DNA of 64,000 nt from positions 1,824,001 through 1,888,000 of the forward strand of contig CAXXYH010000003.1 of the NCBI GenBank assembly GCA_963677925.2, given 5' to 3'. Below are positions 1 to 64,000 of this stretch, in pieces. Source of the stretch: Spirochaetia bacterium. Its GTDB lineage: Bacteria > Spirochaetota > Spirochaetia > UBA9216. A model generated the notes under the pieces. That model worked only from the letters and a program-made list of their open reading frames with translations. It searched no databases and was not told the DNA's origin. Positions within the stretch are counted from its first letter, which is position 1; each line of letters opens with the position of its first letter. Both the position numbers and the translations under genes were made by a program.

Positions 1-404
1 GCTCCCAGTCCGGGAGTTTCATTCTGATCAGTAAACTCTACACCGGCAAAAGTTTTGAAATCAGGTTCAAAGGCTGTTACGGCCTCTATAGTACCCCAGA
101 GCCCGGGCCCTGAGATTATAAAAGCATAGGCATCAGGATTGCCGTCAGAGCCCTTTATTATAAAAATACCGTTCTGCTCGGAGACCCTTTGTGAATACAG
201 CTCATTTACAGCCGCATTAGACTCAGGAACTTCAACACCGCCAGCGTAGAGAACCGCTTTTTTCTGAAAAAGGCCGTTGTTTGCAGTAACGGTATCAAGT
301 GTTGCAAGGTATATGCCCGATATGATTGCAATACAGATGATTGTAATAACAGCCATCACAACAACAGGTTTAATTCTTTCTGCATAAAATCCGTCTTTTT
401 TCAT
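1..404 (-). CDS. FMN-binding subunit of an Nqr/Rnf-type complex (NqrC/RnfG family), runs off the window edge
   Basis: Read manually: ATG at 404 overlaps the upstream stop (ATGA). MKKDGFYAERIKPVVVMAVITIICIAIISG.. gives an N-terminal TM, followed by GPGLWGTI and the flavinylation motif ETPGLG. Confidence 0.85.
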   Translation of the reverse strand, partial: MKKDGFYAERIKPVVVMAVITIICIAIISGIYLATLDTVTANNGLFQKKAVLYAGGVEVPESNAAVNELYSQRVSEQNGIFIIKGSDGNPDAYAFIISGPGLWGTIEAVTAFEPDFKTFAGVEFTDQNETPGLG

Positions 405-1366
405 GCCTTTGCACCTGCCTTTTTCTTTTTCTTGTACTCCTTCATATAATGATCAAGAAGCGGCGCAAACATGTTTGCAAGCAGAATTGCGAAGGTTGTT
501 GCCTCAACCCATATCGAGAAAAGCCTTATTAAAGCGATTAAAACACCGATCAGCGCTCCGTAAATCCAGCGTCCGGTATCGGTTGTCTGCGACGACGAAA
601 TGGGGTCTGTAGCCATAAAGACCATTCCATAGAGAAGGCTTCCGCTCAGCAGCCCGTAAACAGGATTTACAGCACCTTCCAGGCCGCCAAAGTAGAAAGC
701 AGCCTGAATTACAAGGTAACCGACAATACCTGAAAGTATTATTCTGAAGTTTGCCGCTTTTTTGTAGATCAAAAAGATACCGGCAATAATAATCAGCAGG
801 GCGCTGGTCTCGCCCAGAGAACCGGAAACATTGCCGAGAAGCAGATTCATTAGCGGAGTATCTGTCCCGGCTGCAAAATTTGCTATCGGAGTGGCCTTGG
901 AAACTGCATCAGCACCGTTAAGCCACTGCGCAAAACCTCCGGGAAAGCCCGAAGAAACCGGAACAAAGCCTGAGGTCATCGGTACACCAAAGCTGATATA
1001 TATAAAAGCACGGCCCGAAATAGCAGGATTGAAGACATTCCGTCCGAATCCGCCGAATACCATCTTTCCGAAAACAACGCCGAAGACAATACCGGCAACT
1101 GCTATCCAGTAAGGAACAGCTGGTGGTAGAGAAAGGGCGAAAAGAAAGTTGGTTACAAAAACAGCTGACGAAACCTGCTTTTTATAGATCTTTGCGAAGA
1201 TATACTCACTTAAAAATCCTGCGATATTTACAATTAACAGAACAGAGAGGGCTCTCCATCCGAAAAAGTAAATTGACAGCACCGCAACAGGAATAAGAGA
1301 GTACACTACCTGGAACATTACCTTCTGCCGCATGATTAACGGCTTTTTTTTATCTGTTGTTGCCAT
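401..1366 (-). CDS. rnfD: Rnf/Nqr electron transport complex membrane subunit (RnfD/NqrB family)
   Basis: Polytopic membrane protein with GKMVFGGFGRNVFNPA, FMN site AVSKATP, GSLGETS and FMATDP. Start moved to ATG 1366 (MATTDKKK) because a promoter occupies the upstream ORF extension. Confidence 0.9.
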   Translation of the reverse strand: MATTDKKKPLIMRQKVMFQVVYSLIPVAVLSIYFFGWRALSVLLIVNIAGFLSEYIFAKIYKKQVSSAVFVTNFLFALSLPPAVPYWIAVAGIVFGVVFGKMVFGGFGRNVFNPAISGRAFIYISFGVPMTSGFVPVSSGFPGGFAQWLNGADAVSKATPIANFAAGTDTPLMNLLLGNVSGSLGETSALLIIIAGIFLIYKKAANFRIILSGIVGYLVIQAAFYFGGLEGAVNPVYGLLSGSLLYGMVFMATDPISSSQTTDTGRWIYGALIGVLIALIRLFSIWVEATTFAILLANMFAPLLDHYMKEYKKKKKAGAKA

Positions 1367-1372
1367 ACTTCT

Positions 1373-1401
1373 ATCTTCTTTGATTTTGCAAACATTGTCA
1401 A
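1373..1401 (-). promoter_or_regulatory. sigma70-like promoter, probably leaderless, for rnfD/nqrB
   Basis: TTGACA-17nt-GAAGAT-6nt-ATG on the minus strand; no SD. Confidence 0.5.
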
Positions 1402-1437
1402 TTTTAATATTCAGATAAAACGCCACTATATCAGTAG

Positions 1438-1466
1438 TTGACCCGTGCCATCAAATAATAGAGAAT
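1438..1466 (+). promoter_or_regulatory. sigma70-like promoter, probably leaderless, for the DRTGG cassette
   Basis: TTGACC-17nt-GAGAAT-6nt-ATG(1473); no SD. Confidence 0.55.
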
Positions 1467-1472
1467 GTATAT

Positions 1473-1823
1473 ATGATAACTCTTGAACAAGTTTCCGGAA
1501 ATCTTGAATGTAAAACATACAACCAGAGCAGTAACTTTAAAAATGCCGGAATTGAAAACATAGTCGCAAGCGATCTGATGAGCGAAGTCCTTGTCGCAGA
1601 AGAAGAAGGGCTCCTGCTTATTACTGCACTCAATACAGAACAGACCCTGAGAACTGCACATATAGTCGATGCCGTTGGGATTCTGCTTGTGAACGGAAAG
1701 ACCCCCCAGCCCGGAATGATAAAACTGGCTGACGAATTTGATATCACCCTGATCTCAACCAGGACCTCTATGTTCAGAGCCTGTGCCGCGCTCGGCAGAA
1801 TGATGGATGAGGGACAGCATTGA
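1473..1823 (+). CDS. DRTGG domain protein (hydrogenase-associated)
   Basis: ASDLMSEVL...LLITAL...GILLVNGKTP pattern, 116 aa. Confidence 0.85.
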   Translation: MITLEQVSGNLECKTYNQSSNFKNAGIENIVASDLMSEVLVAEEEGLLLITALNTEQTLRTAHIVDAVGILLVNGKTPQPGMIKLADEFDITLISTRTSMFRACAALGRMMDEGQH

Positions 1824-2749
1824 AAAAACTGATTCCTGTTTATCAGAATCAGCCGCTTGCGGTACTTGAGTTAATCCAGGGACATAAAATAAAGGATATA
1901 ATGTCCAGGAACCCGACCTCTGTACCGGGAACAACTACAATGAAAGAGGTCAAGCAGCTGATGAAAGAACGCTCAATTAGCGGTGTTCCTGTACTGAAAA
2001 ACCGAAGACTTGTCGGAATAATCAGCGTCGAAGATCTTCTCAATGCTCTTGAAGCAGGACGGATGAATGATCCGGTTGAAAAGCACATGTCAAGAAATCT
2101 TGTAGTCCTGGAAGAAATGATGCCTGTCAGGTTTGCAATTGATTACTTTGAAAACTACAATTACGGACGTTTCCCGGTTCTTAACGAAAAGAAAGAGCTT
2201 ACAGGCATCATCACCAGCCGCGATATTATCATGCACATGATCAAGGTAATGAATGAGGAGATTCAGCGCCTTGAAGAACTGGCTAAAGACGGCGCACAGA
2301 CAGAAATCGGCAATATTGTCCGGCGGTTTGCAATCCTTCAGAATGATTTCAAGAATGCGGGAAAGGCATCAATCGAGATTAAAAATATTCTCAAAGAACA
2401 CAACATAAACCGGAAAATTATCCGGGCAACCGCAACAGCTGTTTACGAACTTGAAATAAATCAGGTAGTACATTCGATGGGTGGAGAAATTCTGTGCAGG
2501 ATAACCGACAAGTATGTTGAAATACTTGCACGTGACCGAGGACCGGGGATCCCTGATGTTGAGAAGGCAATGACTCCGGGATTTTCAACGGCAACCGACT
2601 GGATCCGGACCCTTGGATTCGGTGCCGGAATGGGTCTGCCCAATATAAAGAGGGTATCCGATGAATTCACTCTGGAGACTTCTGAATCAGGAACAGAAAT
2701 AAGGGTAGTTGTATATATCCCGGATGACAATGCTGAAAAAACGTTATAG
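1820..2749 (+). CDS. CBS-pair + RsbT/SpoIIAB-like Ser/Thr kinase (HATPase_c) fusion
   Basis: Two CBS domains (ISGVPV, YGRFPV), then GHKL motifs YELEINQVVHS, DRGPGIPD and GFGAGMGLPNIKR. TTG start overlaps the upstream stop. Confidence 0.88.
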   Translation: MKKLIPVYQNQPLAVLELIQGHKIKDIMSRNPTSVPGTTTMKEVKQLMKERSISGVPVLKNRRLVGIISVEDLLNALEAGRMNDPVEKHMSRNLVVLEEMMPVRFAIDYFENYNYGRFPVLNEKKELTGIITSRDIIMHMIKVMNEEIQRLEELAKDGAQTEIGNIVRRFAILQNDFKNAGKASIEIKNILKEHNINRKIIRATATAVYELEINQVVHSMGGEILCRITDKYVEILARDRGPGIPDVEKAMTPGFSTATDWIRTLGFGAGMGLPNIKRVSDEFTLETSESGTEIRVVVYIPDDNAEKTL

Positions 2750-2758
2750 AATAAGAAC

Positions 2759-3097
2759 ATGAAAATCAGCGAATTACAGGAAAAACTCGGATATACCATT
2801 CTTACGGCTATGCCTGATAAAAAGATTCTGAATGCATACACATCAGATCTTCTCAGTGATGTGATGGGAAATGCAGCAGATGATTCTGTCCTGATAACCA
2901 TTCAGGCTCATAAAAATACAATAGCAGTAGCCTCACTTGCAGGAATAAATGCAATAATACTCTGCAACGGACGGAAACCTCCCGAGGATATGCTCCCCGC
3001 AGCAGAACAGGAAGGCATTGCAGTATTAAGCACTTCAGTGAACCAGTTCGAAGCTTCTGTGGATGTGGCAAAAGCCCTTAACCTCTGCGGCTGCTGA
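2759..3097 (+). CDS. DRTGG domain protein (second paralog)
   Basis: AYTSDLLSDVMG...VLITIQAHKNTIAVA...IILCNGRKP. Confidence 0.85.
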   Translation: MKISELQEKLGYTILTAMPDKKILNAYTSDLLSDVMGNAADDSVLITIQAHKNTIAVASLAGINAIILCNGRKPPEDMLPAAEQEGIAVLSTSVNQFEASVDVAKALNLCGC

Positions 3098-3100
3098 ACA

Positions 3101-3823
3101 TTGCCGGAATTTAAAGCAGATCTGCACATCCACTCATGCCTCAGTCCATGCGGAAGCCTGGATATGTCGCCGTCGCTGATTGCCGGCGAACTGAAGAAAC
3201 AGAACTTTAAAATTGCAGCCCTCACCGACCACAATTCGGCACTTAACTGCGCGGCTTTTGAAAAATGCTGCCGCCTGCTTGATATAGTACCTATAAGCGG
3301 AATTGAGGTTACGACTGTAGAAGAGTCCCATGTTGTATGCCTTTTCAACAGTGCAGGAACAGCGGAAGAACTGGGAAGGCTTGTCTATTCAAAACTTCCC
3401 GAAGTTCAGAATGTGGCGGAAAAGTTCGGCGATCAGGTAGCCGTTGACGAGGACGAAAACATTATAGCAGAGGTAGATAAATACCTGCTGAGTGCATCAG
3501 AGCTCAGCCTTGATGATCTTTACGACGCCGTCACTGCCCTGGGAGGACTCTTCATTCCTGCTCATATAAACAGACCTGTTTTCAGCATCCCTTCTCAGCT
3601 AGGGTTCCTTCCCGACATGAATTATTCCGCTGTTGAAGTAACAAAACTTCCCTGTGAAACCGATCTAAAAAATTATACAGTGATAGTCAATTCCGATGCA
3701 CACTACCCCCATAACATAGGAAACAGATACAGCATATATGAAAGCGGCGACATTTCCTTTGAAGGTTTGAAAATTTCTATGAAAAAAGGACTGGTATCCA
3801 CTATAATTCAGTCAGGAGTATAA
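3101..3823 (+). CDS. PHP domain metal-dependent phosphoesterase
   Basis: DLHIHSCLSPC, ALTDHN, GIEVTT, PAHI and NSDAH motifs. Confidence 0.9.
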   Translation: MPEFKADLHIHSCLSPCGSLDMSPSLIAGELKKQNFKIAALTDHNSALNCAAFEKCCRLLDIVPISGIEVTTVEESHVVCLFNSAGTAEELGRLVYSKLPEVQNVAEKFGDQVAVDEDENIIAEVDKYLLSASELSLDDLYDAVTALGGLFIPAHINRPVFSIPSQLGFLPDMNYSAVEVTKLPCETDLKNYTVIVNSDAHYPHNIGNRYSIYESGDISFEGLKISMKKGLVSTIIQSGV

Positions 3824-3830
3824 TTCTGAC

Positions 3831-5684
3831 ATGGATTTATTAAAAGATCTGAAAAACCTCCTTGAAGATCTCACAGAACCTGCATGTTTTCTGTCTGCGG
3901 AGTTCAGATATATATGGGCTAATACCAGGTATATAACCCATTCCGGTCATAAAACTGAGGATCTGGATGGTAAAAATCTTTGTGAAGTAATTCCGGCCGA
4001 TTACGCACCGATTCTAATTGAAAAACTTAAAGCCCTGACCACGGAAAATCCTTATTTCGATAATGAATATCCTGAAATTATGATGAACGGTCAGATCATC
4101 AACAGGAGCTGGAGAAACAGGGCAATATTTGACAATAACGGAAAGGTCCTCGCCTACTGCTGTATTGTACAAACTTCAAGCCCGGGAGAAAAGGCTGTAG
4201 TTAACCTGCGTGACAATGATCTAATCCTGAATTCAGTGCTGAAATCTGCAGTTTTCGGATTGATGATCGCTGAAAAAGATAAAATACTTTTTATTAATGA
4301 TGTCTTTGAGCAGATGCTAGAACTATCAGAAAATAAACCTGACCGTGAACGATACAGTTTTGCTGAACTGCTTAACTCATTTTTCAACACTGAATCGCCT
4401 GTAATAAACTCACTCACTGAATACTCGGGAAGTATAAAATTCGAAAAAGAAATAGCAGCCAAAGGAAAAAAAAGATGGGTGTCCGTGATCACCAAGATCC
4501 AGGAATATAATAACAGGATTTTCACAATGATGGTCAGTGAGGATATAACTGTAAAAAAACTCTATGAACTGGAACTTAAAAGAAACAGGGAGAACCTGGC
4601 CCATATAAACAGAATAGCAAAACTGGGATACTGGGAGAAGGATTTCAGCAGGGACCGCTGGTTCTGGTCTGAAGACACCTACCGTATTTTCGATGTCAAA
4701 TATCCTGACGAGGTTACTGAAGATATCATTAAAAATAAATTCCACCCCGATGACTACAAAAAAAGACTCCGGAATATTGAAACATGCATAAACTCGACCA
4801 GCGACTGCAGCTATGAATATGAATACAGAATATTTACTGGAAACGGTAAAATCAGGTGGATTACAGGACAATCATTCTTCAAGACCAATTCGTCAGAAAA
4901 GAAATCCAAATTCTTCGGCTGGGTACAGGATCAAACAGATCGAAAGCAAAATGAGGAAGCCTTAAAGGAAGCTCTGGTAAAAGCTGAAGAATCCGAAAGA
5001 CTAAAAACTGCCTTCCTGGCGAATATCAGTCATGAAATAAGAACGCCTCTGAATGCTATTCTTGGTTTCTCTGACCTTATTTCAAAGACAAGTGACCCCG
5101 ATTTACAGAAAACCTATTCGGGAATAATCAGGAGCAGCGGAAACCTCCTGCTGACCCTGGTCAACGATATGATTGATTTTGCAAAAATTGAAGCAGGGTC
5201 TTTTGAACTGTTTATTTCCGATGTTTACCTTGAAGATCTTTTTCATGAACTCAGAGACATGTTCATGAACCAGAGCGGCGGCGCTGTCAGGCTGCAGATA
5301 GCCGAAGCTCCTGATACAAAGGGACTCCTTCTTACTGACAGAGACAGGCTGACGCAAATCCTTGTAAACCTGATAAATAACGCATTCAAGTACACTGAAA
5401 AAGGCATTATCAGCATCGAAGCTGAGATTAATCATTCTGCAGCAACAGTGGTTATCAGTGTGAGCGACACAGGAATTGGTATAAACCCCTCAGATCTCGA
5501 GCATATTTTTGATCGCTTCTATCAGATTAACAGCTTCAGCCAGGGTACGGGTCTGGGACTCCCCATTTCAAGAGCAATAGCGGCTCAGCTTGGAGGTTCG
5601 CTTACAGTAGAGTCTCAACCTGCGCAGGGATCGAAATTCATGCTCTGCCTGCCCTTTGTCACACCCTCGGAATTAATGTCTTAG
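3831..5684 (+). CDS. Cytoplasmic multi-PAS sensor histidine kinase
   Basis: PAS/PAS_3 (HPDD) domains, H-box FLANISHEIRTPLN, N-box QILVNLINNAFKY, DTGIGI and GTGLGL. No TM and no receiver domain. Confidence 0.92.
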   Translation: MDLLKDLKNLLEDLTEPACFLSAEFRYIWANTRYITHSGHKTEDLDGKNLCEVIPADYAPILIEKLKALTTENPYFDNEYPEIMMNGQIINRSWRNRAIFDNNGKVLAYCCIVQTSSPGEKAVVNLRDNDLILNSVLKSAVFGLMIAEKDKILFINDVFEQMLELSENKPDRERYSFAELLNSFFNTESPVINSLTEYSGSIKFEKEIAAKGKKRWVSVITKIQEYNNRIFTMMVSEDITVKKLYELELKRNRENLAHINRIAKLGYWEKDFSRDRWFWSEDTYRIFDVKYPDEVTEDIIKNKFHPDDYKKRLRNIETCINSTSDCSYEYEYRIFTGNGKIRWITGQSFFKTNSSEKKSKFFGWVQDQTDRKQNEEALKEALVKAEESERLKTAFLANISHEIRTPLNAILGFSDLISKTSDPDLQKTYSGIIRSSGNLLLTLVNDMIDFAKIEAGSFELFISDVYLEDLFHELRDMFMNQSGGAVRLQIAEAPDTKGLLLTDRDRLTQILVNLINNAFKYTEKGIISIEAEINHSAATVVISVSDTGIGINPSDLEHIFDRFYQINSFSQGTGLGLPISRAIAAQLGGSLTVESQPAQGSKFMLCLPFVTPSELMS

Positions 5685-5687
5685 AAT

Positions 5688-5718
5688 AAAAAAAGGCTGC
5701 ATCCCGAAGGATACAGCC
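5688..5718 (-). terminator. Intrinsic terminator after hndD
   Basis: Stem GGCTGCATCC-cgaa-GGATACAGCC with an A7 run on + (U-tract on -). Confidence 0.75.
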
Positions 5719-5748
5719 GTAATTGTACTACTCAAAACGTCAAACTGT

Positions 5749-7500
5749 TCAGTTCTTGTAAAGAGGTCTAGGTGTGTAATGAGTATGAAGAAGGTGGTGA
5801 GACTTCTCGGAAAGAGGAGCACCAAGATATTCTTCATAGATCTTTGCAATATCAGGGTTCTGGTGTGAACATCTGATAGTACTCTTTTCATCATCATTAT
5901 AAAGACCGGCAATTCGCTTCTCACGGATATCGTCTTCAGTACCGTAGGGCTGTCCGCCTCCGGCGATACATCCGCCGCGGCATGCCATTACTTCAATGAA
6001 GTGGTAGGGAAGTTCATCACCCTTTTCCTTGGCAGCTCTAATCTCGTCAAGGACGGCCTTAACATTTGCCATGCCATGAGCTACCGCAACCTTAACCTTG
6101 GTGCCCTTGATATCAACAACACCGGCTTTAACTCCGTCCATACCTCGGACAGCAGTAATATTTACATCAGCAAGCTCTTCCTTGGTTACAAGGTAGTAGG
6201 CTGAGCGCACTGCGGCTTCCATAACACCGCCGGTTACACCGAAGATTGTTCCTGCACCTGTGTATGCGCCGATAGGACTGTCAGCCTCTTCCTCAGGAAG
6301 GTTGGCAAAGTCGATACCTGCAGTTTTTATGCATCTTGCAAGCTCTCTTGTTGTAAGAACGAGATCCACATCATCATAGCCTGATGACTGCATGTTCTCA
6401 TCTCTGACTCTTTCAAACTTCTTGGCTGTACATGGCATTATTGAAACAGAGTAAATCTTTGAAGGATCAATCCCCTTCTTCTCTGCATAATATGTCTTGG
6501 TTATTGCTCCCTGCATCATCTGCGGAGATTTTGCAGTTGAGAAATGCGGAATCATATCCGGATAGTATTTTTCCATGTAATCTGTCCATGCGGGACAGCA
6601 GGAAGTAAGCTGCGGCAGCTCACCCTTTCCGTTTACAAGCCTTTCAACAAGCTCGGACCCCTCTTCCATGATGGTGAGGTCGGCGGAAAAGTTAGTATCA
6701 AATACAGCATCAACACCAAGCATTCTAAGTGCAGCATAAATTTTTCCAGTTACAATTTCACCGGGTTTCATGCCGAATGCTTCACCGATTGCAACCCTGA
6801 CTGCAGGTGCCATCTGAACAGCTACATGCTTCTCGGGATCCTTGATAGCAGCTTTCATCAGGTCGGTATCATCTTTTTCATAGATTGCGCCGACAGGACA
6901 GTGTGCTGAACACTGACCGCACTTGATACAGGGGCTTTCATTAAGAACTACACCTGCTGAAGGCATAAGTCTTGTATTCTCACCTCTGTTAAGGAATTCA
7001 AGTGCCCATACATCCTGCAGCTGCTGACAGACCTGTGCACAGCGGCCGCACTGGATACATTTTGAAGGATCAAGAATGATTGAAGGTGTTGATTCATCCT
7101 TCGGGAGTCTTTTAACATTGCGGTCAAAAGGGATTTCCCTGATGGCGTATTCAGCAGCAAGCCTCTGAAGCTCACAGGTCTGGTTACGTCCGCAGGTAAG
7201 ACATTCCTGGGGATGATCCGCAAGAGTCATTTCAATAACGGTTTTTCTTATTGAATGTATTTCAGGATCGTTGGTGATATAATTCTGTCCCTCACTTACA
7301 AGTGTTGAACAGGCTCTGACCATTCTGGGGTTGCCCTCAATCTTGACAACACAGATTCCGCATGCAGCCCAGGGGGTCAGATCAGAATGATAACAGAGTG
7401 TCGGAATCTTAACACCGGCCATCTTTGCGGCTTTGAGTATTGATGTTCCAACCGGAACACTCTGTTCTCTGCCGTTAACCTTTATATTTACAGTACTCAC
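5749..7500 (-). CDS. hndD: NAD(P)H-dependent [FeFe] hydrogenase group A catalytic subunit
   Basis: N-terminal 2Fe-2S, His-ligated and 2x4Fe-4S domains; H-cluster motifs TSCCPAW, MPCTAKKFE and EVMACRGGCIAGGGQP; C-terminal LLHTHY. Confidence 0.95.
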   Translation of the reverse strand: MSTVNIKVNGREQSVPVGTSILKAAKMAGVKIPTLCYHSDLTPWAACGICVVKIEGNPRMVRACSTLVSEGQNYITNDPEIHSIRKTVIEMTLADHPQECLTCGRNQTCELQRLAAEYAIREIPFDRNVKRLPKDESTPSIILDPSKCIQCGRCAQVCQQLQDVWALEFLNRGENTRLMPSAGVVLNESPCIKCGQCSAHCPVGAIYEKDDTDLMKAAIKDPEKHVAVQMAPAVRVAIGEAFGMKPGEIVTGKIYAALRMLGVDAVFDTNFSADLTIMEEGSELVERLVNGKGELPQLTSCCPAWTDYMEKYYPDMIPHFSTAKSPQMMQGAITKTYYAEKKGIDPSKIYSVSIMPCTAKKFERVRDENMQSSGYDDVDLVLTTRELARCIKTAGIDFANLPEEEADSPIGAYTGAGTIFGVTGGVMEAAVRSAYYLVTKEELADVNITAVRGMDGVKAGVVDIKGTKVKVAVAHGMANVKAVLDEIRAAKEKGDELPYHFIEVMACRGGCIAGGGQPYGTEDDIREKRIAGLYNDDEKSTIRCSHQNPDIAKIYEEYLGAPLSEKSHHLLHTHYTPRPLYKN

Positions 7501-7515
7501 TGTTATTCTCCTTTA

Positions 7516-9309
7516 TTAGCTCTTTGATATTGCACCGAATTTACAGCTGGTAAAACATTCACCGCACTTCACACACTGACTCTGGTCAATAACGTGAGCC
7601 TGCTTTCTTTCACCGCTGATACAGTTAACCGGACACTTTCTGGCACATACCGTACAGCCGATACATTTGTCTGCATCAATCTCAAACTTTACAAGATCCT
7701 TACATTTACCGGGCTTACAGACCTTTCCGTCTACATGCTCAAGGTATTCATTCTTAAAGTATTTAAGAGTTGAAAGTATCGGGTTCGGAGCTGTCTGACC
7801 AAGACCGCAGAGCGCAGCCTTTTTCATTGCTGTTCCGATTGTTTCAAGGTTTTCAAGGTCCTTATGAGTTCCCTTACCCTTGCTTATCTTGTCTAGAATA
7901 TCATAGAGCTTTCTGGTTCCGATTCGGCATGGAGCACATTTACCGCAGGACTCTTCAACACAGAAATCCTGATAAAATTTGGCTACGTTGATAATACAGT
8001 CGTCTTCATCCATTACGATCATTCCGCCTGAACCCATCATTGAGCCGATGGCTGTCAGCTGATCAAAGTCGATAGGAGTATCAAGGAATTCAGAAGTAAT
8101 AACACCGCCGGAAGGTCCGCCTGTCTGCACGGCCTTGAATGCCTTACCGTCCCTGATTCCTCCGCCGATATCAAAAACGATTTCACGGAGAGTTGTACCC
8201 ATAGGAACTTCAACCAGACCGGAGTTATTAATCTTGCCTGTGAGGGCAAAAACCTTTGTTCCGGGAGATCTTTCCGTACCGATAGATTTGAACCACTCAC
8301 CGCCTTTAAGGATAATCATGGGAATATTTGCCCAGGTTTCAACATTGTTGATTACAGTCGGCTTTGCCCAAAGTCCTTCAACAGCAGGAAAAGGCGGTTT
8401 CGGAGTAGGCATACCCCTGTTTCCTTCAATAGATCTTAGTAGAGCAGTCTCTTCACCGCAGACAAATGCACCGGCACCGAGTCTGATTTCAAAATCAAAG
8501 TTGAAACCGCTGCCGAGAATATCATTTCCGAAGAGTCCGTATTCTCTGGCCTGTTCAATTGCAATTTCAAGACGTTTAATAGCAAGCGGGTATTCCGCTC
8601 TAATGTATATAACTCCTTTTTCAGCGCCTACAGCGTAACCGGCAATGGCCATAGCCTCAAGAACTGAATGCGGATCGCCTTCAAGAGTACTTCTGTCCAT
8701 ATATGCACCGGGGTCGCCCTCGTCTGCATTACATACAATGTATTTCACATCGTTTTCAACGTCTTTTGTGAATTTCCACTTCATCCATGTCGGAAAGCCG
8801 GCTCCGCCGCGTCCTCTAAGTCCGGAAATTTTAAGCTGCTCTATAACTTCATCCTGAGACATTTCAAAAAGAACTTTTTCGAGCGCTGAATAACCTTCTC
8901 TGGCTATGTACTCATCGATCTTTTCCGGATCAATGAATCCGCAGTTTCTAAGGACTATTCTGACCTGCTTCTGGTAGAATTTAATTTTTTCAATATCAAA
9001 CTCGTCTTTTGAGCCGTTTTCATCATCAACATAGAGAAGTCTTTTAACCATTCGGCCTTTTACGATTGACTCTGCGATAATTTCCTTAGCGTCTTCAGGA
9101 ACAACTTCTACATAAAAAGATTCTTCCGGAAGTATTTTTACGATTGGTCCCTTTTCACAGAAACCGAAACATCCTGTTTTTACAATCTGAACATCATCTG
9201 CAACACCCTGGGCTTCAGCCTCACTTTTCAGGGCATTGAAGATTTCGTTTGCTTTGCTTGATTCGCATGCTGTACCGCCGCAAACAAGTATATAATTCTT
9301 AACTGCCAT
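7516..9309 (-). CDS. hndC: [FeFe] hydrogenase diaphorase subunit (NuoF/HndC/HydB)
   Basis: GLRGRGGAGFP, NADEGDPG, GAFVCGEETAL and ESCGKCAPCR; C-terminal 2x4Fe-4S. Confidence 0.95.
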   Translation of the reverse strand: MAVKNYILVCGGTACESSKANEIFNALKSEAEAQGVADDVQIVKTGCFGFCEKGPIVKILPEESFYVEVVPEDAKEIIAESIVKGRMVKRLLYVDDENGSKDEFDIEKIKFYQKQVRIVLRNCGFIDPEKIDEYIAREGYSALEKVLFEMSQDEVIEQLKISGLRGRGGAGFPTWMKWKFTKDVENDVKYIVCNADEGDPGAYMDRSTLEGDPHSVLEAMAIAGYAVGAEKGVIYIRAEYPLAIKRLEIAIEQAREYGLFGNDILGSGFNFDFEIRLGAGAFVCGEETALLRSIEGNRGMPTPKPPFPAVEGLWAKPTVINNVETWANIPMIILKGGEWFKSIGTERSPGTKVFALTGKINNSGLVEVPMGTTLREIVFDIGGGIRDGKAFKAVQTGGPSGGVITSEFLDTPIDFDQLTAIGSMMGSGGMIVMDEDDCIINVAKFYQDFCVEESCGKCAPCRIGTRKLYDILDKISKGKGTHKDLENLETIGTAMKKAALCGLGQTAPNPILSTLKYFKNEYLEHVDGKVCKPGKCKDLVKFEIDADKCIGCTVCARKCPVNCISGERKQAHVIDQSQCVKCGECFTSCKFGAISKS

Positions 9310-9320
9310 CCTCTCCTCCG

Positions 9321-9713
9321 TTATTCCCTGACAATATCGGCTGCGGGCTTGTCAAAAATATGGTTGTCGACAAGCTTGCCCGCTAAAATATGTTCTTTAA
9401 CTATCCGGCGGGCTGTATCCCCGTCAACCTGTCCATAGATTGTATCCGGCATTCCCGGAGCCTTGATTTCAACTGTAGGTTCTACATAGCAGAGGCCCAT
9501 ACAGCCGGTCTGTTTTACAGTTACATTCTTGACTCCGCTTTTCTCTATTTCATCAAGGAAGGCATCGAGAGCTTCTTTGGCGCCGGCGGCGATTCCGCAT
9601 GTACCCATCCCGATGATGATATGAATATCTTTTCCTTCTGTATCTCTCTTATCAATTTCAGCTTTTTTGCTGTTCCTGAGATTTCTAAGTTCCTCAAGGG
9701 TCATTTTTGCCAT
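9321..9713 (-). CDS. hndB: Thioredoxin-like 2Fe-2S hydrogenase subunit (HndB/HydD)
   Basis: GMGTCGIAAGA and TGCMGLCYVEP motifs; operon position. Confidence 0.88.
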   Translation of the reverse strand: MAKMTLEELRNLRNSKKAEIDKRDTEGKDIHIIIGMGTCGIAAGAKEALDAFLDEIEKSGVKNVTVKQTGCMGLCYVEPTVEIKAPGMPDTIYGQVDGDTARRIVKEHILAGKLVDNHIFDKPAADIVRE

Positions 9714-9715
9714 AA

Positions 9716-10276
9716 TTAATCTCCCTGTATCAAATCTTCTTCCTGTGACCGCAGAAACTGTCTCGCAAGAATAAGCGAGTCTGCATCATTAAGGTCACCA
9801 AGAACCTCTATTATTTCTGATCGTTTTACGGAATACCCGCGTACTTCACCTTCTATCTCCAGGCTGCGTTCAACCGGCATATCATACAGTCCATCAAACA
9901 TGAATGCCTGCAGAATCATCGCGCTGAGGTCTCCGAGAGGAGGGGTATCGATATTATCAAGCGGAAATGTAAAAACAAGGTCGGTCCCTCTGTTCTTTTC
10001 CGACTTTATCGAAAAATCTCCTCCGGTCTGCTCAACCGTCTGGATCAAAAAAGGAAGTCCTAACCCGACTTTGCGTGATTTGTGTTTTATACCGTCCGTA
10101 TAGAATGGATCGACAGCCTTTTTTAATTCGTCTTCATCCATTCCTCTGCCGTTGTCTTTAATTGAAACCGCGAAGTTCCGGGCGGTCTGGTTTATATCAA
10201 GATAAACCTCGGTAGCCCCTGCTTCTACAGAATTCTGAAGACAATCAAGGATAAAATCACAGACGGCTGCATGCAC
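9716..10276 (-). CDS. Stand-alone GHKL (HATPase_c) ATP-binding protein inside the hnd operon
   Basis: LQNSVEAGA, KDNGRGM, DPFYT and KVGLGLP; no HisKA domain. Confidence 0.85.
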   Translation of the reverse strand: MHAAVCDFILDCLQNSVEAGATEVYLDINQTARNFAVSIKDNGRGMDEDELKKAVDPFYTDGIKHKSRKVGLGLPFLIQTVEQTGGDFSIKSEKNRGTDLVFTFPLDNIDTPPLGDLSAMILQAFMFDGLYDMPVERSLEIEGEVRGYSVKRSEIIEVLGDLNDADSLILARQFLRSQEEDLIQGD

Positions 10277-10279
10277 TAA

Positions 10280-10768
10280 TCAGCCTCTGGATCGGAATTT
10301 AGCAAGTACTTCCGGGAGCTCGTCTTTAGTTACTTTACCGAAGACCTCTCCGTCAACTATCATTACCGGTGCAAGACCGCAGCAGCCTACGCATCGAACC
10401 GATTCTATAGAAAAAAGACCGTCATCAGTTACTTCATTCACGGCCACACCGAGAAGTGTCTCAAGCTCTTTGATTAAGTCTTCTCCGCCTTTCAGATAAC
10501 ATGCAGTTCCCATGCATACCTGAATATTGTATTTTCCGGGTTTATCAAGTTTAAAGAAATGATAAAAAGTAATTACACCATAAATCTTGGCCAGCGGTGT
10601 ATCGAGCATGTCGGAAACTTTGATTGCGGCTTCTCTTGGAATATAGCCAAATTCTTCCTGCACCTTGTGAAGTACCATAATCAGATTTCCAGGTTTGTTC
10701 TTCCATTCCTCAATAAATGAAACGAGTTCACTGGAGAACTCGATCTGAGGAGCTGTTTCTACAGCCAT
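10280..10768 (-). CDS. hndA: NuoE-like 2Fe-2S hydrogenase subunit (HndA/HydC)
   Basis: VCMGTACYLKG and RCVGCCGLAP motifs; AGGAGG SD. Confidence 0.92.
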   Translation of the reverse strand: MAVETAPQIEFSSELVSFIEEWKNKPGNLIMVLHKVQEEFGYIPREAAIKVSDMLDTPLAKIYGVITFYHFFKLDKPGKYNIQVCMGTACYLKGGEDLIKELETLLGVAVNEVTDDGLFSIESVRCVGCCGLAPVMIVDGEVFGKVTKDELPEVLAKFRSRG

Positions 10769-10898
10769 AGATCCTCCTGTTTGAATTTTTGGGATTTACC
10801 AGGTAAAAATCTGGATCTTATTAAGTAAAATGTCAATACATATAATAAGCAATACATCACCAATCATGCTTCAAAAACATTTTTTTTTGTTTTTTCAA

Positions 10899-10927
10899 TT
10901 GTTTTTTTCTCATAACATGCGTATAAT
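10899..10927 (+). promoter_or_regulatory. sigma70 promoter of rex
   Basis: TTGTTT-17nt-TATAAT. Confidence 0.5.
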
Positions 10928-10936
10928 GTTTATATA

Positions 10937-10986
10937 TTGTGAATAGAGACGCATTAAAAGCGACTAAGATACGAAATACTTCACAA
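10937..10986. promoter_or_regulatory. Candidate Rex operators
   Basis: Perfect half-site TTGTGAA at 10937, and ATACGAA-ATAC-TTCACAA at 10969-10986, versus the consensus TTGTGAA-N4-TTCACAA; lies between hndA and rex. Confidence 0.5.
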
Positions 10987-11006
10987 CAAGGAGATTTTTT
11001 AAATTC

Positions 11007-11669
11007 ATGAATAAGGAACTCATCCTCAGACTGTCCAAATATAAGAGACTTCTATACAAACTTAAAGCACTCGGACTTGAACGTGTATTCTCAAACAACC
11101 TTGGAGATGCGATTGCCGTAGCACCATCACTGGTCAGAAAAGACTTCTCGGTACTTAACCTTCCCGGAAACAAACGCGGGGGCTATGATATTGATATGCT
11201 GATTGAAAAACTCGATGTCGTACTCGGACGGGATAAACCTCAGGAGGTCATCGTTGCCGGATGCGGTCGTATCGGTACCGCACTCATGCAGTATGAAGAG
11301 TTCAGAAATGAAGGGATCAAGATAGTAGCAGGTTTTGATATAGCGCCCGAGAATGTTTCGAAAACCTCCGGAGTCCCGATATACCACATGCGTGAGATGA
11401 AGGAGTATGTCCAGAAAAACGGAACCAGGGTAGGTATAATTGCGGTGCCCGACAGTGCAGCGGCTCAGACCCTTGAGACAATGATTGATGCAGGAATAAG
11501 AGGCGTCCTGAACTTCGCAACAATAGAATTACGGACAGGAAAAGGCGGAGAGCTTGCTGATGACAATCTCCAGTGCACGATACACAACATTAATATATGT
11601 CTTGAACTTGAGCATCTTTTCTATCAGGTAAATGTTGCCAACAACCTCCCGGAAATTAACGAATCATAA
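11007..11669 (+). CDS. rex: Redox-sensing transcriptional repressor Rex
   Basis: RLSKYKR..VRKDFS winged helix, GCGRIGTAL Rossmann fold, GVLNFA. Confidence 0.93.
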   Translation: MNKELILRLSKYKRLLYKLKALGLERVFSNNLGDAIAVAPSLVRKDFSVLNLPGNKRGGYDIDMLIEKLDVVLGRDKPQEVIVAGCGRIGTALMQYEEFRNEGIKIVAGFDIAPENVSKTSGVPIYHMREMKEYVQKNGTRVGIIAVPDSAAAQTLETMIDAGIRGVLNFATIELRTGKGGELADDNLQCTIHNINICLELEHLFYQVNVANNLPEINES

Positions 11670-11676
11670 AGATAAT

Positions 11677-12726
11677 TCACAGCCTTTCCAGTACAGCAAT
11701 AACCGGAAAGTGGTCGGAATACCCCTCTTTCGCTGAATTGATCCAGCGGAGAGGGGTTTTATATTCTGTAAGCATAAAATCCGGCTGATGCACCTTAAAA
11801 GATTTAAACTCCAGGCCCTGCCCGTCAAGAGCTTTTCCGTCAAAAAAGAACTGATCCAGAGCCTCCCAGCTGCCGCGATAACTGTAGCTGCCCGAAGATT
11901 CACAGTCTATCCACGGATTATACATCAGCCCCTCTGCACCGGAAGCAAGTACAGTTTGAGAATCAGCCATCCTTAGATATTGAGATTTTTTTTCATCAGG
12001 GCCTATTTGAAGTGCAACCTCATAAGCCCCGTCTACCCTGATTTGCTCATCCCATGACTCATTAAAGTCTCCTGCAGCAATAATCAGACGCTCCGGTAAA
12101 TCCCCGGTGCTCAGCGTTTCAGCTGCAGACTGTAAATCCACAATTAAAGAAGACAGCCGTCTTGATGCAGCAATACGCTGGGGTTCGGTCTCCTCAGCAC
12201 CTCCGGATCTGGATTTCCAGTGGTTTACAAAAAAATATATTTCAGAAAGGTCATCAGCCTTCAGCCGGATCTCGGCAATGGATCTGCCTGCTGCTGCAGA
12301 ATCGAGATAAACTGTATGTGTTATGATTTCCTCAATTTCAAGCCTGCTCAGAACAGCATTGCTTACAGCTGAACCCTGCGTAGGAAGAAAGGCCGACCAG
12401 ATATATCCGCACTCTTTCAGATACATATCTTTCAGCAGATTAAGCGCATTTTCATTTTCGACTTCCTGCAGGACGACAACCTCGGGCCCTGAAGGCTTAA
12501 CAGACTGAATGACTTCCGCCAGGGCTGCAGCCTTCTGATTATAGCAGTCGGTATCCCAGTCTCCTTCTGAAGGATCGAATTCGCTGTATTCCGTTCCGTC
12601 ACTGATATCATCAAAGAAGTTCTGAACATTCCAGGACATTATAGTTATTTCGGTATCTTCCTGACCGCCGCAGCTGCATGACAGCAGCAGAAGCACCAGG
12701 GCTGATAGAAAGTATATGGTTCTCAT
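11677..12726 (-). CDS. Endonuclease/exonuclease/phosphatase family lipoprotein
   Basis: Lipobox LLSC; SWNVQNFFD, LQEVEN, NHWKSR, GDFN and YSDHFP motifs. Confidence 0.88.
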   Translation of the reverse strand: MRTIYFLSALVLLLLSCSCGGQEDTEITIMSWNVQNFFDDISDGTEYSEFDPSEGDWDTDCYNQKAAALAEVIQSVKPSGPEVVVLQEVENENALNLLKDMYLKECGYIWSAFLPTQGSAVSNAVLSRLEIEEIITHTVYLDSAAAGRSIAEIRLKADDLSEIYFFVNHWKSRSGGAEETEPQRIAASRRLSSLIVDLQSAAETLSTGDLPERLIIAAGDFNESWDEQIRVDGAYEVALQIGPDEKKSQYLRMADSQTVLASGAEGLMYNPWIDCESSGSYSYRGSWEALDQFFFDGKALDGQGLEFKSFKVHQPDFMLTEYKTPLRWINSAKEGYSDHFPVIAVLERL

Positions 12727-12793
12727 ACAGTATTTAAACCCGTATTTATCCCTATTGATTGAAATCAGGACTTTAAAATACGAGAATTAAAGT

Positions 12794-13207
12794 ATGAAAA
12801 GCTATAGAAAGGAATTATTTTTCAATACAACCGAACGGTATCAGATAATGAATATCACTTCCGAGGTTGAAGACTGTCTTTCTGATAGCGGAATACAGGA
12901 AGGGCTCTGTCTTGTAAACGCAATGCATATTACAGCCAGCGTTTTTGTCACAGAAGCCGAGGAAGCCCTCCATCAGGATCATCTGGACTGGCTTGAAGGT
13001 CTTGCTCCATACCGAAGAACCGGATATCGCCACAACATCGGACAGGATAACGGGGACGGGCACCTTAAACGTCAGGTTCTGGGACGGGAAACTGTTGTTG
13101 CGGTGACCGGCGGCAAACTTGATCTGGGGACCTGGGAGAATATCTGTTACGGAGAGTTTGACGGCAGAAGAAAAAAGCGGGTGCTTGTTAAAATTATAGG
13201 AGAATGA
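12794..13207 (+). CDS. yjbQ: YjbQ/UPF0047 family protein (secondary thiamine-phosphate synthase)
   Basis: [16 protein letters not shown] and YGEFDGRR motifs. Confidence 0.9.
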
Positions 13208-13220
13208 ACGCTTAAGGATC

Positions 13221-13254
13221 AAAAAAGGCTGCCCAAATCGCGGACAGCCTTTTT
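13221..13254. terminator. Bidirectional intrinsic terminator (yjbQ/purC)
   Basis: AAAAAAGGCTG..CAGCCTTTTT between convergent genes. Confidence 0.8.
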
Positions 13255-13296
13255 AGTTTGAGCCGTATATATACACGACTTCAGCTTCGTTCTGCT

Positions 13297-14256
13297 TTAT
13301 GCAAGATAGGCGGTAATAGCTTTTACCTCTTCAGCCTCTGTAAGAGACTGAGGAACAAACTCGGTTCCGGTAATCTGCTCATATGCCTGAATATAGCGCC
13401 ATGCAACTTCAATTCTGACTTCATCCGGAATAACCGGTGATTCACCGTCGCCCATGAAGTTCTTCTCGGTTATAAGCCAGTGCCTGAGATATTCCTTGTC
13501 AATCTTGCGCTGTTCCTCACCTTTTTCAAAAAGGTCTTCATAGGTATCTGCATACCAGAATCGGCTGGAATCAGGGGTGTGAACCTCATCAACAAGGATA
13601 AGCTCGCCGTCGAGCAGGCCGAACTCGTATTTGGTATCTACCAGGATAAGCCCCTGCTTTTCAAGCATATTGCTTCCGCGGTTAAACAGAGCCACAGCGG
13701 CCTTTTCAACCTTTGCCCAGAGTTCTTTTTCAACAAGCCCTGTTTTCACAATTTCTTCACAGCTGATCGGCATATCATGTTCGCCGATCTCCGCCTTTGT
13801 GGAAGGTGTAAGCAGAGGCTGTTCAAACTTCTGATTCATCTTCATTCCGGCGGGAAGCTTAATTCCTGATATATCCTTTCCGGCCTGGTAATCCCTCCAG
13901 GCTGAACCGGTGAGATAGCCGCGTACAATCACTTCAACAGGAAGAACCTCGCATTTCTTTACAGCAACCGTCCGTGCCGTAACCTGCTCAGCAATATGGT
14001 TTGCAACTATATCTGCAGTCTGTTCAAACCAGAAGAGGGAAATGCGGTTAAGCAGTTCACCCTTGCAGGGTATAGTAGAAAGAATCCGGTCAAAGGCCGA
14101 TATTCGATCGGAAGTCGTGATAACCAGTTTGTCGTCGCCGGACGGAAAGATATCACGAACCTTTCCGGAAATATATCCCGGTGTTTTTACCGCCTCGCTT
14201 CCGGCAAATCCGCCGAAAGCACTTCCCATGTAGGATGCTATTTCTTCTCTTTTCAT
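13297..14256 (-). CDS. purC: SAICAR synthetase
   Basis: GKVRD, SDRISAFD, VRGYLTGS, DTKYEFG and DEVHTPDSSRFW. Confidence 0.96.
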   Translation of the reverse strand: MKREEIASYMGSAFGGFAGSEAVKTPGYISGKVRDIFPSGDDKLVITTSDRISAFDRILSTIPCKGELLNRISLFWFEQTADIVANHIAEQVTARTVAVKKCEVLPVEVIVRGYLTGSAWRDYQAGKDISGIKLPAGMKMNQKFEQPLLTPSTKAEIGEHDMPISCEEIVKTGLVEKELWAKVEKAAVALFNRGSNMLEKQGLILVDTKYEFGLLDGELILVDEVHTPDSSRFWYADTYEDLFEKGEEQRKIDKEYLRHWLITEKNFMGDGESPVIPDEVRIEVAWRYIQAYEQITGTEFVPQSLTEAEEVKAITAYLA

Positions 14257-14843
14257 CAGGCCAGTTCACTCCTGCTGCTAATTACCTTTGATATAAGTCC
14301 GTACTCCACTGAATCCAAAGCATTGAGCCAGTAGTCACGGTCAGTATCCTTCTCTACTCTATCAAGCGACTGGCCGGTTTCATCGGCGATAAGCTGATTC
14401 AGCTTCTGCCTGGTTTTCTCAAGTTCCTTAGCGTGAATTTCAATCTCGGTTGCAACGCCGCGCATACCGGAAAGTGGCTGGTGGATCAGGTAGTGGGAAT
14501 TGGGAAGACCGAGTCTTCTCTCCTTCGGTGCGGCAAGCAGGATAAGTGCTCCCGCACTGGCAACCAGCCCCATTCCAACTGTATAAACATCCGGTTTTAC
14601 AAATCTGATCATATCGAAAATTGCATAGCCTGCATCAACGTCACCGCCGGGAGAGTCAATGAAAACCTTGATTGGCTCATCGCTTTCGGCTTCAAGAATT
14701 AGAAGCTGTTTTACAACCTTTTCAGCAAGCTCCTTGTTTACTTCTCCGGAAAGCAGAATTGTTCTTGTCTTCAGTATTTTTTCAGATACCGCATCAGGAT
14801 TTTCCGCTTTATCCTTACTGCATTCTCTTTCTTCTTCACTCAT
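14256..14843 (-). CDS. clpP: ATP-dependent Clp protease proteolytic subunit
   Basis: DSPGG, ASAG and IHQP catalytic motifs. Start set to ATG 14843 with an AGGAG SD. Confidence 0.95.
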   Translation of the reverse strand: MSEEERECSKDKAENPDAVSEKILKTRTILLSGEVNKELAEKVVKQLLILEAESDEPIKVFIDSPGGDVDAGYAIFDMIRFVKPDVYTVGMGLVASAGALILLAAPKERRLGLPNSHYLIHQPLSGMRGVATEIEIHAKELEKTRQKLNQLIADETGQSLDRVEKDTDRDYWLNALDSVEYGLISKVISSRSELA

Positions 14844-14921
14844 AAAAATAACTACTCCTGTTTTTATGTAACATGATGCAAAGCCTCTTGTCAATTGTAT
14901 AGAATTTACTACAATTAGCAA

Positions 14922-15815
14922 ATGAAGTCAGCATATATATCCATTATAGGACGGCCTTCTGCCGGAAAATCGACCCTAATAAACAGCATCTGCGGTGAAA
15001 AAGTCTCAATAGTATCACCGGTACCTCAAACTACCAGAAATAAAATCCGCGGAATTATAACCAGAGACGAAGGCCAGCTGGTTTTCATAGATACTCCCGG
15101 ATACCATATTTCGGACAAAAAGTTCAACAATTACCTGAAAGACCTTGCAGGATCGGCAGTAGAAGATGCAGATCTATTTCTATATGTAATAGATACAGCC
15201 AGAAAACCCGGAGCTGAAGAGAAGGAAGTTCTTTCCATGCTGGAACCCTACTTCGACAGGACGATAGTTGCATTGAATAAAACCGATCTGCCCGAATCAA
15301 AGCCTCAGGAAATAGTAGATTTCATCGGGGAAACCGCAGGTTCACATCCTGCAGGTATGATAGGGATTTCTGCTGAAAAGGGAACCAATGTTGAAGACAT
15401 ACTCAAAGCCCTTTTTGAACTGGCACCGGAAGGCTTTCCCCTGTACCCGGAAGACTACTACACCGACCAGGAGCCTTCCTTCCGTATAATGGAAGTAATA
15501 CGGGAAAAGGCAATCACCGGCTCCAGACAGGAACTGCCCCACTCTATCTATGTAGATATTGCCGATATGGAGGCGGACAGGGATGAAAGCGGTGAAATCA
15601 AAAAGCTATGGGTACGTGCATTTCTTACTGCAGAAAGAGATAGCCAGAAAGGAATTCTTGTAGGACGCGGCGGAGAAAACATTAAAAGGATTCGGCTTGA
15701 AGCACAGAAGGAGCTTAACCAGCTTTTTCCCTACAGGGTAAGCCTTGATTTAAGGGTTAAGGTGAATCCAAAATGGCGGCGTAACGACGGACTGCTTAAG
15801 AATATGCTGTTTTAA
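14922..15815 (+). CDS. era: GTPase Era
   Basis: GRPSAGKSTL, QTTR, DTPG and NKTD motifs; KH domain SQKGILVGRGG. Confidence 0.96.
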   Translation: MKSAYISIIGRPSAGKSTLINSICGEKVSIVSPVPQTTRNKIRGIITRDEGQLVFIDTPGYHISDKKFNNYLKDLAGSAVEDADLFLYVIDTARKPGAEEKEVLSMLEPYFDRTIVALNKTDLPESKPQEIVDFIGETAGSHPAGMIGISAEKGTNVEDILKALFELAPEGFPLYPEDYYTDQEPSFRIMEVIREKAITGSRQELPHSIYVDIADMEADRDESGEIKKLWVRAFLTAERDSQKGILVGRGGENIKRIRLEAQKELNQLFPYRVSLDLRVKVNPKWRRNDGLLKNMLF

Positions 15816-15822
15816 GAATCTC

Positions 15823-16992
15823 TTAAGGCTGTTTATCCGAATCAGCCCTGTGCCGGTGAAAAATCCGGTAGGGGGTTTCGGGCAGAGTGTTTTCAACCAT
15901 TTTATCGTAAAGTTCCAAATCGCGCTTTCGGGCCCGGCCGCCGAGCTTGCGGATTGTCTTCAGCAGTGCAGCCACCTGCTTGCGCTGCTCAGAATTCATG
16001 TTGATGAACAGAAGTCCGTAATGGTAGAAATCTTTAACCTTTTTCTTCCATTTAACAACACCGTCTATATCAGCAGAGTCATATCCTACCGTACAGAAGA
16101 AGCCGCAGAGCTCTCCCATCTTGATATCAAGCGAGGTTTCAAGACAGGCGCCGGTGCTTGAGACATTTACGAGTTTTGCCGGGTTAATATTTCCCTGGAA
16201 GCGGAGTGAAACATTTATATTAACAGAGTAACGGCTGTACAGTCTCTTTTCCTCAGCTGATTCAACCTCGGTGATCGCGCCCACACCCAGCAGGTGAAGC
16301 ATTGCAATTATATGCTCAACCCCCTCTTTTTCTGTTTCCGAGATATTTACAAACATTATTCCGTACCCCGGAAGGCTGCAGTCATCCAGAACGCTGCGCA
16401 TTACCCGGCCTTTTAAGGCAACGGAAATACTGTTGCCCATATAGATTCTTAGGGGATAGATATGGCCTGTATCAATTTTCTCTGCGATTCTGATAAAACA
16501 ACCCCCGAGGGAGATATCTTCAAGGTAGCCCAGTTCTGCCATTCCTGCATATTCGATGGAAACACCAAGATCAATTTCGTATCTTCTGGCCTGTTCCCAC
16601 CACCTAAGCCGCGGGTTGAAATACGGCGCAATTATATGTTTTCTGAAAAAGAACCCTGCAGCAGCAAAAAGCACCAGGTTGAACATAATCATTCCGCCCA
16701 GCGAGATCATGGGATTAGCAGCATATGCTGTAATATTATAAACAATCATCGTGGCCGCAGTTACCATAAAAACCCACCACCCGGCTTTATGAACTGTATA
16801 AACGGCAACTGCTGCCAGGGGGTAGAGACATAAAATTATGATATCGGAAACTGCAAGCCTGGTAAAAATATTTCCGCGGCCCCAGAGAGGTATCATATTT
16901 ATGTAAGCATTGAGGACAACCGTCACAAGCGGAGTTAAAATAAGCAGCAGTGAAAAAAAGAGAATACTTCCGGGACGTTTCAGACTGTTCAA
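15823..16992 (-). CDS. Membrane protein with two PilZ domains
   Basis: 4 N-terminal TMs; RRY..DISLGGC and KRLYSRY..NVSSTGA (RxxxR / D/NxSxxG). Confidence 0.8.
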   Translation of the reverse strand: MNSLKRPGSILFFSLLLILTPLVTVVLNAYINMIPLWGRGNIFTRLAVSDIIILCLYPLAAVAVYTVHKAGWWVFMVTAATMIVYNITAYAANPMISLGGMIMFNLVLFAAAGFFFRKHIIAPYFNPRLRWWEQARRYEIDLGVSIEYAGMAELGYLEDISLGGCFIRIAEKIDTGHIYPLRIYMGNSISVALKGRVMRSVLDDCSLPGYGIMFVNISETEKEGVEHIIAMLHLLGVGAITEVESAEEKRLYSRYSVNINVSLRFQGNINPAKLVNVSSTGACLETSLDIKMGELCGFFCTVGYDSADIDGVVKWKKKVKDFYHYGLLFINMNSEQRKQVAALLKTIRKLGGRARKRDLELYDKMVENTLPETPYRIFHRHRADSDKQP

Positions 16993-17102
16993 AACGCACT
17001 CCTTTTTTAATTTACATTTAAATTATAGTATGAATATACAGGATTTTCGCTAAAAATGTCCAGAAAACTTGAATAATATTCCATCTCCACTATAATTTGG
17101 GT

Positions 17103-18341
17103 ATGAATCGAAGGCTGATTTTTTTACTTACTGTGACTGCAATCTTTTATTTTTTTATCAGCCTTTCCGGATGTTCTCTCTTCATATTAAAAGACAGCCT
17201 TACCCCTGATGAATATCTTCCGGAAGCCGTATTAATAGTAGTTGATAGTGAAGTAGCCCGGGAAACAGAAGCAAGAATTGCCGTCTATCAAAGTGATTTG
17301 AGTGCAGAAGGAGTAAGTTCTTCTGTCATAGTCTGGGAAAATTCCGACAATTACGCAGAACTCAAAGACAGACTTATTGCCTCATCAGCTGATCATACCT
17401 GCGCCTTTTTCGTTGGGAATCTTCCGGTTGCCTGGTACGAGCAGGAGGCCTTCGGCGAAGAAGAAGTATTTCCTGCAGATCTCTATTATATGGATCTTGA
17501 TTCGATCTGGTCCGACACAGACGGGGACGGATATCTTGATGAACACAGTGATATTGAGGTTGATTTCTATATTTCACGAATTACAGGCTCAGCTGAAGAA
17601 CTTAACTTCTATTTTGATAAATTATCTGCCTACCGCAGCGGAACCGGATTTATTTATGATGATGCTCTGATATTCAAGGATGATGACTGGCAGTCGAATT
17701 ACCGAAGCAACAGCCTCGGCCTTGATTCACTCTACAGCAGCGTAACAATTCTGCAGGACCCCGAAACGACCCTGAGGGAAAGCTATATAGAACAGGTTAC
17801 CGGAAACGGTTATGAGTTTGTATATCAGTGGGTACACGCCGCGCCGCCTGTTCTTTTCTTTGACGAGGGCGATACATATGATCTGATGAGAGCCAGCGAC
17901 ATAGGGGCTAACAACCTTAAAGCCAACTTCTACAATCTCTTCGACTGTCAGGCGGCCAGGTTTACCGTCAACAATCTTGCATCAAACTACCTGCTTGAAA
18001 CTGATTCAGCCATTTCCGTAGTAGGCTCGACGAAGACCGGAGGCATATACTATCCGATTGAATTCAATAAAGCGCTGGGTGAAGGGGCCTGCTGGGGAGC
18101 CGCATACAGAGTCTGGTACAACAATTCCGGATATACCGATGACAATTGGTTTCTGGGAATGATTATAATGGGTGATCCGGCAATCAGACCCTACCATGCA
18201 TCCGGAGCCGATATTGCGGAAGGCAGCAGATCTATATCTACCATTATTCCTTTAAGCGAAGAAGAAACCGACCGCATGTTCCTGCAGCTGCGTGATTTCG
18301 ACCTTGCCGAGGAATATGAAGATAAATCTGTGGATGAATAA
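17103..18341 (+). CDS. Peptidase C25 (gingipain-like) lipoprotein
   Basis: Lipobox LSGC; PADLYYMDLD, His (WVHA), Cys (LFDC) and IMGDP motifs. Confidence 0.65.
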   Translation: MNRRLIFLLTVTAIFYFFISLSGCSLFILKDSLTPDEYLPEAVLIVVDSEVARETEARIAVYQSDLSAEGVSSSVIVWENSDNYAELKDRLIASSADHTCAFFVGNLPVAWYEQEAFGEEEVFPADLYYMDLDSIWSDTDGDGYLDEHSDIEVDFYISRITGSAEELNFYFDKLSAYRSGTGFIYDDALIFKDDDWQSNYRSNSLGLDSLYSSVTILQDPETTLRESYIEQVTGNGYEFVYQWVHAAPPVLFFDEGDTYDLMRASDIGANNLKANFYNLFDCQAARFTVNNLASNYLLETDSAISVVGSTKTGGIYYPIEFNKALGEGACWGAAYRVWYNNSGYTDDNWFLGMIIMGDPAIRPYHASGADIAEGSRSISTIIPLSEEETDRMFLQLRDFDLAEEYEDKSVDE

Positions 18342-18408
18342 ACGTAATTTTATTCCAGCATTAAGATCTGTTATTTGACTTTTTACAGCCCTGCTATTAT
18401 TAATAGAC

Positions 18409-19623
18409 ATGCAGAAATCATTACTTCGAAAAATCAGCCTATTGCTGCTGTTTGTAATCACCATATTCAGGCTTCCTGCCGCTGAATCAGCCTTTCCTGT
18501 AATAAATTCAGAATCGGCAATTCTTATAGACATGGGAACAGGTACAGTACTCTTTGAAAAGAATGCAGACACGGTTATTCCTCCCGCATCAATGACAAAG
18601 CTTATGACAATGCACATTGCGCTCGAAGCAGTCAAAAACGGGCAATGCAGCCTTGACGATTATGTACCGATAGGCAGGAATGCTGATTTCCGAAACCAGC
18701 CTCCCCACTCTTCGCTTATGTTTATCGAAGAAGGTCAGAAGGTAACACTTGCCGGACTGCTTACCGGACTGGCAATTCCCTCCGGTAATGATGCCGCGGT
18801 GGCTGTAGCTGACTTTATAGCCGGCAGCACCCCGGAATTTATCAGAATGATGAATGCAGAGGCGGACAGGCTTGGTCTGCTGAACACAAATTTTGATGAC
18901 ACCTCCGGATATTCAGCATATAACAGTACAACATCAAGGGAGTATGCTGAGTTCTGCAGCTACTACATAAGCGAACATCCTGAAGCACTTGAACTCTTTC
19001 ATGCAATAACCGAGTTCACCTATCCGGCAGAGAATAATCTGCCGGACAGCGGAGAAAGCGTTTACGGACCCATAACACAGTACAATCATAACCAGCTTGC
19101 CGGAAGATACCCGGGAGTCGATGGACTAAAAACCGGTTATATTGATGAATCGGGTTTTAACATAGCCGCCACCTGTATACAGAACGAAAGAAGGCTTCTT
19201 GCTGTCATTATGGGGGGCCGGGGAAAGACCACATCAGATGGAAATCTTAAAAGGCTTGTCGATGTTTCAATTCTTTTTACCTACGGTTTTGAGGCATGGA
19301 CTGTTTTCAGTCCCGGAAAAAACACTTACACCGAGATGAAGGTCTGGAAAGGAAAGCGGGATTTCGTTGCCGCCGAAAGAACAAAGGCTGATGATATATG
19401 TCTTAAATACTCTGATTTGATTGATGCCCAATACATAGACACTCCGGCAGACCTGCTCGAAGCCCCGCTATCCAGGGGTGATACGATTGGGTCATGGAAG
19501 CTTGTAGCATCCGATGGCGAAACCCTTACAGAGGGAACTCTTACAGCCATGGCTGAAATAGAAGAAGGCGGCTGGATAAAAAGAAAGCTTGATTCGTTCA
19601 GACTGCGGCGGCTTAGTAATTAG
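18409..19623 (+). CDS. dacA: D-alanyl-D-alanine carboxypeptidase (S11)
   Basis: PASMTK, SGN and KTGY motifs; signal peptide. Confidence 0.92.
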   Translation: MQKSLLRKISLLLLFVITIFRLPAAESAFPVINSESAILIDMGTGTVLFEKNADTVIPPASMTKLMTMHIALEAVKNGQCSLDDYVPIGRNADFRNQPPHSSLMFIEEGQKVTLAGLLTGLAIPSGNDAAVAVADFIAGSTPEFIRMMNAEADRLGLLNTNFDDTSGYSAYNSTTSREYAEFCSYYISEHPEALELFHAITEFTYPAENNLPDSGESVYGPITQYNHNQLAGRYPGVDGLKTGYIDESGFNIAATCIQNERRLLAVIMGGRGKTTSDGNLKRLVDVSILFTYGFEAWTVFSPGKNTYTEMKVWKGKRDFVAAERTKADDICLKYSDLIDAQYIDTPADLLEAPLSRGDTIGSWKLVASDGETLTEGTLTAMAEIEEGGWIKRKLDSFRLRRLSN

Positions 19624-19994
19624 AAAGAATCAGGAAACTTGGAGCTTAGATAACTTTTCAGGTGGGCCTTGTTTACCGGTTTTTCAAGATAACCGTCATA
19701 CGACATCGATGACAGCCGGCCGGCAAACATTTTCTCGGGATAGGCGGAGATAAAGATCACCTTTGTATCAGGATTTTCGGTCTTGATTATCTCACAGGCA
19801 TCAAGACCGTCCTCCTTTGAAGCCATATTTATATCAAGAAATGCTACATCGGGCTTGTGAGCTCTCACAGCCTTTACAACCTCAGTACCATCCTGAGCTT
19901 CGGATTGAATTTCAATTCCGAAGCCGGTAAGTGTCATTGACAGAAATACTCTGAGGATTATCTCATCATCAGCTATAACAGCTCTTAATCCCAT
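19620..19994 (-). CDS. Single-domain response regulator
   Basis: IADDE, FLDINM, ISAY and LEKP motifs. Confidence 0.9.
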   Translation of the reverse strand: MGLRAVIADDEIILRVFLSMTLTGFGIEIQSEAQDGTEVVKAVRAHKPDVAFLDINMASKEDGLDACEIIKTENPDTKVIFISAYPEKMFAGRLSSMSYDGYLEKPVNKAHLKSYLSSKFPDSF

Positions 19995-20023
19995 GCAGGC
20001 TCCTTATGATAACAGAGAGATGT

Positions 20024-21610
20024 TTATACTCTGTATTTACCAAGTAATTTACATACTTTTTCGCTGCCGATTGCATACAGAAAACTGGCAAGCCGCGGTC
20101 CTTTTTCCTTGCCGATAAGGGCTCGGTACACAACCGGAAAAAAATCACCTGACTCAAGCCCGTTCTTCTGAGCCGCATCATAGATACTGACACTGAACTC
20201 TTTCTCGTCCAGTTTATCCATCTTTGCAGCAACTTCATCGCAGAGCATAGACAGCGCGGCGGCTTCAGCCGGACTCACTTTTTCAGCCTCTGCATCATCA
20301 TCTTTAAGGGCAAACTGAAAATCTTCGGGAGCAAAGTTTTTAACCCAGTTCCAGGCACATTCGGCACGCTGTCTGAGTCTTGCTTCCTGCTCAGGCTTTA
20401 CATCGCCAAGATACTCAATAAGCCGATCCACATCCCCAGACTGAATCTGAAGCAGATTGCATAGATGCCTTATCTGTATCTGGTAGGGCATTTCGGCTTC
20501 AGGATTTTCAAGCTGGGACAGTTCATAAATACGGGCCTGTTTTTCCCACTTTTTAAGAGCCTTCTCTGTATCCGGCTTGTTGTAATAGGTCCGTTCGCAC
20601 TTATCATAATCTTCGTAAATTTTCAGTACGTCCAAATCAAAAGATATCGCAAATTCCGCATTAGGTCTGGTTCCTGCGAATAAAAATCTTGCAACTTCGG
20701 GCTGATAGACTTCAAGCACATCATCAAGACCTACGACCTCACCTGAGGATGAGGAAATCTTTCCGCCGCGTCCCTTTATTCTGATAAAATCATACTGAAA
20801 GGTTACCGGCGGTTCCCATCCGTAAATCTCTTTAGAAACCAGTTTTGCAGTATCGAAGGAGCCTCCTTCTGAGTGGTGGTCCTTACCTGCAGGCTCAAAA
20901 TCAACCTGCTCTTCACGCCATCTCATCGGCCAGTCTATTCGCCAGGGAAGTTTCACGGCCCCTGTTTCACGAAGGTCGAGACTCTCATGGTTTCCGCATG
21001 ATTCACATGTATATGTAATTTCCCAGTCACCGTTCCAGGATTCAACTTTGGTTGTATCACGGTTGCATGCAGCACAGAATACACTTACCGGCATCCAGTC
21101 GGCGGCCAGAGGTTCGGTTCTGTGAGCATCCAGTATTTTCCGGATTGATTCTTTCTTTTCAAGAGCGGTCCGCATGCCCTGTGCATAACGGCCGGATTTA
21201 TATTCAGAAGTCTGGTATATGTACTCAGGGAAAACGCCTACAAGGGGGAGAAGAACTTCAAGCCTTTTCTCATTTGCCCGGGCGTAGCTCTCTTCGTTTC
21301 CAAGAACATCAGGGACCGTAGTTATGGGCTGACGAAGAAAGCCTTCAAGCTTTTCCTGCTCAGGCATATTTTTCGGAACCTTGCGGAAAACATCATATTC
21401 ATCCCATGAGTAGATAAACTTCACATTGCAGCCCTTCTGTCTGAGAGCACGAACAACAAGTTCTACAGAGATGATTTCCCTGAAATTTCCAATGTGAACT
21501 GTTCCGGAAGGGGTGATTCCCGAGGCGCAGACGTAGACATCCTTATCGCCTTTTTCTCTGATTATCTTATAGGCGGTAATATCCGCCCAGTGCGTAGATT
21601 GTATATTCAT
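20024..21610 (-). CDS. lysS: Lysine--tRNA ligase, class I
   Basis: SGITPSGTVHIGNFRE, Zn-knuckle Cys pairs, WRIDWPMRW, GKDH and KISSSSG. Confidence 0.96.
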   Translation of the reverse strand: MNIQSTHWADITAYKIIREKGDKDVYVCASGITPSGTVHIGNFREIISVELVVRALRQKGCNVKFIYSWDEYDVFRKVPKNMPEQEKLEGFLRQPITTVPDVLGNEESYARANEKRLEVLLPLVGVFPEYIYQTSEYKSGRYAQGMRTALEKKESIRKILDAHRTEPLAADWMPVSVFCAACNRDTTKVESWNGDWEITYTCESCGNHESLDLRETGAVKLPWRIDWPMRWREEQVDFEPAGKDHHSEGGSFDTAKLVSKEIYGWEPPVTFQYDFIRIKGRGGKISSSSGEVVGLDDVLEVYQPEVARFLFAGTRPNAEFAISFDLDVLKIYEDYDKCERTYYNKPDTEKALKKWEKQARIYELSQLENPEAEMPYQIQIRHLCNLLQIQSGDVDRLIEYLGDVKPEQEARLRQRAECAWNWVKNFAPEDFQFALKDDDAEAEKVSPAEAAALSMLCDEVAAKMDKLDEKEFSVSIYDAAQKNGLESGDFFPVVYRALIGKEKGPRLASFLYAIGSEKVCKLLGKYRV

Positions 21611-21679
21611 AGTGGAGCAAGTATACCGGCTGGGTACAAAAATATCAATCCACAGCCGCCCGCTGCCGATAATTGAACT

Positions 21680-22318
21680 ATGAACAGACCGGCGTTTTTC
21701 ATCTGCATTTTAACAATATTCATCATTTTTTCAGGCACGGTTTCGGCTTCTGAAACAGGGCAGGCGTCCTGGTACGGAGGCAAATTTCAGGGACGGCAGA
21801 CAGCCAACGGCGAGATTTTTGATACAAACAAGCTGACTGCCGCACACAAAACCCTGCCGTTTGGAACTGTTGTTAAGGTAACAAACCTCCATAATAACAA
21901 GAGCGTAGAGGTGAGAATAAACGACCGGGGACCCTTTATTGAGGGCAGAATTATCGATCTGTCAAAGGCCGCTGCGGATGCTATAGAGATGACAGCACGG
22001 GGTGTTGCTACTGTCAGGCTTGAAATTGTCAGCTCTCCGGCTGAAAATGCTGCAGGAACAGCTCAGATATCACCTGTCCCGTCTAAATACGAAACTGACA
22101 GCGGCTTCATAGTACAGATTGCTTCATTCTCAAAACTCGATAACGCCGAAAACACACTGAAAAAGCTCTACGGCTACGGCTTCAGCCCTGCAATAGAATT
22201 AAGCAGCAGCGGGATGTACAGAGTAATAATCAACACAGAAACCAGGGTTCAGGCGGATACTGTCTGCCGAAAACTTGCGAATTTCGGATACACAAGCCCC
22301 CTGGTAAGAAATAATTAA
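21680..22318 (+). CDS. rlpA: Septal ring lytic transglycosylase RlpA with SPOR domain
   Basis: [16 protein letters not shown] and NDRGPF..IIDLS; C-terminal SPOR (VQIASF). Confidence 0.93.
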
Positions 22319-22450
22319 TATCAATCTGATATAACGGTCAGCGACTGATAATGACACAACTTCTCATTAATGATAGTTTTTTAGAACTCATATACAGTAG
22401 AAAACATTGAGATCAAATACATTAGATTTTTTTTATATAAAGGTGTTTTT

Positions 22451-25400
22451 ATGCAGAACATAGGAATTAACATTGGCTCTTCAAGCCTGAAAATTGTTAT
22501 GCTTGAAGACGGCAAAATCAGCTGGACAAGTGTTCTTCCTCATGAAGGAGATTTTGTCTCCACACTTACTAAATCACTCAGCGGCAGAGACATTGCACCC
22601 GATGCAACAGCCCTGGTAACAGGAACTGAAGGCCGCTACCTTTTCAATATCAAGAGTACAATTGAGACTGTATGTATTGAAAGCGCTCTGAACCAGATTG
22701 GGCACAAGGTAAATGCAGTGGTCAGCATGGGCGGTGAAGATCTGACGGTCTACACTATAGATGAGAATAACAAGATTCAGAACAACTTCACAGGAAGTAA
22801 ATGTGCTTCAGGAACCGGCGAGTTCTTCAAGCAGCAGCTTGGACGAATGGACATGGTTCTCTCTGATGTAGAGAATGTTGATGAGAATGCAAAGGTTCTT
22901 TCTCTGTCATCAAGATGTTCAGTTTTCATGAAGAGTGACTGTACACACCGGCTTAACAAGAGAGAAGCCACAAAGGATGATATCGTTCTTTCTCTAAGCG
23001 ATGTAATGGCCACTAAAGTAATCGACTTCCTCAACAGGGCAAAGATTAAGGACGGAAAGGTTCTTCTTGCCGGAGGAATCACACTTAACAAGTTCATTGT
23101 AAGCTTCATCAAAGAAAAGGCTCCCGGAATCGAGTTTATCGTACCCGAAGAAGCCCCCTACTTTGAAGCCTACGGCGCAGCCCTTCTTGCAGGCGAAAAC
23201 GGAAGCAAGATGCCGGCTGTTGAAAAGCTGCTGAAGGACAATGTTATCAAATTCCCCCGCTATGACAAGCTTTCAAGCGTGATGGACAAGGTAACATACT
23301 TCGAAGCCGAAGTCGGCAAGGTTGAAGCAGGAAAGGAATACATCCTCGGTGTAGACGGCGGTTCAACAACAACCAAGGCCTGTCTTATCGATATTGAAAC
23401 TGATCAGATTGTTGCACAGCATTACGGACGAACCCATGGAGACCCTGTTAAGGCTCTCAAGGGCTGTATCGTTGAACTTCAGAAGAAGATTAAGGAAGAT
23501 ATCGGTGATGAGAAGATTAAAATCAGTCTTGCCTCAACAACCGGGTCTTCACGAGAGATTCTCGGTGTTTTTCTTGAAACATCAGGTGTTTACAACGAGA
23601 TTATTGCTCATGCATACGGAACAACCTTCTTTGCCGAAGATGTAGATACAATCTTCGAAATCGGCGGGCAGGATGCAAAATACGTACTTCTCAATCATAA
23701 GGTACCTATCGATTATGCTATGAACGAGGCATGTTCTGCAGGAACAGGCTCCTTCCTAGAAGAATCAGCATCAGGCGATCTCAACATCAGAAGCGCTGCC
23801 GACATAGGTGACATCGCAATCAAGGCTGAAAGACCGCTGAAGTTCGGCGAGCACTGTTCTGCATTTATCAATTCAGACATCAGAAAGGCTATCCAGCAGG
23901 GAGCCCTTCGTGAAGATATTACAGCGGGTATTGTTACCTCAATTGTTTCAAACTACCTCAACCGCGTAGTTGGAAACAGAACAATAGGAAACAAAATCTT
24001 CCTCCAGGGCGGTGTTGCTAAGAACAAGGCAATTCCGCTGGCATTTGCAATGATGGTAGGAAAAGAGATTCTGGTTCCCCCGTCCCCTGAACTTATGGGA
24101 TGTTTCGGTGTAGGTCTTCTTGCAAAGCAGAAACTTGCCGAGGGACTTCTTGAAAAATCAGAATTCGATCTCGATGCAATACTCGAGACAGAAATTGTCT
24201 ACGAAAAGCAGTTCAGATGCAAGGCATGTGACAATGACTGTCCGATTCAGGTGCTTCAGGTTAACGGTCACAAGTACATGTTCGGCGGACGCTGTTCAAA
24301 ATACACAAACAGCAGAAAGAAGATTGAGACAAGCACCGAGACTGTAGACTTTGTACAGAGACGTTCAGACCTTAACTTTGTTGAGTGCGCCGCTGATCCT
24401 GAAACCTTCGTACAGAAAAGAGATTACACAGTGGGTATTCCAAGGGCCTTCTCGGTTCATTCGCTATACCCGCTTTACTCATGGTTCTTCCATACACTCG
24501 GAATTAAAACCGTGCTTTCAGATGAAATTGCACATGAGGGTATTGCAAGAGCGGAAAGTACTTACTGCTTTCCGGCGGAAATTGCGCACGGAGCAGTTCA
24601 GGACATCATCAACAAGGGCTGTGACTACATCTTCCTGCCTCACTTCAGGGATATGACCAGCTATGAAACCGATGTCCACGCTAACTTCTGTCCTATCACG
24701 CAGGGTCTTCCCTACTACATCAAGAAAGCATTCCCGGATGTTGCCGAGAACAAGATTCTTGAACTTGTAGTTTCCTTCAAATTCGGAAAAGACAAGGCTC
24801 TTGAACTGTTCCAGAAGTTCGGCAAGCAGCTTGATATCAGCGAGGGCGAAATCAAGAAGGCTTTCAACGTTGCCGTTCAGAAACAGGAAGCCTTCCTGCT
24901 CAAGCTTAAAGAACTGGGACTTGAGGCTCTTGAGTTTGCAAGAAACAGCGACAAGCCTGTTATTGCCCTTCTTGGACGTCCCTACAACGCATTCACCCGC
25001 GAAGCAAACATGGGTATCCCCAAGAAATTTACATCAAAGAACTTTACAGTAATTCCGTTCGACATTCTGCCGTACGAGAATGAAGAGATATACGACAACA
25101 TGTACTGGTACTACGGTCAGCAGGACATGAAGTCGGCAAGACTCATCAAGCAGGAAGACAACATCTATGCAGCATGGATTTCAAACTTCTCATGCGCGCC
25201 TGACTCCTTCATGCTCCACTACCTCAAGTGGATTATGGGAAGAAAGCCCTTCCTCGTTCTTGAACTTGACTCACACTCTGCAGACGCCGGTGTCGACACC
25301 CGTGTTGAGGCCTTTCTTGATATTATTGAAGGATACAGAAGCAAGTTTGAAGATGTTGAGCAGGAAAGATACGACAACGGACTGCGGTTCAGAAACGAAG

Positions 25401-26788
25401 ACAGCCTTTATATTGAAAACATCCACAGCGGCGAGAAGTTCCCGGTTATAAACAGCGACCGAGTTGAGCTGATTGTTTCAAACATGGGTGAGATTGCATC
25501 TGAACTGGTAGCAACTGCGCTCACAGCACAGGGTTTCAACGCCAAGTCGATGCCTGTAGCCGATGCTAAAACTCTTGAATACGCAAGAAACTACTGCTCG
25601 GGCAAGGAATGTGTTCCGTCCCAGCTGGTTCTAGGCGGCGCACTCAAGTTCATGGCATCCAAAGAGTTCAGAAAGGACAAGATTTACGCGCTGTTCGTAC
25701 CGATCACAACAGGACCCTGCCGAACCGGTCAGTACTATGTTTTCTATGAAAACCTCTTTCGGGACCTGAAGATTGACAACGTAGTTGTATTCACACTCAG
25801 TGCAGACAACTCATATAACGAGCTAGGTCCCGGCTTCTCTCAGTACGCATGGAAGGCGATCACAGCTTCAGACTACCTGAAGGACGTACAGACAACCCTC
25901 CGGGCCTGTGCCGAAGATCCCGCAGCCGCCATGATTGAATACAAAAAATCCTGGAAGAAGGTTGTGAAATCTGTAGGTGAAGATCTTAAGTCTCTCTACC
26001 CTGCCCTTGAAGTAATGGGTAAGGAAATGGCAACTATCCCGCTGAAGAAGAATCCGCTTGAATGCCCGAAGGTACTTGTAGTTGGTGAAATCTTTGTTCG
26101 ACGTGATGACTTTGCTGTAGACGAGCTTATTGAAAACTTTGCCCGAAAGGGAATAATTGCCAAGGTATCAAGTATTGCGGAATGGATTCACTATACCGAC
26201 TTCGTCCGTGACTATGACATCAAGAAGAGAATCAAGCTTAAGCCCTTCCTTTTCAGACCGTTCACAAAAGAATTCAGAACCTGGGTTTACTACCAGATTG
26301 AAAAGAAATGGAAGGCATCGATGGAACACAAGGCAAAGCATGCTCTTAATGTGAATAACCTTGTCCCCTCAGCTCCGCATGACATGAACAGAATCATGAA
26401 AACTGTAGAGGAAGAGTTTGTCAACCTTGAGCTCAACTCTGAAATTGCAGTTTCTTCAGGTTCCGCTGCAACTGCTATGGAAGAAGGCTACTCGGGTGTT
26501 GTAAACATTTCACCCTTTGCATGTCTTATCGGACGTGTAATTCAGGGAATCTATACTCCATGGGCACGTGAGAGAAACTTCCCGACAATGTCGGTAGAGG
26601 TAGACGGAAACATGCTTCCGCCGAATATTCTCAACCAGCTTAACATCTTCATGCTGAACGTTCTTAGATTCAAGCATGATATGGATATCAAAGACCTTGT
26701 TGACGACAGCGATACTGTCTACAGCTCCGGCCTTGCCGGAATGATGGGATCCGACTCTGAAGAGAAGGAACTTGTTAACCAGAAATAA
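22451..26788 (+). CDS. Fused double acyl-CoA dehydratase activase + DUF2229 + reductase/dehydratase domains (PlsA/Ger-like, putative ether-lipid synthase)
   Basis: Two HgdC/BadG-like domains (CASGTG..SRCSVF; DGGSTTTK, IGGQDAK, NEACSAGTGSF), a CxxCxxxC..GRC linker, then CFPAEIAHG, FSCAPD, GPCRTGQY and PFACL. Confidence 0.85.
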   Translation: MQNIGINIGSSSLKIVMLEDGKISWTSVLPHEGDFVSTLTKSLSGRDIAPDATALVTGTEGRYLFNIKSTIETVCIESALNQIGHKVNAVVSMGGEDLTVYTIDENNKIQNNFTGSKCASGTGEFFKQQLGRMDMVLSDVENVDENAKVLSLSSRCSVFMKSDCTHRLNKREATKDDIVLSLSDVMATKVIDFLNRAKIKDGKVLLAGGITLNKFIVSFIKEKAPGIEFIVPEEAPYFEAYGAALLAGENGSKMPAVEKLLKDNVIKFPRYDKLSSVMDKVTYFEAEVGKVEAGKEYILGVDGGSTTTKACLIDIETDQIVAQHYGRTHGDPVKALKGCIVELQKKIKEDIGDEKIKISLASTTGSSREILGVFLETSGVYNEIIAHAYGTTFFAEDVDTIFEIGGQDAKYVLLNHKVPIDYAMNEACSAGTGSFLEESASGDLNIRSAADIGDIAIKAERPLKFGEHCSAFINSDIRKAIQQGALREDITAGIVTSIVSNYLNRVVGNRTIGNKIFLQGGVAKNKAIPLAFAMMVGKEILVPPSPELMGCFGVGLLAKQKLAEGLLEKSEFDLDAILETEIVYEKQFRCKACDNDCPIQVLQVNGHKYMFGGRCSKYTNSRKKIETSTETVDFVQRRSDLNFVECAADPETFVQKRDYTVGIPRAFSVHSLYPLYSWFFHTLGIKTVLSDEIAHEGIARAESTYCFPAEIAHGAVQDIINKGCDYIFLPHFRDMTSYETDVHANFCPITQGLPYYIKKAFPDVAENKILELVVSFKFGKDKALELFQKFGKQLDISEGEIKKAFNVAVQKQEAFLLKLKELGLEALEFARNSDKPVIALLGRPYNAFTREANMGIPKKFTSKNFTVIPFDILPYENEEIYDNMYWYYGQQDMKSARLIKQEDNIYAAWISNFSCAPDSFMLHYLKWIMGRKPFLVLELDSHSADAGVDTRVEAFLDIIEGYRSKFEDVEQERYDNGLRFRNEDSLYIENIHSGEKFPVINSDRVELIVSNMGEIASELVATALTAQGFNAKSMPVADAKTLEYARNYCSGKECVPSQLVLGGALKFMASKEFRKDKIYALFVPITTGPCRTGQYYVFYENLFRDLKIDNVVVFTLSADNSYNELGPGFSQYAWKAITASDYLKDVQTTLRACAEDPAAAMIEYKKSWKKVVKSVGEDLKSLYPALEVMGKEMATIPLKKNPLECPKVLVVGEIFVRRDDFAVDELIENFARKGIIAKVSSIAEWIHYTDFVRDYDIKKRIKLKPFLFRPFTKEFRTWVYYQIEKKWKASMEHKAKHALNVNNLVPSAPHDMNRIMKTVEEEFVNLELNSEIAVSSGSAATAMEEGYSGVVNISPFACLIGRVIQGIYTPWARERNFPTMSVEVDGNMLPPNILNQLNIFMLNVLRFKHDMDIKDLVDDSDTVYSSGLAGMMGSDSEEKELVNQK

Positions 26789-26811
26789 GCTGATCTATTT
26801 TTAAAACACTG

Positions 26812-26850
26812 GGAGCTGACTAAGAACTATTCTTAGCCGGCTCTTTTTTT
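26812..26850 (+). terminator. Intrinsic terminator
   Basis: GAGCTGACTAAGAA-cta-TTCTTAGCCGGCTC followed by T7. Confidence 0.85.
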
Positions 26851-26984
26851 ATGGCATAAATCAATGTTTTACAAACCAGACCGGTCCTGCCGACACTTTT
26901 GCAGCCGTTTTTAACGTAAAATTAATACAATTTTTGTAAGAAATGGCACATTGTATATGGAATTCTCTATGAAAGAATGCTAAT

Positions 26985-27017
26985 TTAAACATACGTTTGA
27001 TTTAAACGGACGTTTAA
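26985..27017. promoter_or_regulatory. Tandem palindromic TetR operator
   Basis: TTAAACATACGTTTGA and TTAAACGGACGTTTAA directly before the tetR ATG. Confidence 0.7.
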
Positions 27018-27019
27018 TT

Positions 27020-27656
27020 ATGAGTATTATAAATTTATCAACCAAGAAAAAAATACTGGATACAGCCTATGAGCTGTTTTCGGAGAACGGATATGAGGGG
27101 ACATCGGTCAGACAGCTGGCGAAAGAAGCCGATGTCAATATTTCACTGATTGGATACTACTTCGGCGGTAAGGAAGGACTCTACCGTGAAGTTATAAACC
27201 ACAGAATAGGTGAGTTCAGCAACAACTTTGTTGCCTCAGTTCAGGATGAGAAGGATGTTAAAAAGCGGATAAGAAGGTTCTCGGAGCTGCTCCTTTCGTC
27301 TCTCATTGAATCACCTTCCATTCTTACGATAATTACAAGAGAGCTTGTGACAGGCAAAAATAATACCGCCTTTGTAACAGCCGAACTGGTAAAGAATTTT
27401 ATGATCATTTTTTAATTCCTTTTTCACAGACTCAGCCTTACCTGATCTCCTGGAACTGGATGTAACAGAAATGATCTTCGATATATTTATGGTGATAGCA
27501 CCAATCTATTTTTACAGCATAGTCAAGCCGCTTATAGATGACAATATGTTGATGGATGAACACGAAATAGAATCATTCCACGACAAACTGGTAGATCAGG
27601 CCTACGAGATGGGTCTGAAACTATATAAAAGCAATACGAAAGGCTTTACAGCATAA
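27020..27656 (+). pseudogene. TetR/AcrR regulator split by a +1 frameshift (or sequencing indel)
   Basis: HTH (GYEGTSVRQLA..IGYYFGGKEGLY) in 27020-27415. Removing one T from T6 at 27408-27413 joins it to ORF 27471-27656, giving 211 aa. Confidence 0.8.
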
Positions 27657-27672
27657 TCAAACTGGAGTCAAT

Positions 27673-30600
27673 ATGAATAACAAAACCCTCCTCGCGGGAA
27701 TAGACGTCGGTTCAACCACGGTAAAGATTGCCGTAATGGAACCGGAAACCAAAGAAGTCGTTTTCTCAAGATATCAGAGACATAATGCGGATCAGGCATC
27801 GACCGTTTACTCGATACTGACAGAGGTACATGAAAATTTTTCAGACAGAGATATCAGTCTTGCAGTCTGCGGAAGCGGAGGCCAGAGCATAGCCGAATCA
27901 CTTCAGGCATTCTTTATACAGGAAGTGGTGGCAAACTCAATAGCGATAAGAACCTTTTATGATGATGTAAGGGTTGCAATTGAGCTTGGCGGTCAGGATG
28001 CCAAGGTTATATTTTTCAGGCATGATGAAGAAAGCGACAGCCTGGTGGTACATGACATGAGGATGAACGGAAGCTGTGCGGGCGGTACTGGGGCATTTAT
28101 CGATCAGGTGGCCGAGCTTCTGCATGTAACACCCGAACAATTCGGGGCACTTGCTGCCGCCGGAACTGAGGTTTATTCCATTTCAGGCCGATGCGGCGTA
28201 TTCGCAAAGACTGATATTCAGCCGCTTTTAAACCAGGGCGTATCAAAGGAAGACATTGCACTTTCCTCATTTCACGCTATTGCAAAGCAGACCATAGGCG
28301 GCCTTGCCCAGGGTATGGAGATTAGGCCGAAGGTAATATTTGAGGGCGGTCCGCTTACATTCAACCCGCGTCTTATTGAAGTATTCAAGGAACGACTTAA
28401 CTTAAGTGATGCGGATACAATTATCCCGGACAACCCTGAAATTATTGTTGCCGTCGGTGCAGCCCTTTCTATTGAAGCCATGTTCAGCGGTAAGGAAGAC
28501 CTTTACAAAAACGGCGCCAACCTTGAGAAAATCCTTTACAGGCAGGCAACCGGTATACTTGAACAGGACAAGGAACTGCCTTTCTTCTACGACACCGACG
28601 AAATGAACCTGTTCAGAGAGGAGCGAAGGCTTCCGGATTTTACCCCAAAGGCATGGGAGCCCGGTACAATACTGCCTGTATACATTGGTATGGATGCCGG
28701 TTCTACAACAAGTAAATTTATTCTAATGACCGAAGATGAGGAAATTGTCGATATCTTCTACGCCAATAACCAGGGGGATCCCCTCACAATTATCAAGGAA
28801 GCTCTTACACAGATGTATGAAAAATACATCGGCATGGGCGTTGCGCTTGAGATCAGGGGAATGGGAAGTACCGGCTATGGCGAGCTGCTTTTCAACAAGG
28901 CTTTCAAGGGAGACTACCATACTGTAGAAACAGTAGCGCACGCGGAAGCGGCAAAGAAGTATGCGCCCAACGTAAGTTTTATTCTTGATATCGGCGGACA
29001 GGATATGAAGGCTATCTACGTCAATGACGGCGTAGTTACCGGAATAGTTTTAAACGAGGCCTGTTCGGCAGGCTGCGGTTCCTTTATTGAGACCTACGCT
29101 AAGAGCCTTGGCGTAAAGGTTCAGGATATAGCCGACATCGCCTTTCAGGCCGGAAGTCCGTCAAAGCTCGGATCAAGATGTACCGTTTTTATGAACAGCT
29201 CAATTATTACCGAACAGAAAAACGGCAAGAGCACCGGCGACATCCTTGCAGGAATTTCCCGATCAATTATTGAGAACGTATTTACCAAGGTTATCAGAAT
29301 GTCAAACCTTGAATCTTTGGGCGAGTGTATTGTGGTACAGGGAGGAACCTTCAAAAACGATGCGGTTCTCAGAAGCCTCGAGCAGTACACCGGAAAGCAG
29401 GTTGTAAGACCGCCGCATCCGGGAGAGATGGGAGCTATCGGTATTGCCCTGCTTACAAAAAAGTATATAGCCCGTCAGGAAGAAAAGACCGGCAGGAAAT
29501 ACCAGAGCACTTTTATAGGGACTGGAAAATATTGAAGCCTTCAGTTTTACTAAAAAAGCAGGTCAGGTCTGCAGCTTCTGTTCAAACAACTGTAACCGGA
29601 CGATAATCGAATTTAACAACGGAAGCAGACATGTAACCGGAAACCGCTGTGAAAAGGGAGAGGTCTTCGGCGATGTCAGGGAGAAGTCTGTTAAGGACAG
29701 ACTGAAAGAGGTTAACGGCAGACTTAATGCTGTGCCAGACATGATCAAGCTTCAGAATAAGCTTCTTGTAATGGATTATGCTCCGGAGCAGAAGGCTGTA
29801 ACCCAGGGAATCACCATAGGGATTCCGAGAACCCTTGAGTTCTGGAACTCTCTTCCGTTCTGGAAAAGCCTTTATACCTCGCTCGGGTTCAAGGTTGTAG
29901 TTTCCGCTCCAAGTTCGTACAAACTCTTTGAAAGCGGTCTGCAGTCTATTCCCTCCGATACAGTCTGTTTTCCGGCAAAGCTGGTACACGGACATGTTCA
30001 GGATCTGATCAGCAGGAAGGTTGATAGAATCTTCAACCCGGTACTGACCAGAATCCCTAAGGAAAATGAAAAAGCCGAAGACAGCTGCAACTGTCTAGTT
30101 GTTCAGGGCTATTCGATGGTTGTTGATGAAAGCGATACCCCTGAAGCAAAGAACGGCATCAAGTATGACAGGCCTGTCTTTCACTTCGACACCCGGAAAC
30201 TCATGGATAAGCAGATCTGCGAGTACATGAAGATAACCTTCGGCATCGATTTCAATACTACAAGGAGCGCGCTTGAAGAGGCGCATTCTATTCAGGAAGA
30301 TTACTCCGACAGGATGCAGAGAAAGGGCCGTGAGGTAATTAAAAGCCTTGAAGGCAAGGATGATTTTGCGGTTGTTCTAGCGGGCAGGCCCTACCATAAC
30401 GACCTGCTTGTGAATCACGGAATCGCCGACCATTTCAAGAAGATGGGAATTCCGGTTCTTAACCTTGAATCCATTGCCGAGATCCATGATCAGTCTTTTG
30501 ATCATGTAAGATTCGACAGCCTGATAGCCTTTCACGGCAGAATGTACTCTGCTGCAAGCTTTGTTGCCGAGCATCCGAACCTTGAACTTGTTCAGATTGT

Positions 30601-32098
30601 TTCATTCGGATGCGGACATGACGCGATTATTTCAGATGAGATGGCCAGAATACTGAATGACAGAGCCGGAAAGCAGATGCTGGTTCTAAAACTCGATGAG
30701 GGTGAAAATCAGGGACCGCTTAATATCAGAATCAAATCATTTATTGAAACGGTAAAAGCAAGCAGGAGGCTTAAAAAAGACAATCCTGTAGAGCTTAAAG
30801 AATACTGCAAACCCTATGAGGTGAAGTTCGAAAAAGAAGACAAGCGAAGGACCGTACTGATCCCGACCCTGTCTCCGGCCTTTGCAAAGTATTCAGCCAA
30901 GGTTCTTGAGGCTGAAGGCTACAAGGCTGTTCCGGCCATGCTTGCCGACAGGGAAGCCATTGCCCTGGGGAAGAAATACGTCCACAACGATATATGCTAC
31001 CCGGCCCAGATCAACGTAGGCGAACTGCTGAAAACCATCAGGGATGGGAACTATAAGTCAACAGATGTTGCCATCGGACTTGCGAAGAACTGTGAAGCAT
31101 GCAGAGCCGGGCATTATGCGGGACTGGCAAGAAAAGCCCTCGATGAAGCAGGTTATGCCGATGTGCCGATCCTGACCACTGGTAAGGACACAAAGGATAT
31201 GCATCCCGGCTTCAAGGTTACGCTTAAGTTCCAGATGAACATGCTCTGGTCGATAACAATTACCGATGTTCTTGAGGAAATACGCAGGAAGATAAGACCG
31301 TACGAGGTTAACGCCGGTGAATCCGATGAACTTTTTGAACTGTATACAGATTTCATCTATGACAATATCTGCAGCAGCCGCAAAAAGGCTTTGAAGTACT
31401 TTGAACAGGCTATTGAAGCATTCAACAATGTCGAATGCGACCGGACCATCAGAAAGCCGAGGGTTGGAATTATCGGAGAAATCCTGATGAACTTCCACCC
31501 GGAATCAAATGCCAATGTAGAACGCTACCTTGAAGCCAACGGAATGGAAACAGTCTTCCCCGCCATGCATGATTTTTTCAGGCAGAGTGTTGTTATCAAG
31601 AAAGAGAAAGGCAGACGCGGGCACACATCAAATGCGTTCATGGATTACTGCCTCAACGGTCTCACCGACTATGTGTACGGTTCTGTTCACAAAAAGGTTG
31701 ATGAATACTACCGGAAGTTCAAGTTTTATGACGGCTATGGAGATGTGAAGAATCTTGCCGAAAACACTTCTGATATGATGGACATGACATACCGCGGCGG
31801 TGAGAGCTGGATGATGCCCGGAGAAGTAATAGAGCTTGCAAAGAAGGGTGTTAACTCCTTCGTATATGTTCAGCCATTCGGCTGTATGCCGAACCACATT
31901 ACCGGTCGCGGAATGATCAAGACTGTAAAGAAGAAGTTTCCTCATATTCAGATCATTGCGCTTGATTACGATCCTGATACAGCGCTTGCAAACATCGAGA
32001 ACCGTCTGCAGATGCTGATAATTTCCGCAAGGGAACTGGAGAAGAAATCAGCGGACAGGAACCGTGATAGAATAGAAGCCCTGGCAGTGAGAGATTAA
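27673..32098 (+). pseudogene. Second PlsA-like fused activase/reductase protein, split by a +1 frameshift (or sequencing indel)
   Basis: ORFs 27673-29535 and 29732-32098. Removing one G from GGG at 29518-29520 gives ..STFIGLENIEAF..CSFCSNNC..GNRC.. and a 1474-aa protein ending in QPFGCMPNHITGRG. Confidence 0.85.
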
Positions 32099-32114
32099 GC
32101 AGAGCAGGAGGTAT

Positions 32115-32780
32115 ATGATTATTAAAAAATTACCGGTTCTAATTTTTTTGATCTTATTTTCAGCCTCTGCCGAAACTTTGTCCGCAATATCCGGAGAGGC
32201 TGAACCTGTATCGGAAAACTACCGGATTTCAATGACTACTCTGCTCGGCCGTGACAAGGAATATCTGAATGTGTTAATAGAAGAATCAGACCCGGATGAT
32301 TATTTCAGGCTCGGAATCCTGTATACAAACAAAATACTGCTTTCCGACAGCATTAAGACTCTTGATGAGGCTGTTGAAAATCTTGCCCTCGCTGAAACAG
32401 ACGGCAAGGATGACAGCCTGCTCAGGATATATAAGGGGATAACCGAGGCCTTTCTTGCCCAAAAAAAGACTTTTCTAGGCGTTGAGAACATTAAAAACAC
32501 CGAAGCTTTTATGAGCTCCGTTTCAGACAGCCATCCTGACTGGTTCATTCGCTTTCTCAGGGGAATTTCCTACTACAGATTCGGGCATGGGCTTCCCGGA
32601 ATAGGCCCAATCAAGCCTTATAAAACAGAAGCCCTGCGGGTAGGAAGAATGGATCTGGAATATGTTATCAAGAGCCATAATACAAACAGCATCAGGGAAT
32701 ATAATTCTGCGGATTATGACTGGATAGGGAGACCTGTGCCGGACAGTGCAGCAGCCTTTGCAGAAGATCTGCTCAAATAG
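32115..32780 (+). CDS. Hypothetical exported helical (TPR-like) protein
   Basis: AGGAGG SD, signal peptide, helical repeats; 16 bp after the second PlsA-like gene. Confidence 0.6.
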   Translation: MIIKKLPVLIFLILFSASAETLSAISGEAEPVSENYRISMTTLLGRDKEYLNVLIEESDPDDYFRLGILYTNKILLSDSIKTLDEAVENLALAETDGKDDSLLRIYKGITEAFLAQKKTFLGVENIKNTEAFMSSVSDSHPDWFIRFLRGISYYRFGHGLPGIGPIKPYKTEALRVGRMDLEYVIKSHNTNSIREYNSADYDWIGRPVPDSAAAFAEDLLK

Positions 32781-32874
32781 TTTTGCGTCCTGTTACAAAA
32801 GCGGCTCTAAAATTAATAGATCAGATAAAGTCTCCCCGGAGTGATACATTAATATCATTCATGGAGGAGATATC

Positions 32875-33453
32875 ATGAAAAGATTAATTTTAATACTGTT
32901 ATGTCTTTCTGTTGCAGCTTTCAGTTTTGGAGAAAGCGAAAAGGGGCTGCGGGTAGATGCCGAAATTGGAGCATCATTCTCTCTTTTTTCAACATATGTT
33001 ACTGCTCACCCCAAACTGATGTACGATTTGGGATTTCCGGCTGTCGGAGCCGGTGTCGGAGCATACTTCGGAACTACATTTTCAGACATCTATATCGGGC
33101 CTTTTGCCAGTCTTGAGCTTGGATGGCTGTATTTTGATATCGGAGGATTATTTAAAGTAGTTGCCCCGGATGAATCGAAGGCGGAAAACGGCTATGTTGA
33201 TTACTATACCGAAAGCGATATAATGCCGTGGGCTGCAGCCGGGCTTGCAATTCCGATATTTCCGATTGGACCGGGAAAACTGGGCGCCGATATATCACTG
33301 GGCTTCATACCAACTAACAGTCCTGTTCAGGTAGTTGATGATTCGGGTTCAATTCTTGGAGATCTTATAGGATCATTATTCGGAACGGTGATAACATCAG
33401 TTTTCGATTCTGCAAAACTTGGTGCATCACTTTTCTACACCATAACGTTTTAA
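32875..33453 (+). CDS. Hypothetical exported protein, possible small outer-membrane beta-barrel
   Basis: GGAGGAG SD, signal peptide, amphipathic strands, C-terminal FYTITF. Confidence 0.55.
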   Translation: MKRLILILLCLSVAAFSFGESEKGLRVDAEIGASFSLFSTYVTAHPKLMYDLGFPAVGAGVGAYFGTTFSDIYIGPFASLELGWLYFDIGGLFKVVAPDESKAENGYVDYYTESDIMPWAAAGLAIPIFPIGPGKLGADISLGFIPTNSPVQVVDDSGSILGDLIGSLFGTVITSVFDSAKLGASLFYTITF

Positions 33454-33522
33454 TAACAGAATTAGAGTCGTCCCATACCAGGGAAGGCTCTATATCTTTA
33501 AAGCAGGCTTTTTAAGCAGCCT

Positions 33523-34164
33523 TCATTCAAAAAGTATACCGTTTCCCTTAAAGAATCCGTCCTGCAGACTATTTAGATCAAGAGATTTCAACCCCTTTTC
33601 GGTGAGCAGATTAGTGAAGAAAATTCTTGCTGCAGTAGTATAGAGTTCCGGAATACTGACGGGAAGAATATCAGGACTATTCCAGCTGCTCAGACCGTTA
33701 ACGGCAGAAAACATCAGGTATACAACCGCTTCGGTCTTATAATCAGTCCGGAATGTTCCCTCTTCCTTCATGGCATCGATCAGCCGTCCCAGCATTCTGG
33801 CCAGATTCTTCTGAATATACACATTCGGGACAGCCTTCAAATGCGGGTTTTCAAGAATCATATCACGGTGGATATTACTGTTCCGGTTTTTCATAAAGTT
33901 GGAGGAATCAAGCATAAAGCGTTTTAGCTTATCAATAGAGCTGATATTCTCATCGTCAATGAATGCTGTATATGTCTCTACAACAAACTTTGCATACCAT
34001 TCAATAGTTTTATTAAAAAGATCATCTTTATTTGTAAAGTGATTATAAATGGTCTTTTTACTTACACCGGCCTCATCGGCAATATCCTGGACATTAGTAC
34101 GTTTATATCCGTATTTATCAAAAATCTTAAATGAAGCAATGAAGATTCGATCATCTTTAAGCAA
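33523..34164 (-). CDS. TetR/AcrR family regulator
   Basis: GYKRTNVQDIADEAGVSKKTIYNHFTNKDDL HTH. Confidence 0.9.
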   Translation of the reverse strand: MLKDDRIFIASFKIFDKYGYKRTNVQDIADEAGVSKKTIYNHFTNKDDLFNKTIEWYAKFVVETYTAFIDDENISSIDKLKRFMLDSSNFMKNRNSNIHRDMILENPHLKAVPNVYIQKNLARMLGRLIDAMKEEGTFRTDYKTEAVVYLMFSAVNGLSSWNSPDILPVSIPELYTTAARIFFTNLLTEKGLKSLDLNSLQDGFFKGNGILFE

Positions 34165-34292
34165 TTGAAATTCCTTACAGTTAGTTTTTATTATGCATTA
34201 GTTTATTACTATATTCAGTATTTATCAATAACGATTTCCTAACTGGTTCTTATTGACAAAAGGCTCATAATATTGTTCTATATAAGTCCGTC

Positions 34293-34366
34293 GGGCCTAT
34301 AGCTCAGTTGGTTAGAGCACCTGACTCATAATCAGGGGGTCCTAGGTTCAAGCCCTAGTGGGCCCA
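34293..34366 (+). tRNA. tRNA with CAT anticodon, most likely tRNA-Ile2 (lysidine); elongator Met not excluded
   Basis: Cloverleaf GGGCCTA../..TGGGCCC-A, D-loop AGTTGGTTA, anticodon arm CCTGA-CTCATAA-TCAGG, GGTTCAAG T-loop. CCA is not encoded. Confidence 0.92.
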
Positions 34367-34375
34367 TACGATGGT

Positions 34376-34413
34376 AGACTGAATGACTAATCTGTTGTTC
34401 AGTCTTTTTTTTT
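34376..34413 (+). terminator. Intrinsic terminator after the tRNA
   Basis: AGACTGAATGAC..GTTGTTCAGTCT followed by a long T run. Confidence 0.8.
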
Positions 34414-34529
34414 CAAATCAGTCCAGGTAAGTTATTGATAATCTCATTCATTAATAGAAATACACAGTGAATAAAAGCTTGGACACGAAGCAGTTTCAGC
34501 TGTTATCATTCTCCTGAAAGGGGAGAAAG

Positions 34530-37082
34530 ATGAGAAAATTACTTATGATTCTGGTTTTTACCTGTATCAGTTCTGTATTATCATTCAGCCTGAGTTTCTC
34601 TGATTCAAATTTAATGATGATTCAGGAAGCCGAAACAGGCGACTTACTGTCAGGGCTCAGCATGCGGCTTGGCGGGGAAGATTCCGGAATAGTGGTCCTT
34701 ATCAGAGATGCACAGATTCAGCTTGACGATAAAGGCAGACGAATCCTCAGGGTATTTGATTCAATAATTCCCTCCCGTGATACTTTTATACGGATAGTTG
34801 ATTATGAGATAGCTATAGGCTCAGGCAGTATCACTAAACTCAGCGAAACCTCCGCAGGCGGCTATCTGAAAAACAGCGGAATGCTGAAAATTACTGCTGA
34901 CGAACTGATATCATTCAATTCAGATGATTATCCGGTACTTAGATGTTCCGTAGTCGTTGCCGGGGTTTCCGCAGGAATATTCCAGACTGAACTTAATTCC
35001 CAAACATGGCAGTATCCTGAGGAAGGTCTTAAACTCTACGACGGACAGATTAGGCTCAACAACCATATATTTAACTTTCAATCGATGCTTCTCAAGGGTT
35101 CAAGGCTGGTGCTGCGCGATAATGCTGTGAGCTTTTTCGGTCTTGATGCTGCAATGGATGTAATAGTATTGAATACAGGGACATTGGATATTATAGATCG
35201 AAGCGCACTGATATTACCGGAATCAGTGTATACATCAGACAGACTTTCACTGATTGCTGGGGAAGGAACCGATTTTGAGATTCCTTTTATTCTTGAAGTC
35301 TGTCGCGCGGAAGGTGAAAAGATTTCTGCCGATAAAGCTGTTTTAAAAATACCTGCCGGTTTTGAAGTAGATAACAAGGATGAATCTATCATCATTCCGG
35401 GTATCATCGTAGGATTTGCAGGTATAGAATCCGGGAAGAGCAGCCTGAAAGCATCTTACAATTATAAGGGGTGGGATTTCAGTTTCAGTTCGATCGGTCT
35501 TACCGTCGACGGATTGGTACTGCAGGGAAAAACGGATGTAAGAATCAACAGCCGCAACAGGAGGGGCGGGACTGTTCCTGTTTTTGCCGACAGAATATCT
35601 ATCTCCGCTGCCGGTGATTTATCTCTTGATAGATCTGATGCGCTTATCAGTCAGTCATATGAAAATCTTCACCGTGATTCAGTTATGTTTGCAGATACTG
35701 TGTATCTAAAACCGCACAGTCCTGCCCTAATTCGAAAAGATGATGAAGTTCTTTTTAATTTCAAGGAATACTCGGTTATACAGCCGGCAGGTTATGAAGA
35801 AATTGCACTCTCCGGTTCTAATCTGATTATTGATTCTAATGGAGATATCCATCCTTCATCACAGGAGGTGAATGAAATTTATAGACCTGTCAAATTCTAC
35901 AGCCCCCCGGGATTAGAGCTGAACGCCGATAAATGGACTATAAACAGGGAGGGGCTGTTTTACAGCGGGTATTTGCTTTTTGACGGACGATATCAAATGG
36001 AGAGTGGCGATAAGGGAGTTTATATTGAGAAAGCGGTATTTGATCAGGGGGCAATATATACTGATATAAAAACTCCAGCCAAGCCAGTCCGGTTCAGCGT
36101 GGAAGGATGGCGCTTTGAAGCCGATAAATTCAATCTGAGTAACGGAAGGATTCACTGGTACGGAGCCAGCTGGATATATGAGCCTGAAAAAATTGCATTT
36201 CCGCTGAAGATTCCTGAAAAGCAGTACTTCCCCGGTGAAACACCCAGTCTGATTATTAATTATGACGGAAAATTTTTTGAACCTGCACAGATTAAAAGCA
36301 TACCGGAATATCCGCTTCTTTTTAACCATGCTGAGCTGCGCTCTGCAGAAATCTCTGAGAATGGAGAGTTTACCATGGACGGCTACCTGGTATCCCACGC
36401 ATTCGGAGGTGTTAAAATATATGTTAAAAGACTGCCGATGCTTCAGGATGGAACAATCCCCGAGTTTAAAGACGCTTTTGTCAGCTCTTCTAATAAAACT
36501 AAATTCAACAACAGTGAAATAGTGTTCAGCGGCATAACCATTAAAGAATCTGCTCTGAAATTCGATTCGGTTAAAGTTGACTTTAATAATCCAAGAATTA
36601 CCGGCGGAATAGAACTGTATAATGTCAGAGAGTTCAGTAATAACCGTTTTGGCTACAGCAACAGTATGGCTGCATCATTATATGTTGATGGCGTAAAGAT
36701 AGATGCACAGCTACTGAGTTTTGACAGTGATAAAGCTGTTTTTTCAGGCGTCGCCTCCGCAGTGATAAAGGGACTGCCTAATATTTCCGGCCGTTTTGAT
36801 GAATGGACTGTATACCATGACGGCAGGATAGATTCTCTTAAATGTGATTTAGGCAGCCGAAAGATACTGTACCAATCAGAGGAGTTTACCATCAGGGCTC
36901 AAAATATTGAACTGTTCAGCCCTCCCCCGCCAGGAAGTTCAGCGACCGCCGGATGGATCTTGCTAAAACGACCGACTATCAGGCTTCAAGGAAAAAGTGA
37001 GGATCAGGAAATCGATCATATCTGGATAAATACAGCCACAGCCGAATACTCATTCGGTAATCAGGATTTTAAACGGCTTTGA
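34530..37082 (+). CDS. Large exported beta-strand-rich hypothetical protein
   Basis: 850 aa with a signal peptide and recurring beta-hairpin-like segments; no recognisable catalytic motif. Confidence 0.65.
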   Translation: MRKLLMILVFTCISSVLSFSLSFSDSNLMMIQEAETGDLLSGLSMRLGGEDSGIVVLIRDAQIQLDDKGRRILRVFDSIIPSRDTFIRIVDYEIAIGSGSITKLSETSAGGYLKNSGMLKITADELISFNSDDYPVLRCSVVVAGVSAGIFQTELNSQTWQYPEEGLKLYDGQIRLNNHIFNFQSMLLKGSRLVLRDNAVSFFGLDAAMDVIVLNTGTLDIIDRSALILPESVYTSDRLSLIAGEGTDFEIPFILEVCRAEGEKISADKAVLKIPAGFEVDNKDESIIIPGIIVGFAGIESGKSSLKASYNYKGWDFSFSSIGLTVDGLVLQGKTDVRINSRNRRGGTVPVFADRISISAAGDLSLDRSDALISQSYENLHRDSVMFADTVYLKPHSPALIRKDDEVLFNFKEYSVIQPAGYEEIALSGSNLIIDSNGDIHPSSQEVNEIYRPVKFYSPPGLELNADKWTINREGLFYSGYLLFDGRYQMESGDKGVYIEKAVFDQGAIYTDIKTPAKPVRFSVEGWRFEADKFNLSNGRIHWYGASWIYEPEKIAFPLKIPEKQYFPGETPSLIINYDGKFFEPAQIKSIPEYPLLFNHAELRSAEISENGEFTMDGYLVSHAFGGVKIYVKRLPMLQDGTIPEFKDAFVSSSNKTKFNNSEIVFSGITIKESALKFDSVKVDFNNPRITGGIELYNVREFSNNRFGYSNSMAASLYVDGVKIDAQLLSFDSDKAVFSGVASAVIKGLPNISGRFDEWTVYHDGRIDSLKCDLGSRKILYQSEEFTIRAQNIELFSPPPPGSSATAGWILLKRPTIRLQGKSEDQEIDHIWINTATAEYSFGNQDFKRL

Positions 37083-37118
37083 AGACGGAAAAACACTATG
37101 TAAGCCTGAATAATGAAG

Positions 37119-38690
37119 CTATTCCAGGGCCGGCGGATTATTTACAAGATAGGGGTATCCCCCGTTGATTGTATCTGCTCTGTCCCAGATATATTCTGTG
37201 CCGTTAGTGTCTTCATCGGCAAAGTCCCAGCCTGCGTCTGTGAATATACTTTCAGTTTTCATGTAGAGACTGTATTGCGGGGCTGCTTTTGATTCTGTAC
37301 CGGCGAATAGTGTGGAATCATAAAAGCAGGCAGAAACTGTTGAATGACTATGATATCCAAACCCATATGCTGTATCAATATCGGTAAGCCTCGAAGCAGA
37401 GAAACAATCTGTATAGGTTGCGTTTGCATAATTTGAAGCACGTCTTGTGCAGATGCCTGCAAAACCTCCGATTATTCCATTAGTATTTGTTGTTTTTATC
37501 GTCCCTATTGAATAGCATGCGTCATGGCTTACCGAACGGGAATAACCTTCAAAACCCCCAACATAATTATTTCCTTCAACAGTACATTTTGAATAGCATT
37601 CGGATATAGTGCTGTACTCTGTATAACCGGCCAGCCCCCCGGTGTATTCACCAGTTGCAGTTATTGTTCCTTCAACAGAACAGTATTTTACTGTACCATA
37701 AAGACACCCTACTAATCCTCCGACATAAGTTCCTCCGGAAATATTAACATCTTCCAAATGGATATCAGTCAGCGTTGCTCCGGAATAAGTACAGCCGAAC
37801 ATACCCTGATAATCTTCAGTAGAATCAATTGACAGGTTGGAGATAGTATACCCGCCGCCGTCATAACTGCCTCTGAACCTTGTACTGCTGTTATTATAGT
37901 TTCCAATAGGAGTAAAATCATCAGCGCCGTCCATATCTATATTCCTGACTTGCTTAAAAGAATAACTCCAATAGTCGCTGTCGCTTGCAATATAAACCAG
38001 CTCAAAGGGATACTTCACATCATTTGCCGCAGAGCTGCTTATTGCTGTTACTGTAAAGATACGTACATCGCTCCATTCACCATATTCACTGCCTGAGCTG
38101 CTTTTTACTGAACGGAAACGCCAGTAAAAAGTTTGACTGTCAATCAATCCGCTTAGCTCACATGAGTTTGTACTTGATGTAAGCTCTATGTAGTTATTAT
38201 TCTCAAGACCTGTTTCCGAAATAGAATACTGAATCTGGTAGCCGTCTGCTGCGGACTGTTCCGCTCCCCAGCTTAACTTAACTGTATTTGCAAAGGTTGT
38301 GTCTTCATCTAAGGGCATTACATCATAGTTTAAAGTGTAGCTCCCGGCTGAGATATCGCTGTCAGTGTAATCTTCTTTAACAGCGATAGCAGAGATTTCA
38401 GTAGTTCCTGACGCATTAAGGGTGATAGCACCGGTATAAATGGATGAAGTCGTTGTCGGAATTGAACCGTCTGTTGTATAGTAAATTGAAGCGCCGTCTG
38501 TGTTTGAGCTAAGGCTCAGGCTCTGATCGGTACTGTAACTTCCTGCCTCTATCGAGAAGTCCGGAGCTTCGCATTGGAGTGGATCAGTATCTTCCAATGA
38601 CGGGTCAATAGTATCAGTGCATGAAAACACAAGAAATGATAAAGCAAGGAAAAGTAAGATCGATCTGGAGCGGAACTTATATTCGAACAT
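37119..38690 (-). CDS. Surface lipoprotein with chitobiase/Fn3-associated domain and GLUG repeats
   Basis: Lipobox VFSC; IYYTTDGSIPT; FRGSYDGGGYTISNL and YVGGLVG/YTGGLAG repeats. Confidence 0.8.
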   Translation of the reverse strand: MFEYKFRSRSILLFLALSFLVFSCTDTIDPSLEDTDPLQCEAPDFSIEAGSYSTDQSLSLSSNTDGASIYYTTDGSIPTTTSSIYTGAITLNASGTTEISAIAVKEDYTDSDISAGSYTLNYDVMPLDEDTTFANTVKLSWGAEQSAADGYQIQYSISETGLENNNYIELTSSTNSCELSGLIDSQTFYWRFRSVKSSSGSEYGEWSDVRIFTVTAISSSAANDVKYPFELVYIASDSDYWSYSFKQVRNIDMDGADDFTPIGNYNNSSTRFRGSYDGGGYTISNLSIDSTEDYQGMFGCTYSGATLTDIHLEDVNISGGTYVGGLVGCLYGTVKYCSVEGTITATGEYTGGLAGYTEYSTISECYSKCTVEGNNYVGGFEGYSRSVSHDACYSIGTIKTTNTNGIIGGFAGICTRRASNYANATYTDCFSASRLTDIDTAYGFGYHSHSTVSACFYDSTLFAGTESKAAPQYSLYMKTESIFTDAGWDFADEDTNGTEYIWDRADTINGGYPYLVNNPPALE

Positions 38691-38864
38691 TTTGTTATCC
38701 TTTTAGCATAAATACACTTACATAATATAATAATTGTAATTGTTATTCAGTTTTCTATCAATATGCTTCATGCTTCAAAAAAATGGAACGAATAACTGAA
38801 GCTTTCCAGTAACAGCATTCGTAAGCTCTTCTCAAATTGAGGAAAGATTTTATTAATACTTAGT

Positions 38865-39341
38865 TTATTCAACTGACTCAGCAGGTGTACCCTTAATCAT
38901 TCTGTGATAGTCGTTCAATTTACATACAATTGCAAAGTAGTCCTGCTGTTCCTGCGGGTTCAGTTTTCCAAGGACATCCGACATAAACTTCCAGTGTTCT
39001 GTTTTAAACCGGGAAGTTAAATCCAACCCGGCTTGAGTAAGAGCAAGATTGAAAACCCTTTTGTCTTCAGCAGACTGCTCCTTCTTCATGTATCCTTTCT
39101 TTATAAGCATTGATGCAACAGGTGTAAAAGAACCTTTCTCAAGTACCAGCCTGCGGCTTAACTCAGACATGGCCATACTGCCATGAAAACGGAGTATCAG
39201 CGCTGCTCTTACATGCGTAAAGTTTAATTCCTCCGGCAGGCTGAAGTTATCCTCAAAGCCTTTAATAAATATGGATACAATAAATCTGTGAAGCTCGAAG
39301 ATATCTTCAACCCGTTGTTCAATACTGCCGTTTTTATTCAT
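38865..39341 (-). CDS. MarR family regulator
   Basis: wHTH with EDKRVFNLALTQAG. Confidence 0.88.
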   Translation of the reverse strand: MNKNGSIEQRVEDIFELHRFIVSIFIKGFEDNFSLPEELNFTHVRAALILRFHGSMAMSELSRRLVLEKGSFTPVASMLIKKGYMKKEQSAEDKRVFNLALTQAGLDLTSRFKTEHWKFMSDVLGKLNPQEQQDYFAIVCKLNDYHRMIKGTPAESVE

Positions 39342-39349
39342 AGCGTATG

Positions 39350-40765
39350 TTAATATGAATATTCTTCAGCTGCAAGCAATTCCAGACGCGTCCCGGAAAC
39401 AGTACCGGCGATTGTCTGCTCTTCAAGCAAACGGTTCAGCTCCCTGAAAAAGGACAGACTCATCAACACCGCAACAATGGCTGTAAGGATATCAGCTATT
39501 GGCTGTGCGAAAATAAATCCATTAAGCCCGAAAAGGTTGTTAAGAATCATAACAGCAGGAAGATAAAGAAGACACTGTCTGCCAAGTGAAACAATCATTG
39601 CATTTAATGCTTTGCCGACCGACTGAAAAGTAATCATCATGGTCATCTGAAGCCCGATAAACGGCAGACCGATGGAGAAAGCCCTGATGAACTGTACACC
39701 GATATCTACAGTTGCCCTGTCACTGATGAAAAGCCCGATCAGATTACGGCCTAAAATCTGAAAGATTATCGTAAATAATACTGCCAGTATCGTTGAATAC
39801 AGGAGGGTAATTTTAAAGCCTTCTTTGAGGCGGTCATACTTTTCTGCTCCATAATTATAACCTGCAAACGGCTGATACCCCTGGGCAAGCCCCATTATCA
39901 GCATGAAAGCCATACTTACAACTCTCATCTGTATTCCGTTTCCGGCAACAACATGGTCTCCGTATCCAGCGGCAATAATATTCACAAGTATCATTGACAG
40001 TGACATTACAATATTTGATAAGGCTGAAGGAATTCCTATCTTGAATATCTGAGAATATATCTTTTTTGACGGACTGATGTGCCCGGGTTTTATAGAAAGC
40101 AGGGTATTTTTTGATGCAAGATGTGTGACAAAATAGACCGCTCCAGCTGCTGTTCCGATTACGGTCGCATATGCAGCCCCTGCAACTCCCATATCAAAGA
40201 CAAAGATAAAAACCGGATCAAGTATTATATTTATACCAATTCCAAGAACCATACCTGTCATCGATTTATCTGTAGCTCCCTCACTTCTGATAAGACCGGA
40301 AAAAGTTATCTGAAGAACAAATACTATTGCACAAACGGATATTATTGAAAAATACTGGTTTGTCGCATCAAATGTAGCTGGACTGGTTCCAATTACCGAC
40401 AGAAGCGGCTGCTTGAATACTATCAGCAGGACTGTGACAATAATTCCAAGCAATAAGGCTGTATAGATTGCAGTAGCTGCAGTCTTTTTTGCTTCTTCAT
40501 TTTCTTTTGCACCAAGCATTCTTGATATATAGCTTGCTGCACCATTTGAAAAAATGTTCCCCAAGGCCTGAACAGCCATCAGAACCGGAGCGGCTAGAGA
40601 CAGAGCGGCAACAAGATTTGGGTCATTAAGCCGGCCAATAAAAAAGGTGTCAGTCAGGTTATATATCATTACAACCGCCATCGACAGCATTGTCGGCATA
40701 GCCAGTTTCAATATTGCCTGTTTTACTGGAATCTGTTCCATAAGCATTGTTTTATCGTTATTCAT
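39350..40765 (-). CDS. MATE efflux transporter (MepA-like)
   Basis: LAMPT..YNLTDTFFIG, NIILDPVFIF and GYNYGA motifs; ~12 TMs. Confidence 0.93.
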   Translation of the reverse strand: MNNDKTMLMEQIPVKQAILKLAMPTMLSMAVVMIYNLTDTFFIGRLNDPNLVAALSLAAPVLMAVQALGNIFSNGAASYISRMLGAKENEEAKKTAATAIYTALLLGIIVTVLLIVFKQPLLSVIGTSPATFDATNQYFSIISVCAIVFVLQITFSGLIRSEGATDKSMTGMVLGIGINIILDPVFIFVFDMGVAGAAYATVIGTAAGAVYFVTHLASKNTLLSIKPGHISPSKKIYSQIFKIGIPSALSNIVMSLSMILVNIIAAGYGDHVVAGNGIQMRVVSMAFMLIMGLAQGYQPFAGYNYGAEKYDRLKEGFKITLLYSTILAVLFTIIFQILGRNLIGLFISDRATVDIGVQFIRAFSIGLPFIGLQMTMMITFQSVGKALNAMIVSLGRQCLLYLPAVMILNNLFGLNGFIFAQPIADILTAIVAVLMSLSFFRELNRLLEEQTIAGTVSGTRLELLAAEEYSY

Positions 40766-40785
40766 AAAGTTCTCCTTTACATAAC

Positions 40786-40851
40786 TAGTTTGATTTCTAA
40801 CTAAATATAGTAATAACCATAAAAACAGTCAAGTAGTTAGATTTCTAACCT
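40786..40851 (-). promoter_or_regulatory. MATE promoter flanked by two MarR-type palindromes
   Basis: TAGTTTGATTTCTAACTA (40786-40803) and TAGTTAGATTTCTAACCT (40834-40851) bracket TTGACT-17-TATATT on the minus strand. Confidence 0.75.
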
Positions 40852-40943
40852 TTAACAAAAAGAGAATATTCTATAGAAATGATTCGAAATAATATGGGAT
40901 ATATGTTTGTATCTGCAATCAGAGTGATTCAGTCAGGTGATGA

Positions 40944-42311
40944 CTATCTTCCTTCATATGCAGCCACAGCCAGACCCGCCGCAATGCCCCGGAAAGAATT
41001 CCACTCCTCGGGGTCCTTGCCTGTCAGAGCTGCTATATGCTTTCTTACAGAAGGGATGCGTGAAGTGCCGCCTGTACAGACTATGCGGGAAATCTGCTCT
41101 TTACCAAGTTCAGCATTCTGAAGAACCTCATTTATAACCTGCTCTATATCATGAAATACCGGCATAATTATTTCTTCAAGTTCAGCTCTGGTAAATTCAA
41201 CATCAAGATTTATTTCTTCCATTGTTATCGAGGTTAGCACTTTTTCAGACAGCTCAATTTTTGCCTGCTCGATCCTCTCCATCAGCTGAAATGAACCGTT
41301 GCAGCGTATCAGCATCTTAAGCCTGCGGCCCTTTTCACCTGTAGTTCCGCCTTCCCTGATAAGCATGTTTACCTTCTCTATATAGGCCGCCTGATTAAGC
41401 AGATATGTGCTTTGCCAGTTGAGAAGATATTCTTCAAACTCGGGATAGTGAAAATCGTGACTGATGGTCAGACCGTCACCTAGCAGCGGAGCAATTTTTT
41501 TCCGGAAGATCAACCGGTCAATATTATCTCCAGCCCGGGGGATTCCCGCCGCGCCGAGAAATTTCAAGCCCCCACTGCCTTTCTCAAGAATGCACAGGTC
41601 AAGGGTGCCGCCGCCGAAGTCGACAACCAGAATATTCTCATGCTCCGGTCCGGGGTGACTGTTCAGGTAGCTTAGCGCCGCTGCCTCAGGTTCCAGCATA
41701 AAAGAGAAGTTCTCCATACCGGCCCTGGAGCTGGAGACAGTCATCCGCTCAAGGGCAATCGTTTCGGAATACGCGGCATTACCGCAGTAAATAACAGGGC
41801 GGCCGATGCGCAGTGAAAACTCCTGTTCCTTCACATGTTCACCAAGCCGCTCAGCCACATGTCTTAGAATTATAGTTAAAATAGCTTCAAGCCGGAATTT
41901 TTTCCCGAATACATCGAAACGCGGATCCCCTGTATCTCCCAGATAGCTTTTCATAGACTTAAACAGGCGTCCCGGAAGTTCAGCGTCTATCTTTCCGGTC
42001 ACAACCTGTGTATAGGACCTGTCTCTTTCAATGGTATGATCCCTGTCCATCTCACCCATATGAACTGTTATGCAGCCGATTTCCTTATCAGTAAGTGTTA
42101 TCTTACGGCTGGTATTCTCCTCCAGATATCTGAGTATTGCTCCTCCGCCAACGGTCGGCTGTATCTCACGGTCAAGATACAGCGCAGTGGGCATAATAAT
42201 GCCCTCATTGAGATATTCATCCAGCCTGATATATTCAATACTGCGGCCGTCATAAACAGCCGCAGTTGTGTTTGAGGTTCCAAAATCAAGACCAATTCCA
42301 ATATGTGCCAT
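40944..42311 (-). CDS. Hsp70 family protein (YegD-like, ATPase domain only)
   Basis: GLDFGTSNT, EPEAAA, DFGGGTLD and TGGTS; no substrate-binding domain. Confidence 0.88.
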   Translation of the reverse strand: MAHIGIGLDFGTSNTTAAVYDGRSIEYIRLDEYLNEGIIMPTALYLDREIQPTVGGGAILRYLEENTSRKITLTDKEIGCITVHMGEMDRDHTIERDRSYTQVVTGKIDAELPGRLFKSMKSYLGDTGDPRFDVFGKKFRLEAILTIILRHVAERLGEHVKEQEFSLRIGRPVIYCGNAAYSETIALERMTVSSSRAGMENFSFMLEPEAAALSYLNSHPGPEHENILVVDFGGGTLDLCILEKGSGGLKFLGAAGIPRAGDNIDRLIFRKKIAPLLGDGLTISHDFHYPEFEEYLLNWQSTYLLNQAAYIEKVNMLIREGGTTGEKGRRLKMLIRCNGSFQLMERIEQAKIELSEKVLTSITMEEINLDVEFTRAELEEIIMPVFHDIEQVINEVLQNAELGKEQISRIVCTGGTSRIPSVRKHIAALTGKDPEEWNSFRGIAAGLAVAAYEGR

Positions 42312-42453
42312 GAAATTAATATCTCCTAAGCGATAAGTTCATTTCAGTAAAATCGTAATATAATTAAATATAAAGTTAAAGAACAGTCCCGATTGAATTT
42401 TTTGCATTACCAGCCCCCTTAATATTATAATTAAACTTAACCGGAGGAAAATA

Positions 42454-43224
42454 ATGGAAAAACCTTTTCAGCTTTATATTTTTGCGTTTATTAATCTGGC
42501 AGTATTTATCGCTATAGTCATAGTTAACGCTCTTGCAAACATTTTACCTCTAAACGGGATAGGGACAGGAGAACTTTCGGATATGTATCCAAACCTCTTT
42601 GTTCCCGCAGGAATTACCTTTTCTGTGTGGGGAGTTATATATTTACTTCTCGCAGGCTTTTCAATATACGGCATCATAGCGGTGTTTAAAGCTTCTGCTG
42701 AAGCTTCATTTTTATCAGAAATAAATATCTGGTTTCTGGTTTCCGGAATAGCTAATATCGGATGGATATTCGCCTGGCACTGGAAAAAATTAAGCCTTTC
42801 ACTTCTCTTTATGGCTTTAATTCTTGCAAGTCTGATAATCATATACCTGAAACTGAATAGCACTGTTGTGCATAGTAAATCTATTTATTTTCTGACAAGA
42901 CTTCCGTTCAGCATATATCTGGGCTGGATAACGGTCGCAACAATCGCCAACATTACTGCTTTTCTCGTCAATTTGAATCTAAAAGGGTATCTTCTGCCTG
43001 AGGAGGCATGGACGGTACTAGTTATTGCTGCTGCAGTTTTTATAACCTGCCTCATGATTATTACAAGAAGAGATATTGGATACAGTGCGGTGGTAATATG
43101 GGCACTGCTGGGAATTATTATAAAAAGAAGTTCTCTCGGAGATGCTCCCGGCATAGTTATTTCCGCCATCGCTGCAATTGCAGTCATTACTGCGGCGCTG
43201 ATTATCAGACTGATAAAAAGCTGA
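42454..43224 (+). CDS. TspO/tryptophan-rich sensory protein-like membrane protein
   Basis: FVPAGITFSVWGVIY and YLGWITVATIAN motifs; ~8 TMs. Confidence 0.75.
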   Translation: MEKPFQLYIFAFINLAVFIAIVIVNALANILPLNGIGTGELSDMYPNLFVPAGITFSVWGVIYLLLAGFSIYGIIAVFKASAEASFLSEINIWFLVSGIANIGWIFAWHWKKLSLSLLFMALILASLIIIYLKLNSTVVHSKSIYFLTRLPFSIYLGWITVATIANITAFLVNLNLKGYLLPEEAWTVLVIAAAVFITCLMIITRRDIGYSAVVIWALLGIIIKRSSLGDAPGIVISAIAAIAVITAALIIRLIKS

Positions 43225-43247
43225 ATCAGGATACAGGCTGTTTATTG

Positions 43248-44198
43248 ATGAGACTGCTCCATCCTGAGATCTTTCAGGGATCGCTTAAGCGAAGGAAATA
43301 TTTCGAAGGATGGTACTTTAAAACCGTATATAAAAACGGAGTTTTAATTGTAATCCCCGGAATTTCAATCGGCCGGGATCCTCACAGTTTTATACAGATT
43401 ATTGACGGCGGGACTCAAAAAACATTTTATCAGCGCTTTCCATTGAAGGACTTTCATGCAGAGCGTAATACTTTTTACATCAGGATAGGAGAAAATGAAT
43501 TTTCATCCAAGGGTCTTTCCCTTAACATTTCAAGTTCAGATTTGAAATTTTCCTGTTCGCTTAATTTCGGAAAATTTACACCCTATCCTTCAGGGACACT
43601 GGCTCCGGGAATTATGGGACCGTATTCATTTGTTCCGTTCATGGAATGTTATCATGGCATTGTATCTGTAGATCATACCGTGGACGGCGAAATTATCCGC
43701 GACAGTAAGAAACAGGTGATACAGGACGGCAGAGGTTATATAGAGAAAGACTGGGGAAAATCCATGCCGTCATCCTGGATCTGGATACAAAGCAACAGCT
43801 TCAGCGGGCACCCCGGAAGTTTTATGCTGTCTATTGCAAAGGTTCCATGGCTGGGCAGAGAATTTAACGGATTTCTCTGCTACCTTTATTTTAAAGAGAA
43901 ATATTATAGATTCACGACATACAATAATAGTGTTTACGAAATAAACGATGCGAATAAAAATGAAATATCAGTTTTAATGAGAAATAATAATTACCAGCTT
44001 AAAGTTGCCTTTGCTTTACCCGGGCAGGGCGGTTTATTAAAAGCTCCGGTAAACGGAGCAATGCAGCGGGAAATTCGTGAAACAACCGATGCAGAAATCA
44101 GTATTGAACTTTCAGATCTCAAAAACATTTGTATCCTGAAAGATAGCGCCGGTTTCTGCGGGGTTGAAGTGGTTGGAGATATAAACAGCCTGAAATAA
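43248..44198 (+). CDS. Tocopherol cyclase family protein
   Basis: YFEGWYFK, GIMGPYSFVPFMECYHG and GYIEKDWGKSMP. Start reset to ATG 43248. Confidence 0.82.
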   Translation: MRLLHPEIFQGSLKRRKYFEGWYFKTVYKNGVLIVIPGISIGRDPHSFIQIIDGGTQKTFYQRFPLKDFHAERNTFYIRIGENEFSSKGLSLNISSSDLKFSCSLNFGKFTPYPSGTLAPGIMGPYSFVPFMECYHGIVSVDHTVDGEIIRDSKKQVIQDGRGYIEKDWGKSMPSSWIWIQSNSFSGHPGSFMLSIAKVPWLGREFNGFLCYLYFKEKYYRFTTYNNSVYEINDANKNEISVLMRNNNYQLKVAFALPGQGGLLKAPVNGAMQREIRETTDAEISIELSDLKNICILKDSAGFCGVEVVGDINSLK

Positions 44199-44203
44199 AG
44201 CAC

Positions 44204-44866
44204 TTAAGCAATTATCTGTTTAATCAGATCGCGCATGTCCCTGGCTTTAAAATCCGGAAGCGGATAATATGGATTGAATATTGTCTTTTTACGCTCAATA
44301 TAGGCAGTTTTCAATCCGGCCTTTTTAGCTCCGAACAGGTCCCAGTCATGCGCTGCAACCATTACAATATCTTCGGGCTTTAAGCCTTCCTCTTCTGCCG
44401 CCGCATGGTAAATATTTTTAAAGGGTTTATATTTTTCAACACTGTCGACAGAATAATATGAATCAAACAGGTTAAAAATTCCTGCATTAGAGAGCTGTTC
44501 TTTTATCATAATAAGCGACGAATTTGAAACTGCAACTGCAGGTATATTGGCAGCCTTCAATAACTCAATCGACGGCTGAACATCTTCATAAGCTGGCAAT
44601 CTTCTGAATTCACCTAATATTTCTGTTTTTGTCGCTTGCGTCAGAGGCTTGCTGCTCTCAAAGAATACGTTCTCCAGAACAGCACCTGCAAGCTCTCCGA
44701 AGTTTTCATACTCATTCATTGCGCCCATTATACAGGAACTATGCAGTAATTTAGTAAACCAGTATTTTAGTACATATTCATCATCAAAATACCTGTCAAA
44801 CTGTTCTTTAAGCAGACCAAGATTCAGGACAGTTTCATTCATATCAAAAAACACAGCTTTTATCAT
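44204..44866 (-). CDS. Haloacid dehalogenase type II
   Basis: FDMNETV, SN, KYKP and VAAHDWDLFGA motifs. Confidence 0.88.
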   Translation of the reverse strand: MIKAVFFDMNETVLNLGLLKEQFDRYFDDEYVLKYWFTKLLHSSCIMGAMNEYENFGELAGAVLENVFFESSKPLTQATKTEILGEFRRLPAYEDVQPSIELLKAANIPAVAVSNSSLIMIKEQLSNAGIFNLFDSYYSVDSVEKYKPFKNIYHAAAEEEGLKPEDIVMVAAHDWDLFGAKKAGLKTAYIERKKTIFNPYYPLPDFKARDMRDLIKQIIA

Positions 44867-44938
44867 TTCCGTACTCCTGTTTTATTTTAAAAATTATCCG
44901 TGGGACAGTCTGAATCATCAGCACGATTCATGGATTTA

Positions 44939-46309
44939 TCAACTTTTACAGAATGTGATGGATACATCAGAACCGCTTGATTCATTTTCTGAAACAACAA
45001 GCTTCCCGTCAAGCTGCTCAACCAGTGAGCGTACTATTGTAAGCCCTGCAGTATTTACAGTGTTAATATTAAAATCAGGCGAAAACCCGGAGCCATTATC
45101 CTTGACATTCAGACAAATCAAATCTTCATCCTCTGAAATCTTCCTGAAGGAAATCCAGACATCTCCCGTTTTTTTAACTTTGTATGCATGTTTGAAAACA
45201 TTTACAATCAGTTCATTCAGTAAAATTCCCATAGGTGTTGCCTGGGTAATGTTAAGCTGAACATCTTCAATATCAGTCTGAAAACTCAGATTAGAAACAT
45301 CAATATAGGAAGATTTCAGATAATCTATCAGTTCAAAAATATATTCCCGCATATTTATCTGTGAAAAGTCCTTATTCTGATATAACTGTTCATGAACCAG
45401 CGCTAAAGATGATATTATACTGCTGATATCAGCAAAGGCTTCATATATATCATTGTTTTTAAATTTTTCCGCCTGCAGGCTCATTATACTGTTCACTATA
45501 GTCAGGTTATTTTTAACCCTGTGATGAATCTCCATTATCAGCAGATCTTTCTCGTCCATGTTTTTCTTAAGCTGTTCTTCAGCCTCTTTTCTGTTCAAAA
45601 TCTCAGACTTCAGTACAGATATATTTTCTTCGATTGTATTCGCCATCAGGTTAATTTTATGAGCAAGGATTCCCAATTCATCCTTATTTTTGATTGATAT
45701 TCTTGAGGATAATGCACCATCGGCAATCACTTCAGTAACATGGGTAATTTTCTTAAGCGGTTTAACAAACAGACCTTCAAGAAAAACGAACAGAAAAACA
45801 CTCATAATCAGGCAGCTCAGCAGCAGCTGTATTAAAAAACTTAATATCTGCTGTTTAACCTCAAGAATAAAAAAATACTTTGCCATACTTATTTCTATAG
45901 TTCCTAAGTAGTCTTCCCCGTAAAAGATTTTCTGCTTCGTATGAATGAGAGATTTATCTATTTTTATTAAAAGTTCATCTGAAATACTTTCAAAATCCGT
46001 TCTGCTGATTGTAAAATTCATATCCTCCAGACTTGTATCTTCGATTGTTATAGAGAATATATGGATATCACTGAAAGATGCTTTACAAATGGATTTGACG
46101 GTTACGTAATCAAATGTATACATTGATGTCTGAAGCAGTTCACTTATCTGCAGAGACTCCAATTCCAGAACTTCCGGAATTTTCCTGTTTATTTCTTTTA
46201 TCTGTGAGGAGTAATAAATAATTCCTGACACAGCTGCGGAAATAATAGTTATGCCCAAAACTGCTGTAAGTATTTTTAAACTAAGTTTTTTATTTATCAG
46301 ATCATGCAT
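44939..46309 (-). CDS. Membrane sensor histidine kinase (HAMP + HisKA_2)
   Basis: 2 TMs, HAMP, EIHHRVKNNL, NELIVNVFKHA and KDNGSG. Confidence 0.9.
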   Translation of the reverse strand: MHDLINKKLSLKILTAVLGITIISAAVSGIIYYSSQIKEINRKIPEVLELESLQISELLQTSMYTFDYVTVKSICKASFSDIHIFSITIEDTSLEDMNFTISRTDFESISDELLIKIDKSLIHTKQKIFYGEDYLGTIEISMAKYFFILEVKQQILSFLIQLLLSCLIMSVFLFVFLEGLFVKPLKKITHVTEVIADGALSSRISIKNKDELGILAHKINLMANTIEENISVLKSEILNRKEAEEQLKKNMDEKDLLIMEIHHRVKNNLTIVNSIMSLQAEKFKNNDIYEAFADISSIISSLALVHEQLYQNKDFSQINMREYIFELIDYLKSSYIDVSNLSFQTDIEDVQLNITQATPMGILLNELIVNVFKHAYKVKKTGDVWISFRKISEDEDLICLNVKDNGSGFSPDFNINTVNTAGLTIVRSLVEQLDGKLVVSENESSGSDVSITFCKS

Positions 46310-46376
46310 GCTTCAAATATTCCGCCTGTAACATAGATTATAGCATTACTTTTATACGTTTCGGGATTAGTTATAC

Positions 46377-47108
46377 TCATCTTGTCCATTTATCAATGAT
46401 TGCCTGATAGCTTCCGTCAAGGCGCATAGAATCAATAGCCATGGAAATCTGCAGTGCAGTTTCTTTGGGAAATTGAAGGTTTGCACCGATGTAGGCAAGG
46501 GAGCCGGCTTTCATGATAATACCTTCATCAAGCTCAGAAACATCGTAGCCTTTAATTTTCCAGTTATAGCTCATGCATAGAGCTCCTTCACAAATGGCAT
46601 CAATTCTACCGTATTTAAGCATCATGACCAGCTGCTCGATGGTTGTGGCCATCACATAATCGGTTATCCCCTTTTCCTGTAAAACCGGAATAATCACATG
46701 CCCGTTTACCACACCTATTATCTTCTTTTTGGCCTCGGAGACGGATTGAATCGGACCGGTTGATTTAAGGGAAATTAGACGAATATCATCTATCACTACA
46801 TTAGATATCCACATGTACTGGTCTTCCCGGGAAGGGATCCTGCTAAGCGGTATAATTACTGTGAGTGCGTCACCTGCTTCCAAAACCATATGCTGGGCCC
46901 GGATCCAGGGCAGACCAATTTCATATTTGAAGGGAGGGGCGCCATGGCGGGAGGCTTCTTCCATAACATCTATAAATATGCCCTGAGGAGTTCCGTTCAC
47001 AATACCGTTCCACGGCATGGATTCATTTCCAATAACCCGGACTTCCTGAGCTGAGGCGAAGCTCACAACGAAGAACAGAAATAAAACCATGAATTTGATT
47101 ATCTTCAT
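46377..47108 (-). CDS. Periplasmic substrate-binding protein (amino-acid ABC/PBPb-like)
   Basis: Signal peptide; LPWIRAQ, MLKYGRIDA and GSYQAIIDKW. Confidence 0.8.
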   Translation of the reverse strand: MKIIKFMVLFLFFVVSFASAQEVRVIGNESMPWNGIVNGTPQGIFIDVMEEASRHGAPPFKYEIGLPWIRAQHMVLEAGDALTVIIPLSRIPSREDQYMWISNVVIDDIRLISLKSTGPIQSVSEAKKKIIGVVNGHVIIPVLQEKGITDYVMATTIEQLVMMLKYGRIDAICEGALCMSYNWKIKGYDVSELDEGIIMKAGSLAYIGANLQFPKETALQISMAIDSMRLDGSYQAIIDKWTR

Positions 47109-47172
47109 AGTACACCCTCTTATATATATTTTAACTATAGTCTATCGGACATTAAATTCAAACTATTCAGTG

Positions 47173-48105
47173 CTAGCACATGGACAGCAGTTCAAAACGC
47201 GAATTGATTTCCAGCTTTCTATAGATATTGTAAATGTGGTTATCCACTGTCTTTGTCGAGATGAAGAGATTCCCTGCAATCTGTTTATTGCTCATCCCTT
47301 CAACAATAAGGGGAATAACCTCTTTTTCCCTCTCCGTCAAACCATGTTTTCTGCTGAGTTCTCTAAGCAAGTCCTCAGTAAGCTGAGTTGAATTTTCAAG
47401 CTGAGTAATTGCAATGAAGTACCGGCCGGAGTAGATGATTACTATTAAAGAAATAATAAAGTAATAGAGCGGAAAGAATATAAGTTCTGTAGGGAAGATG
47501 TCAAAGTAACGCCGGCCCATCGAATAAGTGATGTCATGAAAAAAACCGGGGATAAAAATCAATGTAAGCATACCGGCCAGCATAAGAAGGAGACGGACCG
47601 GTTTTGCTTTAATATTGCGAAAACCGGTAAGCAGCAGAAGCACACTATAAGCGATAACCGTAAGCTGTCCAATCCCTGTTAAAGCAAACAGAGGGCCCAG
47701 ATTCAGTGTCCCGGTCTCAAGATCATAAGAAGATCCAACCGGAAAATACTGGATTGAATTAAGCAGCAGATTTAAAACAATCAGAATCCGGTTTCTCCAT
47801 TTTTCATACCGGACTTCCAGAATCCTGTGTACAGCCATTGGAAATGCTGTGAACATAATGAATGAGAAAGGAACCGAGGCAAGCGTGAGCAGATAATCCT
47901 GCAGCGCAAGTTTACCTGTGAGATTGATCGCCCGGTACATAAGAATCAGGTCTATCAGAATGTCTGCAGTCATTGAGAAGAAAAACAGGTTAAAATAAAA
48001 GAGATCCTTCCTGGGGTTTTTATGATACACCAGAAATAACAGCACTAATGCGGCCACACCGCCTGAAATGCAAAAAAAAAGGTAGAACGGGAGGGTATGT
48101 TCCAT
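47173..48105 (-). CDS. Membrane-anchored LuxR-type regulator
   Basis: ~7 TMs plus LTEREKEV..GMSNKQIA..TVDNHIYNIYRKL. Confidence 0.9.
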   Translation of the reverse strand: MEHTLPFYLFFCISGGVAALVLLFLVYHKNPRKDLFYFNLFFFSMTADILIDLILMYRAINLTGKLALQDYLLTLASVPFSFIMFTAFPMAVHRILEVRYEKWRNRILIVLNLLLNSIQYFPVGSSYDLETGTLNLGPLFALTGIGQLTVIAYSVLLLLTGFRNIKAKPVRLLLMLAGMLTLIFIPGFFHDITYSMGRRYFDIFPTELIFFPLYYFIISLIVIIYSGRYFIAITQLENSTQLTEDLLRELSRKHGLTEREKEVIPLIVEGMSNKQIAGNLFISTKTVDNHIYNIYRKLEINSRFELLSMC

Positions 48106-48255
48106 AATAAGCCGGCACCTTCCAACCTTGAAAAAATCAGGACTATTTTAATAATAGGTGCGGAAGATTCAGCTGTCAATTAAAATATAAGTCTGGAAGG
48201 ATCTGCCACCGAGCCAGCCCCGGCGGAGGGCTGGCGCAGTGATATCAAAATTTGG

Positions 48256-50040
48256 TTACTCTTTTATAAGCTTGAAGTTTAGAAATTCCAGGATTTCTGC
48301 ACCCTGTTCTGCAACTGCATTGATATTTCCGCCAAGCCCCCTGCCTGTTCCCATGAGCCGGGCACTGGATGAATTTTTGGTCTGAAGCGGGAAGCGTGAC
48401 CAGCCGTCTGCGCTTTTAAGCGACAGACATAAAAAGCCGCTTTTTTTATCATACTCTATTTTAAAACCGGTATAATTGGGCATTATTTCTTCTTTTACAG
48501 GCTTATAGGTTCCGCATCGGTCCATCCATGTTTCATCAATCGGAACTGGCTCTATTTTAATACAGGGACTGATAAAAACACCCTGAAGTCTCAGGTTAAT
48601 TGATTCATTCAGCCCGATTGGCTCGGTCGTAATCGACATCTCGTCGAAGACCGGCAGCTTGACGGGAATAATTCCCAGAATTTTCATCCCCATACTCATT
48701 GTCCCATCAGCATGTGAGTAGAGGTCAAACCAGTTATTGAAAGCATATATCTTCAATTTACGGCCAGCCGGCTTTATTTCCGACAAGCCTGAGGCCGATG
48801 CATAGTATCCGGGGAGATTATTTTTAACATCATCCGGAGTTTCAACAACAGGGCTTGGTTCAAGCGCATTGCGGATCGGAGCCTGATTTTTTTCTGCTGC
48901 AAAGGTACGTACAGCCTCTGCGGTAATATCAGTAAGACTGAAAGAGCCTACGCCGTTTACAGAATTGACCATTATAAAAACCGCAAGGTCTCTTTCAGGG
49001 AGAATGGTTACCAGTGCATGAAAAGGCGGGAGGTCCCCGCCGTGCCCCAGAAGATACTCTCCGGGAAGGCTTTTCAGGTTTACGATCCACCATGTGAGCC
49101 CGATTCTAAAGTCAAGATCATTGGGGACGGCTGTGTTTGAAGGAGTAAACATTTCATACACTGTCTGCTGTTCAAGGTTGTCGTCATCATTTCTGTATGA
49201 GGCAAGGATGCCCTGCAGAAAGCGGCCCATGTCATTAGCGCTTGAATTAAGACTTCCGGCCGGCATGTCCCTGATATAGGGAACGGTTTCAGGCTTACCG
49301 TTTAAATACCCGAGAGACATTCTATCCTCCGGTATTTCATCGAGAATGAAGCTTGAGCTGGTCATCCCGGCAGGTTCGAATACAAGCTCTTTTACAGCTT
49401 CCTGAAATTCAAGCCCCACTGTTCTTTCTATTATGCAGCCGAGAAGGGAATAGCCGAGATTGCAGTATGAAAATATTGTATACGGTTTTCTTACAACACC
49501 GCTCCGGTTTACTGCATCAACCGCGCTGCGGTAACTGTGAGTATAATTATCCGGTCTGCTGTATCCCAGAAAAAAATCCTGAAACGCATCGGACTCAAGG
49601 CCGGATTCATGATTCAGCAGCATTCTGACGGTAACAGGATTATCGGGGAGGCCTCCGCGGGGTGAAAACTCAGGAATATAGTCTGAGACCGGGGCATCAA
49701 GGTCTATCCTGCCAGTTTCTGCAAGCTTCATAACAGCAGCGGCTGTTATCAGTTTGGATACTGAACCAACATTCGAAATTGTATCATCATTAAAAGTTTT
49801 ACCGGCTTTTTTATCGGAAAATCCGAAGCCTTCTGACCAGATAATTCCTTCTGAGTCGGCAACGGCTATTGAAAGCCCTGTCATTTTCTTTAATTTCATT
49901 TCTGATTTTATTGTGTTTATAAGAGAAGCCCTGCTGTCAGATAATGCATATTCCGAGTCATTCTCAGCTTCTGTTTTTATTCCTGCACATCCTGAAATTA
50001 TCAGGCTTATTAAAAGTAATATTGTAATGGCTGTCTTCAT
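48256..50040 (-). CDS. Serine hydrolase (beta-lactamase/AmpC-like) lipoprotein
   Basis: Lipobox ISGC; SVSK, YCN and HGG motifs. Confidence 0.88.
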   Translation of the reverse strand: MKTAITILLLISLIISGCAGIKTEAENDSEYALSDSRASLINTIKSEMKLKKMTGLSIAVADSEGIIWSEGFGFSDKKAGKTFNDDTISNVGSVSKLITAAAVMKLAETGRIDLDAPVSDYIPEFSPRGGLPDNPVTVRMLLNHESGLESDAFQDFFLGYSRPDNYTHSYRSAVDAVNRSGVVRKPYTIFSYCNLGYSLLGCIIERTVGLEFQEAVKELVFEPAGMTSSSFILDEIPEDRMSLGYLNGKPETVPYIRDMPAGSLNSSANDMGRFLQGILASYRNDDDNLEQQTVYEMFTPSNTAVPNDLDFRIGLTWWIVNLKSLPGEYLLGHGGDLPPFHALVTILPERDLAVFIMVNSVNGVGSFSLTDITAEAVRTFAAEKNQAPIRNALEPSPVVETPDDVKNNLPGYYASASGLSEIKPAGRKLKIYAFNNWFDLYSHADGTMSMGMKILGIIPVKLPVFDEMSITTEPIGLNESINLRLQGVFISPCIKIEPVPIDETWMDRCGTYKPVKEEIMPNYTGFKIEYDKKSGFLCLSLKSADGWSRFPLQTKNSSSARLMGTGRGLGGNINAVAEQGAEILEFLNFKLIKE

Positions 50041-50651
50041 TTTGATTCTCCTTTTTTTATGATTGAAGTTTTATTCCAGGGTAGTTTTACAGCGTCCATA
50101 TAGGATTTAAATCTTAGAGCCAGGCTGACATTCAGATAAGATCTTGAAAAATCCCAATTACCGGTAGCCGCATCATAGGGTCTGATTACAGGTGCAAAGG
50201 TTAATGCAGTATCGAAATTGGACATTAACGGAAAACCGATTGAGATACCCGGATGTAAGGCCGGAGCTTCTGCCCGATAGAGGTTTGTTGCCTGCTCTAT
50301 CCGACCGCCTGTCGCTATGACATCAAGGCAAAGGTCCAAGTCAAGACCGGTATCCCCTATTAAATGGTAGTATCCGAAAAAAAATCCTGTTTCGAAGAAG
50401 TTCTCTTTTTTTGAAATAAACTCACCAAATATGGAACCAAATCCGTAATAAAGAGGTCCGTCACCGATATATGAGGATGATTTTATAAATACACCATATC
50501 CATATCCGTTTGATCCGTCACTTGCAAAGCCTGTATCTATTGAAAAAATAGATTTCACGGGGACTGAAGACGGATAATCTGCTTCCGCCTCCTGAGTTCC
50601 GGCTATTGTGAAAATTAAAGCAAAAACTAAAATTGAAAAAAATCTGTTCAT
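50037..50651 (-). CDS. Hypothetical exported (outer-membrane-like) protein
   Basis: Signal peptide and aromatic amphipathic strands; overlaps the hydrolase start (ATGA). Confidence 0.6.
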   Translation of the reverse strand: MNRFFSILVFALIFTIAGTQEAEADYPSSVPVKSIFSIDTGFASDGSNGYGYGVFIKSSSYIGDGPLYYGFGSIFGEFISKKENFFETGFFFGYYHLIGDTGLDLDLCLDVIATGGRIEQATNLYRAEAPALHPGISIGFPLMSNFDTALTFAPVIRPYDAATGNWDFSRSYLNVSLALRFKSYMDAVKLPWNKTSIIKKGESK

Positions 50652-50783
50652 TCAACACTCCTTCAGAACTGATAACCTGACTTTAACGCCGTAGAGGGGA
50701 GTTTGAAATGGGGAAATATACTTGAATTATCTAGGTAATTATACCCGGGTGAGGAGATCTGCTAATTTTAAATGATTAGAGGT

Positions 50784-52235
50784 TTAAATACAGCTTATTC
50801 TGTCTTTTCCGTTAAGCTTTGATTCATAAAGTGCTTCATCGGCTCTTTTAATCAAGGTGCTGAAGTCTTCATTTTCTCTGTATTCTGTCACCCCCATGCT
50901 CATGGACAGGATTTCGCCAACACGTCCGTTCATCATCTGTCCTATGGTCTCACGGTATGAACATCTCAGCCGTTCACCAAGCCCAATAGCTTCATCGGAC
51001 GAGGCTTCTATCAGAATTACAAATTCATCGCCGCCCCATCTTGCAACAGTGTCAACCGGCCTGAGAGACTTTGCTATCATGGATGATAGTTCCTTAAGTA
51101 TATTGTCACCAGCAAGGTGACCGTATCCGTCGTTTATCATCTTGAAATTATCAAGATCGATCAGTATCAGACTCATCTTTGTTCCATACCTGATTGTCCG
51201 GTACCTGAGCTGTTCAAACTGCCTGGAAAGCTCCCGTCTGTTCGCTATACTTGTCAGCGAATCTGTCCCCGCGATATTCTCCATCTGCGACTGAAAGCTT
51301 TTCAATATCAGATAGCTGGCCGTGAACAGAACCACTGCGATGAGTGCTGTTATCAGAAGATTTACATAAAGACTTTTTCTGGCCTGAAAATATGATGCGC
51401 TCTCGTTCTGCTCCACAATTACATGCCATCCCATTTCAGGGATATAGCGTGAACTTACAAGTACAGTCTGGCCGCTTTCATTATATGTACTGTCGATGGG
51501 CGCGTCGGTCATACCCATCAGCTCCTCTGCAACCAGAGCGATTCCTTCTCTTGTATAAATATTTGATTTTTCAATAAGACTCAGATCTGAATGTACCTGA
51601 ATATATCCGTTTTCATCTACCAGGTAGATATCTCTATTATATTTATTCTGTTTCTGGTTTAAAAACTCTGCAACCTTTTCAAGTTTTATCCCTACCCCTA
51701 CAACGCCGAGAAATCTTCCGTCAAAACCCGTAAGCCGATAATTTATAAAAACAGTGAGACTGCTGTCGTCGGCCTCGTTGGTGTCAACATCAAGGTCCAT
51801 ATCTTTTCCGCTTTCCTTAAAATCGTAATACCAGACGTCATGCTTATCCAGGGGCGAAATCTGCTTGAGAACACCATCGTAATAATAATAATTACGGGAG
51901 GCTTCCGAAACAAAGAAGGTGGAAAAGAATCCGTACCTTTCTTTTAGTTTATTGAGATAAAGATTGATATTATCGGGAGTTACTTCTCCTGCAGTCACCC
52001 AGTTGATTAAAAAGGAATCCTCCGCCATTGACGATGACACATTTATAGGCTCCGCCAATGCTTTCTGGAGCTCGGAGTATATATTCTCACTTAAGAGCGG
52101 CAGTGAGGAAGTCCGGATCTCGCTGCGCAGGCTTTTTTTTGCAGTCTGAAATGAAACAAGACTCGATATTAAAAAAGCGCAGGAGATGAGTACTGTAAGT
52201 ACTATCATTGTGATTTTGCCGGTTTTAAGGTACAT
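50784..52235 (-). CDS. Cache-domain sensor diguanylate cyclase
   Basis: 2 TMs, periplasmic Cache, DLDNFKMINDGYGHLAGD and ARWGGDEF. Start at ATG 52235 (MYLKTG) preferred. Confidence 0.9.
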   Translation of the reverse strand: MYLKTGKITMIVLTVLISCAFLISSLVSFQTAKKSLRSEIRTSSLPLLSENIYSELQKALAEPINVSSSMAEDSFLINWVTAGEVTPDNINLYLNKLKERYGFFSTFFVSEASRNYYYYDGVLKQISPLDKHDVWYYDFKESGKDMDLDVDTNEADDSSLTVFINYRLTGFDGRFLGVVGVGIKLEKVAEFLNQKQNKYNRDIYLVDENGYIQVHSDLSLIEKSNIYTREGIALVAEELMGMTDAPIDSTYNESGQTVLVSSRYIPEMGWHVIVEQNESASYFQARKSLYVNLLITALIAVVLFTASYLILKSFQSQMENIAGTDSLTSIANRRELSRQFEQLRYRTIRYGTKMSLILIDLDNFKMINDGYGHLAGDNILKELSSMIAKSLRPVDTVARWGGDEFVILIEASSDEAIGLGERLRCSYRETIGQMMNGRVGEILSMSMGVTEYRENEDFSTLIKRADEALYESKLNGKDRISCI

Positions 52236-52350
52236 TGCATTCATAATAACCGAAATGAAAAAGAAAGGCATAATTAATCACCGATTTTCTTTAAAAATAT
52301 TCAGGATACTGCCATGAAATATTTCTGAATCTCTTCCAATCAGTACTCAG

Positions 52351-53229
52351 TCAAGCAGTGTTATTCCTTTCGGGAGACAATAGTTCAATCAGCTTTTTTG
52401 CAGCGCTTGAAAGGTACTTCTCCTTATTCCATACTGCACCGGCTTCAAGTTCCAGCTGCTCGGCAAGGGGAATTATTGCTACTGAATCAAGCCTCTCGGC
52501 CAGATCATTGAAAAAGAAACTGACGCCCATGCTTTCTTTAACAAGCCCCTTAACAGTATCAATCTGGCTTGAAGAGAATACAACCTTAGGGGTGAAGTTC
52601 AGCTTTGTACATTCATTCATAATCAGCTGACGGGTGTAGGTATCCTCATGAAAAAGAATGAAGGGATCATTTTTTAAATCGTTTAGAGATACTTCCTTCT
52701 TATCTGCGTACCTGTGCGTTTTTGGGAGGCAGGCAACGATGTTCCCCCGGCAGATGGGCTGATGAGCAAGACATGAAGGAAGGTTTTTACTGATTATAAC
52801 TCCCAGGTCCAGCTCTCCTTTTTCGATTAGAGCCGAGACTGAAAGGGAGCCTTCCTCAATAACTTCTATCTCGACACGCGGATAATTACGCTGAAATTTA
52901 GCAAGATTTGAAGTAAACAGAACACTCATCATAGGAGTAATACCGATACGCAGACGCCCTTGAGGCTCATCCTGAAAATCAAGCATCATATTTTTTGTAT
53001 CTTCAATCAGAGAAAGGATCCGCTCGGACTGAATAAGCATCTGCCGCCCCTCTTCTGTCAGAAAAAGCCTTTTATTAATACGATGAAAAAGTTCGACGCC
53101 AAGCTCCGATTCAAGCCGCTTGATGCTGACTGTGACTGAGGGCTGCGAAACATGCAGAACCTCACAGGCCCTTGTAATATTTTCATGTCTGCAGACTTCC
53201 CGGAAATATTCCAGCTGACGAATTTCCAA
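52351..53229 (-). CDS. LysR family regulator
   Basis: RQLEYF..VSQPSVTVSIKRLESELG HTH; divergent from the ALDH. Confidence 0.93.
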   Translation of the reverse strand: MEIRQLEYFREVCRHENITRACEVLHVSQPSVTVSIKRLESELGVELFHRINKRLFLTEEGRQMLIQSERILSLIEDTKNMMLDFQDEPQGRLRIGITPMMSVLFTSNLAKFQRNYPRVEIEVIEEGSLSVSALIEKGELDLGVIISKNLPSCLAHQPICRGNIVACLPKTHRYADKKEVSLNDLKNDPFILFHEDTYTRQLIMNECTKLNFTPKVVFSSSQIDTVKGLVKESMGVSFFFNDLAERLDSVAIIPLAEQLELEAGAVWNKEKYLSSAAKKLIELLSPERNNTA

Positions 53230-53331
53230 AGATTGGCTCCTTATAGTTATTTCCTATAATAATATAAATATTTAATATTTTACAACTATATTTATTTTCA
53301 TTATCCTATCATCAATAATGAAATTGTCAGA

Positions 53332-54801
53332 ATGGAGGATTCAATGGCTGAGAAGAGAAAATATTTGAATTATATAAATGGAGAATGGAAAGAACCCGGC
53401 ACCGGGGATTTTTACGAAAACTTCAATCCGGCGGATGATCAGGAAAGTCTGGGACTGTACCCCCTGTCCGATGTTGAGGATGTGAAAGCTGCAATAGGAA
53501 GTGCAGAGAAGGCTTTCTCTGAATGGAAGAACCTATCACCGGCAGCACGTTCTGACTACATGTCACGATTTCTTGAAGTTATGGCAGAAGACAGAGACCG
53601 CATCGGTGAGGTCGTATGCCGTGAAGCAGGTAAGATTCTGAAAGAGGCGCTTGCAGAACCGGAGAGGGGTATTGAGGAAGTAGGTTATTTTATAGGTGAA
53701 GGTCAGAGACTGGAAGGGATTACAATGCCGAGCAGCAGACCAGGTGTATCAAGCGTAGCAGTCAGGGTTCCCCTTGGAGTGGTAGCTGCAATAACACCAT
53801 GGAACTTTCCCTTCCTTACACCTCTGAGAAAAGTAATCCCGGCTCTTGTTACAGGCAACACAGTTGTTCTAAAACCCGCAAGTGCAACACCGCTATCAGG
53901 TGTCATCATTGCCGAACTGTTTGAAAAAGCCGGACTGCCCACAGGGGTTTTCAACCTGGTACTCGGCAGCGGGAAGGTTGTCGGTGATGCAATTGCTTCA
54001 GATCCGCGGGTAAAGGGAATATCATTCACCGGCTCGACGGCTGTAGGAAGAGGCATTAACACCCAGGCTGCTGCTAACTTCACAAAGATACAGCTTGAAA
54101 TGGGAGGAAAGAATCCGGCCATAGTAGCAGACTGCTTAAACCTGGAAAACGCAGCCGCCCAGATAACAAGTTCGGCCTTCGCTCTCTCAGGGCAGAGGTG
54201 TACATCTATAAGCCGGGTAATTGTAATGGAGAAAGATGCCGACAGACTCGAAGCCCTAATTGCAGATAAAATGAAAGATTATAAACTTGGAAATGGTCTT
54301 GAACCGGATGTAAGTCTTGGACCTATAATCAGCAGAAGTGCCGGCGAAAAGATAATGAATTATATCAGCGATGCGGTTGATGCAGGTGCTGAGATTAAAG
54401 CCGGAGGCCGACAGCTTGAAGGCGGCATTTTTGATAAGGGCTTTTACATCGAACCTACTCTTCTCAGCAATGTAAGCCCAGACATGGCTGCTGCCAGAGA
54501 AGAAATATTCGGTCCTGTACTTGTCACTATCCCTGTAAACTCATTTGACGAGGCCATGAAGATTGCCAATGATACCGAATACGGACTTTCAGCATCTTTA
54601 TTCACAGACTCACTCCCGCTTATAAATAAGTTTCAGAATGAAATGGAAACGGGCATGACACATACAAACCATGGAACAGTAACGGACGGCACTATGCCAT
54701 TTGGCGGTGTAAAAAATTCCGGACTCGGCCCCTTTTCGAAGGGAAAGACAAACCGTGATTTTTTCACCAATATAAGAGTTAATTATGTGAAGTATGTCTA
54801 A
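53332..54801 (+). CDS. Aldehyde dehydrogenase (KGSADH-like subfamily possible)
   Basis: ITPWNFP, FTGST, LEMGGKN, GQRCTS and EEIFGP. Confidence 0.93.
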   Translation: MEDSMAEKRKYLNYINGEWKEPGTGDFYENFNPADDQESLGLYPLSDVEDVKAAIGSAEKAFSEWKNLSPAARSDYMSRFLEVMAEDRDRIGEVVCREAGKILKEALAEPERGIEEVGYFIGEGQRLEGITMPSSRPGVSSVAVRVPLGVVAAITPWNFPFLTPLRKVIPALVTGNTVVLKPASATPLSGVIIAELFEKAGLPTGVFNLVLGSGKVVGDAIASDPRVKGISFTGSTAVGRGINTQAAANFTKIQLEMGGKNPAIVADCLNLENAAAQITSSAFALSGQRCTSISRVIVMEKDADRLEALIADKMKDYKLGNGLEPDVSLGPIISRSAGEKIMNYISDAVDAGAEIKAGGRQLEGGIFDKGFYIEPTLLSNVSPDMAAAREEIFGPVLVTIPVNSFDEAMKIANDTEYGLSASLFTDSLPLINKFQNEMETGMTHTNHGTVTDGTMPFGGVKNSGLGPFSKGKTNRDFFTNIRVNYVKYV

Positions 54802-54962
54802 ATAAGACAGCGTAATAATAATTGAATAACTATTCCTTTTCCAGTCTCCCGGGAAAACCGGGAGATATCTCAAACTGATTTTACCAATTTAAAGTTTACA
54901 ATATACCCTACCGAGAATTTTATAAACTAAAAACATAACCCCGCGTCAGGAGCTATTTTTTA

Positions 54963-55639
54963 ATGAAACCCGTTAAGTTAATCGTCTGCCTTATTACTCT
55001 TTCATTATTGTTCTCTTCGTGTGCTACTGTTAAAGATTCTAAAACTGTTATCCCGGAAGCTGTTACTGAATATATTGATATCAACGGAACCGATTTTCAA
55101 AATTATGAACTCAGCGACTGCAGCCGGTCTGACTACAATATAATCAAGCAGACTTATAATGTTTATGAACCAATCGACAGGGTATGGATGAGCTACATTA
55201 ATACCGGGCTGACGGCAGTCTTCAGCGGCGGCATAATGAATTTTGGAGTTATGTATAACCCCATAGATTACGGGCTCTATAATTCAGAAGATATTTTACC
55301 CCGTATTAAAGAAGGCCAGATATTCATTATTGAACTGACTTACCTTGGATTTTATAAAATACCGGCGGCATTCAAAGTCACTCAAATTGATTCCAAAAAG
55401 AAAATGATAGAGTTCATATACCTCAAGAATAATAAGTCCAATGGTTTCCAGCAGATATTTTTCAATACCGTAACAGACAGCCATAACAGGGCTGTAACGG
55501 CAGTCACACATGTTTCATTTTTAAAAGCAATGATGAGCTGAGAGATAAACTGCTCTACCCTCCCTTTCACGAGAAAACAATCGATGACTTTCATGAAAAT
55601 ATATTCAGGATTAACCAGTTTAGATGGAATAGAATCTGA
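54963..55639 (+). pseudogene. Hypothetical lipoprotein with a probable -1 frameshift near the C-terminus
   Basis: Lipobox FSSC. Adding one T to T5 at 55518-55522 extends it: VSFFKSNDELRDKLLYPPFHEKTIDDFHENIFR..* (225 aa). Confidence 0.55.
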
Positions 55640-55724
55640 TCCATATCCCATGTTTTAAACAATTGACAGCAGCTCCAACTTTTCCTAATATTCTTTGTCC
55701 CTAAAGAATATTTTGGAGAAATTA

Positions 55725-56165
55725 ATGAGTACAATCGCGCAGTTACAGTCCGATCCTTTTACAAACCATATATGGAAACGCCTTGATCCTGAGGTTCGAA
55801 AAAGTCTGAGTAAAGAGCAGACCATAGCAGTTCTGGAGGCAATCCACTCAGGCAGCAAGGGCCGAAAGCATACAATTGATCTGCGCGGGGTAATTCCGCT
55901 GTTCTTCAAAAAGTATTATTTCGTATTTCACTTCGGTCGTGATACCCGCCAGCAAACTCTGAATGCCGAACAGGACAGACGTCAGGCGGCAGCCCGCTTC
56001 AGTGACGCAGTTTTTATTATATTTATTGTCTCTCCCTTTATCCTGCTGGGCCTCCTGCTCCTTTATTTTTTAAAATCGGCTTTGGGAATAAATATATTCC
56101 CGAATTTTCATCTATCAGATTTATGGAACAGTCTGTTCAGATGGCTGGACGGATTTTTTAAATAG
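55725..56165 (+). CDS. Hypothetical membrane protein
   Basis: GGAG SD before ATG 55725; IDLRGVIPL..YYFVFHFGRD; C-terminal TM; upstream TTGACA-17-TAATAT. Confidence 0.65.
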   Translation: MSTIAQLQSDPFTNHIWKRLDPEVRKSLSKEQTIAVLEAIHSGSKGRKHTIDLRGVIPLFFKKYYFVFHFGRDTRQQTLNAEQDRRQAAARFSDAVFIIFIVSPFILLGLLLLYFLKSALGINIFPNFHLSDLWNSLFRWLDGFFK

Positions 56166-56215
56166 CGAAAGACGGGCTGTTACATTACAAGAGTAAGAAA
56201 GTTTAATAGCAGAGA

Positions 56216-56998
56216 TTAATATAGTTTTGCATTTGCACCGCCGTCAATGAGTACTGTTTCACCATGAATCATGGAAGCCTCATCAGATGCCAGAAACATA
56301 ACAACAGAAGTCACTTCTTTCGGATACACAAAACGTCCGAGCGGTATTTTCGCCTTAACCGGAGCAGCCTTCGCCTCATCACCCCAGACCTGTGTCCCCA
56401 TCGGGGTCAGCACTACAGTGGGGGCTATTGCATTCACACGTATATTATGCGGCCCAAGTTCAACTGCCATGACCTTTGTCAAACCGTTTAGACCGAACTT
56501 GCTGGCACAGTACGCCGCATGTTCATCAATTCCGGCTATGCATGCATTACTTGAGACATTAATTATAACACCCGCTTTTCGCTCGATCATCCCCCGGCTG
56601 AATTCCCGTGCAAGAATCATCGGGGCACGCAGATTAACATTCAGGGTTGTGTCCCAGTGTTCGATATCAATGTTTTCTATACGTTCGGGAAAACTTATTC
56701 CTGCATTATTTACAAGAATATCTATGCGAGGGAATTTCCTTATAAAAAAATCGGCCATATTCAGACAATCTTCCGCTAAACAAAGATCAGCTCTGCAGGT
56801 CACACACTCACCGCCTGCCTGTACGATCTCATCAGCAACTTCTTCAAGTTCCCTTTCATTACGTCCGACTGCACCGACTACAGCTCCGGCAGAAGCAAAT
56901 GATGTAAGTATATCTCTGCCGATCCCCTTTGTAGCCCCGGTAACAACAATATATTTACCACTGAAATCGTATTTAATATTTCCCTTATTTTTCTGCAT
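56216..56998 (-). CDS. SDR oxidoreductase, GolD/DthD (polyol dehydrogenase)-like
   Basis: TGATKGIG, NNAG and YCASK; NAIAPTVVLTPMG..W motif. Confidence 0.85.
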   Translation of the reverse strand: MQKNKGNIKYDFSGKYIVVTGATKGIGRDILTSFASAGAVVGAVGRNERELEEVADEIVQAGGECVTCRADLCLAEDCLNMADFFIRKFPRIDILVNNAGISFPERIENIDIEHWDTTLNVNLRAPMILAREFSRGMIERKAGVIINVSSNACIAGIDEHAAYCASKFGLNGLTKVMAVELGPHNIRVNAIAPTVVLTPMGTQVWGDEAKAAPVKAKIPLGRFVYPKEVTSVVMFLASDEASMIHGETVLIDGGANAKLY

Positions 56999-57028
56999 GA
57001 TTAAATTGCCTAACCTGTTAAATAAAAT

Positions 57029-57298
57029 TCAGCCGCCTACCAGTGACGGCATAAGCCTGATAACGGTATCTTTCCCGACTTCGGTTTTTTCATTATCAAG
57101 CTTTCGGACATCCGTTCCGTCGACAAGGATAATTATCTGCCTGCTGATGGTTCCGTTCCGAAAAAGCCTGCGCTCAAACTCAGGGTAAAGCTGCGAAATA
57201 TTTTCAATTACCCGCTGAACTGTATCGCCCTTTACTTCAATATGCCTCTGAGTATTAATATATTTTTCAAGATATCCTGAGACATACACAAAGGGCAT
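57029..57298 (-). CDS. MoaD/ThiS family sulfur carrier
   Basis: MPFVYVSG..; C-terminal GG; directly after the AOR. Confidence 0.85.
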   Translation of the reverse strand: MPFVYVSGYLEKYINTQRHIEVKGDTVQRVIENISQLYPEFERRLFRNGTISRQIIILVDGTDVRKLDNEKTEVGKDTVIRLMPSLVGG

Positions 57299-57299
57299 A

Positions 57300-59138
57300 T
57301 TATATATATTCCGACAAACCAAGTTCTTTTGTTTTCTCAATTGAGGGAAGCCCGAACTCGTCCCAGCCCCTGAGCTGATAATATTCATTAAGCATTATAT
57401 TCAGGGGTGGAAGCATATCGGTACCGCCGCCGCGACGATGGTTCATCATTCTGGCCGGAAGTCTGTCATCCTTTCTGCTTATTCCCATCCTGATATTATA
57501 AAGCCTTTTAAGATTGAAAATTCGTTCTCCGGTTTTAAAAAACTCGTCGCGGTCCATATTCCAGCCGGTAACTGCATTTATAGCATCAATGAGCGGATCA
57601 ACAGTCAATCCGCCGAACAGGGCGAATTTACAGGCAACTGCAGAATCCAGCATTCCCATAAGATTCTGCATGCGGACAACGTTATCGGCCTTTCCTTCAG
57701 TGGTAAAGCGATCAGTAAGCGGCGGCGAACCCAGGTCCTTAAGAACCGCGCCTTCTTCAAAATCATGTGCGAAACCCGATAAATGACATGCCCCGCGTGC
57801 AGAGGTAGCCATACCGATTGCTGCGGTATACTTTGCCCGGCCGTCATGTGCAGGAGGTTCAAGACCTTTTACTTCAGCAGCAAACTCAGAAGCAATTCCC
57901 CCGAGTGATTCAGATGCCCGTTTTACTCCCTGTCCAAGAACCGCACCGAATAATTTATTTTCACCTATCTGCTCAAGCATGGAAATAATGGCCTCACGGC
58001 TTCCCCATTCCAGTTTAATTCCGCCGGTAACTTTTTCATTTATCAAGCCTCTTTCCCAGGCTTCCATCGCGAAGCCGAGAACGCCTCCGGCTGAAATTGT
58101 ATCAAGCCCGTAACTGTTGCAAAGTTCATTAGCTTTTAGAATTGTAGGGATATCATCATTAAGCAGATTCGCACCAAGCAGACCCATTGTTTCATACTCA
58201 GGACCTGCAACCTCTTTTCCGTCATGACGGCCGCCTGCGGCAATCACTTTTCTGCCGCATTTGATCATACAGCTTCCGCAGTTATATGTACCTGAAAGAA
58301 GAGTCTCCGAAAGTGCATAGCCGGTAGTCTTTGCGGCTCCCTCCTGCCAGCTGCCCTGATACCAGTTCTTTATGGGCAGATTTCCAAGTTCCTCCGAAGC
58401 CTGAAGTCCGTTTGCCGTTCCGGCATCCTTCATAGCCTTCATGTCGTTTTTTATAATTCCGCTCATTTTCTTTGATATATTTCTGATTTGTTCAGGACTG
58501 TCCATTTCGATCTGCTTATTGCCGTTAACGACAACAGCTTTCAGCATTTTGGAACCCATAACCGCACCGAGTCCGCATCTGCCCAGAGCTCTGCCATGAA
58601 GTCCGTCTGTAATTATACAAGATATAAGCACCTGCTTTTCACCGGCCTCACCGATCACTGCAGCTCTTGCGGTTTCTCCTTCGAGCTCTTTAAGTATCTC
58701 TGTAGTATCAAAAGTATCCTTTCCCCAAAGACCTGAAGCATCCTTGATTTCAACCTTTTCATCTGTAATATTGATGTAAACGGGTTTATCGGAAGCACCC
58801 TTCACAACAAGGGCATCATATCCGGTTCTTTTGAACTTGTTGCCCCAGTATCCTCCCGCACTTGATTCCGCATATATTCCGGTCAGCGGAGATTTACTGA
58901 CAAGATCGAACCTGTCTGAATTAAACAGGGCTGAACCGTTTAAGGGTCCCGTCGCGAAAATCAGAACATTTTCAGGCCCTAAGGGATCCGTATACGGACC
59001 TGTTTCGTCAATCAGGATTTTCGTTCCCAGACCGCATCCGCCGATATAAAGACGGGCCGCATTTTCTTCGAGTATCTCCTGACGGATTTCTCCGTCAGAT
59101 AAATTGATACGAAGAATTTTTCCCATATATCCTTTCAT
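57300..59138 (-). CDS. aor: Tungsten aldehyde:ferredoxin oxidoreductase family protein
   Basis: GYMGKILRINLS, KSPLTG, GRCGLGAVMGSK, CGSCMIKC, GPEYE, GLDTISAG and RGACH. Confidence 0.93.
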   Translation of the reverse strand: MKGYMGKILRINLSDGEIRQEILEENAARLYIGGCGLGTKILIDETGPYTDPLGPENVLIFATGPLNGSALFNSDRFDLVSKSPLTGIYAESSAGGYWGNKFKRTGYDALVVKGASDKPVYINITDEKVEIKDASGLWGKDTFDTTEILKELEGETARAAVIGEAGEKQVLISCIITDGLHGRALGRCGLGAVMGSKMLKAVVVNGNKQIEMDSPEQIRNISKKMSGIIKNDMKAMKDAGTANGLQASEELGNLPIKNWYQGSWQEGAAKTTGYALSETLLSGTYNCGSCMIKCGRKVIAAGGRHDGKEVAGPEYETMGLLGANLLNDDIPTILKANELCNSYGLDTISAGGVLGFAMEAWERGLINEKVTGGIKLEWGSREAIISMLEQIGENKLFGAVLGQGVKRASESLGGIASEFAAEVKGLEPPAHDGRAKYTAAIGMATSARGACHLSGFAHDFEEGAVLKDLGSPPLTDRFTTEGKADNVVRMQNLMGMLDSAVACKFALFGGLTVDPLIDAINAVTGWNMDRDEFFKTGERIFNLKRLYNIRMGISRKDDRLPARMMNHRRGGGTDMLPPLNIMLNEYYQLRGWDEFGLPSIEKTKELGLSEYI

Positions 59139-59165
59139 TATTCTTTGTTCCCCATCAGATACAGG

Positions 59166-60332
59166 CTACATAGACTCCTGCAGGATATTAATTAAATCTT
59201 CTTTCGACAGGTCCATAGGGTCTATCTCTATCGAATCGCCCATATAGGCAATTACACCATCAGCAATCTGTTCGATATGCTTATCTTCAACACCAAGCGC
59301 AGCAAGACCCGTATCGAGTCCCAGATCATGAATCAGCATTTCAACTTCCACAACGCTGTCCTCTAGAAGATCCTGCCCCTCATTCATTTTTTCATCTCTT
59401 AGAAACATACCGATATTTTTAAACTTGTCAGGATTGGCTCTCATTGAAAAGCGCATGGTCTGGGGTGTCATGCAGGCAAGAGTTTCTCCGTGAGTAGTAC
59501 TGCATACGCCTCCGACAGAATGAGCCAGGCCGTGACAGACCGTGACCACACCGTTGGCAATACCGATACCGGCCAGAGTATTTGCATAGGCCATACCGTT
59601 TCTGGCTTCACGATCATTTCCGTCTTTGACTGCACGTCTCAAAAACTTTCCGACATGCCTGATTGCAGTTTCACACATCATATCTGTCAGCGGAGTCGCG
59701 CTTGTGCTTGTATAAGCTTCTATTGCATGCGCAAGAGTATCAAATCCGGTTGATGCAGTAATTTTAGGCGGCATTGAAACCATTAATTCAGGATCTACGA
59801 CTGCAATTTTTGCAAAAGTATAATCACAGCCTATTCCCGGCTTCTGCTTGGTTTCGGAATTGGTTATTACCGCCCACTGTGTGGCTTCACTTCCGGTTCC
59901 CGATGTTGTGGTTATCGCAATAATCGGCATAGTCTTTTCAGTTATCTCTTTAACCTCATCACCTACACAGAAATCCCAGATAGGAGCATCATGTCCGCAG
60001 GCAACAGCCATACCCTTAGCTGCATCTATAGCGGAGCCGCCGCCGAGCCCGATAAACATCTCGCAGCCTTCTTTCTTTGCAAGTGCAGCACCCTCATCAA
60101 TTTCCGTATTCAGAGGGTTCGGACTGACATCCGGAAAATAAACGGAATCCATACCGCTTTCGGTTAGAACATTCTTTAGTCTTGAAACAAGGCCGGTTTC
60201 CTCAAAAAATCTACCGGTTGTAACAATCAGAGCCTTTTTACCCCATTGCGATGCATACTCTCCGGTTTTATTAAGCGAACCCTCACCAAAGACCAGTTTA
60301 ACGGGATCGTAATACATAAAATCTTTTACCAT
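59166..60332 (-). CDS. Iron-containing alcohol dehydrogenase
   Basis: GGGSAIDAAK, TTSGTGSE, DTLAHAIE, HGLAH and HGE. Confidence 0.93.
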   Translation of the reverse strand: MVKDFMYYDPVKLVFGEGSLNKTGEYASQWGKKALIVTTGRFFEETGLVSRLKNVLTESGMDSVYFPDVSPNPLNTEIDEGAALAKKEGCEMFIGLGGGSAIDAAKGMAVACGHDAPIWDFCVGDEVKEITEKTMPIIAITTTSGTGSEATQWAVITNSETKQKPGIGCDYTFAKIAVVDPELMVSMPPKITASTGFDTLAHAIEAYTSTSATPLTDMMCETAIRHVGKFLRRAVKDGNDREARNGMAYANTLAGIGIANGVVTVCHGLAHSVGGVCSTTHGETLACMTPQTMRFSMRANPDKFKNIGMFLRDEKMNEGQDLLEDSVVEVEMLIHDLGLDTGLAALGVEDKHIEQIADGVIAYMGDSIEIDPMDLSKEDLINILQESM

Positions 60333-60351
60333 TTTCTCTTCCTTGAGTAAT

Positions 60352-60417
60352 TTTTACATATGAAAAAATATTTGTCAAATAAAATTTCATATAATAAAAA
60401 TGTTTTGATATTGAAAA
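60352..60417. promoter_or_regulatory. Candidate IclR operators
   Basis: Imperfect palindromes TTTTACATATGAAAAA (60352-60367) and TTTTGATATTGAAAA (60403-60417) upstream of the ADH-AOR operon. Confidence 0.45.
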
Positions 60418-60445
60418 TTATAAAGATTTTATTATTCTGTGATTT

Positions 60446-61219
60446 TCACTTATCGAAATATCCGAAAGACCTTGAAACACTGAAAGCCGACTGCTTCAGA
60501 CGTTCCGCAGCCTTATCAAGATTTTTATCATTCAGACGTGAAGACGGACCGGTCACCCATAATGCAGCAACAGGGTAGCCGTAACTGTTAAGAACAGGAC
60601 ATCCGACACACCTGACTCCTTCATCAGATTCTTCCATATCATATGATATCCAGGTCCTGCTGATACTCTCAAGTTCCTCAAGCAGCCCTTTCTCAGTCGT
60701 GATTGTTGTTGAGGTATATTTAGTGTATTTATAATCTTTCAGCAGCTCAGTCTTTTCGTTCTCAGGCAGGAAAGCCAGGAAAGCCTTCCCCGGTGCCGTA
60801 TTATGCAGGCCGAATCGGTGCCCTATTTCTACAATAACCTTCATCGGATAGAGTCCGGGAATCTGTTCAAGAACCACTCCCATCCCATCGGAAAGCGTAC
60901 CCAGAATTACAGTTTCTTTTGTTTCATTTCTAAGTTCACGCATTTCAGGAATTATTTTTTCAAGCAGGCCGTCTTCTGCTATTGCCTTTGCACCAAGAGA
61001 AAACAGCAGACTGCTCACTTCATACCGTTTGTATTTCTGTGTTATATACCCTCTGGCCGACAGGGTTTTGCATATCCTGAAGACTGAATTAGTAGGAATT
61101 TTCATGGCATCTACAATTTCAGAGATAGTTTTTCCTTCAGGTTCATTTGCCAGGAATTCCAGCAAATCCAGAGCTCTCCATAAATTAGGAATTATATATC
61201 GGTCTTCTGCATCTTTCAT
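60446..61219 (-). CDS. IclR family regulator
   Basis: RALDLLEFL HTH, HNTAPGKAFLA and GVRCVGCPV. Confidence 0.92.
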   Translation of the reverse strand: MKDAEDRYIIPNLWRALDLLEFLANEPEGKTISEIVDAMKIPTNSVFRICKTLSARGYITQKYKRYEVSSLLFSLGAKAIAEDGLLEKIIPEMRELRNETKETVILGTLSDGMGVVLEQIPGLYPMKVIVEIGHRFGLHNTAPGKAFLAFLPENEKTELLKDYKYTKYTSTTITTEKGLLEELESISRTWISYDMEESDEGVRCVGCPVLNSYGYPVAALWVTGPSSRLNDKNLDKAAERLKQSAFSVSRSFGYFDK

Positions 61220-61311
61220 ATAGAATAAAGCTTATCAGAATAAATTCGGTCAGTATACTGTATATATACCAAATATTTTTTTATATGACAAATTTATAGT
61301 ATACTATTAAT

Positions 61312-62568
61312 ATGAAATTCGTTTTATTTTCCATTGGAACAAGAGGCGATATTGAACCCTTTCTTGCTGTTGCCGAATTATTGAAAAATGAAGGGCACCG
61401 GGTAATATGCTCATTTCCTGCACAGTTTAAAAACCTTGCAGACGAGGCCGAAATTGAGTTCTTTCCATTAAGCAAAGAATTCCTGGAGCTGGTTGATGGT
61501 GATGATGCAAAGATGGCCATGGGTGGGAAAATTTCTTTTCTGAAGAAACTGGGTGCATATATCCGTCTTTATAAACTCTCGGAAAATGTAAATAAGGATC
61601 TTGTGCTTCAGCAGGAAGAATTAGTTGCAATAGAAAATCCTGATAAGATCATATACGGCGGAAAGGCGATTTATCCGGTTCTGTGGGGCATAAAAAATCC
61701 CGGACGGGCAGTCTTCCTAAGTCCAGTCCCCTACCTGACACTCTACACAAAGGAACATCCTCATATCGGCTTTAAGGGCAATCATGGTCCGATGTTTAAT
61801 AAATTTACCTATGCCATTGCAAATTACGGTTTAATAAAACATATTGTTTCAACCTCAAATCGGGCAGGAATAAAAATTCAGGCTGGAGGAAAGGCAATAA
61901 AAAAGGAGCTGCAGACAAGGAATGCCATGTATATGCTTTCTTCAGCAATTTTCCCTCGTCCCGATTACTGGCCGCCGGAGGCAAAAGTTCTGGGCTACCG
62001 GGAAAGAAACAAGAAGCAAAACTGGAATCCCGGGGAAGAACTTACAGCCTTTCTTCAAAATCATACAAAGGTTCTTCTAATCACCTTCGGGAGTATGACT
62101 AATCCGGACCCCGAGGAGAAATCGTCAATAATTATTAGAATCCTCCAGAAACATAACATTCCTGCAATTATAAACACTTCATCCGGAGGTCTTATAAAAC
62201 CTGCAGACTATGACAGTAAACTCATACATTTTGTTGAAAACATCCCCTATGACTGGATCTTCCCGAGAGTATACGGTGTTATTCACCATGGGGGTTCAGG
62301 AACTACCCAGACTGCGTTGAAATACGGCTGTGCTTCCATGATAATTCCGCATATTATTGACCAGTTTCTGTGGAATGATTTTGTGAGTGAATCAGGAGCC
62401 GGACCGTCCGGCCCCCCGATAAACAAACTGACTGAAAAGAATTTCGAAGAAGGACTGCTGGCTCTCTATAAAGACGAATCCTATAAAAAGACAGCCACGG
62501 AATTAGGCAAAAAAATCAGAGCTGAAAACCGTGATGCTGAATTAATGGAGCTGCTAACCGGCAGCTGA
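61312..62568 (+). CDS. GT1/GT28-like UDP-glycosyltransferase (sterol/lipid glucosyltransferase-like)
   Basis: GTRGDIEP, IHHGGSGTT and IDQFLW. Confidence 0.9.
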   Translation: MKFVLFSIGTRGDIEPFLAVAELLKNEGHRVICSFPAQFKNLADEAEIEFFPLSKEFLELVDGDDAKMAMGGKISFLKKLGAYIRLYKLSENVNKDLVLQQEELVAIENPDKIIYGGKAIYPVLWGIKNPGRAVFLSPVPYLTLYTKEHPHIGFKGNHGPMFNKFTYAIANYGLIKHIVSTSNRAGIKIQAGGKAIKKELQTRNAMYMLSSAIFPRPDYWPPEAKVLGYRERNKKQNWNPGEELTAFLQNHTKVLLITFGSMTNPDPEEKSSIIIRILQKHNIPAIINTSSGGLIKPADYDSKLIHFVENIPYDWIFPRVYGVIHHGGSGTTQTALKYGCASMIIPHIIDQFLWNDFVSESGAGPSGPPINKLTEKNFEEGLLALYKDESYKKTATELGKKIRAENRDAELMELLTGS

Positions 62569-62663
62569 CAGCATCCTGTTCAGGCGGCTGGACGAATTTA
62601 TTTAATAGAAATCCCTTTTTTATAGTTTTTTTGAAATTTTTACTGATTTCTTAAAAAACAGTA

Positions 62664-62694
62664 TTGACCTTGAGCAAGCTCTAGGTTTTATATT
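62664..62694 (+). promoter_or_regulatory. MerR-type promoter (19-bp spacer with dyad)
   Basis: TTGACC-19nt-TATATT with the palindrome ACCTTGAGC-AA-GCTCTAGGT at 62667-62686. Confidence 0.75.
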
Positions 62695-62745
62695 CTATTT
62701 ATCAAAGCTACCAATAGCTAACTTAAAATATAGGACGGTATTCTA

Positions 62746-63726
62746 ATGAACAATGAAAAACTGATATTAGGACAGGAATGGGACAAGATTTTCCCGAAAA
62801 GCGGAAAAGTAAATCACAGTAAAGTCTCCTTTCATAACAGGTATGGAATCACACTTGCTGCGGATATGTATGAACCGCAAAATGCTGAGGGTAAACTTGC
62901 AGCAATTGCAGTAGCAGGCCCTTTCGGAGCAGTTAAGGAGCAGGCGGCAGGACTCTATGCCCAGGAAATGGCGGAAAGAGGCTTCCTGACTATTGCTTTT
63001 GATCCGTCATATCTTGGAGAGAGCGGGGGCACCCCAAGAGATGTTTCATCTCCCGACATAAATACAGAAGACTTTTCAGCTGCTGTTGATTTTCTATCAA
63101 CTCTCGAGAAAGTAGACTCTGAAAAAATCGGCATAATCGGTATCTGCGGATGGGGAGGAATGGCTCTCAATGCAGCAGCAATTGACACTCGTGTTAAGGC
63201 TACTGTGACATCCACAATGTATGACATGACAAGGGTGACGGCAAACGGCTACTTTGACTCAATGAGTCCTGAACAGCGTTATGAGATGCGGGAAAAACTG
63301 AATGCCCAGAGAATCGAGGACTATAAAAACGGAACTTATGAAAAATCCGGAGGGCTCCCCTCCCCCGAAATGCTGCCTGAAGAGGCTCCCTTCTTCCTCA
63401 AAGATTATGTGAACTTCTATAAAACCGATCGTGGGTATCACAAGCGATCTGTAAACTCCAACAATGGCTGGAATTCCACCTATGCTCTTTCTTTTACAAA
63501 CATGCCTATTCTTCAGTACACTGATGAAATCAAAAATGCAGTTCTGATGATTCACGGAGAAAAAGCTCATTCTGTCTATTTCAGTCAGGATGCTTTCAAA
63601 AAACTTACCGGAGACAACAAAGAGCTTATGATTATACCCGGGGCGGTTCACACTGATCTCTATGATGACATGAATGTTATTCCATTTAAAAAGATCGAAT
63701 CATTCTTTAATTCTTATTTATCATAG
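62746..63726 (+). CDS. Alpha/beta hydrolase (YcjY-like, Cys nucleophile)
   Basis: GPFGAVKEQ, GICGWGG and HTDLYD. Confidence 0.9.
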   Translation: MNNEKLILGQEWDKIFPKSGKVNHSKVSFHNRYGITLAADMYEPQNAEGKLAAIAVAGPFGAVKEQAAGLYAQEMAERGFLTIAFDPSYLGESGGTPRDVSSPDINTEDFSAAVDFLSTLEKVDSEKIGIIGICGWGGMALNAAAIDTRVKATVTSTMYDMTRVTANGYFDSMSPEQRYEMREKLNAQRIEDYKNGTYEKSGGLPSPEMLPEEAPFFLKDYVNFYKTDRGYHKRSVNSNNGWNSTYALSFTNMPILQYTDEIKNAVLMIHGEKAHSVYFSQDAFKKLTGDNKELMIIPGAVHTDLYDDMNVIPFKKIESFFNSYLS

Positions 63727-63829
63727 ACAGTAAAGAGTAAATGCTCGATCAGGAATTATTAGCTACTTTCTGGTTGAGCTTTCATAAATCATATTGATAT
63801 CTATCGAAACATATGGCAGTTTAATACCG

Positions 63830-64000
63830 ATGATAGACCTGCACGCTCACTCAACCATTTCAGACGGAACAGCAAGTCCGAAAGAACTTGTTAATCTTGC
63901 AAACCAGATCGGGCTTTCAGCCCTTGCTCTGACCGATCATGATAACATCGGCGGACTCGATGAAGCCCAGAAGGAAGCCGACAGAACCGGACTCACTCTT
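63830..64000 (+). CDS. PHP domain protein, runs off the window edge
   Basis: MIDLHAHSTISDGT..LALTDHD read manually. Confidence 0.85.
   Translation, partial: MIDLHAHSTISDGTASPKELVNLANQIGLSALALTDHDNIGGLDEAQKEADRTGLTL

Follow-up and report, generated by a model that had tools for sequence, protein, structure and literature searches.

Kinase-like genes have been described in Firmicutes beside operons for bifurcating [FeFe] hydrogenases, along with a HydS/Hfs-type sensory hydrogenase and regulation by Ser/Thr kinases and phosphatases. In the gene order hydC-tte0891-hydD-hydB-hydA, the histidine-kinase-like ATPase gene tte0891 lies between the genes of the NuoE-like subunit and the small ferredoxin-like subunit (extracts of PMC4694547, PMC3561251 and PMC5707799). 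Kinases beside bifurcating and "sensory" hydrogenases are noted as uncharacterised in extracts of PMC3561251 and PMC8163306, and an extract of PMC13104023 calls the signalling partners unknown as late as 2026. A literature search returned no paper describing the cassette reported here, which is a widely conserved, uncharacterised signalling unit of three to five genes.

The locus was analysed within a window of 64,000 nucleotides, the whole stretch of DNA under study. An ORF and domain scan of the window recovered all the genes named by the first-pass annotation, in place and in order, including the lone ATPase gene inserted between hndA and hndB (Table 1). The plus-strand operon is tightly packed (gaps of 3–9 nt or overlaps within the cassette) and carries, in order, DRTGG-like 1, the CBS-GHKL kinase, DRTGG-like 2, the PHP gene and a PAS histidine kinase, which starts 7 bp after the PHP gene; the stop of DRTGG-like 1 and the kinase start share 4 nt. 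This operon converges, across 64 bp, on the minus-strand operon hndA–lone histidine-kinase-type ATPase–hndB–hndC–hndD. The locus is also adjoined by rnfD. As had been claimed, neither a sigma factor nor a STAS domain was found among the scanned ORFs of the window. The locus has two ordinary regulators that had been overlooked: the PAS histidine kinase, inside the interval first annotated, and rex, just outside it.

Table 1. Features of the cassette, the hydrogenase operon and their surroundings (window positions).
Feature	Position	Strand	Evidence or remark
DRTGG-like protein 1, 116 aa	1473..1823	+	Homology to DRTGG-like 2; facultative cassette member
CBS-pair + SpoIIAB/RsbW-class GHKL serine-kinase domain, 309 aa	1820..2749	+	Pfam
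DRTGG-like protein 2, 112 aa	2759..3097	+	PF07085 27.7 bits (cut-off 25.2); obligate kinase partner gene
PHP-family metal-dependent phosphoesterase, 240 aa	3101..3823	+	PF02811 35.8 bits (cut-off 26.4)
Cytoplasmic PAS-PAS-HisKA-HATPase sensor histidine kinase, 617 aa	3831..5684	+	HATPase_c 98.8, HisKA 71.8, PAS_3 57.9 bits
Terminator-like hairpin	5695..5718	-	10-pair stem, 6 GC pairs, then T-run; within the 64-bp convergent gap
hndD/hydA, [FeFe] hydrogenase catalytic subunit, M3-type	5749..7500	-	Fe_hyd_lg_C 321.8, Fe_hyd_SSU 95.8 bits
hndC/hydB, NuoF-like flavoprotein subunit	7516..9309	-	Complex1_51K 160.7, NADH_4Fe-4S 110.9 bits
hndB/hydD, small thioredoxin-like [2Fe-2S] protein	9321..9713	-	2Fe-2S_thioredx E 3.1e-4, below cut-off
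Stand-alone histidine-kinase-type ATP-binding (CA) domain, 186 aa	9716..10276	-	HATPase_c 65.2 bits, residues 9-107
hndA/hydC, NuoE-like [2Fe-2S] subunit	10280..10768	-	2Fe-2S_thioredx 163.3 bits
rex, redox-sensing (NADH/NAD+) repressor	11007..11669	+	NF003996 220 bits (cut-off 138); divergent from hndA

The minus-strand operon encodes a tetrameric, NADH-linked [FeFe] hydrogenase of the bifurcating type. HndD matches the NCBIfam model NF040763, "NADH-dependent [FeFe] hydrogenase, group A6", at 805.5 bits (cut-off 765), and HndC has an N-terminal 2Fe-2S domain and two C-terminal Fer4 domains. HndB is matched by 2Fe-2S ferredoxin families at E 1e-8, and its position is kept in 24 loci. The lone ATPase, separated from its neighbours by just 2–3 nt, occupies the slot between hndA and hndB in all 24 hnd operons seen. 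It has no HisKA/DHp domain, its best sequence match in the PDB is the CA domain of YycG (E 5e-10), and a C-terminal extension of about 75 aa is of no recognised type.

The cassette kinase, annotated at first as RsbT-like, is indeed a GHKL serine kinase, of the SpoIIAB/RsbW class. Pfam assigns two CBS domains (101.6 bits) and HATPase_c_2 (32.8 bits, cut-off 27.4) at residues 180–297, and the kinase domain is collinear with SpoIIAB (1til/1l0o, E 6.5e-5). The N, G1 and G2 ATP-binding boxes are intact and invariant in 16 sequences (E210, N214, H218, D239, G241, G243, G266–G272). The motif G-h-h-S/T-x-x-D of CBS domains is ribose-binding; its positions are kept in both domains, G66/D72 and G129/D135 being invariant. 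More than 5765 homologues of the kinase were found, and stand-alone kinases that lack the CBS pair run into the thousands (7312 matches; 50–58% identical to the kinase domain). Two in-frame kinase–DRTGG fusions, P0126 and P0382, point to a tie between the two proteins, although each occurs only once and may stem from a read-through error.

Of the two DRTGG-like proteins, the first has no Pfam or NCBIfam match and is recognised by its homology to the second (28% identity, E 4e-10). The first-pass annotation had pointed to a motif common to both, SDL(M/L)S(E/D)V. It reads ASDLMSEV in DRTGG1 (P0001) and TSDLLSDV in DRTGG2 (P0003), and its core D-L-[LM]-S proved to be a hallmark of the family: at least 90% of 18 DRTGG1 and 65 DRTGG2 orthologues and 121–128 of 130 diverse family members have it, so that the likeness is not due to chance. 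Conservation does not extend to the motif's first Ser (77/130), whereas D30 (128/130), S33 (128/130) and T47 (130/130), at positions common to both paralogues, are nearly invariant. In the DRTGG2 model (pLDDT 93.9), S33 is placed in the first turn of helix 32–38, after strand 25–28, and the motif residues are predicted to lie at strand ends and a helix N-terminus of a true DRTGG fold. The best fold match is the DRTGG protein AF1212 (TM 0.84), and there is a weak Pfam match to Hpr_kinase_N. The fold is not that of STAS proteins, none of which was among the fold matches. The pocket also holds Q49, H51 and N53 (110–127/130); taken with D30, S33 and T47, it looks as much like a ligand-binding or active site as like a phospho-acceptor.

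The PHP protein carries its full set of metal ligands: H9, H11, D43, H44, E69, H77, H155, D199 and H201, as well as C13 and C17, are invariant in 31 of 31 sequences. Its model (pLDDT 95.4) is closest to EndoQ (5zb8, TMq 0.66–0.69) and TM0559 (2anu), and further fold neighbours are RNase AM, nucleotide phosphatases and the AMP-bound Cv1693 (2yb1). The sequence neighbours are likewise nucleases and nucleotide phosphoesterases, and none of the fold matches listed is described as a protein phosphatase. These neighbours weaken the earlier proposal that the PHP enzyme reverses a phosphorylation.

The reading that we tentatively prefer follows the logic of a partner switch. The CBS pair would bind an adenosine-containing ligand (AMP, ADP, ATP or a relative), and binding would set the activity of the fused SpoIIAB-class kinase. 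The kinase would in turn bind, and probably phosphorylate, the DRTGG-fold proteins at the conserved Asp-Ser/Thr pocket (D30, S33, T47), which is a plausible candidate reaction. The PHP metalloenzyme may undo the mark on DRTGG or may itself be the controlled effector. Where the module is linked to rex and hnd, it would supplement the NADH/NAD+ input of Rex and probably pass the energy state of the cell into the control of hydrogen metabolism; it could reach the hydrogenase at the level of transcription, through Rex, or after translation, through the lone ATPase. Against this reading, the interval between hndA and rex yielded no canonical Rex operator. We know of no SpoIIAB-class kinase that has a DRTGG-fold substrate.

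A somewhat doubtful alternative is a nucleotide-sensing complex in which DRTGG is not phosphorylated. The free DRTGG proteins would pair with the CBS module, as in the CBS-DRTGG-CBS insert of family II pyrophosphatases, to give a dimerising sensor that binds a ligand; the GHKL domain would act elsewhere or as an ATP-driven clamp, and the PHP effector would hydrolyse a phosphoester in a nucleotide or nucleic acid, as its fold neighbours EndoQ, RNase AM and Cv1693 suggest. Both DRTGG2 and the CBS region of the kinase match the regulatory region of CBS-pyrophosphatases (NCBIfam PRK14869), DRTGG2 resembles 3l2b/3l31 in fold (TM 0.72), with the canonical TGG falling on C69-N70-G71 in the profile alignment to 3l2b, and the polar pocket consists of several residues. 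An extract of 10.1101/2020.04.07.028951 describes adenine nucleotides and Ap4A as regulators of the CBS-pyrophosphatase insert. However, the invariant ATP-binding boxes and the identity to thousands of CBS-less kinases argue for a conserved catalytic role that is independent of the CBS pair, and the invariant Ser/Thr of DRTGG would need another explanation.

The distribution of the cassette was surveyed in 80 kinase loci, with hydrogenase genes scored within the fetched flanks. A DRTGG2 gene comes after the kinase in 77 of 79 loci, a PHP gene is present in 66 of 71, and an orthologue of DRTGG1 is found in 19 of the 80. The kinase–DRTGG2–PHP triad is an autonomous and very common module. The hnd operon adjoins it in 25 of 80 loci (20 of the 51 with at least 6.5 kb upstream), far above chance, in line with the recurrence beside hydrogenases that the first-pass annotation had stated; such loci occur in Spirochaetota, Fibrobacterota, Verrucomicrobiota and a Bacillota MAG. 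In most of them rex lies directly upstream on the cassette's own strand. The cassette converges on hndD in the clade of the window; in other loci it comes after rex and is divergent from hndA. The flanks hold no hydrogenase gene in 55 of 80 loci (31 of the 51 with at least 6.5 kb upstream; 21 of the 33 with large flanks on both sides), and nine hnd-free loci have housekeeping neighbours, with no hydrogenase domain in the 77 proteins scanned. With no hydrogenase gene near it in the majority of the sampled loci, the cassette is not the dedicated hydrogenase switch that had been proposed; that interpretation is supported in part, namely in the kinase class, the intact CBS motifs, the close tie of the kinase to DRTGG2 and the co-occurrence with hnd.

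These counts bear on a second and rather improbable alternative, a housekeeping switch of general use that has nothing to do with the hydrogenase, the adjacency to rex–hnd being inherited synteny or shared regulation in a redox/energy neighbourhood. Linkage is absent mainly from whole clades of Sphaerochaetaceae (29 rows) and Treponema (17 rows), where the triad lies among unrelated genes; the family of CBS-less kinases is very large; and linked loci group together on the kinase tree, where about four changes suffice, so that independent associations are few. On the other hand, linkage persists across four phyla and through rearrangement, the expected chance of a random gene lying no more than 10 kb from one operon is below about 1%, and one locus, L029, retains the orthologue of the lone ATPase beside rex and the cassette after the loss of hnd. 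Since the module stands alone in other lineages, the partner-switch-like reading treats the hydrogenase as one target context and not as the sole purpose.

It is very unlikely that hnd is controlled only by ordinary regulators, namely Rex (which adjoins 24 of 25 hnd-linked loci, passes its NCBIfam cut-off and, in an extract of PMC5886521, controls hydrogenase genes in Thermoanaerobacterales) and, in the window's clade, the co-transcribed PAS histidine kinase together with a response regulator encoded elsewhere, the lone CA protein being accessory and the triad a bystander in the operon, as the PAS kinase (last gene of its operon) is limited to that clade (L001–L005), no response regulator adjoins it (the nearest receiver-only gene is at 19620–19994), and the retention of the triad beside rex in so many lineages is left unexplained.

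The cassette is a real, conserved and uncharacterised partner-switch-like variant, wired to rex–hnd only facultatively. Like the modules SpoIIAB-SpoIIAA-SpoIIE, RsbW-RsbV-RsbU/P and RsbT-RsbS/R, it sets a small GHKL (HATPase_c_2) Ser kinase beside a phosphoesterase and an alpha/beta protein of about 110 aa whose invariant Ser lies at the N-terminus of a helix. Unlike them, it uses DRTGG instead of STAS as the partner and PHP instead of PP2C as the esterase, its kinase bears an N-terminal CBS pair, and its locus is without a sigma factor. The CBS-DRTGG-CBS insert of family II pyrophosphatases unites the same two domain types, whereas here the two are encoded separately, with a kinase domain and a PHP enzyme as output, and the TGG is replaced while a D-L-L-S / T-x-Q-x-H-x-N signature is added. 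HPr kinase/phosphorylase also places a DRTGG-like fold (1ko7, TM 0.72) on a Ser-kinase system that reads metabolic state, but its kinase domain is of the P-loop and not the GHKL type, and to our knowledge no function has been assigned to its N-terminal domain. The PHP protein matches Endonuclease Q and TM0559 best (E 4e-12), yet at only 18% identity; it lacks the extra domains of EndoQ (240 vs 400 aa) and has an invariant CxxxC beside its HxH motif. With the HydS/Hfs-type systems of Firmicutes the locus shares kinase-like genes by a hydrogenase operon and an ATPase between the NuoE-like and ferredoxin-like genes; neither the window nor any of the 80 loci contains a sensory (group C/D) hydrogenase, and the sensor here would be the CBS pair. 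The Firmicute "kinases" beside bifurcating hydrogenases may be the same DRTGG/PHP cassette.

Two convergent operons were found in the window by ORF listing and by Pfam and NCBIfam scans, which confirmed the gene set and layout of the first-pass annotation; its observation therefore stands, and its interpretation is supported only in part. The plus-strand operon consists of five genes that either overlap or are separated by gaps of 3–9 nt. The PAS histidine kinase at its end was absent from the first-pass annotation. Among the 80 comparison loci this gene is restricted to the window clade (L001–L005), and no response regulator adjoins it in the window, the nearest receiver-only gene lying at 19620–19994 (minus strand). 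Rex is the sole adjacent DNA-binding protein. The remaining window ORFs that were scanned are ordinary and include no STAS protein, sigma factor or second hydrogenase, which bears out the earlier remark that the locus has neither of the first two. A promoter scan gave 28 matches versus 21.3 in shuffles, not above the shuffled level.

Features of the cassette, the hydrogenase operon and their immediate neighbours, with positions along the window
Feature	Position	Strand	Remarks
rnfD	401-1426	-	start 46 bp from first cassette gene (DRTGG1)
DRTGG1, 116 aa	1473-1823	+	no family match
Kinase, two CBS domains and HATPase_c_2	1820-2749	+	CBS 101.6 bits; HATPase_c_2 (PF13581) 32.8 bits, cut-off 27.4
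DRTGG2	2759-3097	+	PF07085 27.7 bits, cut-off 25.2
PHP phosphoesterase	3101-3823	+	PF02811 35.8 bits, cut-off 26.4
PAS-PAS-HisKA-HATPase histidine kinase, 617 aa	3831-5684	+	7 bp 3' of PHP, co-transcribed with cassette
Strong hairpin with T-run	5695-5718		in 64-bp convergent gap
hndD	5749-7500	-	NF040763 'NADH-dependent [FeFe] hydrogenase, group A6' 805.5 bits, cut-off 765
hndB and hndC	between lone ATPase and hndD	-	
Lone ATPase, stand-alone HATPase_c, 186 aa	9716-10276	-	between hndA and hndB
hndA	10280-10768	-	first gene of hnd operon, divergent from rex
rex	11007-11669		divergent from hndA; NF003996 220 bits, cut-off 138

No rnfC lies upstream of rnfD. The adjacency of rnfD and the cassette recurs in L001, L003, L004 and L005, so that in the window clade the cassette is placed between rnf and hnd. 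Farther along the window, three very large genes for BcrAD/BadFG-type ATPase/DUF2229 'CoA enzyme activase' proteins, with a TetR regulator between them, occupy 22451–32098 (plus strand). At 57300–61219 (minus strand), genes for an aldehyde:ferredoxin oxidoreductase, an iron alcohol dehydrogenase and an IclR regulator stand in a row, another ferredoxin-linked redox outlet within the same window.

The protein first described as an RsbT-like serine kinase indeed belongs to the SpoIIAB/RsbW/RsbT (HATPase_c_2) class: PF13581 scores above its cut-off, and the best PDB sequence matches are the SpoIIAB structures 1til and 1l0o, with which residues 165–309 are collinear (E about 7e-5). It is not an orthologue, since TIGR01925 scores 41 bits versus a cut-off of 135. 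The ATP-binding boxes N (E210, N214, H218), G1 (D239, G241, G243) and G2 (G266–G272) are invariant in 16 kinase homologues of 47–73% identity, as are G66/D72 of the first CBS domain and G129/D135 of the second. Both CBS domains carry the ribose-binding motif G-h-h-S/T-x-x-D, and the pair is predicted on this motif to be an adenosine-ligand sensor. The kinase family is large, as 5765 of 8000 scored candidates matched at E ≤ 1e-3, the total being higher still, and a search limited to shorter proteins returned 7312 family matches. Thousands of complete stand-alone kinases of 137–145 aa (P0128–P0247 among them) lack the CBS pair and are 50–58% identical to the kinase domain, and many of them bear Bacillota names. 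In this family the CBS pair is thus a sensor added to a kinase core that is itself conserved, and the CBS-less relatives suggest that the sensor domain is exchangeable.

DRTGG1, for which no Pfam match was obtained, is a paralogue of DRTGG2 (28% identity, E 4e-10), and the shared serine motif noted at first reading was found in both. In the orthologues from related loci (18 DRTGG1 ORFs of ≤ 135 aa from 19 matches; 65 DRTGG2 ORFs of ≤ 130 aa from 77), conservation of D-L-[LM]-S-[DE]-V reaches at least 90%. In 1.84 billion representatives searched with a profile, 1665 members of the DRTGG2 family matched at E ≤ 1e-3. The window protein was aligned with 129 of the best 149 new matches (100–135 aa, 20 shorter or longer ones being dropped), and in these 130 sequences D30 is kept in 128, L31 in 121, L32 in 124, S33 in 128, T47 in all 130, Q49 in 110, H51 in 117 and N53 in 127. 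The first serine of the motif noted at first reading, S29, is kept in only 77. On these counts the hallmark of the family is D-L-L-S plus T-x-Q-x-H-x-N, of which the D, S and T are common to both paralogues. The structure of DRTGG2 is predicted with confidence (pLDDT 93.9); in it the motif spans the end of strand 25–28 and the first turn of helix 32–38, and T47 ends strand 43–47.

DRTGG2 passes as a DRTGG domain by both gathering score and fold. Its top fold matches are AF1212 (Pfam DRTGG, TM 0.84), the DRTGG domain in the regulatory region of the Clostridium perfringens CBS-pyrophosphatase (TM 0.72) and the N-terminal domain of HPr kinase; a STAS-like fold was rejected, as no STAS protein was among the matches listed. 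The Pfam match spans only profile positions 39–100 of PF07085, and in the profile alignment to 3l2b the canonical TGG stands opposite C69-N70-G71, so that the canonical residues are not present. A single-sequence PDB search was uninformative. Judged from its sequence, DRTGG2 is a divergent DRTGG subfamily.

The metal-ligand set of the PHP protein (model pLDDT 95.4) is complete, with H9, H11, D43, H44, E69, H77, H155, D199 and H201 invariant in 31 of 31 sequences. The stretch H-x-H-S-C-L-S-P-C at residues 9–17 is likewise invariant in all 31 and places a CxxxC pair beside the metal ligands, which may be redox-sensitive or form an extra metal site; C57 is nearly invariant. In structure the PHP protein comes closest to Endonuclease Q (E 4e-12, TMq 0.66–0.69), TM0559, BAD_1165, RNase AM, the AMP-bound Cv1693 enzyme and the PHP domains of polymerases. 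A single-sequence PDB search gave weak matches. The best NCBIfam rows, all below their cut-offs, are the PHP domains of TrlF-family ATPases, CehA/McbA hydrolases, a nucleotide bisphosphatase and an anti-phage protein; no protein phosphatase is described among the nine NCBIfam rows or among the Foldseek matches listed. CpsB/YwqE provides a precedent for a PHP-type protein phosphatase.

The best-supported mechanism, which we hold tentatively and at somewhat less than an even chance, is an adenosine-ligand-gated kinase that acts on the DRTGG proteins. The CBS pair would bind an adenosine ligand and gate the fused kinase, the gated kinase would act on the DRTGG proteins, and PHP would either reset the switch or serve as its effector. 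Its main rival is a ligand-sensing complex of CBS and DRTGG domains in which DRTGG is not phosphorylated and PHP is an esterase of nucleotides or nucleic acids. We rate it as rather unlikely; the fold neighbours of PHP and the multi-residue pocket of DRTGG2 speak for it. Complex prediction for the kinase with DRTGG2 (score 0.05, mark 0.32) argues neither for nor against binding. A search for DRTGG2 fusions gave P0126 and P0127, and the profile search P0382. All three are singletons; P0127 is a frameshift artefact, and only P0126 and P0382 (a CBS-less kinase plus DRTGG) appear to be real in-frame kinase-DRTGG fusions among the longer proteins. They offer weak Rosetta-stone support for a physical coupling of kinase and DRTGG.

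When genomes were scanned with the kinase alignment, at least 524 relatives were confirmed, and 80 loci were kept, mostly from Spirochaetota, with some from Fibrobacterota, Verrucomicrobiota, a PVC-group MAG and a Clostridia MAG. By tblastn mapping, DRTGG2 lies 3' of the kinase in 77 of the 79 loci with room for it and PHP comes next in 66 of 71; 19 of the 80 loci also have DRTGG1. At least one Hnd subunit gene lies within the fetched flanks of 25 of the 80 loci, and at least three occur in 20 of the 51 with ≥ 6.5 kb upstream and in 12 of the 33 with large flanks on both sides. Rex is present at 24 of the 25 loci linked to hnd. In the commonest layout, hndDCB-ATPase-hndA on the minus strand and rex on the plus strand come first, and [DRTGG1], kinase, DRTGG2 and PHP then stand on the rex strand; in the window clade the cassette and the PAS kinase instead converge on hndD. 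The linkage has thus persisted through rearrangement.

In a tree of 81 kinases the hnd-linked rows cluster, with four changes between linked and unlinked. When the hnd label is set against all other rows there are eight changes, versus a shuffled mean of 22.2, and none of 500 shuffles was as low. Most of the unlinked rows belong to two clades, one of Sphaerochaetaceae (29 rows) and one of Treponema (17 rows). The co-occurrence with hnd is thus far above chance, but it is facultative and reflects few independent events. The kinase of L050, a MAG labelled Clostridia, groups at full support with the Spirochaetaceae kinase of L054; both loci are hnd-linked, and either the unit was transferred as a whole or the MAG was wrongly binned.

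That the triad of kinase, DRTGG2 and PHP has a housekeeping role, its adjacency to hnd being inherited synteny, is an unlikely reading. The 77 flanking proteins scanned at nine hnd-less loci are housekeeping neighbours without a hydrogenase domain. Rex and the cassette occur without hnd in L019, L029 and L061. In L029, whose fetched flanks hold no hnd structural gene, a full-length orthologue of the lone ATPase (46% identity; 7425–7961, minus strand) lies beside rex (8173–8724, plus strand), DRTGG1 and the cassette. In two hnd-less loci, genes for HcyBio (homocysteine biosynthesis) and a NIL-ferredoxin directly follow the cassette (L020, 12630–14239; L062, 12035–13632).

By Pfam architecture and NF040763, a single operon encodes the M3 catalytic, NuoF-like, NuoE-like and small 2Fe-2S subunits, and Hnd accordingly falls in the class of NADH-linked bifurcating-type [FeFe] hydrogenases (HndABCD/HydABC(D)), bifurcation itself being predicted. 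A sensory (HydS-type) hydrogenase was rejected, as no second hydrogenase-like gene was found in the window or among the tblastn HndD matches of the 80 loci. The lone ATPase reported between hndA and hndB is present, and holds the same position in all 24 loci that show both genes. Its ORF, which opens 3 nt past the stop of hndA, begins with the N box. With HATPase_c at residues 9–107 only and no HisKA/DHp domain, it is not a two-component histidine kinase. ESM Atlas searches with the whole protein and with its C-terminal 79 residues returned only its own family or matches below 0.85.

Rex passes its equivalog score. A Rex operator scan gave 8 matches versus 5.1 expected, which is not significant, and no canonical operator was found in the hndA-rex divergent region (10769–11006). 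This region holds the half-sites TTGTGAA (10937–10943) and TTCACAA (10980–10986), 36 nt apart, and its only operator-like site, at 10969–10986, has three mismatches. Control of hnd by Rex and the PAS kinase alone is very improbable.

Returning to the gated kinase, its position beside rex and hnd in many lineages would allow the module to add an energy-state input to the redox control of hydrogen metabolism. A bolder version, to which we give only a small chance, is a new class of phospho-switch: a CBS-adenylate-gated SpoIIAB-type kinase (with other inputs in CBS-less relatives), DRTGG phospho-acceptors and PHP as cognate phosphatase, in which free or phosphorylated DRTGG would act on Rex or the lone ATP-binding protein and energy charge would gate the bifurcating hydrogenase. 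The module might then also be the missing signalling partner of the PAS-less 'sensory' hydrogenases in Firmicutes. In Thermoanaerobacter-type loci, DRTGG, RsbW-like (CBS-less) kinase and PHP genes presumably surround a group D hydrogenase.

The cassette bears on the control of bifurcating [FeFe] hydrogenases beyond Rex. It is very common (> 5765 kinase homologues, 1665 DRTGG2-family representatives), tightly conserved and of a size suited to direct biochemical work. Should the kinase phosphorylate DRTGG and PHP reverse this, a substrate fold and a phosphatase fold new to bacterial Ser/Thr partner-switching would be added, and a handle on the H2/ethanol balance of fermenters gained. If the cassette is a general energy sensor instead, the 'hypothetical' DRTGG and PHP proteins, which make up a large family, would be given a role.

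A full-text literature search, with subscription papers and bioRxiv supplements outside its reach, found no description of the DRTGG/CBS-kinase/PHP cassette, and none of the papers found mentioning 'DRTGG' concerns it. The gene neighbourhood has already been noted at the annotation level; the cassette itself appears to be uncharacterised. For the Caldanaerobacter NADH-dependent hydrogenase, the gene order of the native operon is given in one passage as hydC-tte0891-hydD-hydB-hydA, where Tte0891 is called hypothetical (PMC4694547). Group D hydrogenases are classed as sensory partly by 'proximity to protein kinases', as an excerpt states (PMC3561251), and a histidine-kinase-like ATPase flanks TamHydS in the relevant section of Land et al. 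(PMC8163306). According to a passage of a 2026 paper, the interaction partners of putative sensory hydrogenases are still to be identified (PMC13104023). The Hfs/HydS system with its Ser/Thr kinase, as outlined in part of PMC5707799, is a related idea.

The triad resembles partner-switching modules in its small GHKL serine kinase, its α/β partner of about 110 aa with an invariant serine at a helix N-terminus, and its esterase. It differs from them in that the STAS-domain phospho-acceptor is absent from the locus, that PHP is the sole esterase in place of a PP2C (SpoIIE-type) phosphatase, and that no sigma factor is among the window ORFs scanned, Rex being the only adjacent DNA-binding protein. 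Because three of the four defining features fail, the triad is best described as working like a partner-switching module rather than as a member of that class.

Follow-up and report, generated by a model that had tools for sequence, protein, structure and literature searches.

Two tandem reductase paralogs in a spirochaete genome

Two giant PlsA/Ger-type paralogs lie in tandem on the same strand of a 64,000-nucleotide stretch of a Spirochaetia bacterium genome (the window), with copy 1 at positions 22451-26788 (+) and copy 2 at positions 27673-32098 (+). We give a slightly better than even chance to the explanation that copy 1 is a working gene whose substrate is unproven, that copy 2 is a decaying (or misassembled) member of the PlsA clade, and that the two do not constitute a coordinated dual system. 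Copy 1 and its terminator comprise the following features.

22451..26788 (+): copy 1, an intact fused 1445-aa ORF with two BcrAD_BadFG domains and DUF2229 (Pfam)
22460..23200 (+): copy 1 first ATPase, with GINIGSS and MGGED; both cluster cysteines retained
Copy 1 residues ~4-250 (Act1), 297-565 (Act2), and 590-615 (Cys4 linker) (+): domains from Pfam and PDB sequence matches
Copy 1 residues 660-872 onward (DUF2229/Red1) and to ~1411 (Red2) (+): domains from Pfam and fold matches
24218..24295 (+): CxxCxxxC...C linker of copy 1, a putative [4Fe-4S] cluster site; all four columns are Cys in 100/101 rows, with a gap in the remaining row
26811..26852 (+): intrinsic terminator 3' of copy 1, an inverted repeat whose hairpin (26811-26845) precedes a U7 tract; -17.3 kcal/mol, z = -2.44

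An earlier note on this DNA had described two giant proteins with the same module order and divergent motifs, and our ORF, Pfam, and alignment analyses agree with that description. Both copies contain two activases (BcrAD-type ATPase domains), a Cys4 linker, DUF2229/Red1, and a second reductase module (Red2) in a common order, which a frameshift splits in copy 2. The ATPase halves of the two copies are 29% identical (178/609) and the reductase halves 22% identical (146/675). We recovered the motifs quoted in the note, GINIGSS and MGGED in copy 1 and GIDVGST, LGGQD, and QPFGCMPNH in copy 2, and Pfam matches and aligned cysteines bear out the PlsA/Ger-type architecture of both genes.

Pfam, NCBIfam, and PDB sequence matches identified HgdC/BcrAD-type ATPases with two cluster cysteines each in both copies, and these four cysteines of Act1 and Act2 were retained in every sequence compared across clades. 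We take the ATPase cysteine pairs to be the ligands of a bridging [4Fe-4S] cluster, as in HgdC. All 10 cysteines of the linker and reductase modules were Cys in 100 or 101 of 101 alignment rows spanning all clades; the six in the reductase modules were conserved in copy 1, and the same six were aligned in copy 2. For CoA-ester chemistry, the genome has a classical HgdC/HGD-D system of its own, encoded by three other genes.

Copy 1 is an intact gene with a predicted fold related to dehydratases and benzoyl-CoA reductases

The reading frame of copy 1 is uninterrupted; that of copy 2 is not. A terminator of its own and hnd-like codon usage had both been ascribed to copy 1, and both were confirmed: the hairpin and U7 were computed 3' of the gene, and its relative synonymous codon usage (RSCU) correlated at 0.88 with the hnd genes and at 0.755 with the other window ORFs. 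The corresponding values for copy 2 were 0.74 and 0.795. In the first ATPase of copy 1, GINIGSS carries Asn at the position of Asp in PlsA-like proteins. This Asn (N7), along with G94 G95 E96 D97, C118, and C156 (Smithella numbering), was invariant in 29/29 aligned members of the copy-1 clade, in which the full set of 14 cluster cysteines is retained. The phosphate-1 motif of Act2 reads GVDGGST.

We compared the two halves of these proteins with a set of solved enzymes (the BCR/HAD/DCCP set) consisting of 2-hydroxyacyl-CoA dehydratases with HgdC/HadI, benzoyl-CoA reductases (BzdNOPQ and MbdONPQ), and the double-cubane cluster protein (DCCP) with DCCP-R. The ATPase halves matched 4eht, 1hux, 9gai_D/C, and 7yyl_E by sequence. 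An AlphaFold model of copy 1 residues 584-1445 had a pLDDT of 91.1, and Foldseek matched this reductase half, at a probability of 1.00, to chains of DCCP (7yyl and 6eno), MbdON, BzdNO, and HadBC (7yyl_A, 6eno, 9gai_A/B, 8s02, and 3o3m/n/o), with DCCP as the best structural match. In sequence, this half is only 9-14% identical to the catalytic subunits of those structures. Unlike in the solved enzymes, the modules here are all joined in a single polypeptide that also includes a Cys4 linker. For the reductase half of copy 2, the PDB yielded no sequence match, and the ESM Atlas returned only generic "activase/DUF2229" clusters.

Copy 2 and its regulator gene appear to be frameshifted

The region downstream of the copy 1 terminator contains the following features.

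26985..27017 (+): inverted repeat with 14-nt arms, 86% complementary, just 5' of the TetR start
27020..27415 (+): N-terminal part of a TetR regulator, 131 aa, ending at a T6 run (27408-27413); TetR_N, 1.4e-15
27405..27656 (+): candidate displaced C-terminal part of TetR, an 83-aa stop-to-stop frame whose end lies 16 nt 5' of copy 2
27673..29535 (+): copy 2 ATPase half, 620 aa, with two BcrAD_BadFG domains and canonical motifs; closes with 4 out-of-frame residues and TGA
29518..29521 (+): frameshift site GGGA; position 29521 holds a single base that a ~92%-identical relative does not have
29519..32098 (+): copy 2 reductase half, a second open frame with the Cys4 linker, DUF2229/Red1, and Red2

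With two homologues as tblastn queries, alignments to copy 2 followed one frame as far as 29520 and continued in the next frame from 29519. The inserted base, an A at 29521, comes behind GGG and does not extend a homopolymer; its absence in the relative was read from a single relative contig spanning 28800-30200. The first ATG, GTG, or TTG in the second frame is at 29732, which is 3' of the linker cysteines, and re-initiation may occur at a non-canonical CTG (29522) or ATT (29531). Contigs from the probable source sample (depth of ~2) break at 29519, where some end and others begin, and 29519-29522 is left unbridged; the frameshifts in copy 2 and TetR could be assembly errors, the one in TetR being located in a T6 run. 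We weighed programmed +1 frameshifting at 29521 but did not retain it, as the relative simply does not have the base and we noticed no known slippery or stop context.

Copy 2 had been placed downstream of a TetR gene, and the ORF at 27020-27415 does carry TetR_N (Pfam). This 131-aa part covers only approximately the first 105-125 positions of NCBIfam TetR models of 190-195 positions, and the gene looks to be frameshifted as well. By its geometry, the 83-aa frame at 27405-27656 is likely the displaced C-terminal part of TetR; it had no Pfam match even at an E value of ≤10. The inverted repeat at 26985-27017, which overlaps a promoter-like site at 27001-27030, is a candidate operator as judged from its sequence. 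In the 50 other window ORFs that we scanned, match ranges revealed no clearly broken gene. Both frameshifts are thus confined to a single operon of 5 kb, against no clear case in the remaining ~59 kb of the window. The two ORFs 3' of copy 2 (32115-32780 and 32875-33453) matched nothing in Pfam or NCBIfam, and no equivalent adjoins the related genes. Due to the 1-base insertion and a regulator that is apparently frameshifted, copy 2 is most likely inactive or decaying. For the same reason, the constitutive and inducible enzyme pair envisaged in the earlier note is not supported, as an "inducible enzyme" would at best be an ancestral state or reflect an assembly error.

Copy 2 belongs to a PlsA-like clade that excludes copy 1

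Our label of a PlsA-like clade rests on Listeria, Fusobacterium, and Collinsella genes from annotated records and not on the biochemically tested enzymes (C. perfringens PlsA/PlsR, E. faecalis PlsA, T. maritima Ger, and D. alkenivorans Ger and Ger2). This clade had 100% SH-aLRT support in both trees, with copy 2 inside it and copy 1 across the branch. Copy 2 belongs to a subclade (II) that is sister to the subclade of the Listeria PlsA-type gene, and the clade also holds Acetoanaerobium, Collinsella_B, and two-gene Fusobacterium forms; Collinsella has one gene from each PlsA-like subclade. Against Listeria, the reductase half of copy 2 showed 33.5% identity (E value of 8e-136) and that of copy 1 showed 21.8% (E value of ~1e-25). 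Residues around every catalytic cysteine were clade-specific, as in FSCAPDSF versus FGCGHDA and SPFACLIGR versus QPFGCMPNH. The proposed grouping with PlsA and Ger thus holds in part: copy 2 groups with the Listeria PlsA-type gene, but copy 1 lies beyond the 100%-supported branch. A tested Ger could fall in the copy-1 branch or elsewhere.

Two other potential discriminators failed. Pfam domain strings (BBDH and similar, E value of ≤10) did not separate the clades. The predicted mass of copy 1 (161.4 kDa) did not single out Ger, since published masses are 159 kDa for Ger and 153 kDa for Ger2 and other clades span 155-169 kDa. The accessible text of one report states that Ger and PlsA are at present indistinguishable from primary structure (PMC13274423).

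The two paralogs rarely co-occur and share no conserved neighborhood

Relatives of copy 1 are encoded in at least 552 species. The best 80 of the 552 are mostly from Smithellaceae/Syntrophaceae, with some from Spirochaetota and none from Desulfatibacillum or Thermotoga; identities to the best 120 listed matches were 64-100%, and those to copy-1 orthologues were 64-91%. No relatives were found in the viral contigs scanned. Among 300 other Spirochaetota genomes, 51 have a copy-1 orthologue (E value of 0) and 76 have a PlsA-like match (E value of ≤1e-120). Only 2 of the 51 genomes with a copy-1 orthologue also have a PlsA-like gene, as do none of 5 further copy-1 genomes, and in the one co-occurring genome that we checked, the two genes are not adjacent. 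This nearly exclusive distribution may merely track lineage, as related genomes are not independent. Many spirochaete genomes encode two to four paralogs of several classes.

No copy-2-like gene was found within ~7.5 kb of a copy-1 orthologue at 30 located loci. Likewise, we found no conserved neighbor of copy-1 orthologues, none of copy-2-like genes at 10 spirochaete loci, and no lipid gene adjoining copy 1 in any lineage examined. A TetR gene also adjoins the Collinsella and Acetoanaerobium PlsA-like genes; the regulators next to the various PlsA-like genes do not form one orthologous group, sharing 23-25% identity at the N-terminal DNA-binding end only. The rarity of the pairing (2/51 and 0/5) and the absence of synteny at 30 loci speak against a conserved dual module. 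The nearby hydrogenase, which had been suggested as a source of electrons, is 12-17 kb away on the opposite strand with unrelated genes between, and nothing ties it to the pair beyond what would tie it to any ferredoxin-dependent enzyme.

Comparison with characterized ether lipid enzymes

In the literature available to us in part, PlsA and Ger are the only tested functions that we found for this architecture. PlsA/PlsR proteins (C. perfringens CPE1194-1195 and those of E. faecalis, L. cremoris, B. longum subsp. suis, and Listeria) are described there with the same Act1-Act2-Red1-Red2 order and a similar total size. According to the accessible text of PMC12838417, the two C. perfringens genes plsA/plsR span 4287 bp and single-gene pls forms span 4248-4920 bp. 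The genus Listeria is reported to make plasmalogens, and a TetR gene is reported adjacent to the E. faecalis pls gene (PMC9702350, accessible text). Copy 2 likewise adjoins a TetR gene and falls in the clade that contains Listeria, but it differs in its placement in sister subclade II, in its 33.5% reductase-half identity to Listeria, and in its frameshift. Copy 1 differs in its position beyond that clade and in the Asp-to-Asn change of its first ATPase. Our search for reports of spirochaete plasmalogens found nothing usable.

Ger (T. maritima Tmari_0479/AGL49404.1 and D. alkenivorans SHJ90043) has the same BBD core architecture, as given in the accessible part of PMC13159169. It is a stand-alone gene active only anaerobically, which we count as a likeness. 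The same source mentions Ger homologues previously reported in Spirochaetes, and its supplementary tables, as far as available, give accessions and domain strings and list no spirochaete. D. alkenivorans Ger2 (SHK01260), a close homologue of the active Ger, yielded no ether lipids in E. coli in the accessible text of PMC11150832. Ger2 is thus a precedent for a second homologue of unclear role in one genome, and its inactivity makes family homology a weak guide to activity.

Models for the function of the two paralogs

The two genes are distant paralogs of one enzyme type, in which a single polypeptide carries two HgdC/BcrAD-type ATPases, the Cys4 linker, and a pair of HgdA/B-like iron-sulfur catalytic modules. 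By analogy with the family, reduced ferredoxin or flavodoxin would load a [4Fe-4S] cluster between both ATPase domains, ATP hydrolysis would drive an electron via the linker cluster into the catalytic clusters, and these would reduce a hard-to-reduce carbonyl. In the copy 2 clade (PlsA/PlsR type), the predicted reaction would convert the sn-1 ester of membrane glycerophospholipids to a vinyl or alkyl ether. Copy 1 would be the working gene, being intact, with its own terminator and hydrogenase-like codon bias, and belonging to a conserved, widespread, and separate clade found mostly in genomes that do not have a PlsA-like gene. On family membership, copy 1 would most likely also be a lipid ester-to-ether reductase, with the second ATPase site alone being catalytic. 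Because one copy is broken and the intact one lies in a sister branch, a two-enzyme lipid system is unproven.

We weighed two other explanations against a working copy 1 beside a decaying or misassembled copy 2. One is that the copy-1 clade acts, in a DCCP-like manner, on a substrate other than membrane glycerolipids (for example, a different ester, a thioester, or some small molecule) and that only copy 2 is lipid related. The long, fully supported branch between copy 1 and the PlsA-like clade, a reductase half only ~22% identical to PlsA-like proteins, the clade-specific residues around every catalytic cysteine, and DCCP as the best structural match are all consistent with such a substrate, and the several classes of paralogs per genome suggest several substrates. 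We know of no physiological substrate for DCCP. We nevertheless consider this explanation unlikely: no conserved CoA-transferase, acyl-CoA dehydrogenase, or pathway partner adjoins copy 1, and a stand-alone gene fits an enzyme acting on a bulk cell component. Furthermore, copy 1 mostly occurs where a PlsA-like gene was not found, it is strongly conserved with hydrogenase-like codon bias, and CoA-ester chemistry is already served by the three-gene HgdC/HGD-D system.

The other explanation retains two functional genes, with the frameshifts as assembly errors, copy 1 constitutive, copy 2 under TetR control, and each producing a different ether bond (vinyl versus alkyl, or sn-1 versus sn-2). The tandem arrangement on one strand agrees with this arrangement, as do the TetR genes beside the E. 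faecalis (PMC9702350, accessible text), Collinsella, and Acetoanaerobium genes, the presence of both PlsA-like subclades in Collinsella, and the pairing of one Ger and one PlsA homologue per genome that is hypothesized for two Bacillota in the accessible text of PMC13274423. In addition, the source-sample contigs leave 29519-29522 unbridged, and the frameshift coincides with the Act2/linker boundary at which natural two-gene forms begin the reductase protein, a start position indicated by DUF2229-only proteins of ~850-880 aa that cover 98% of the query. However, the concentration of two frameshifts in one operon, an extra A that lengthens no homopolymer, and a second frame with no usual start codon before the linker cysteines count against two functional genes. 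The pairing is also rare and non-syntenic elsewhere, and the TetR proteins near different PlsA-like genes show low identity even over their DNA-binding ends. We regard this explanation as improbable.

Significance of the copy-1 clade

Taken alone, the locus adds one unremarkable example to a family that is already catalogued. It sets two distant branches of that family side by side, a PlsA-type branch represented by an apparently decaying gene and another represented by an intact and strongly conserved one. Non-isoprenoid ether lipids of anaerobes are relevant to the "lipid divide" debate and to sediment biomarkers. The copy-1 clade is large and sharply defined, and we found no tested member, making it the next branch worth testing.

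We tentatively raise the possibility, which is doubtful at present, that the copy-1 clade is functionally distinct from both PlsA and Ger and constitutes a third class of asymmetric enzymes, in which one ATP site is dead and the other live. If so, its members would substitute for the PlsA-like enzyme in spirochaetes that are free-living anaerobes, in Smithellaceae, and in numerous other anaerobes (at least 552 species). They would make a different product, for example, saturated or sn-2 ethers, or would reduce another bulk carbonyl. The sequence signatures of the clade would then supply the missing discriminator between Ger and PlsA.

Organization of the tandem pair

The two giant genes each consist of an ATPase half (two activase domains) and a reductase half (Cys4 linker, DUF2229/Red1, and Red2).

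Features of the pair and of a related system elsewhere in the genome
22451-26788, +, copy 1, 1445-aa ORF
3' of copy 1, spacer of 231 nt
27020-27415, +, TetR N-terminal ORF, 131 aa (Pfam TetR_N)
27673-29535, +, copy 2 ATPase half, 620-aa ORF (Pfam 2x BcrAD_BadFG)
29519-32098, +, copy 2 reductase half, open frame (Pfam DUF2229)
Genome contig C3:1394145-1397357, outside the window, HgdC-like activase (269-aa frame) and HGD-D subunits (399- and 440-aa frames)

Analysis of ORFs, Pfam content, and full-length homology confirmed and extended the earlier note's description of two tandem giant paralogues of the same architecture. Copy 1 (Pfam 2x BcrAD_BadFG ATPase and DUF2229) and copy 2 were homologous end to end yet distant, with 29% identity (178/609) between ATPase halves and 22% identity (146/675; pairwise E 1e-34) between reductase halves, and they were the only DUF2229 genes in the whole genome (5.04 Mb, 4 contigs). 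We also recovered the motifs reported for the first ATPase domain of copy 1 (GINIGSS and MGGED) and for copy 2 (GIDVGST, LGGQD, and, near its end, QPFGCMPNH), a terminator of copy 1's own (hairpin and U7, -17.3 kcal/mol, z = -2.4), and hnd-like codon usage in copy 1 (synonymous-codon correlation of 0.88 with the hnd genes versus 0.755 with the rest of the window). The corresponding values for copy 2 were 0.74 and 0.795.

The Hnd-type [FeFe]-hydrogenase cluster (5749-10768, -), whose codon bias is unlike the window average, encodes a large subunit, an FMN subunit resembling Nuo51, and two [2Fe-2S] proteins of thioredoxin-like type, and an ORF for a histidine-kinase-like ATPase lies within it. 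Another TetR gene, this one intact (213 aa; 33523-34164, -), is divergent from an 850-aa ORF (34530-37082, +) that had no Pfam match. Aldehyde dehydrogenase, aldehyde:ferredoxin oxidoreductase, and iron alcohol dehydrogenase genes cluster at 53332-60332, accompanied by LysR and IclR regulators. About 450 kb from the pair lies a classical three-gene HgdC plus 2x HGD-D system; because the HgdC-like activase adjoins two HGD-D subunits, the genome has an additional, separate 2-hydroxyacyl-CoA-dehydratase-type enzyme.

Phylogenetic placement of the two copies

In the portions of the literature drawn on here, PlsA/PlsR is CPE1194-1195, and single-gene forms from E. faecalis, L. cremoris, and B. longum subsp. 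suis yield plasmalogens in E. coli (PMC12838417); orthologues occur in Listeria and E. faecalis, with a TetR upstream in E. faecalis (PMC9702350). Ger of T. maritima and D. alkenivorans forms 1-O-alkyl ethers under anoxia only, and homologues occur across many phyla, including Spirochaetes (PMC13159169; PMC8788747). Diethers are also among the products of the D. alkenivorans enzyme, and Ger2, a close homologue of it, was inactive (PMC11150832). At present, sequence does not suffice to assign a homologue as Ger or PlsA, and one Ger plus one PlsA has been proposed for two Bacillota with two homologues each (PMC13274423). Our search for literature joining glycerol ester reductase with spirochaetes returned only the Ger paper and its preprint, and these two were also among the papers listed for DUF2229.

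Named reference genes were found by tblastn against PLSDB (11 matching records), in which some entries are chromosomes filed as plasmids; NZ_CP030101.1, NZ_CP154629.1, and NZ_CP084075.1, sources of named genes, are 2.1-2.9 Mb and evidently such chromosomes. The genes used were from Listeria monocytogenes, Collinsella aerofaciens (two), Acetoanaerobium noterae, Fusobacterium animalis (two-gene form), and Paraclostridium; the named references in both trees are genes of such annotated records. The first tree (reductase half, 101 rows, LG+G4, quick search, SH-aLRT only) comprised copy 1, the copy 2 half, 5 named genes, 6 of 120 listed copy-1 matches, 11 of 120 listed copy-2 matches, and the 77 of 150 representatives that were 1300-1700 aa long. 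The second (43 rows, LG+C20 PMSF) comprised 38 first-tree rows, 4 spirochaete genes, and the Fusobacterium PlsA part, with Paraclostridium omitted as a long branch. Both trees are unrooted.

A PlsA-like clade received 100% support in both trees, with a stem of 0.98 to 1.56 and two subclades. Subclade I held Listeria, Acetoanaerobium, Collinsella_B, the Fusobacterium two-gene form, and genes from two spirochaete families; subclade II held copy 2, its best match P0122, Haliovirga, Fibrobacter, Collinsella_A, and other spirochaetes. Copy 1 lay across this clade's branch, within a 100%-supported group. The PlsA/Ger reading is partly right at the level of family: copy 2 has its place in the PlsA-like clade, and copy 1 falls outside it.

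Collinsella aerofaciens NZ_OY725717.1 carries one gene per subclade (loci L004 and L005; 1479 and 1593 aa, about 60 kb apart), each adjoined by a TetR-type gene, and this pair is a ready candidate for the proposed combination of one PlsA with one Ger. Immediately 3' of the PlsA-like gene, both Listeria (L003:6700-7548) and G059 (L129:10871-11725), the spirochaete with the closest copy-2 homologue, have a PhzF-family gene, and the G059 PhzF clusters with that of Listeria.

The copy-1 branch

The best 120 listed matches to copy 1 shared 64-100% identity with it along their full length; those with names were Spirochaetales MAGs and Smithella. A species-genome scan gave at least 592 pattern matches, at least 552 of them encoding a relative; the best 80 of these, from Smithellaceae or Syntrophaceae and some Spirochaetota or Leptospiraceae MAGs, were 74-87% identical to the Smithella protein, that protein's own record apart. 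When the reductase half of copy 1 was compared with a library of representatives at 50% identity, 644 of them matched at E<=1e-30; the first 150 (E<=2e-73) all lie nearer to copy 1 than does copy 2 (E 1e-34). The first ATPase domain of copy 1 had been called degenerate. Its motifs are indeed altered, but the GINIGSS Asn and the GGED motif were invariant in 29/29 aligned clade members, so the change is a fixed trait rather than decay; neighbouring clades had the canonical Asp or other losses at this domain. In the literature searched, we found no tested member of the branch.

Frameshift in copy 2 and apparent frameshift in TetR

Two homologues of copy 2, P0122 and P0158, align in one frame until 29520 (...FIG) and in the next from 29519 (GLE...). 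A related organism's public run differed at 109 of 1401 bases, and its single spanning contig lacked exactly one base, at 29521; compared with an in-frame relative, the window thus has one inserted base. In a run that probably samples the window's organism (0 differences at a depth of about 2), contigs break off and resume at 29519 with no contig across the site, so the extra base is seen in the window sequence only. The second frame has no ATG/GTG/TTG upstream of 29732, which is 3' of the four linker cysteines.

The TetR ORF terminates at a T6 run (27408-27413), its 131-aa part covers only about positions 1 to 105-125 of 190-195-position TetR models, and an 83-aa frame continues to 16 nt before copy 2. 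As this 83-aa part had no family match, geometry is what suggests a TetR frameshift. Judged by Pfam match ranges, none of the 50 other window ORFs scanned was clearly broken. Two breaks within a single 5-kb operon, when ~59 kb show no clear one, make local decay likelier than random assembly error, without proving it.

The copy-1 orthologue of a delta proteobacterium MAG (CAWJQM010000002.1; L025) is two ORFs (576 and 888 aa), with the split falling, as in copy 2, near the boundary between ATPase and reductase halves. In the closest genomic homologue of copy 2 (G059:C8:25029-27593, loci L120/L129; 55% identity), a single TAG falls within the match.

Pairing across genomes

We surveyed 300 other Spirochaetota genomes for both genes, with classes set by E-value and identity and four of the genes placed in the tree.

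Occurrence in 300 Spirochaetota genomes
Copy-1 orthologue (E = 0, 57-63% identity in reductase half): 51
PlsA-like match (E<=1e-120): 76
Subclade-II-like (44-55% identity): 10 of the 76
Half-length match in ~975-aa frame (two-gene form): 3 more
Copy-1 orthologue and PlsA-like together: 2 (G210, G057)

In G210, the two genes were about 1.4 Mb apart. Five additional genomes carrying an orthologue of copy 1 (three Smithellaceae, one Leptospiraceae MAG, and one Spirochaetota MAG) lacked a PlsA-like gene (best match 27% identity, E 6e-63). Many spirochaete genomes had 2-4 paralogues of further classes. No copy-2-like gene adjoined the copy-1 orthologue at any of the 30 relatives' loci where it was located, and neither copy had a conserved neighbour among the relatives' loci examined. 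With copy 2 broken, co-occurrence in 2 of the 51 genomes with a copy-1 orthologue, and adjacency at 0/30, the proposal of one constitutive and one inducible enzyme in a dual ether-lipid system is wrong, or at least unproven.

Predicted shared mechanism

Both ATPase halves of copy 1 gave sequence matches to HadI (4eht), HgdC (1hux), MbdQ/P (9gai), and DCCP-R (7yyl_E). Its reductase half, modelled from a 60-row alignment (pLDDT 91.1, pTM 0.89), matched in Foldseek, at probability 1.00, the catalytic subunits of the double-cubane cluster protein, of the reductases for 3-methylbenzoyl-CoA and benzoyl-CoA, and of 2-hydroxyisocaproyl-CoA dehydratase; each match spans about one half of the model. The four linker cysteines (CxxCxxxC...C) and six more were Cys in 100-101 of the 101 aligned rows, across all clades and including copy 2, and two cysteines per ATPase domain were likewise kept. 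In the BCR/HAD/DCCP superfamily, a [4Fe-4S] cluster bridges the two paired ATPases, and three cysteines in each catalytic module ligate a cluster.

In sum, copy 2 is a broken member of the PlsA-type clade, and copy 1 belongs, intact, to a large and clearly delimited branch. Because of this mode of cluster ligation and the retained cysteines, both copies would encode the same machine, which would perform ATP-driven injection of low-potential electrons into a carbonyl.
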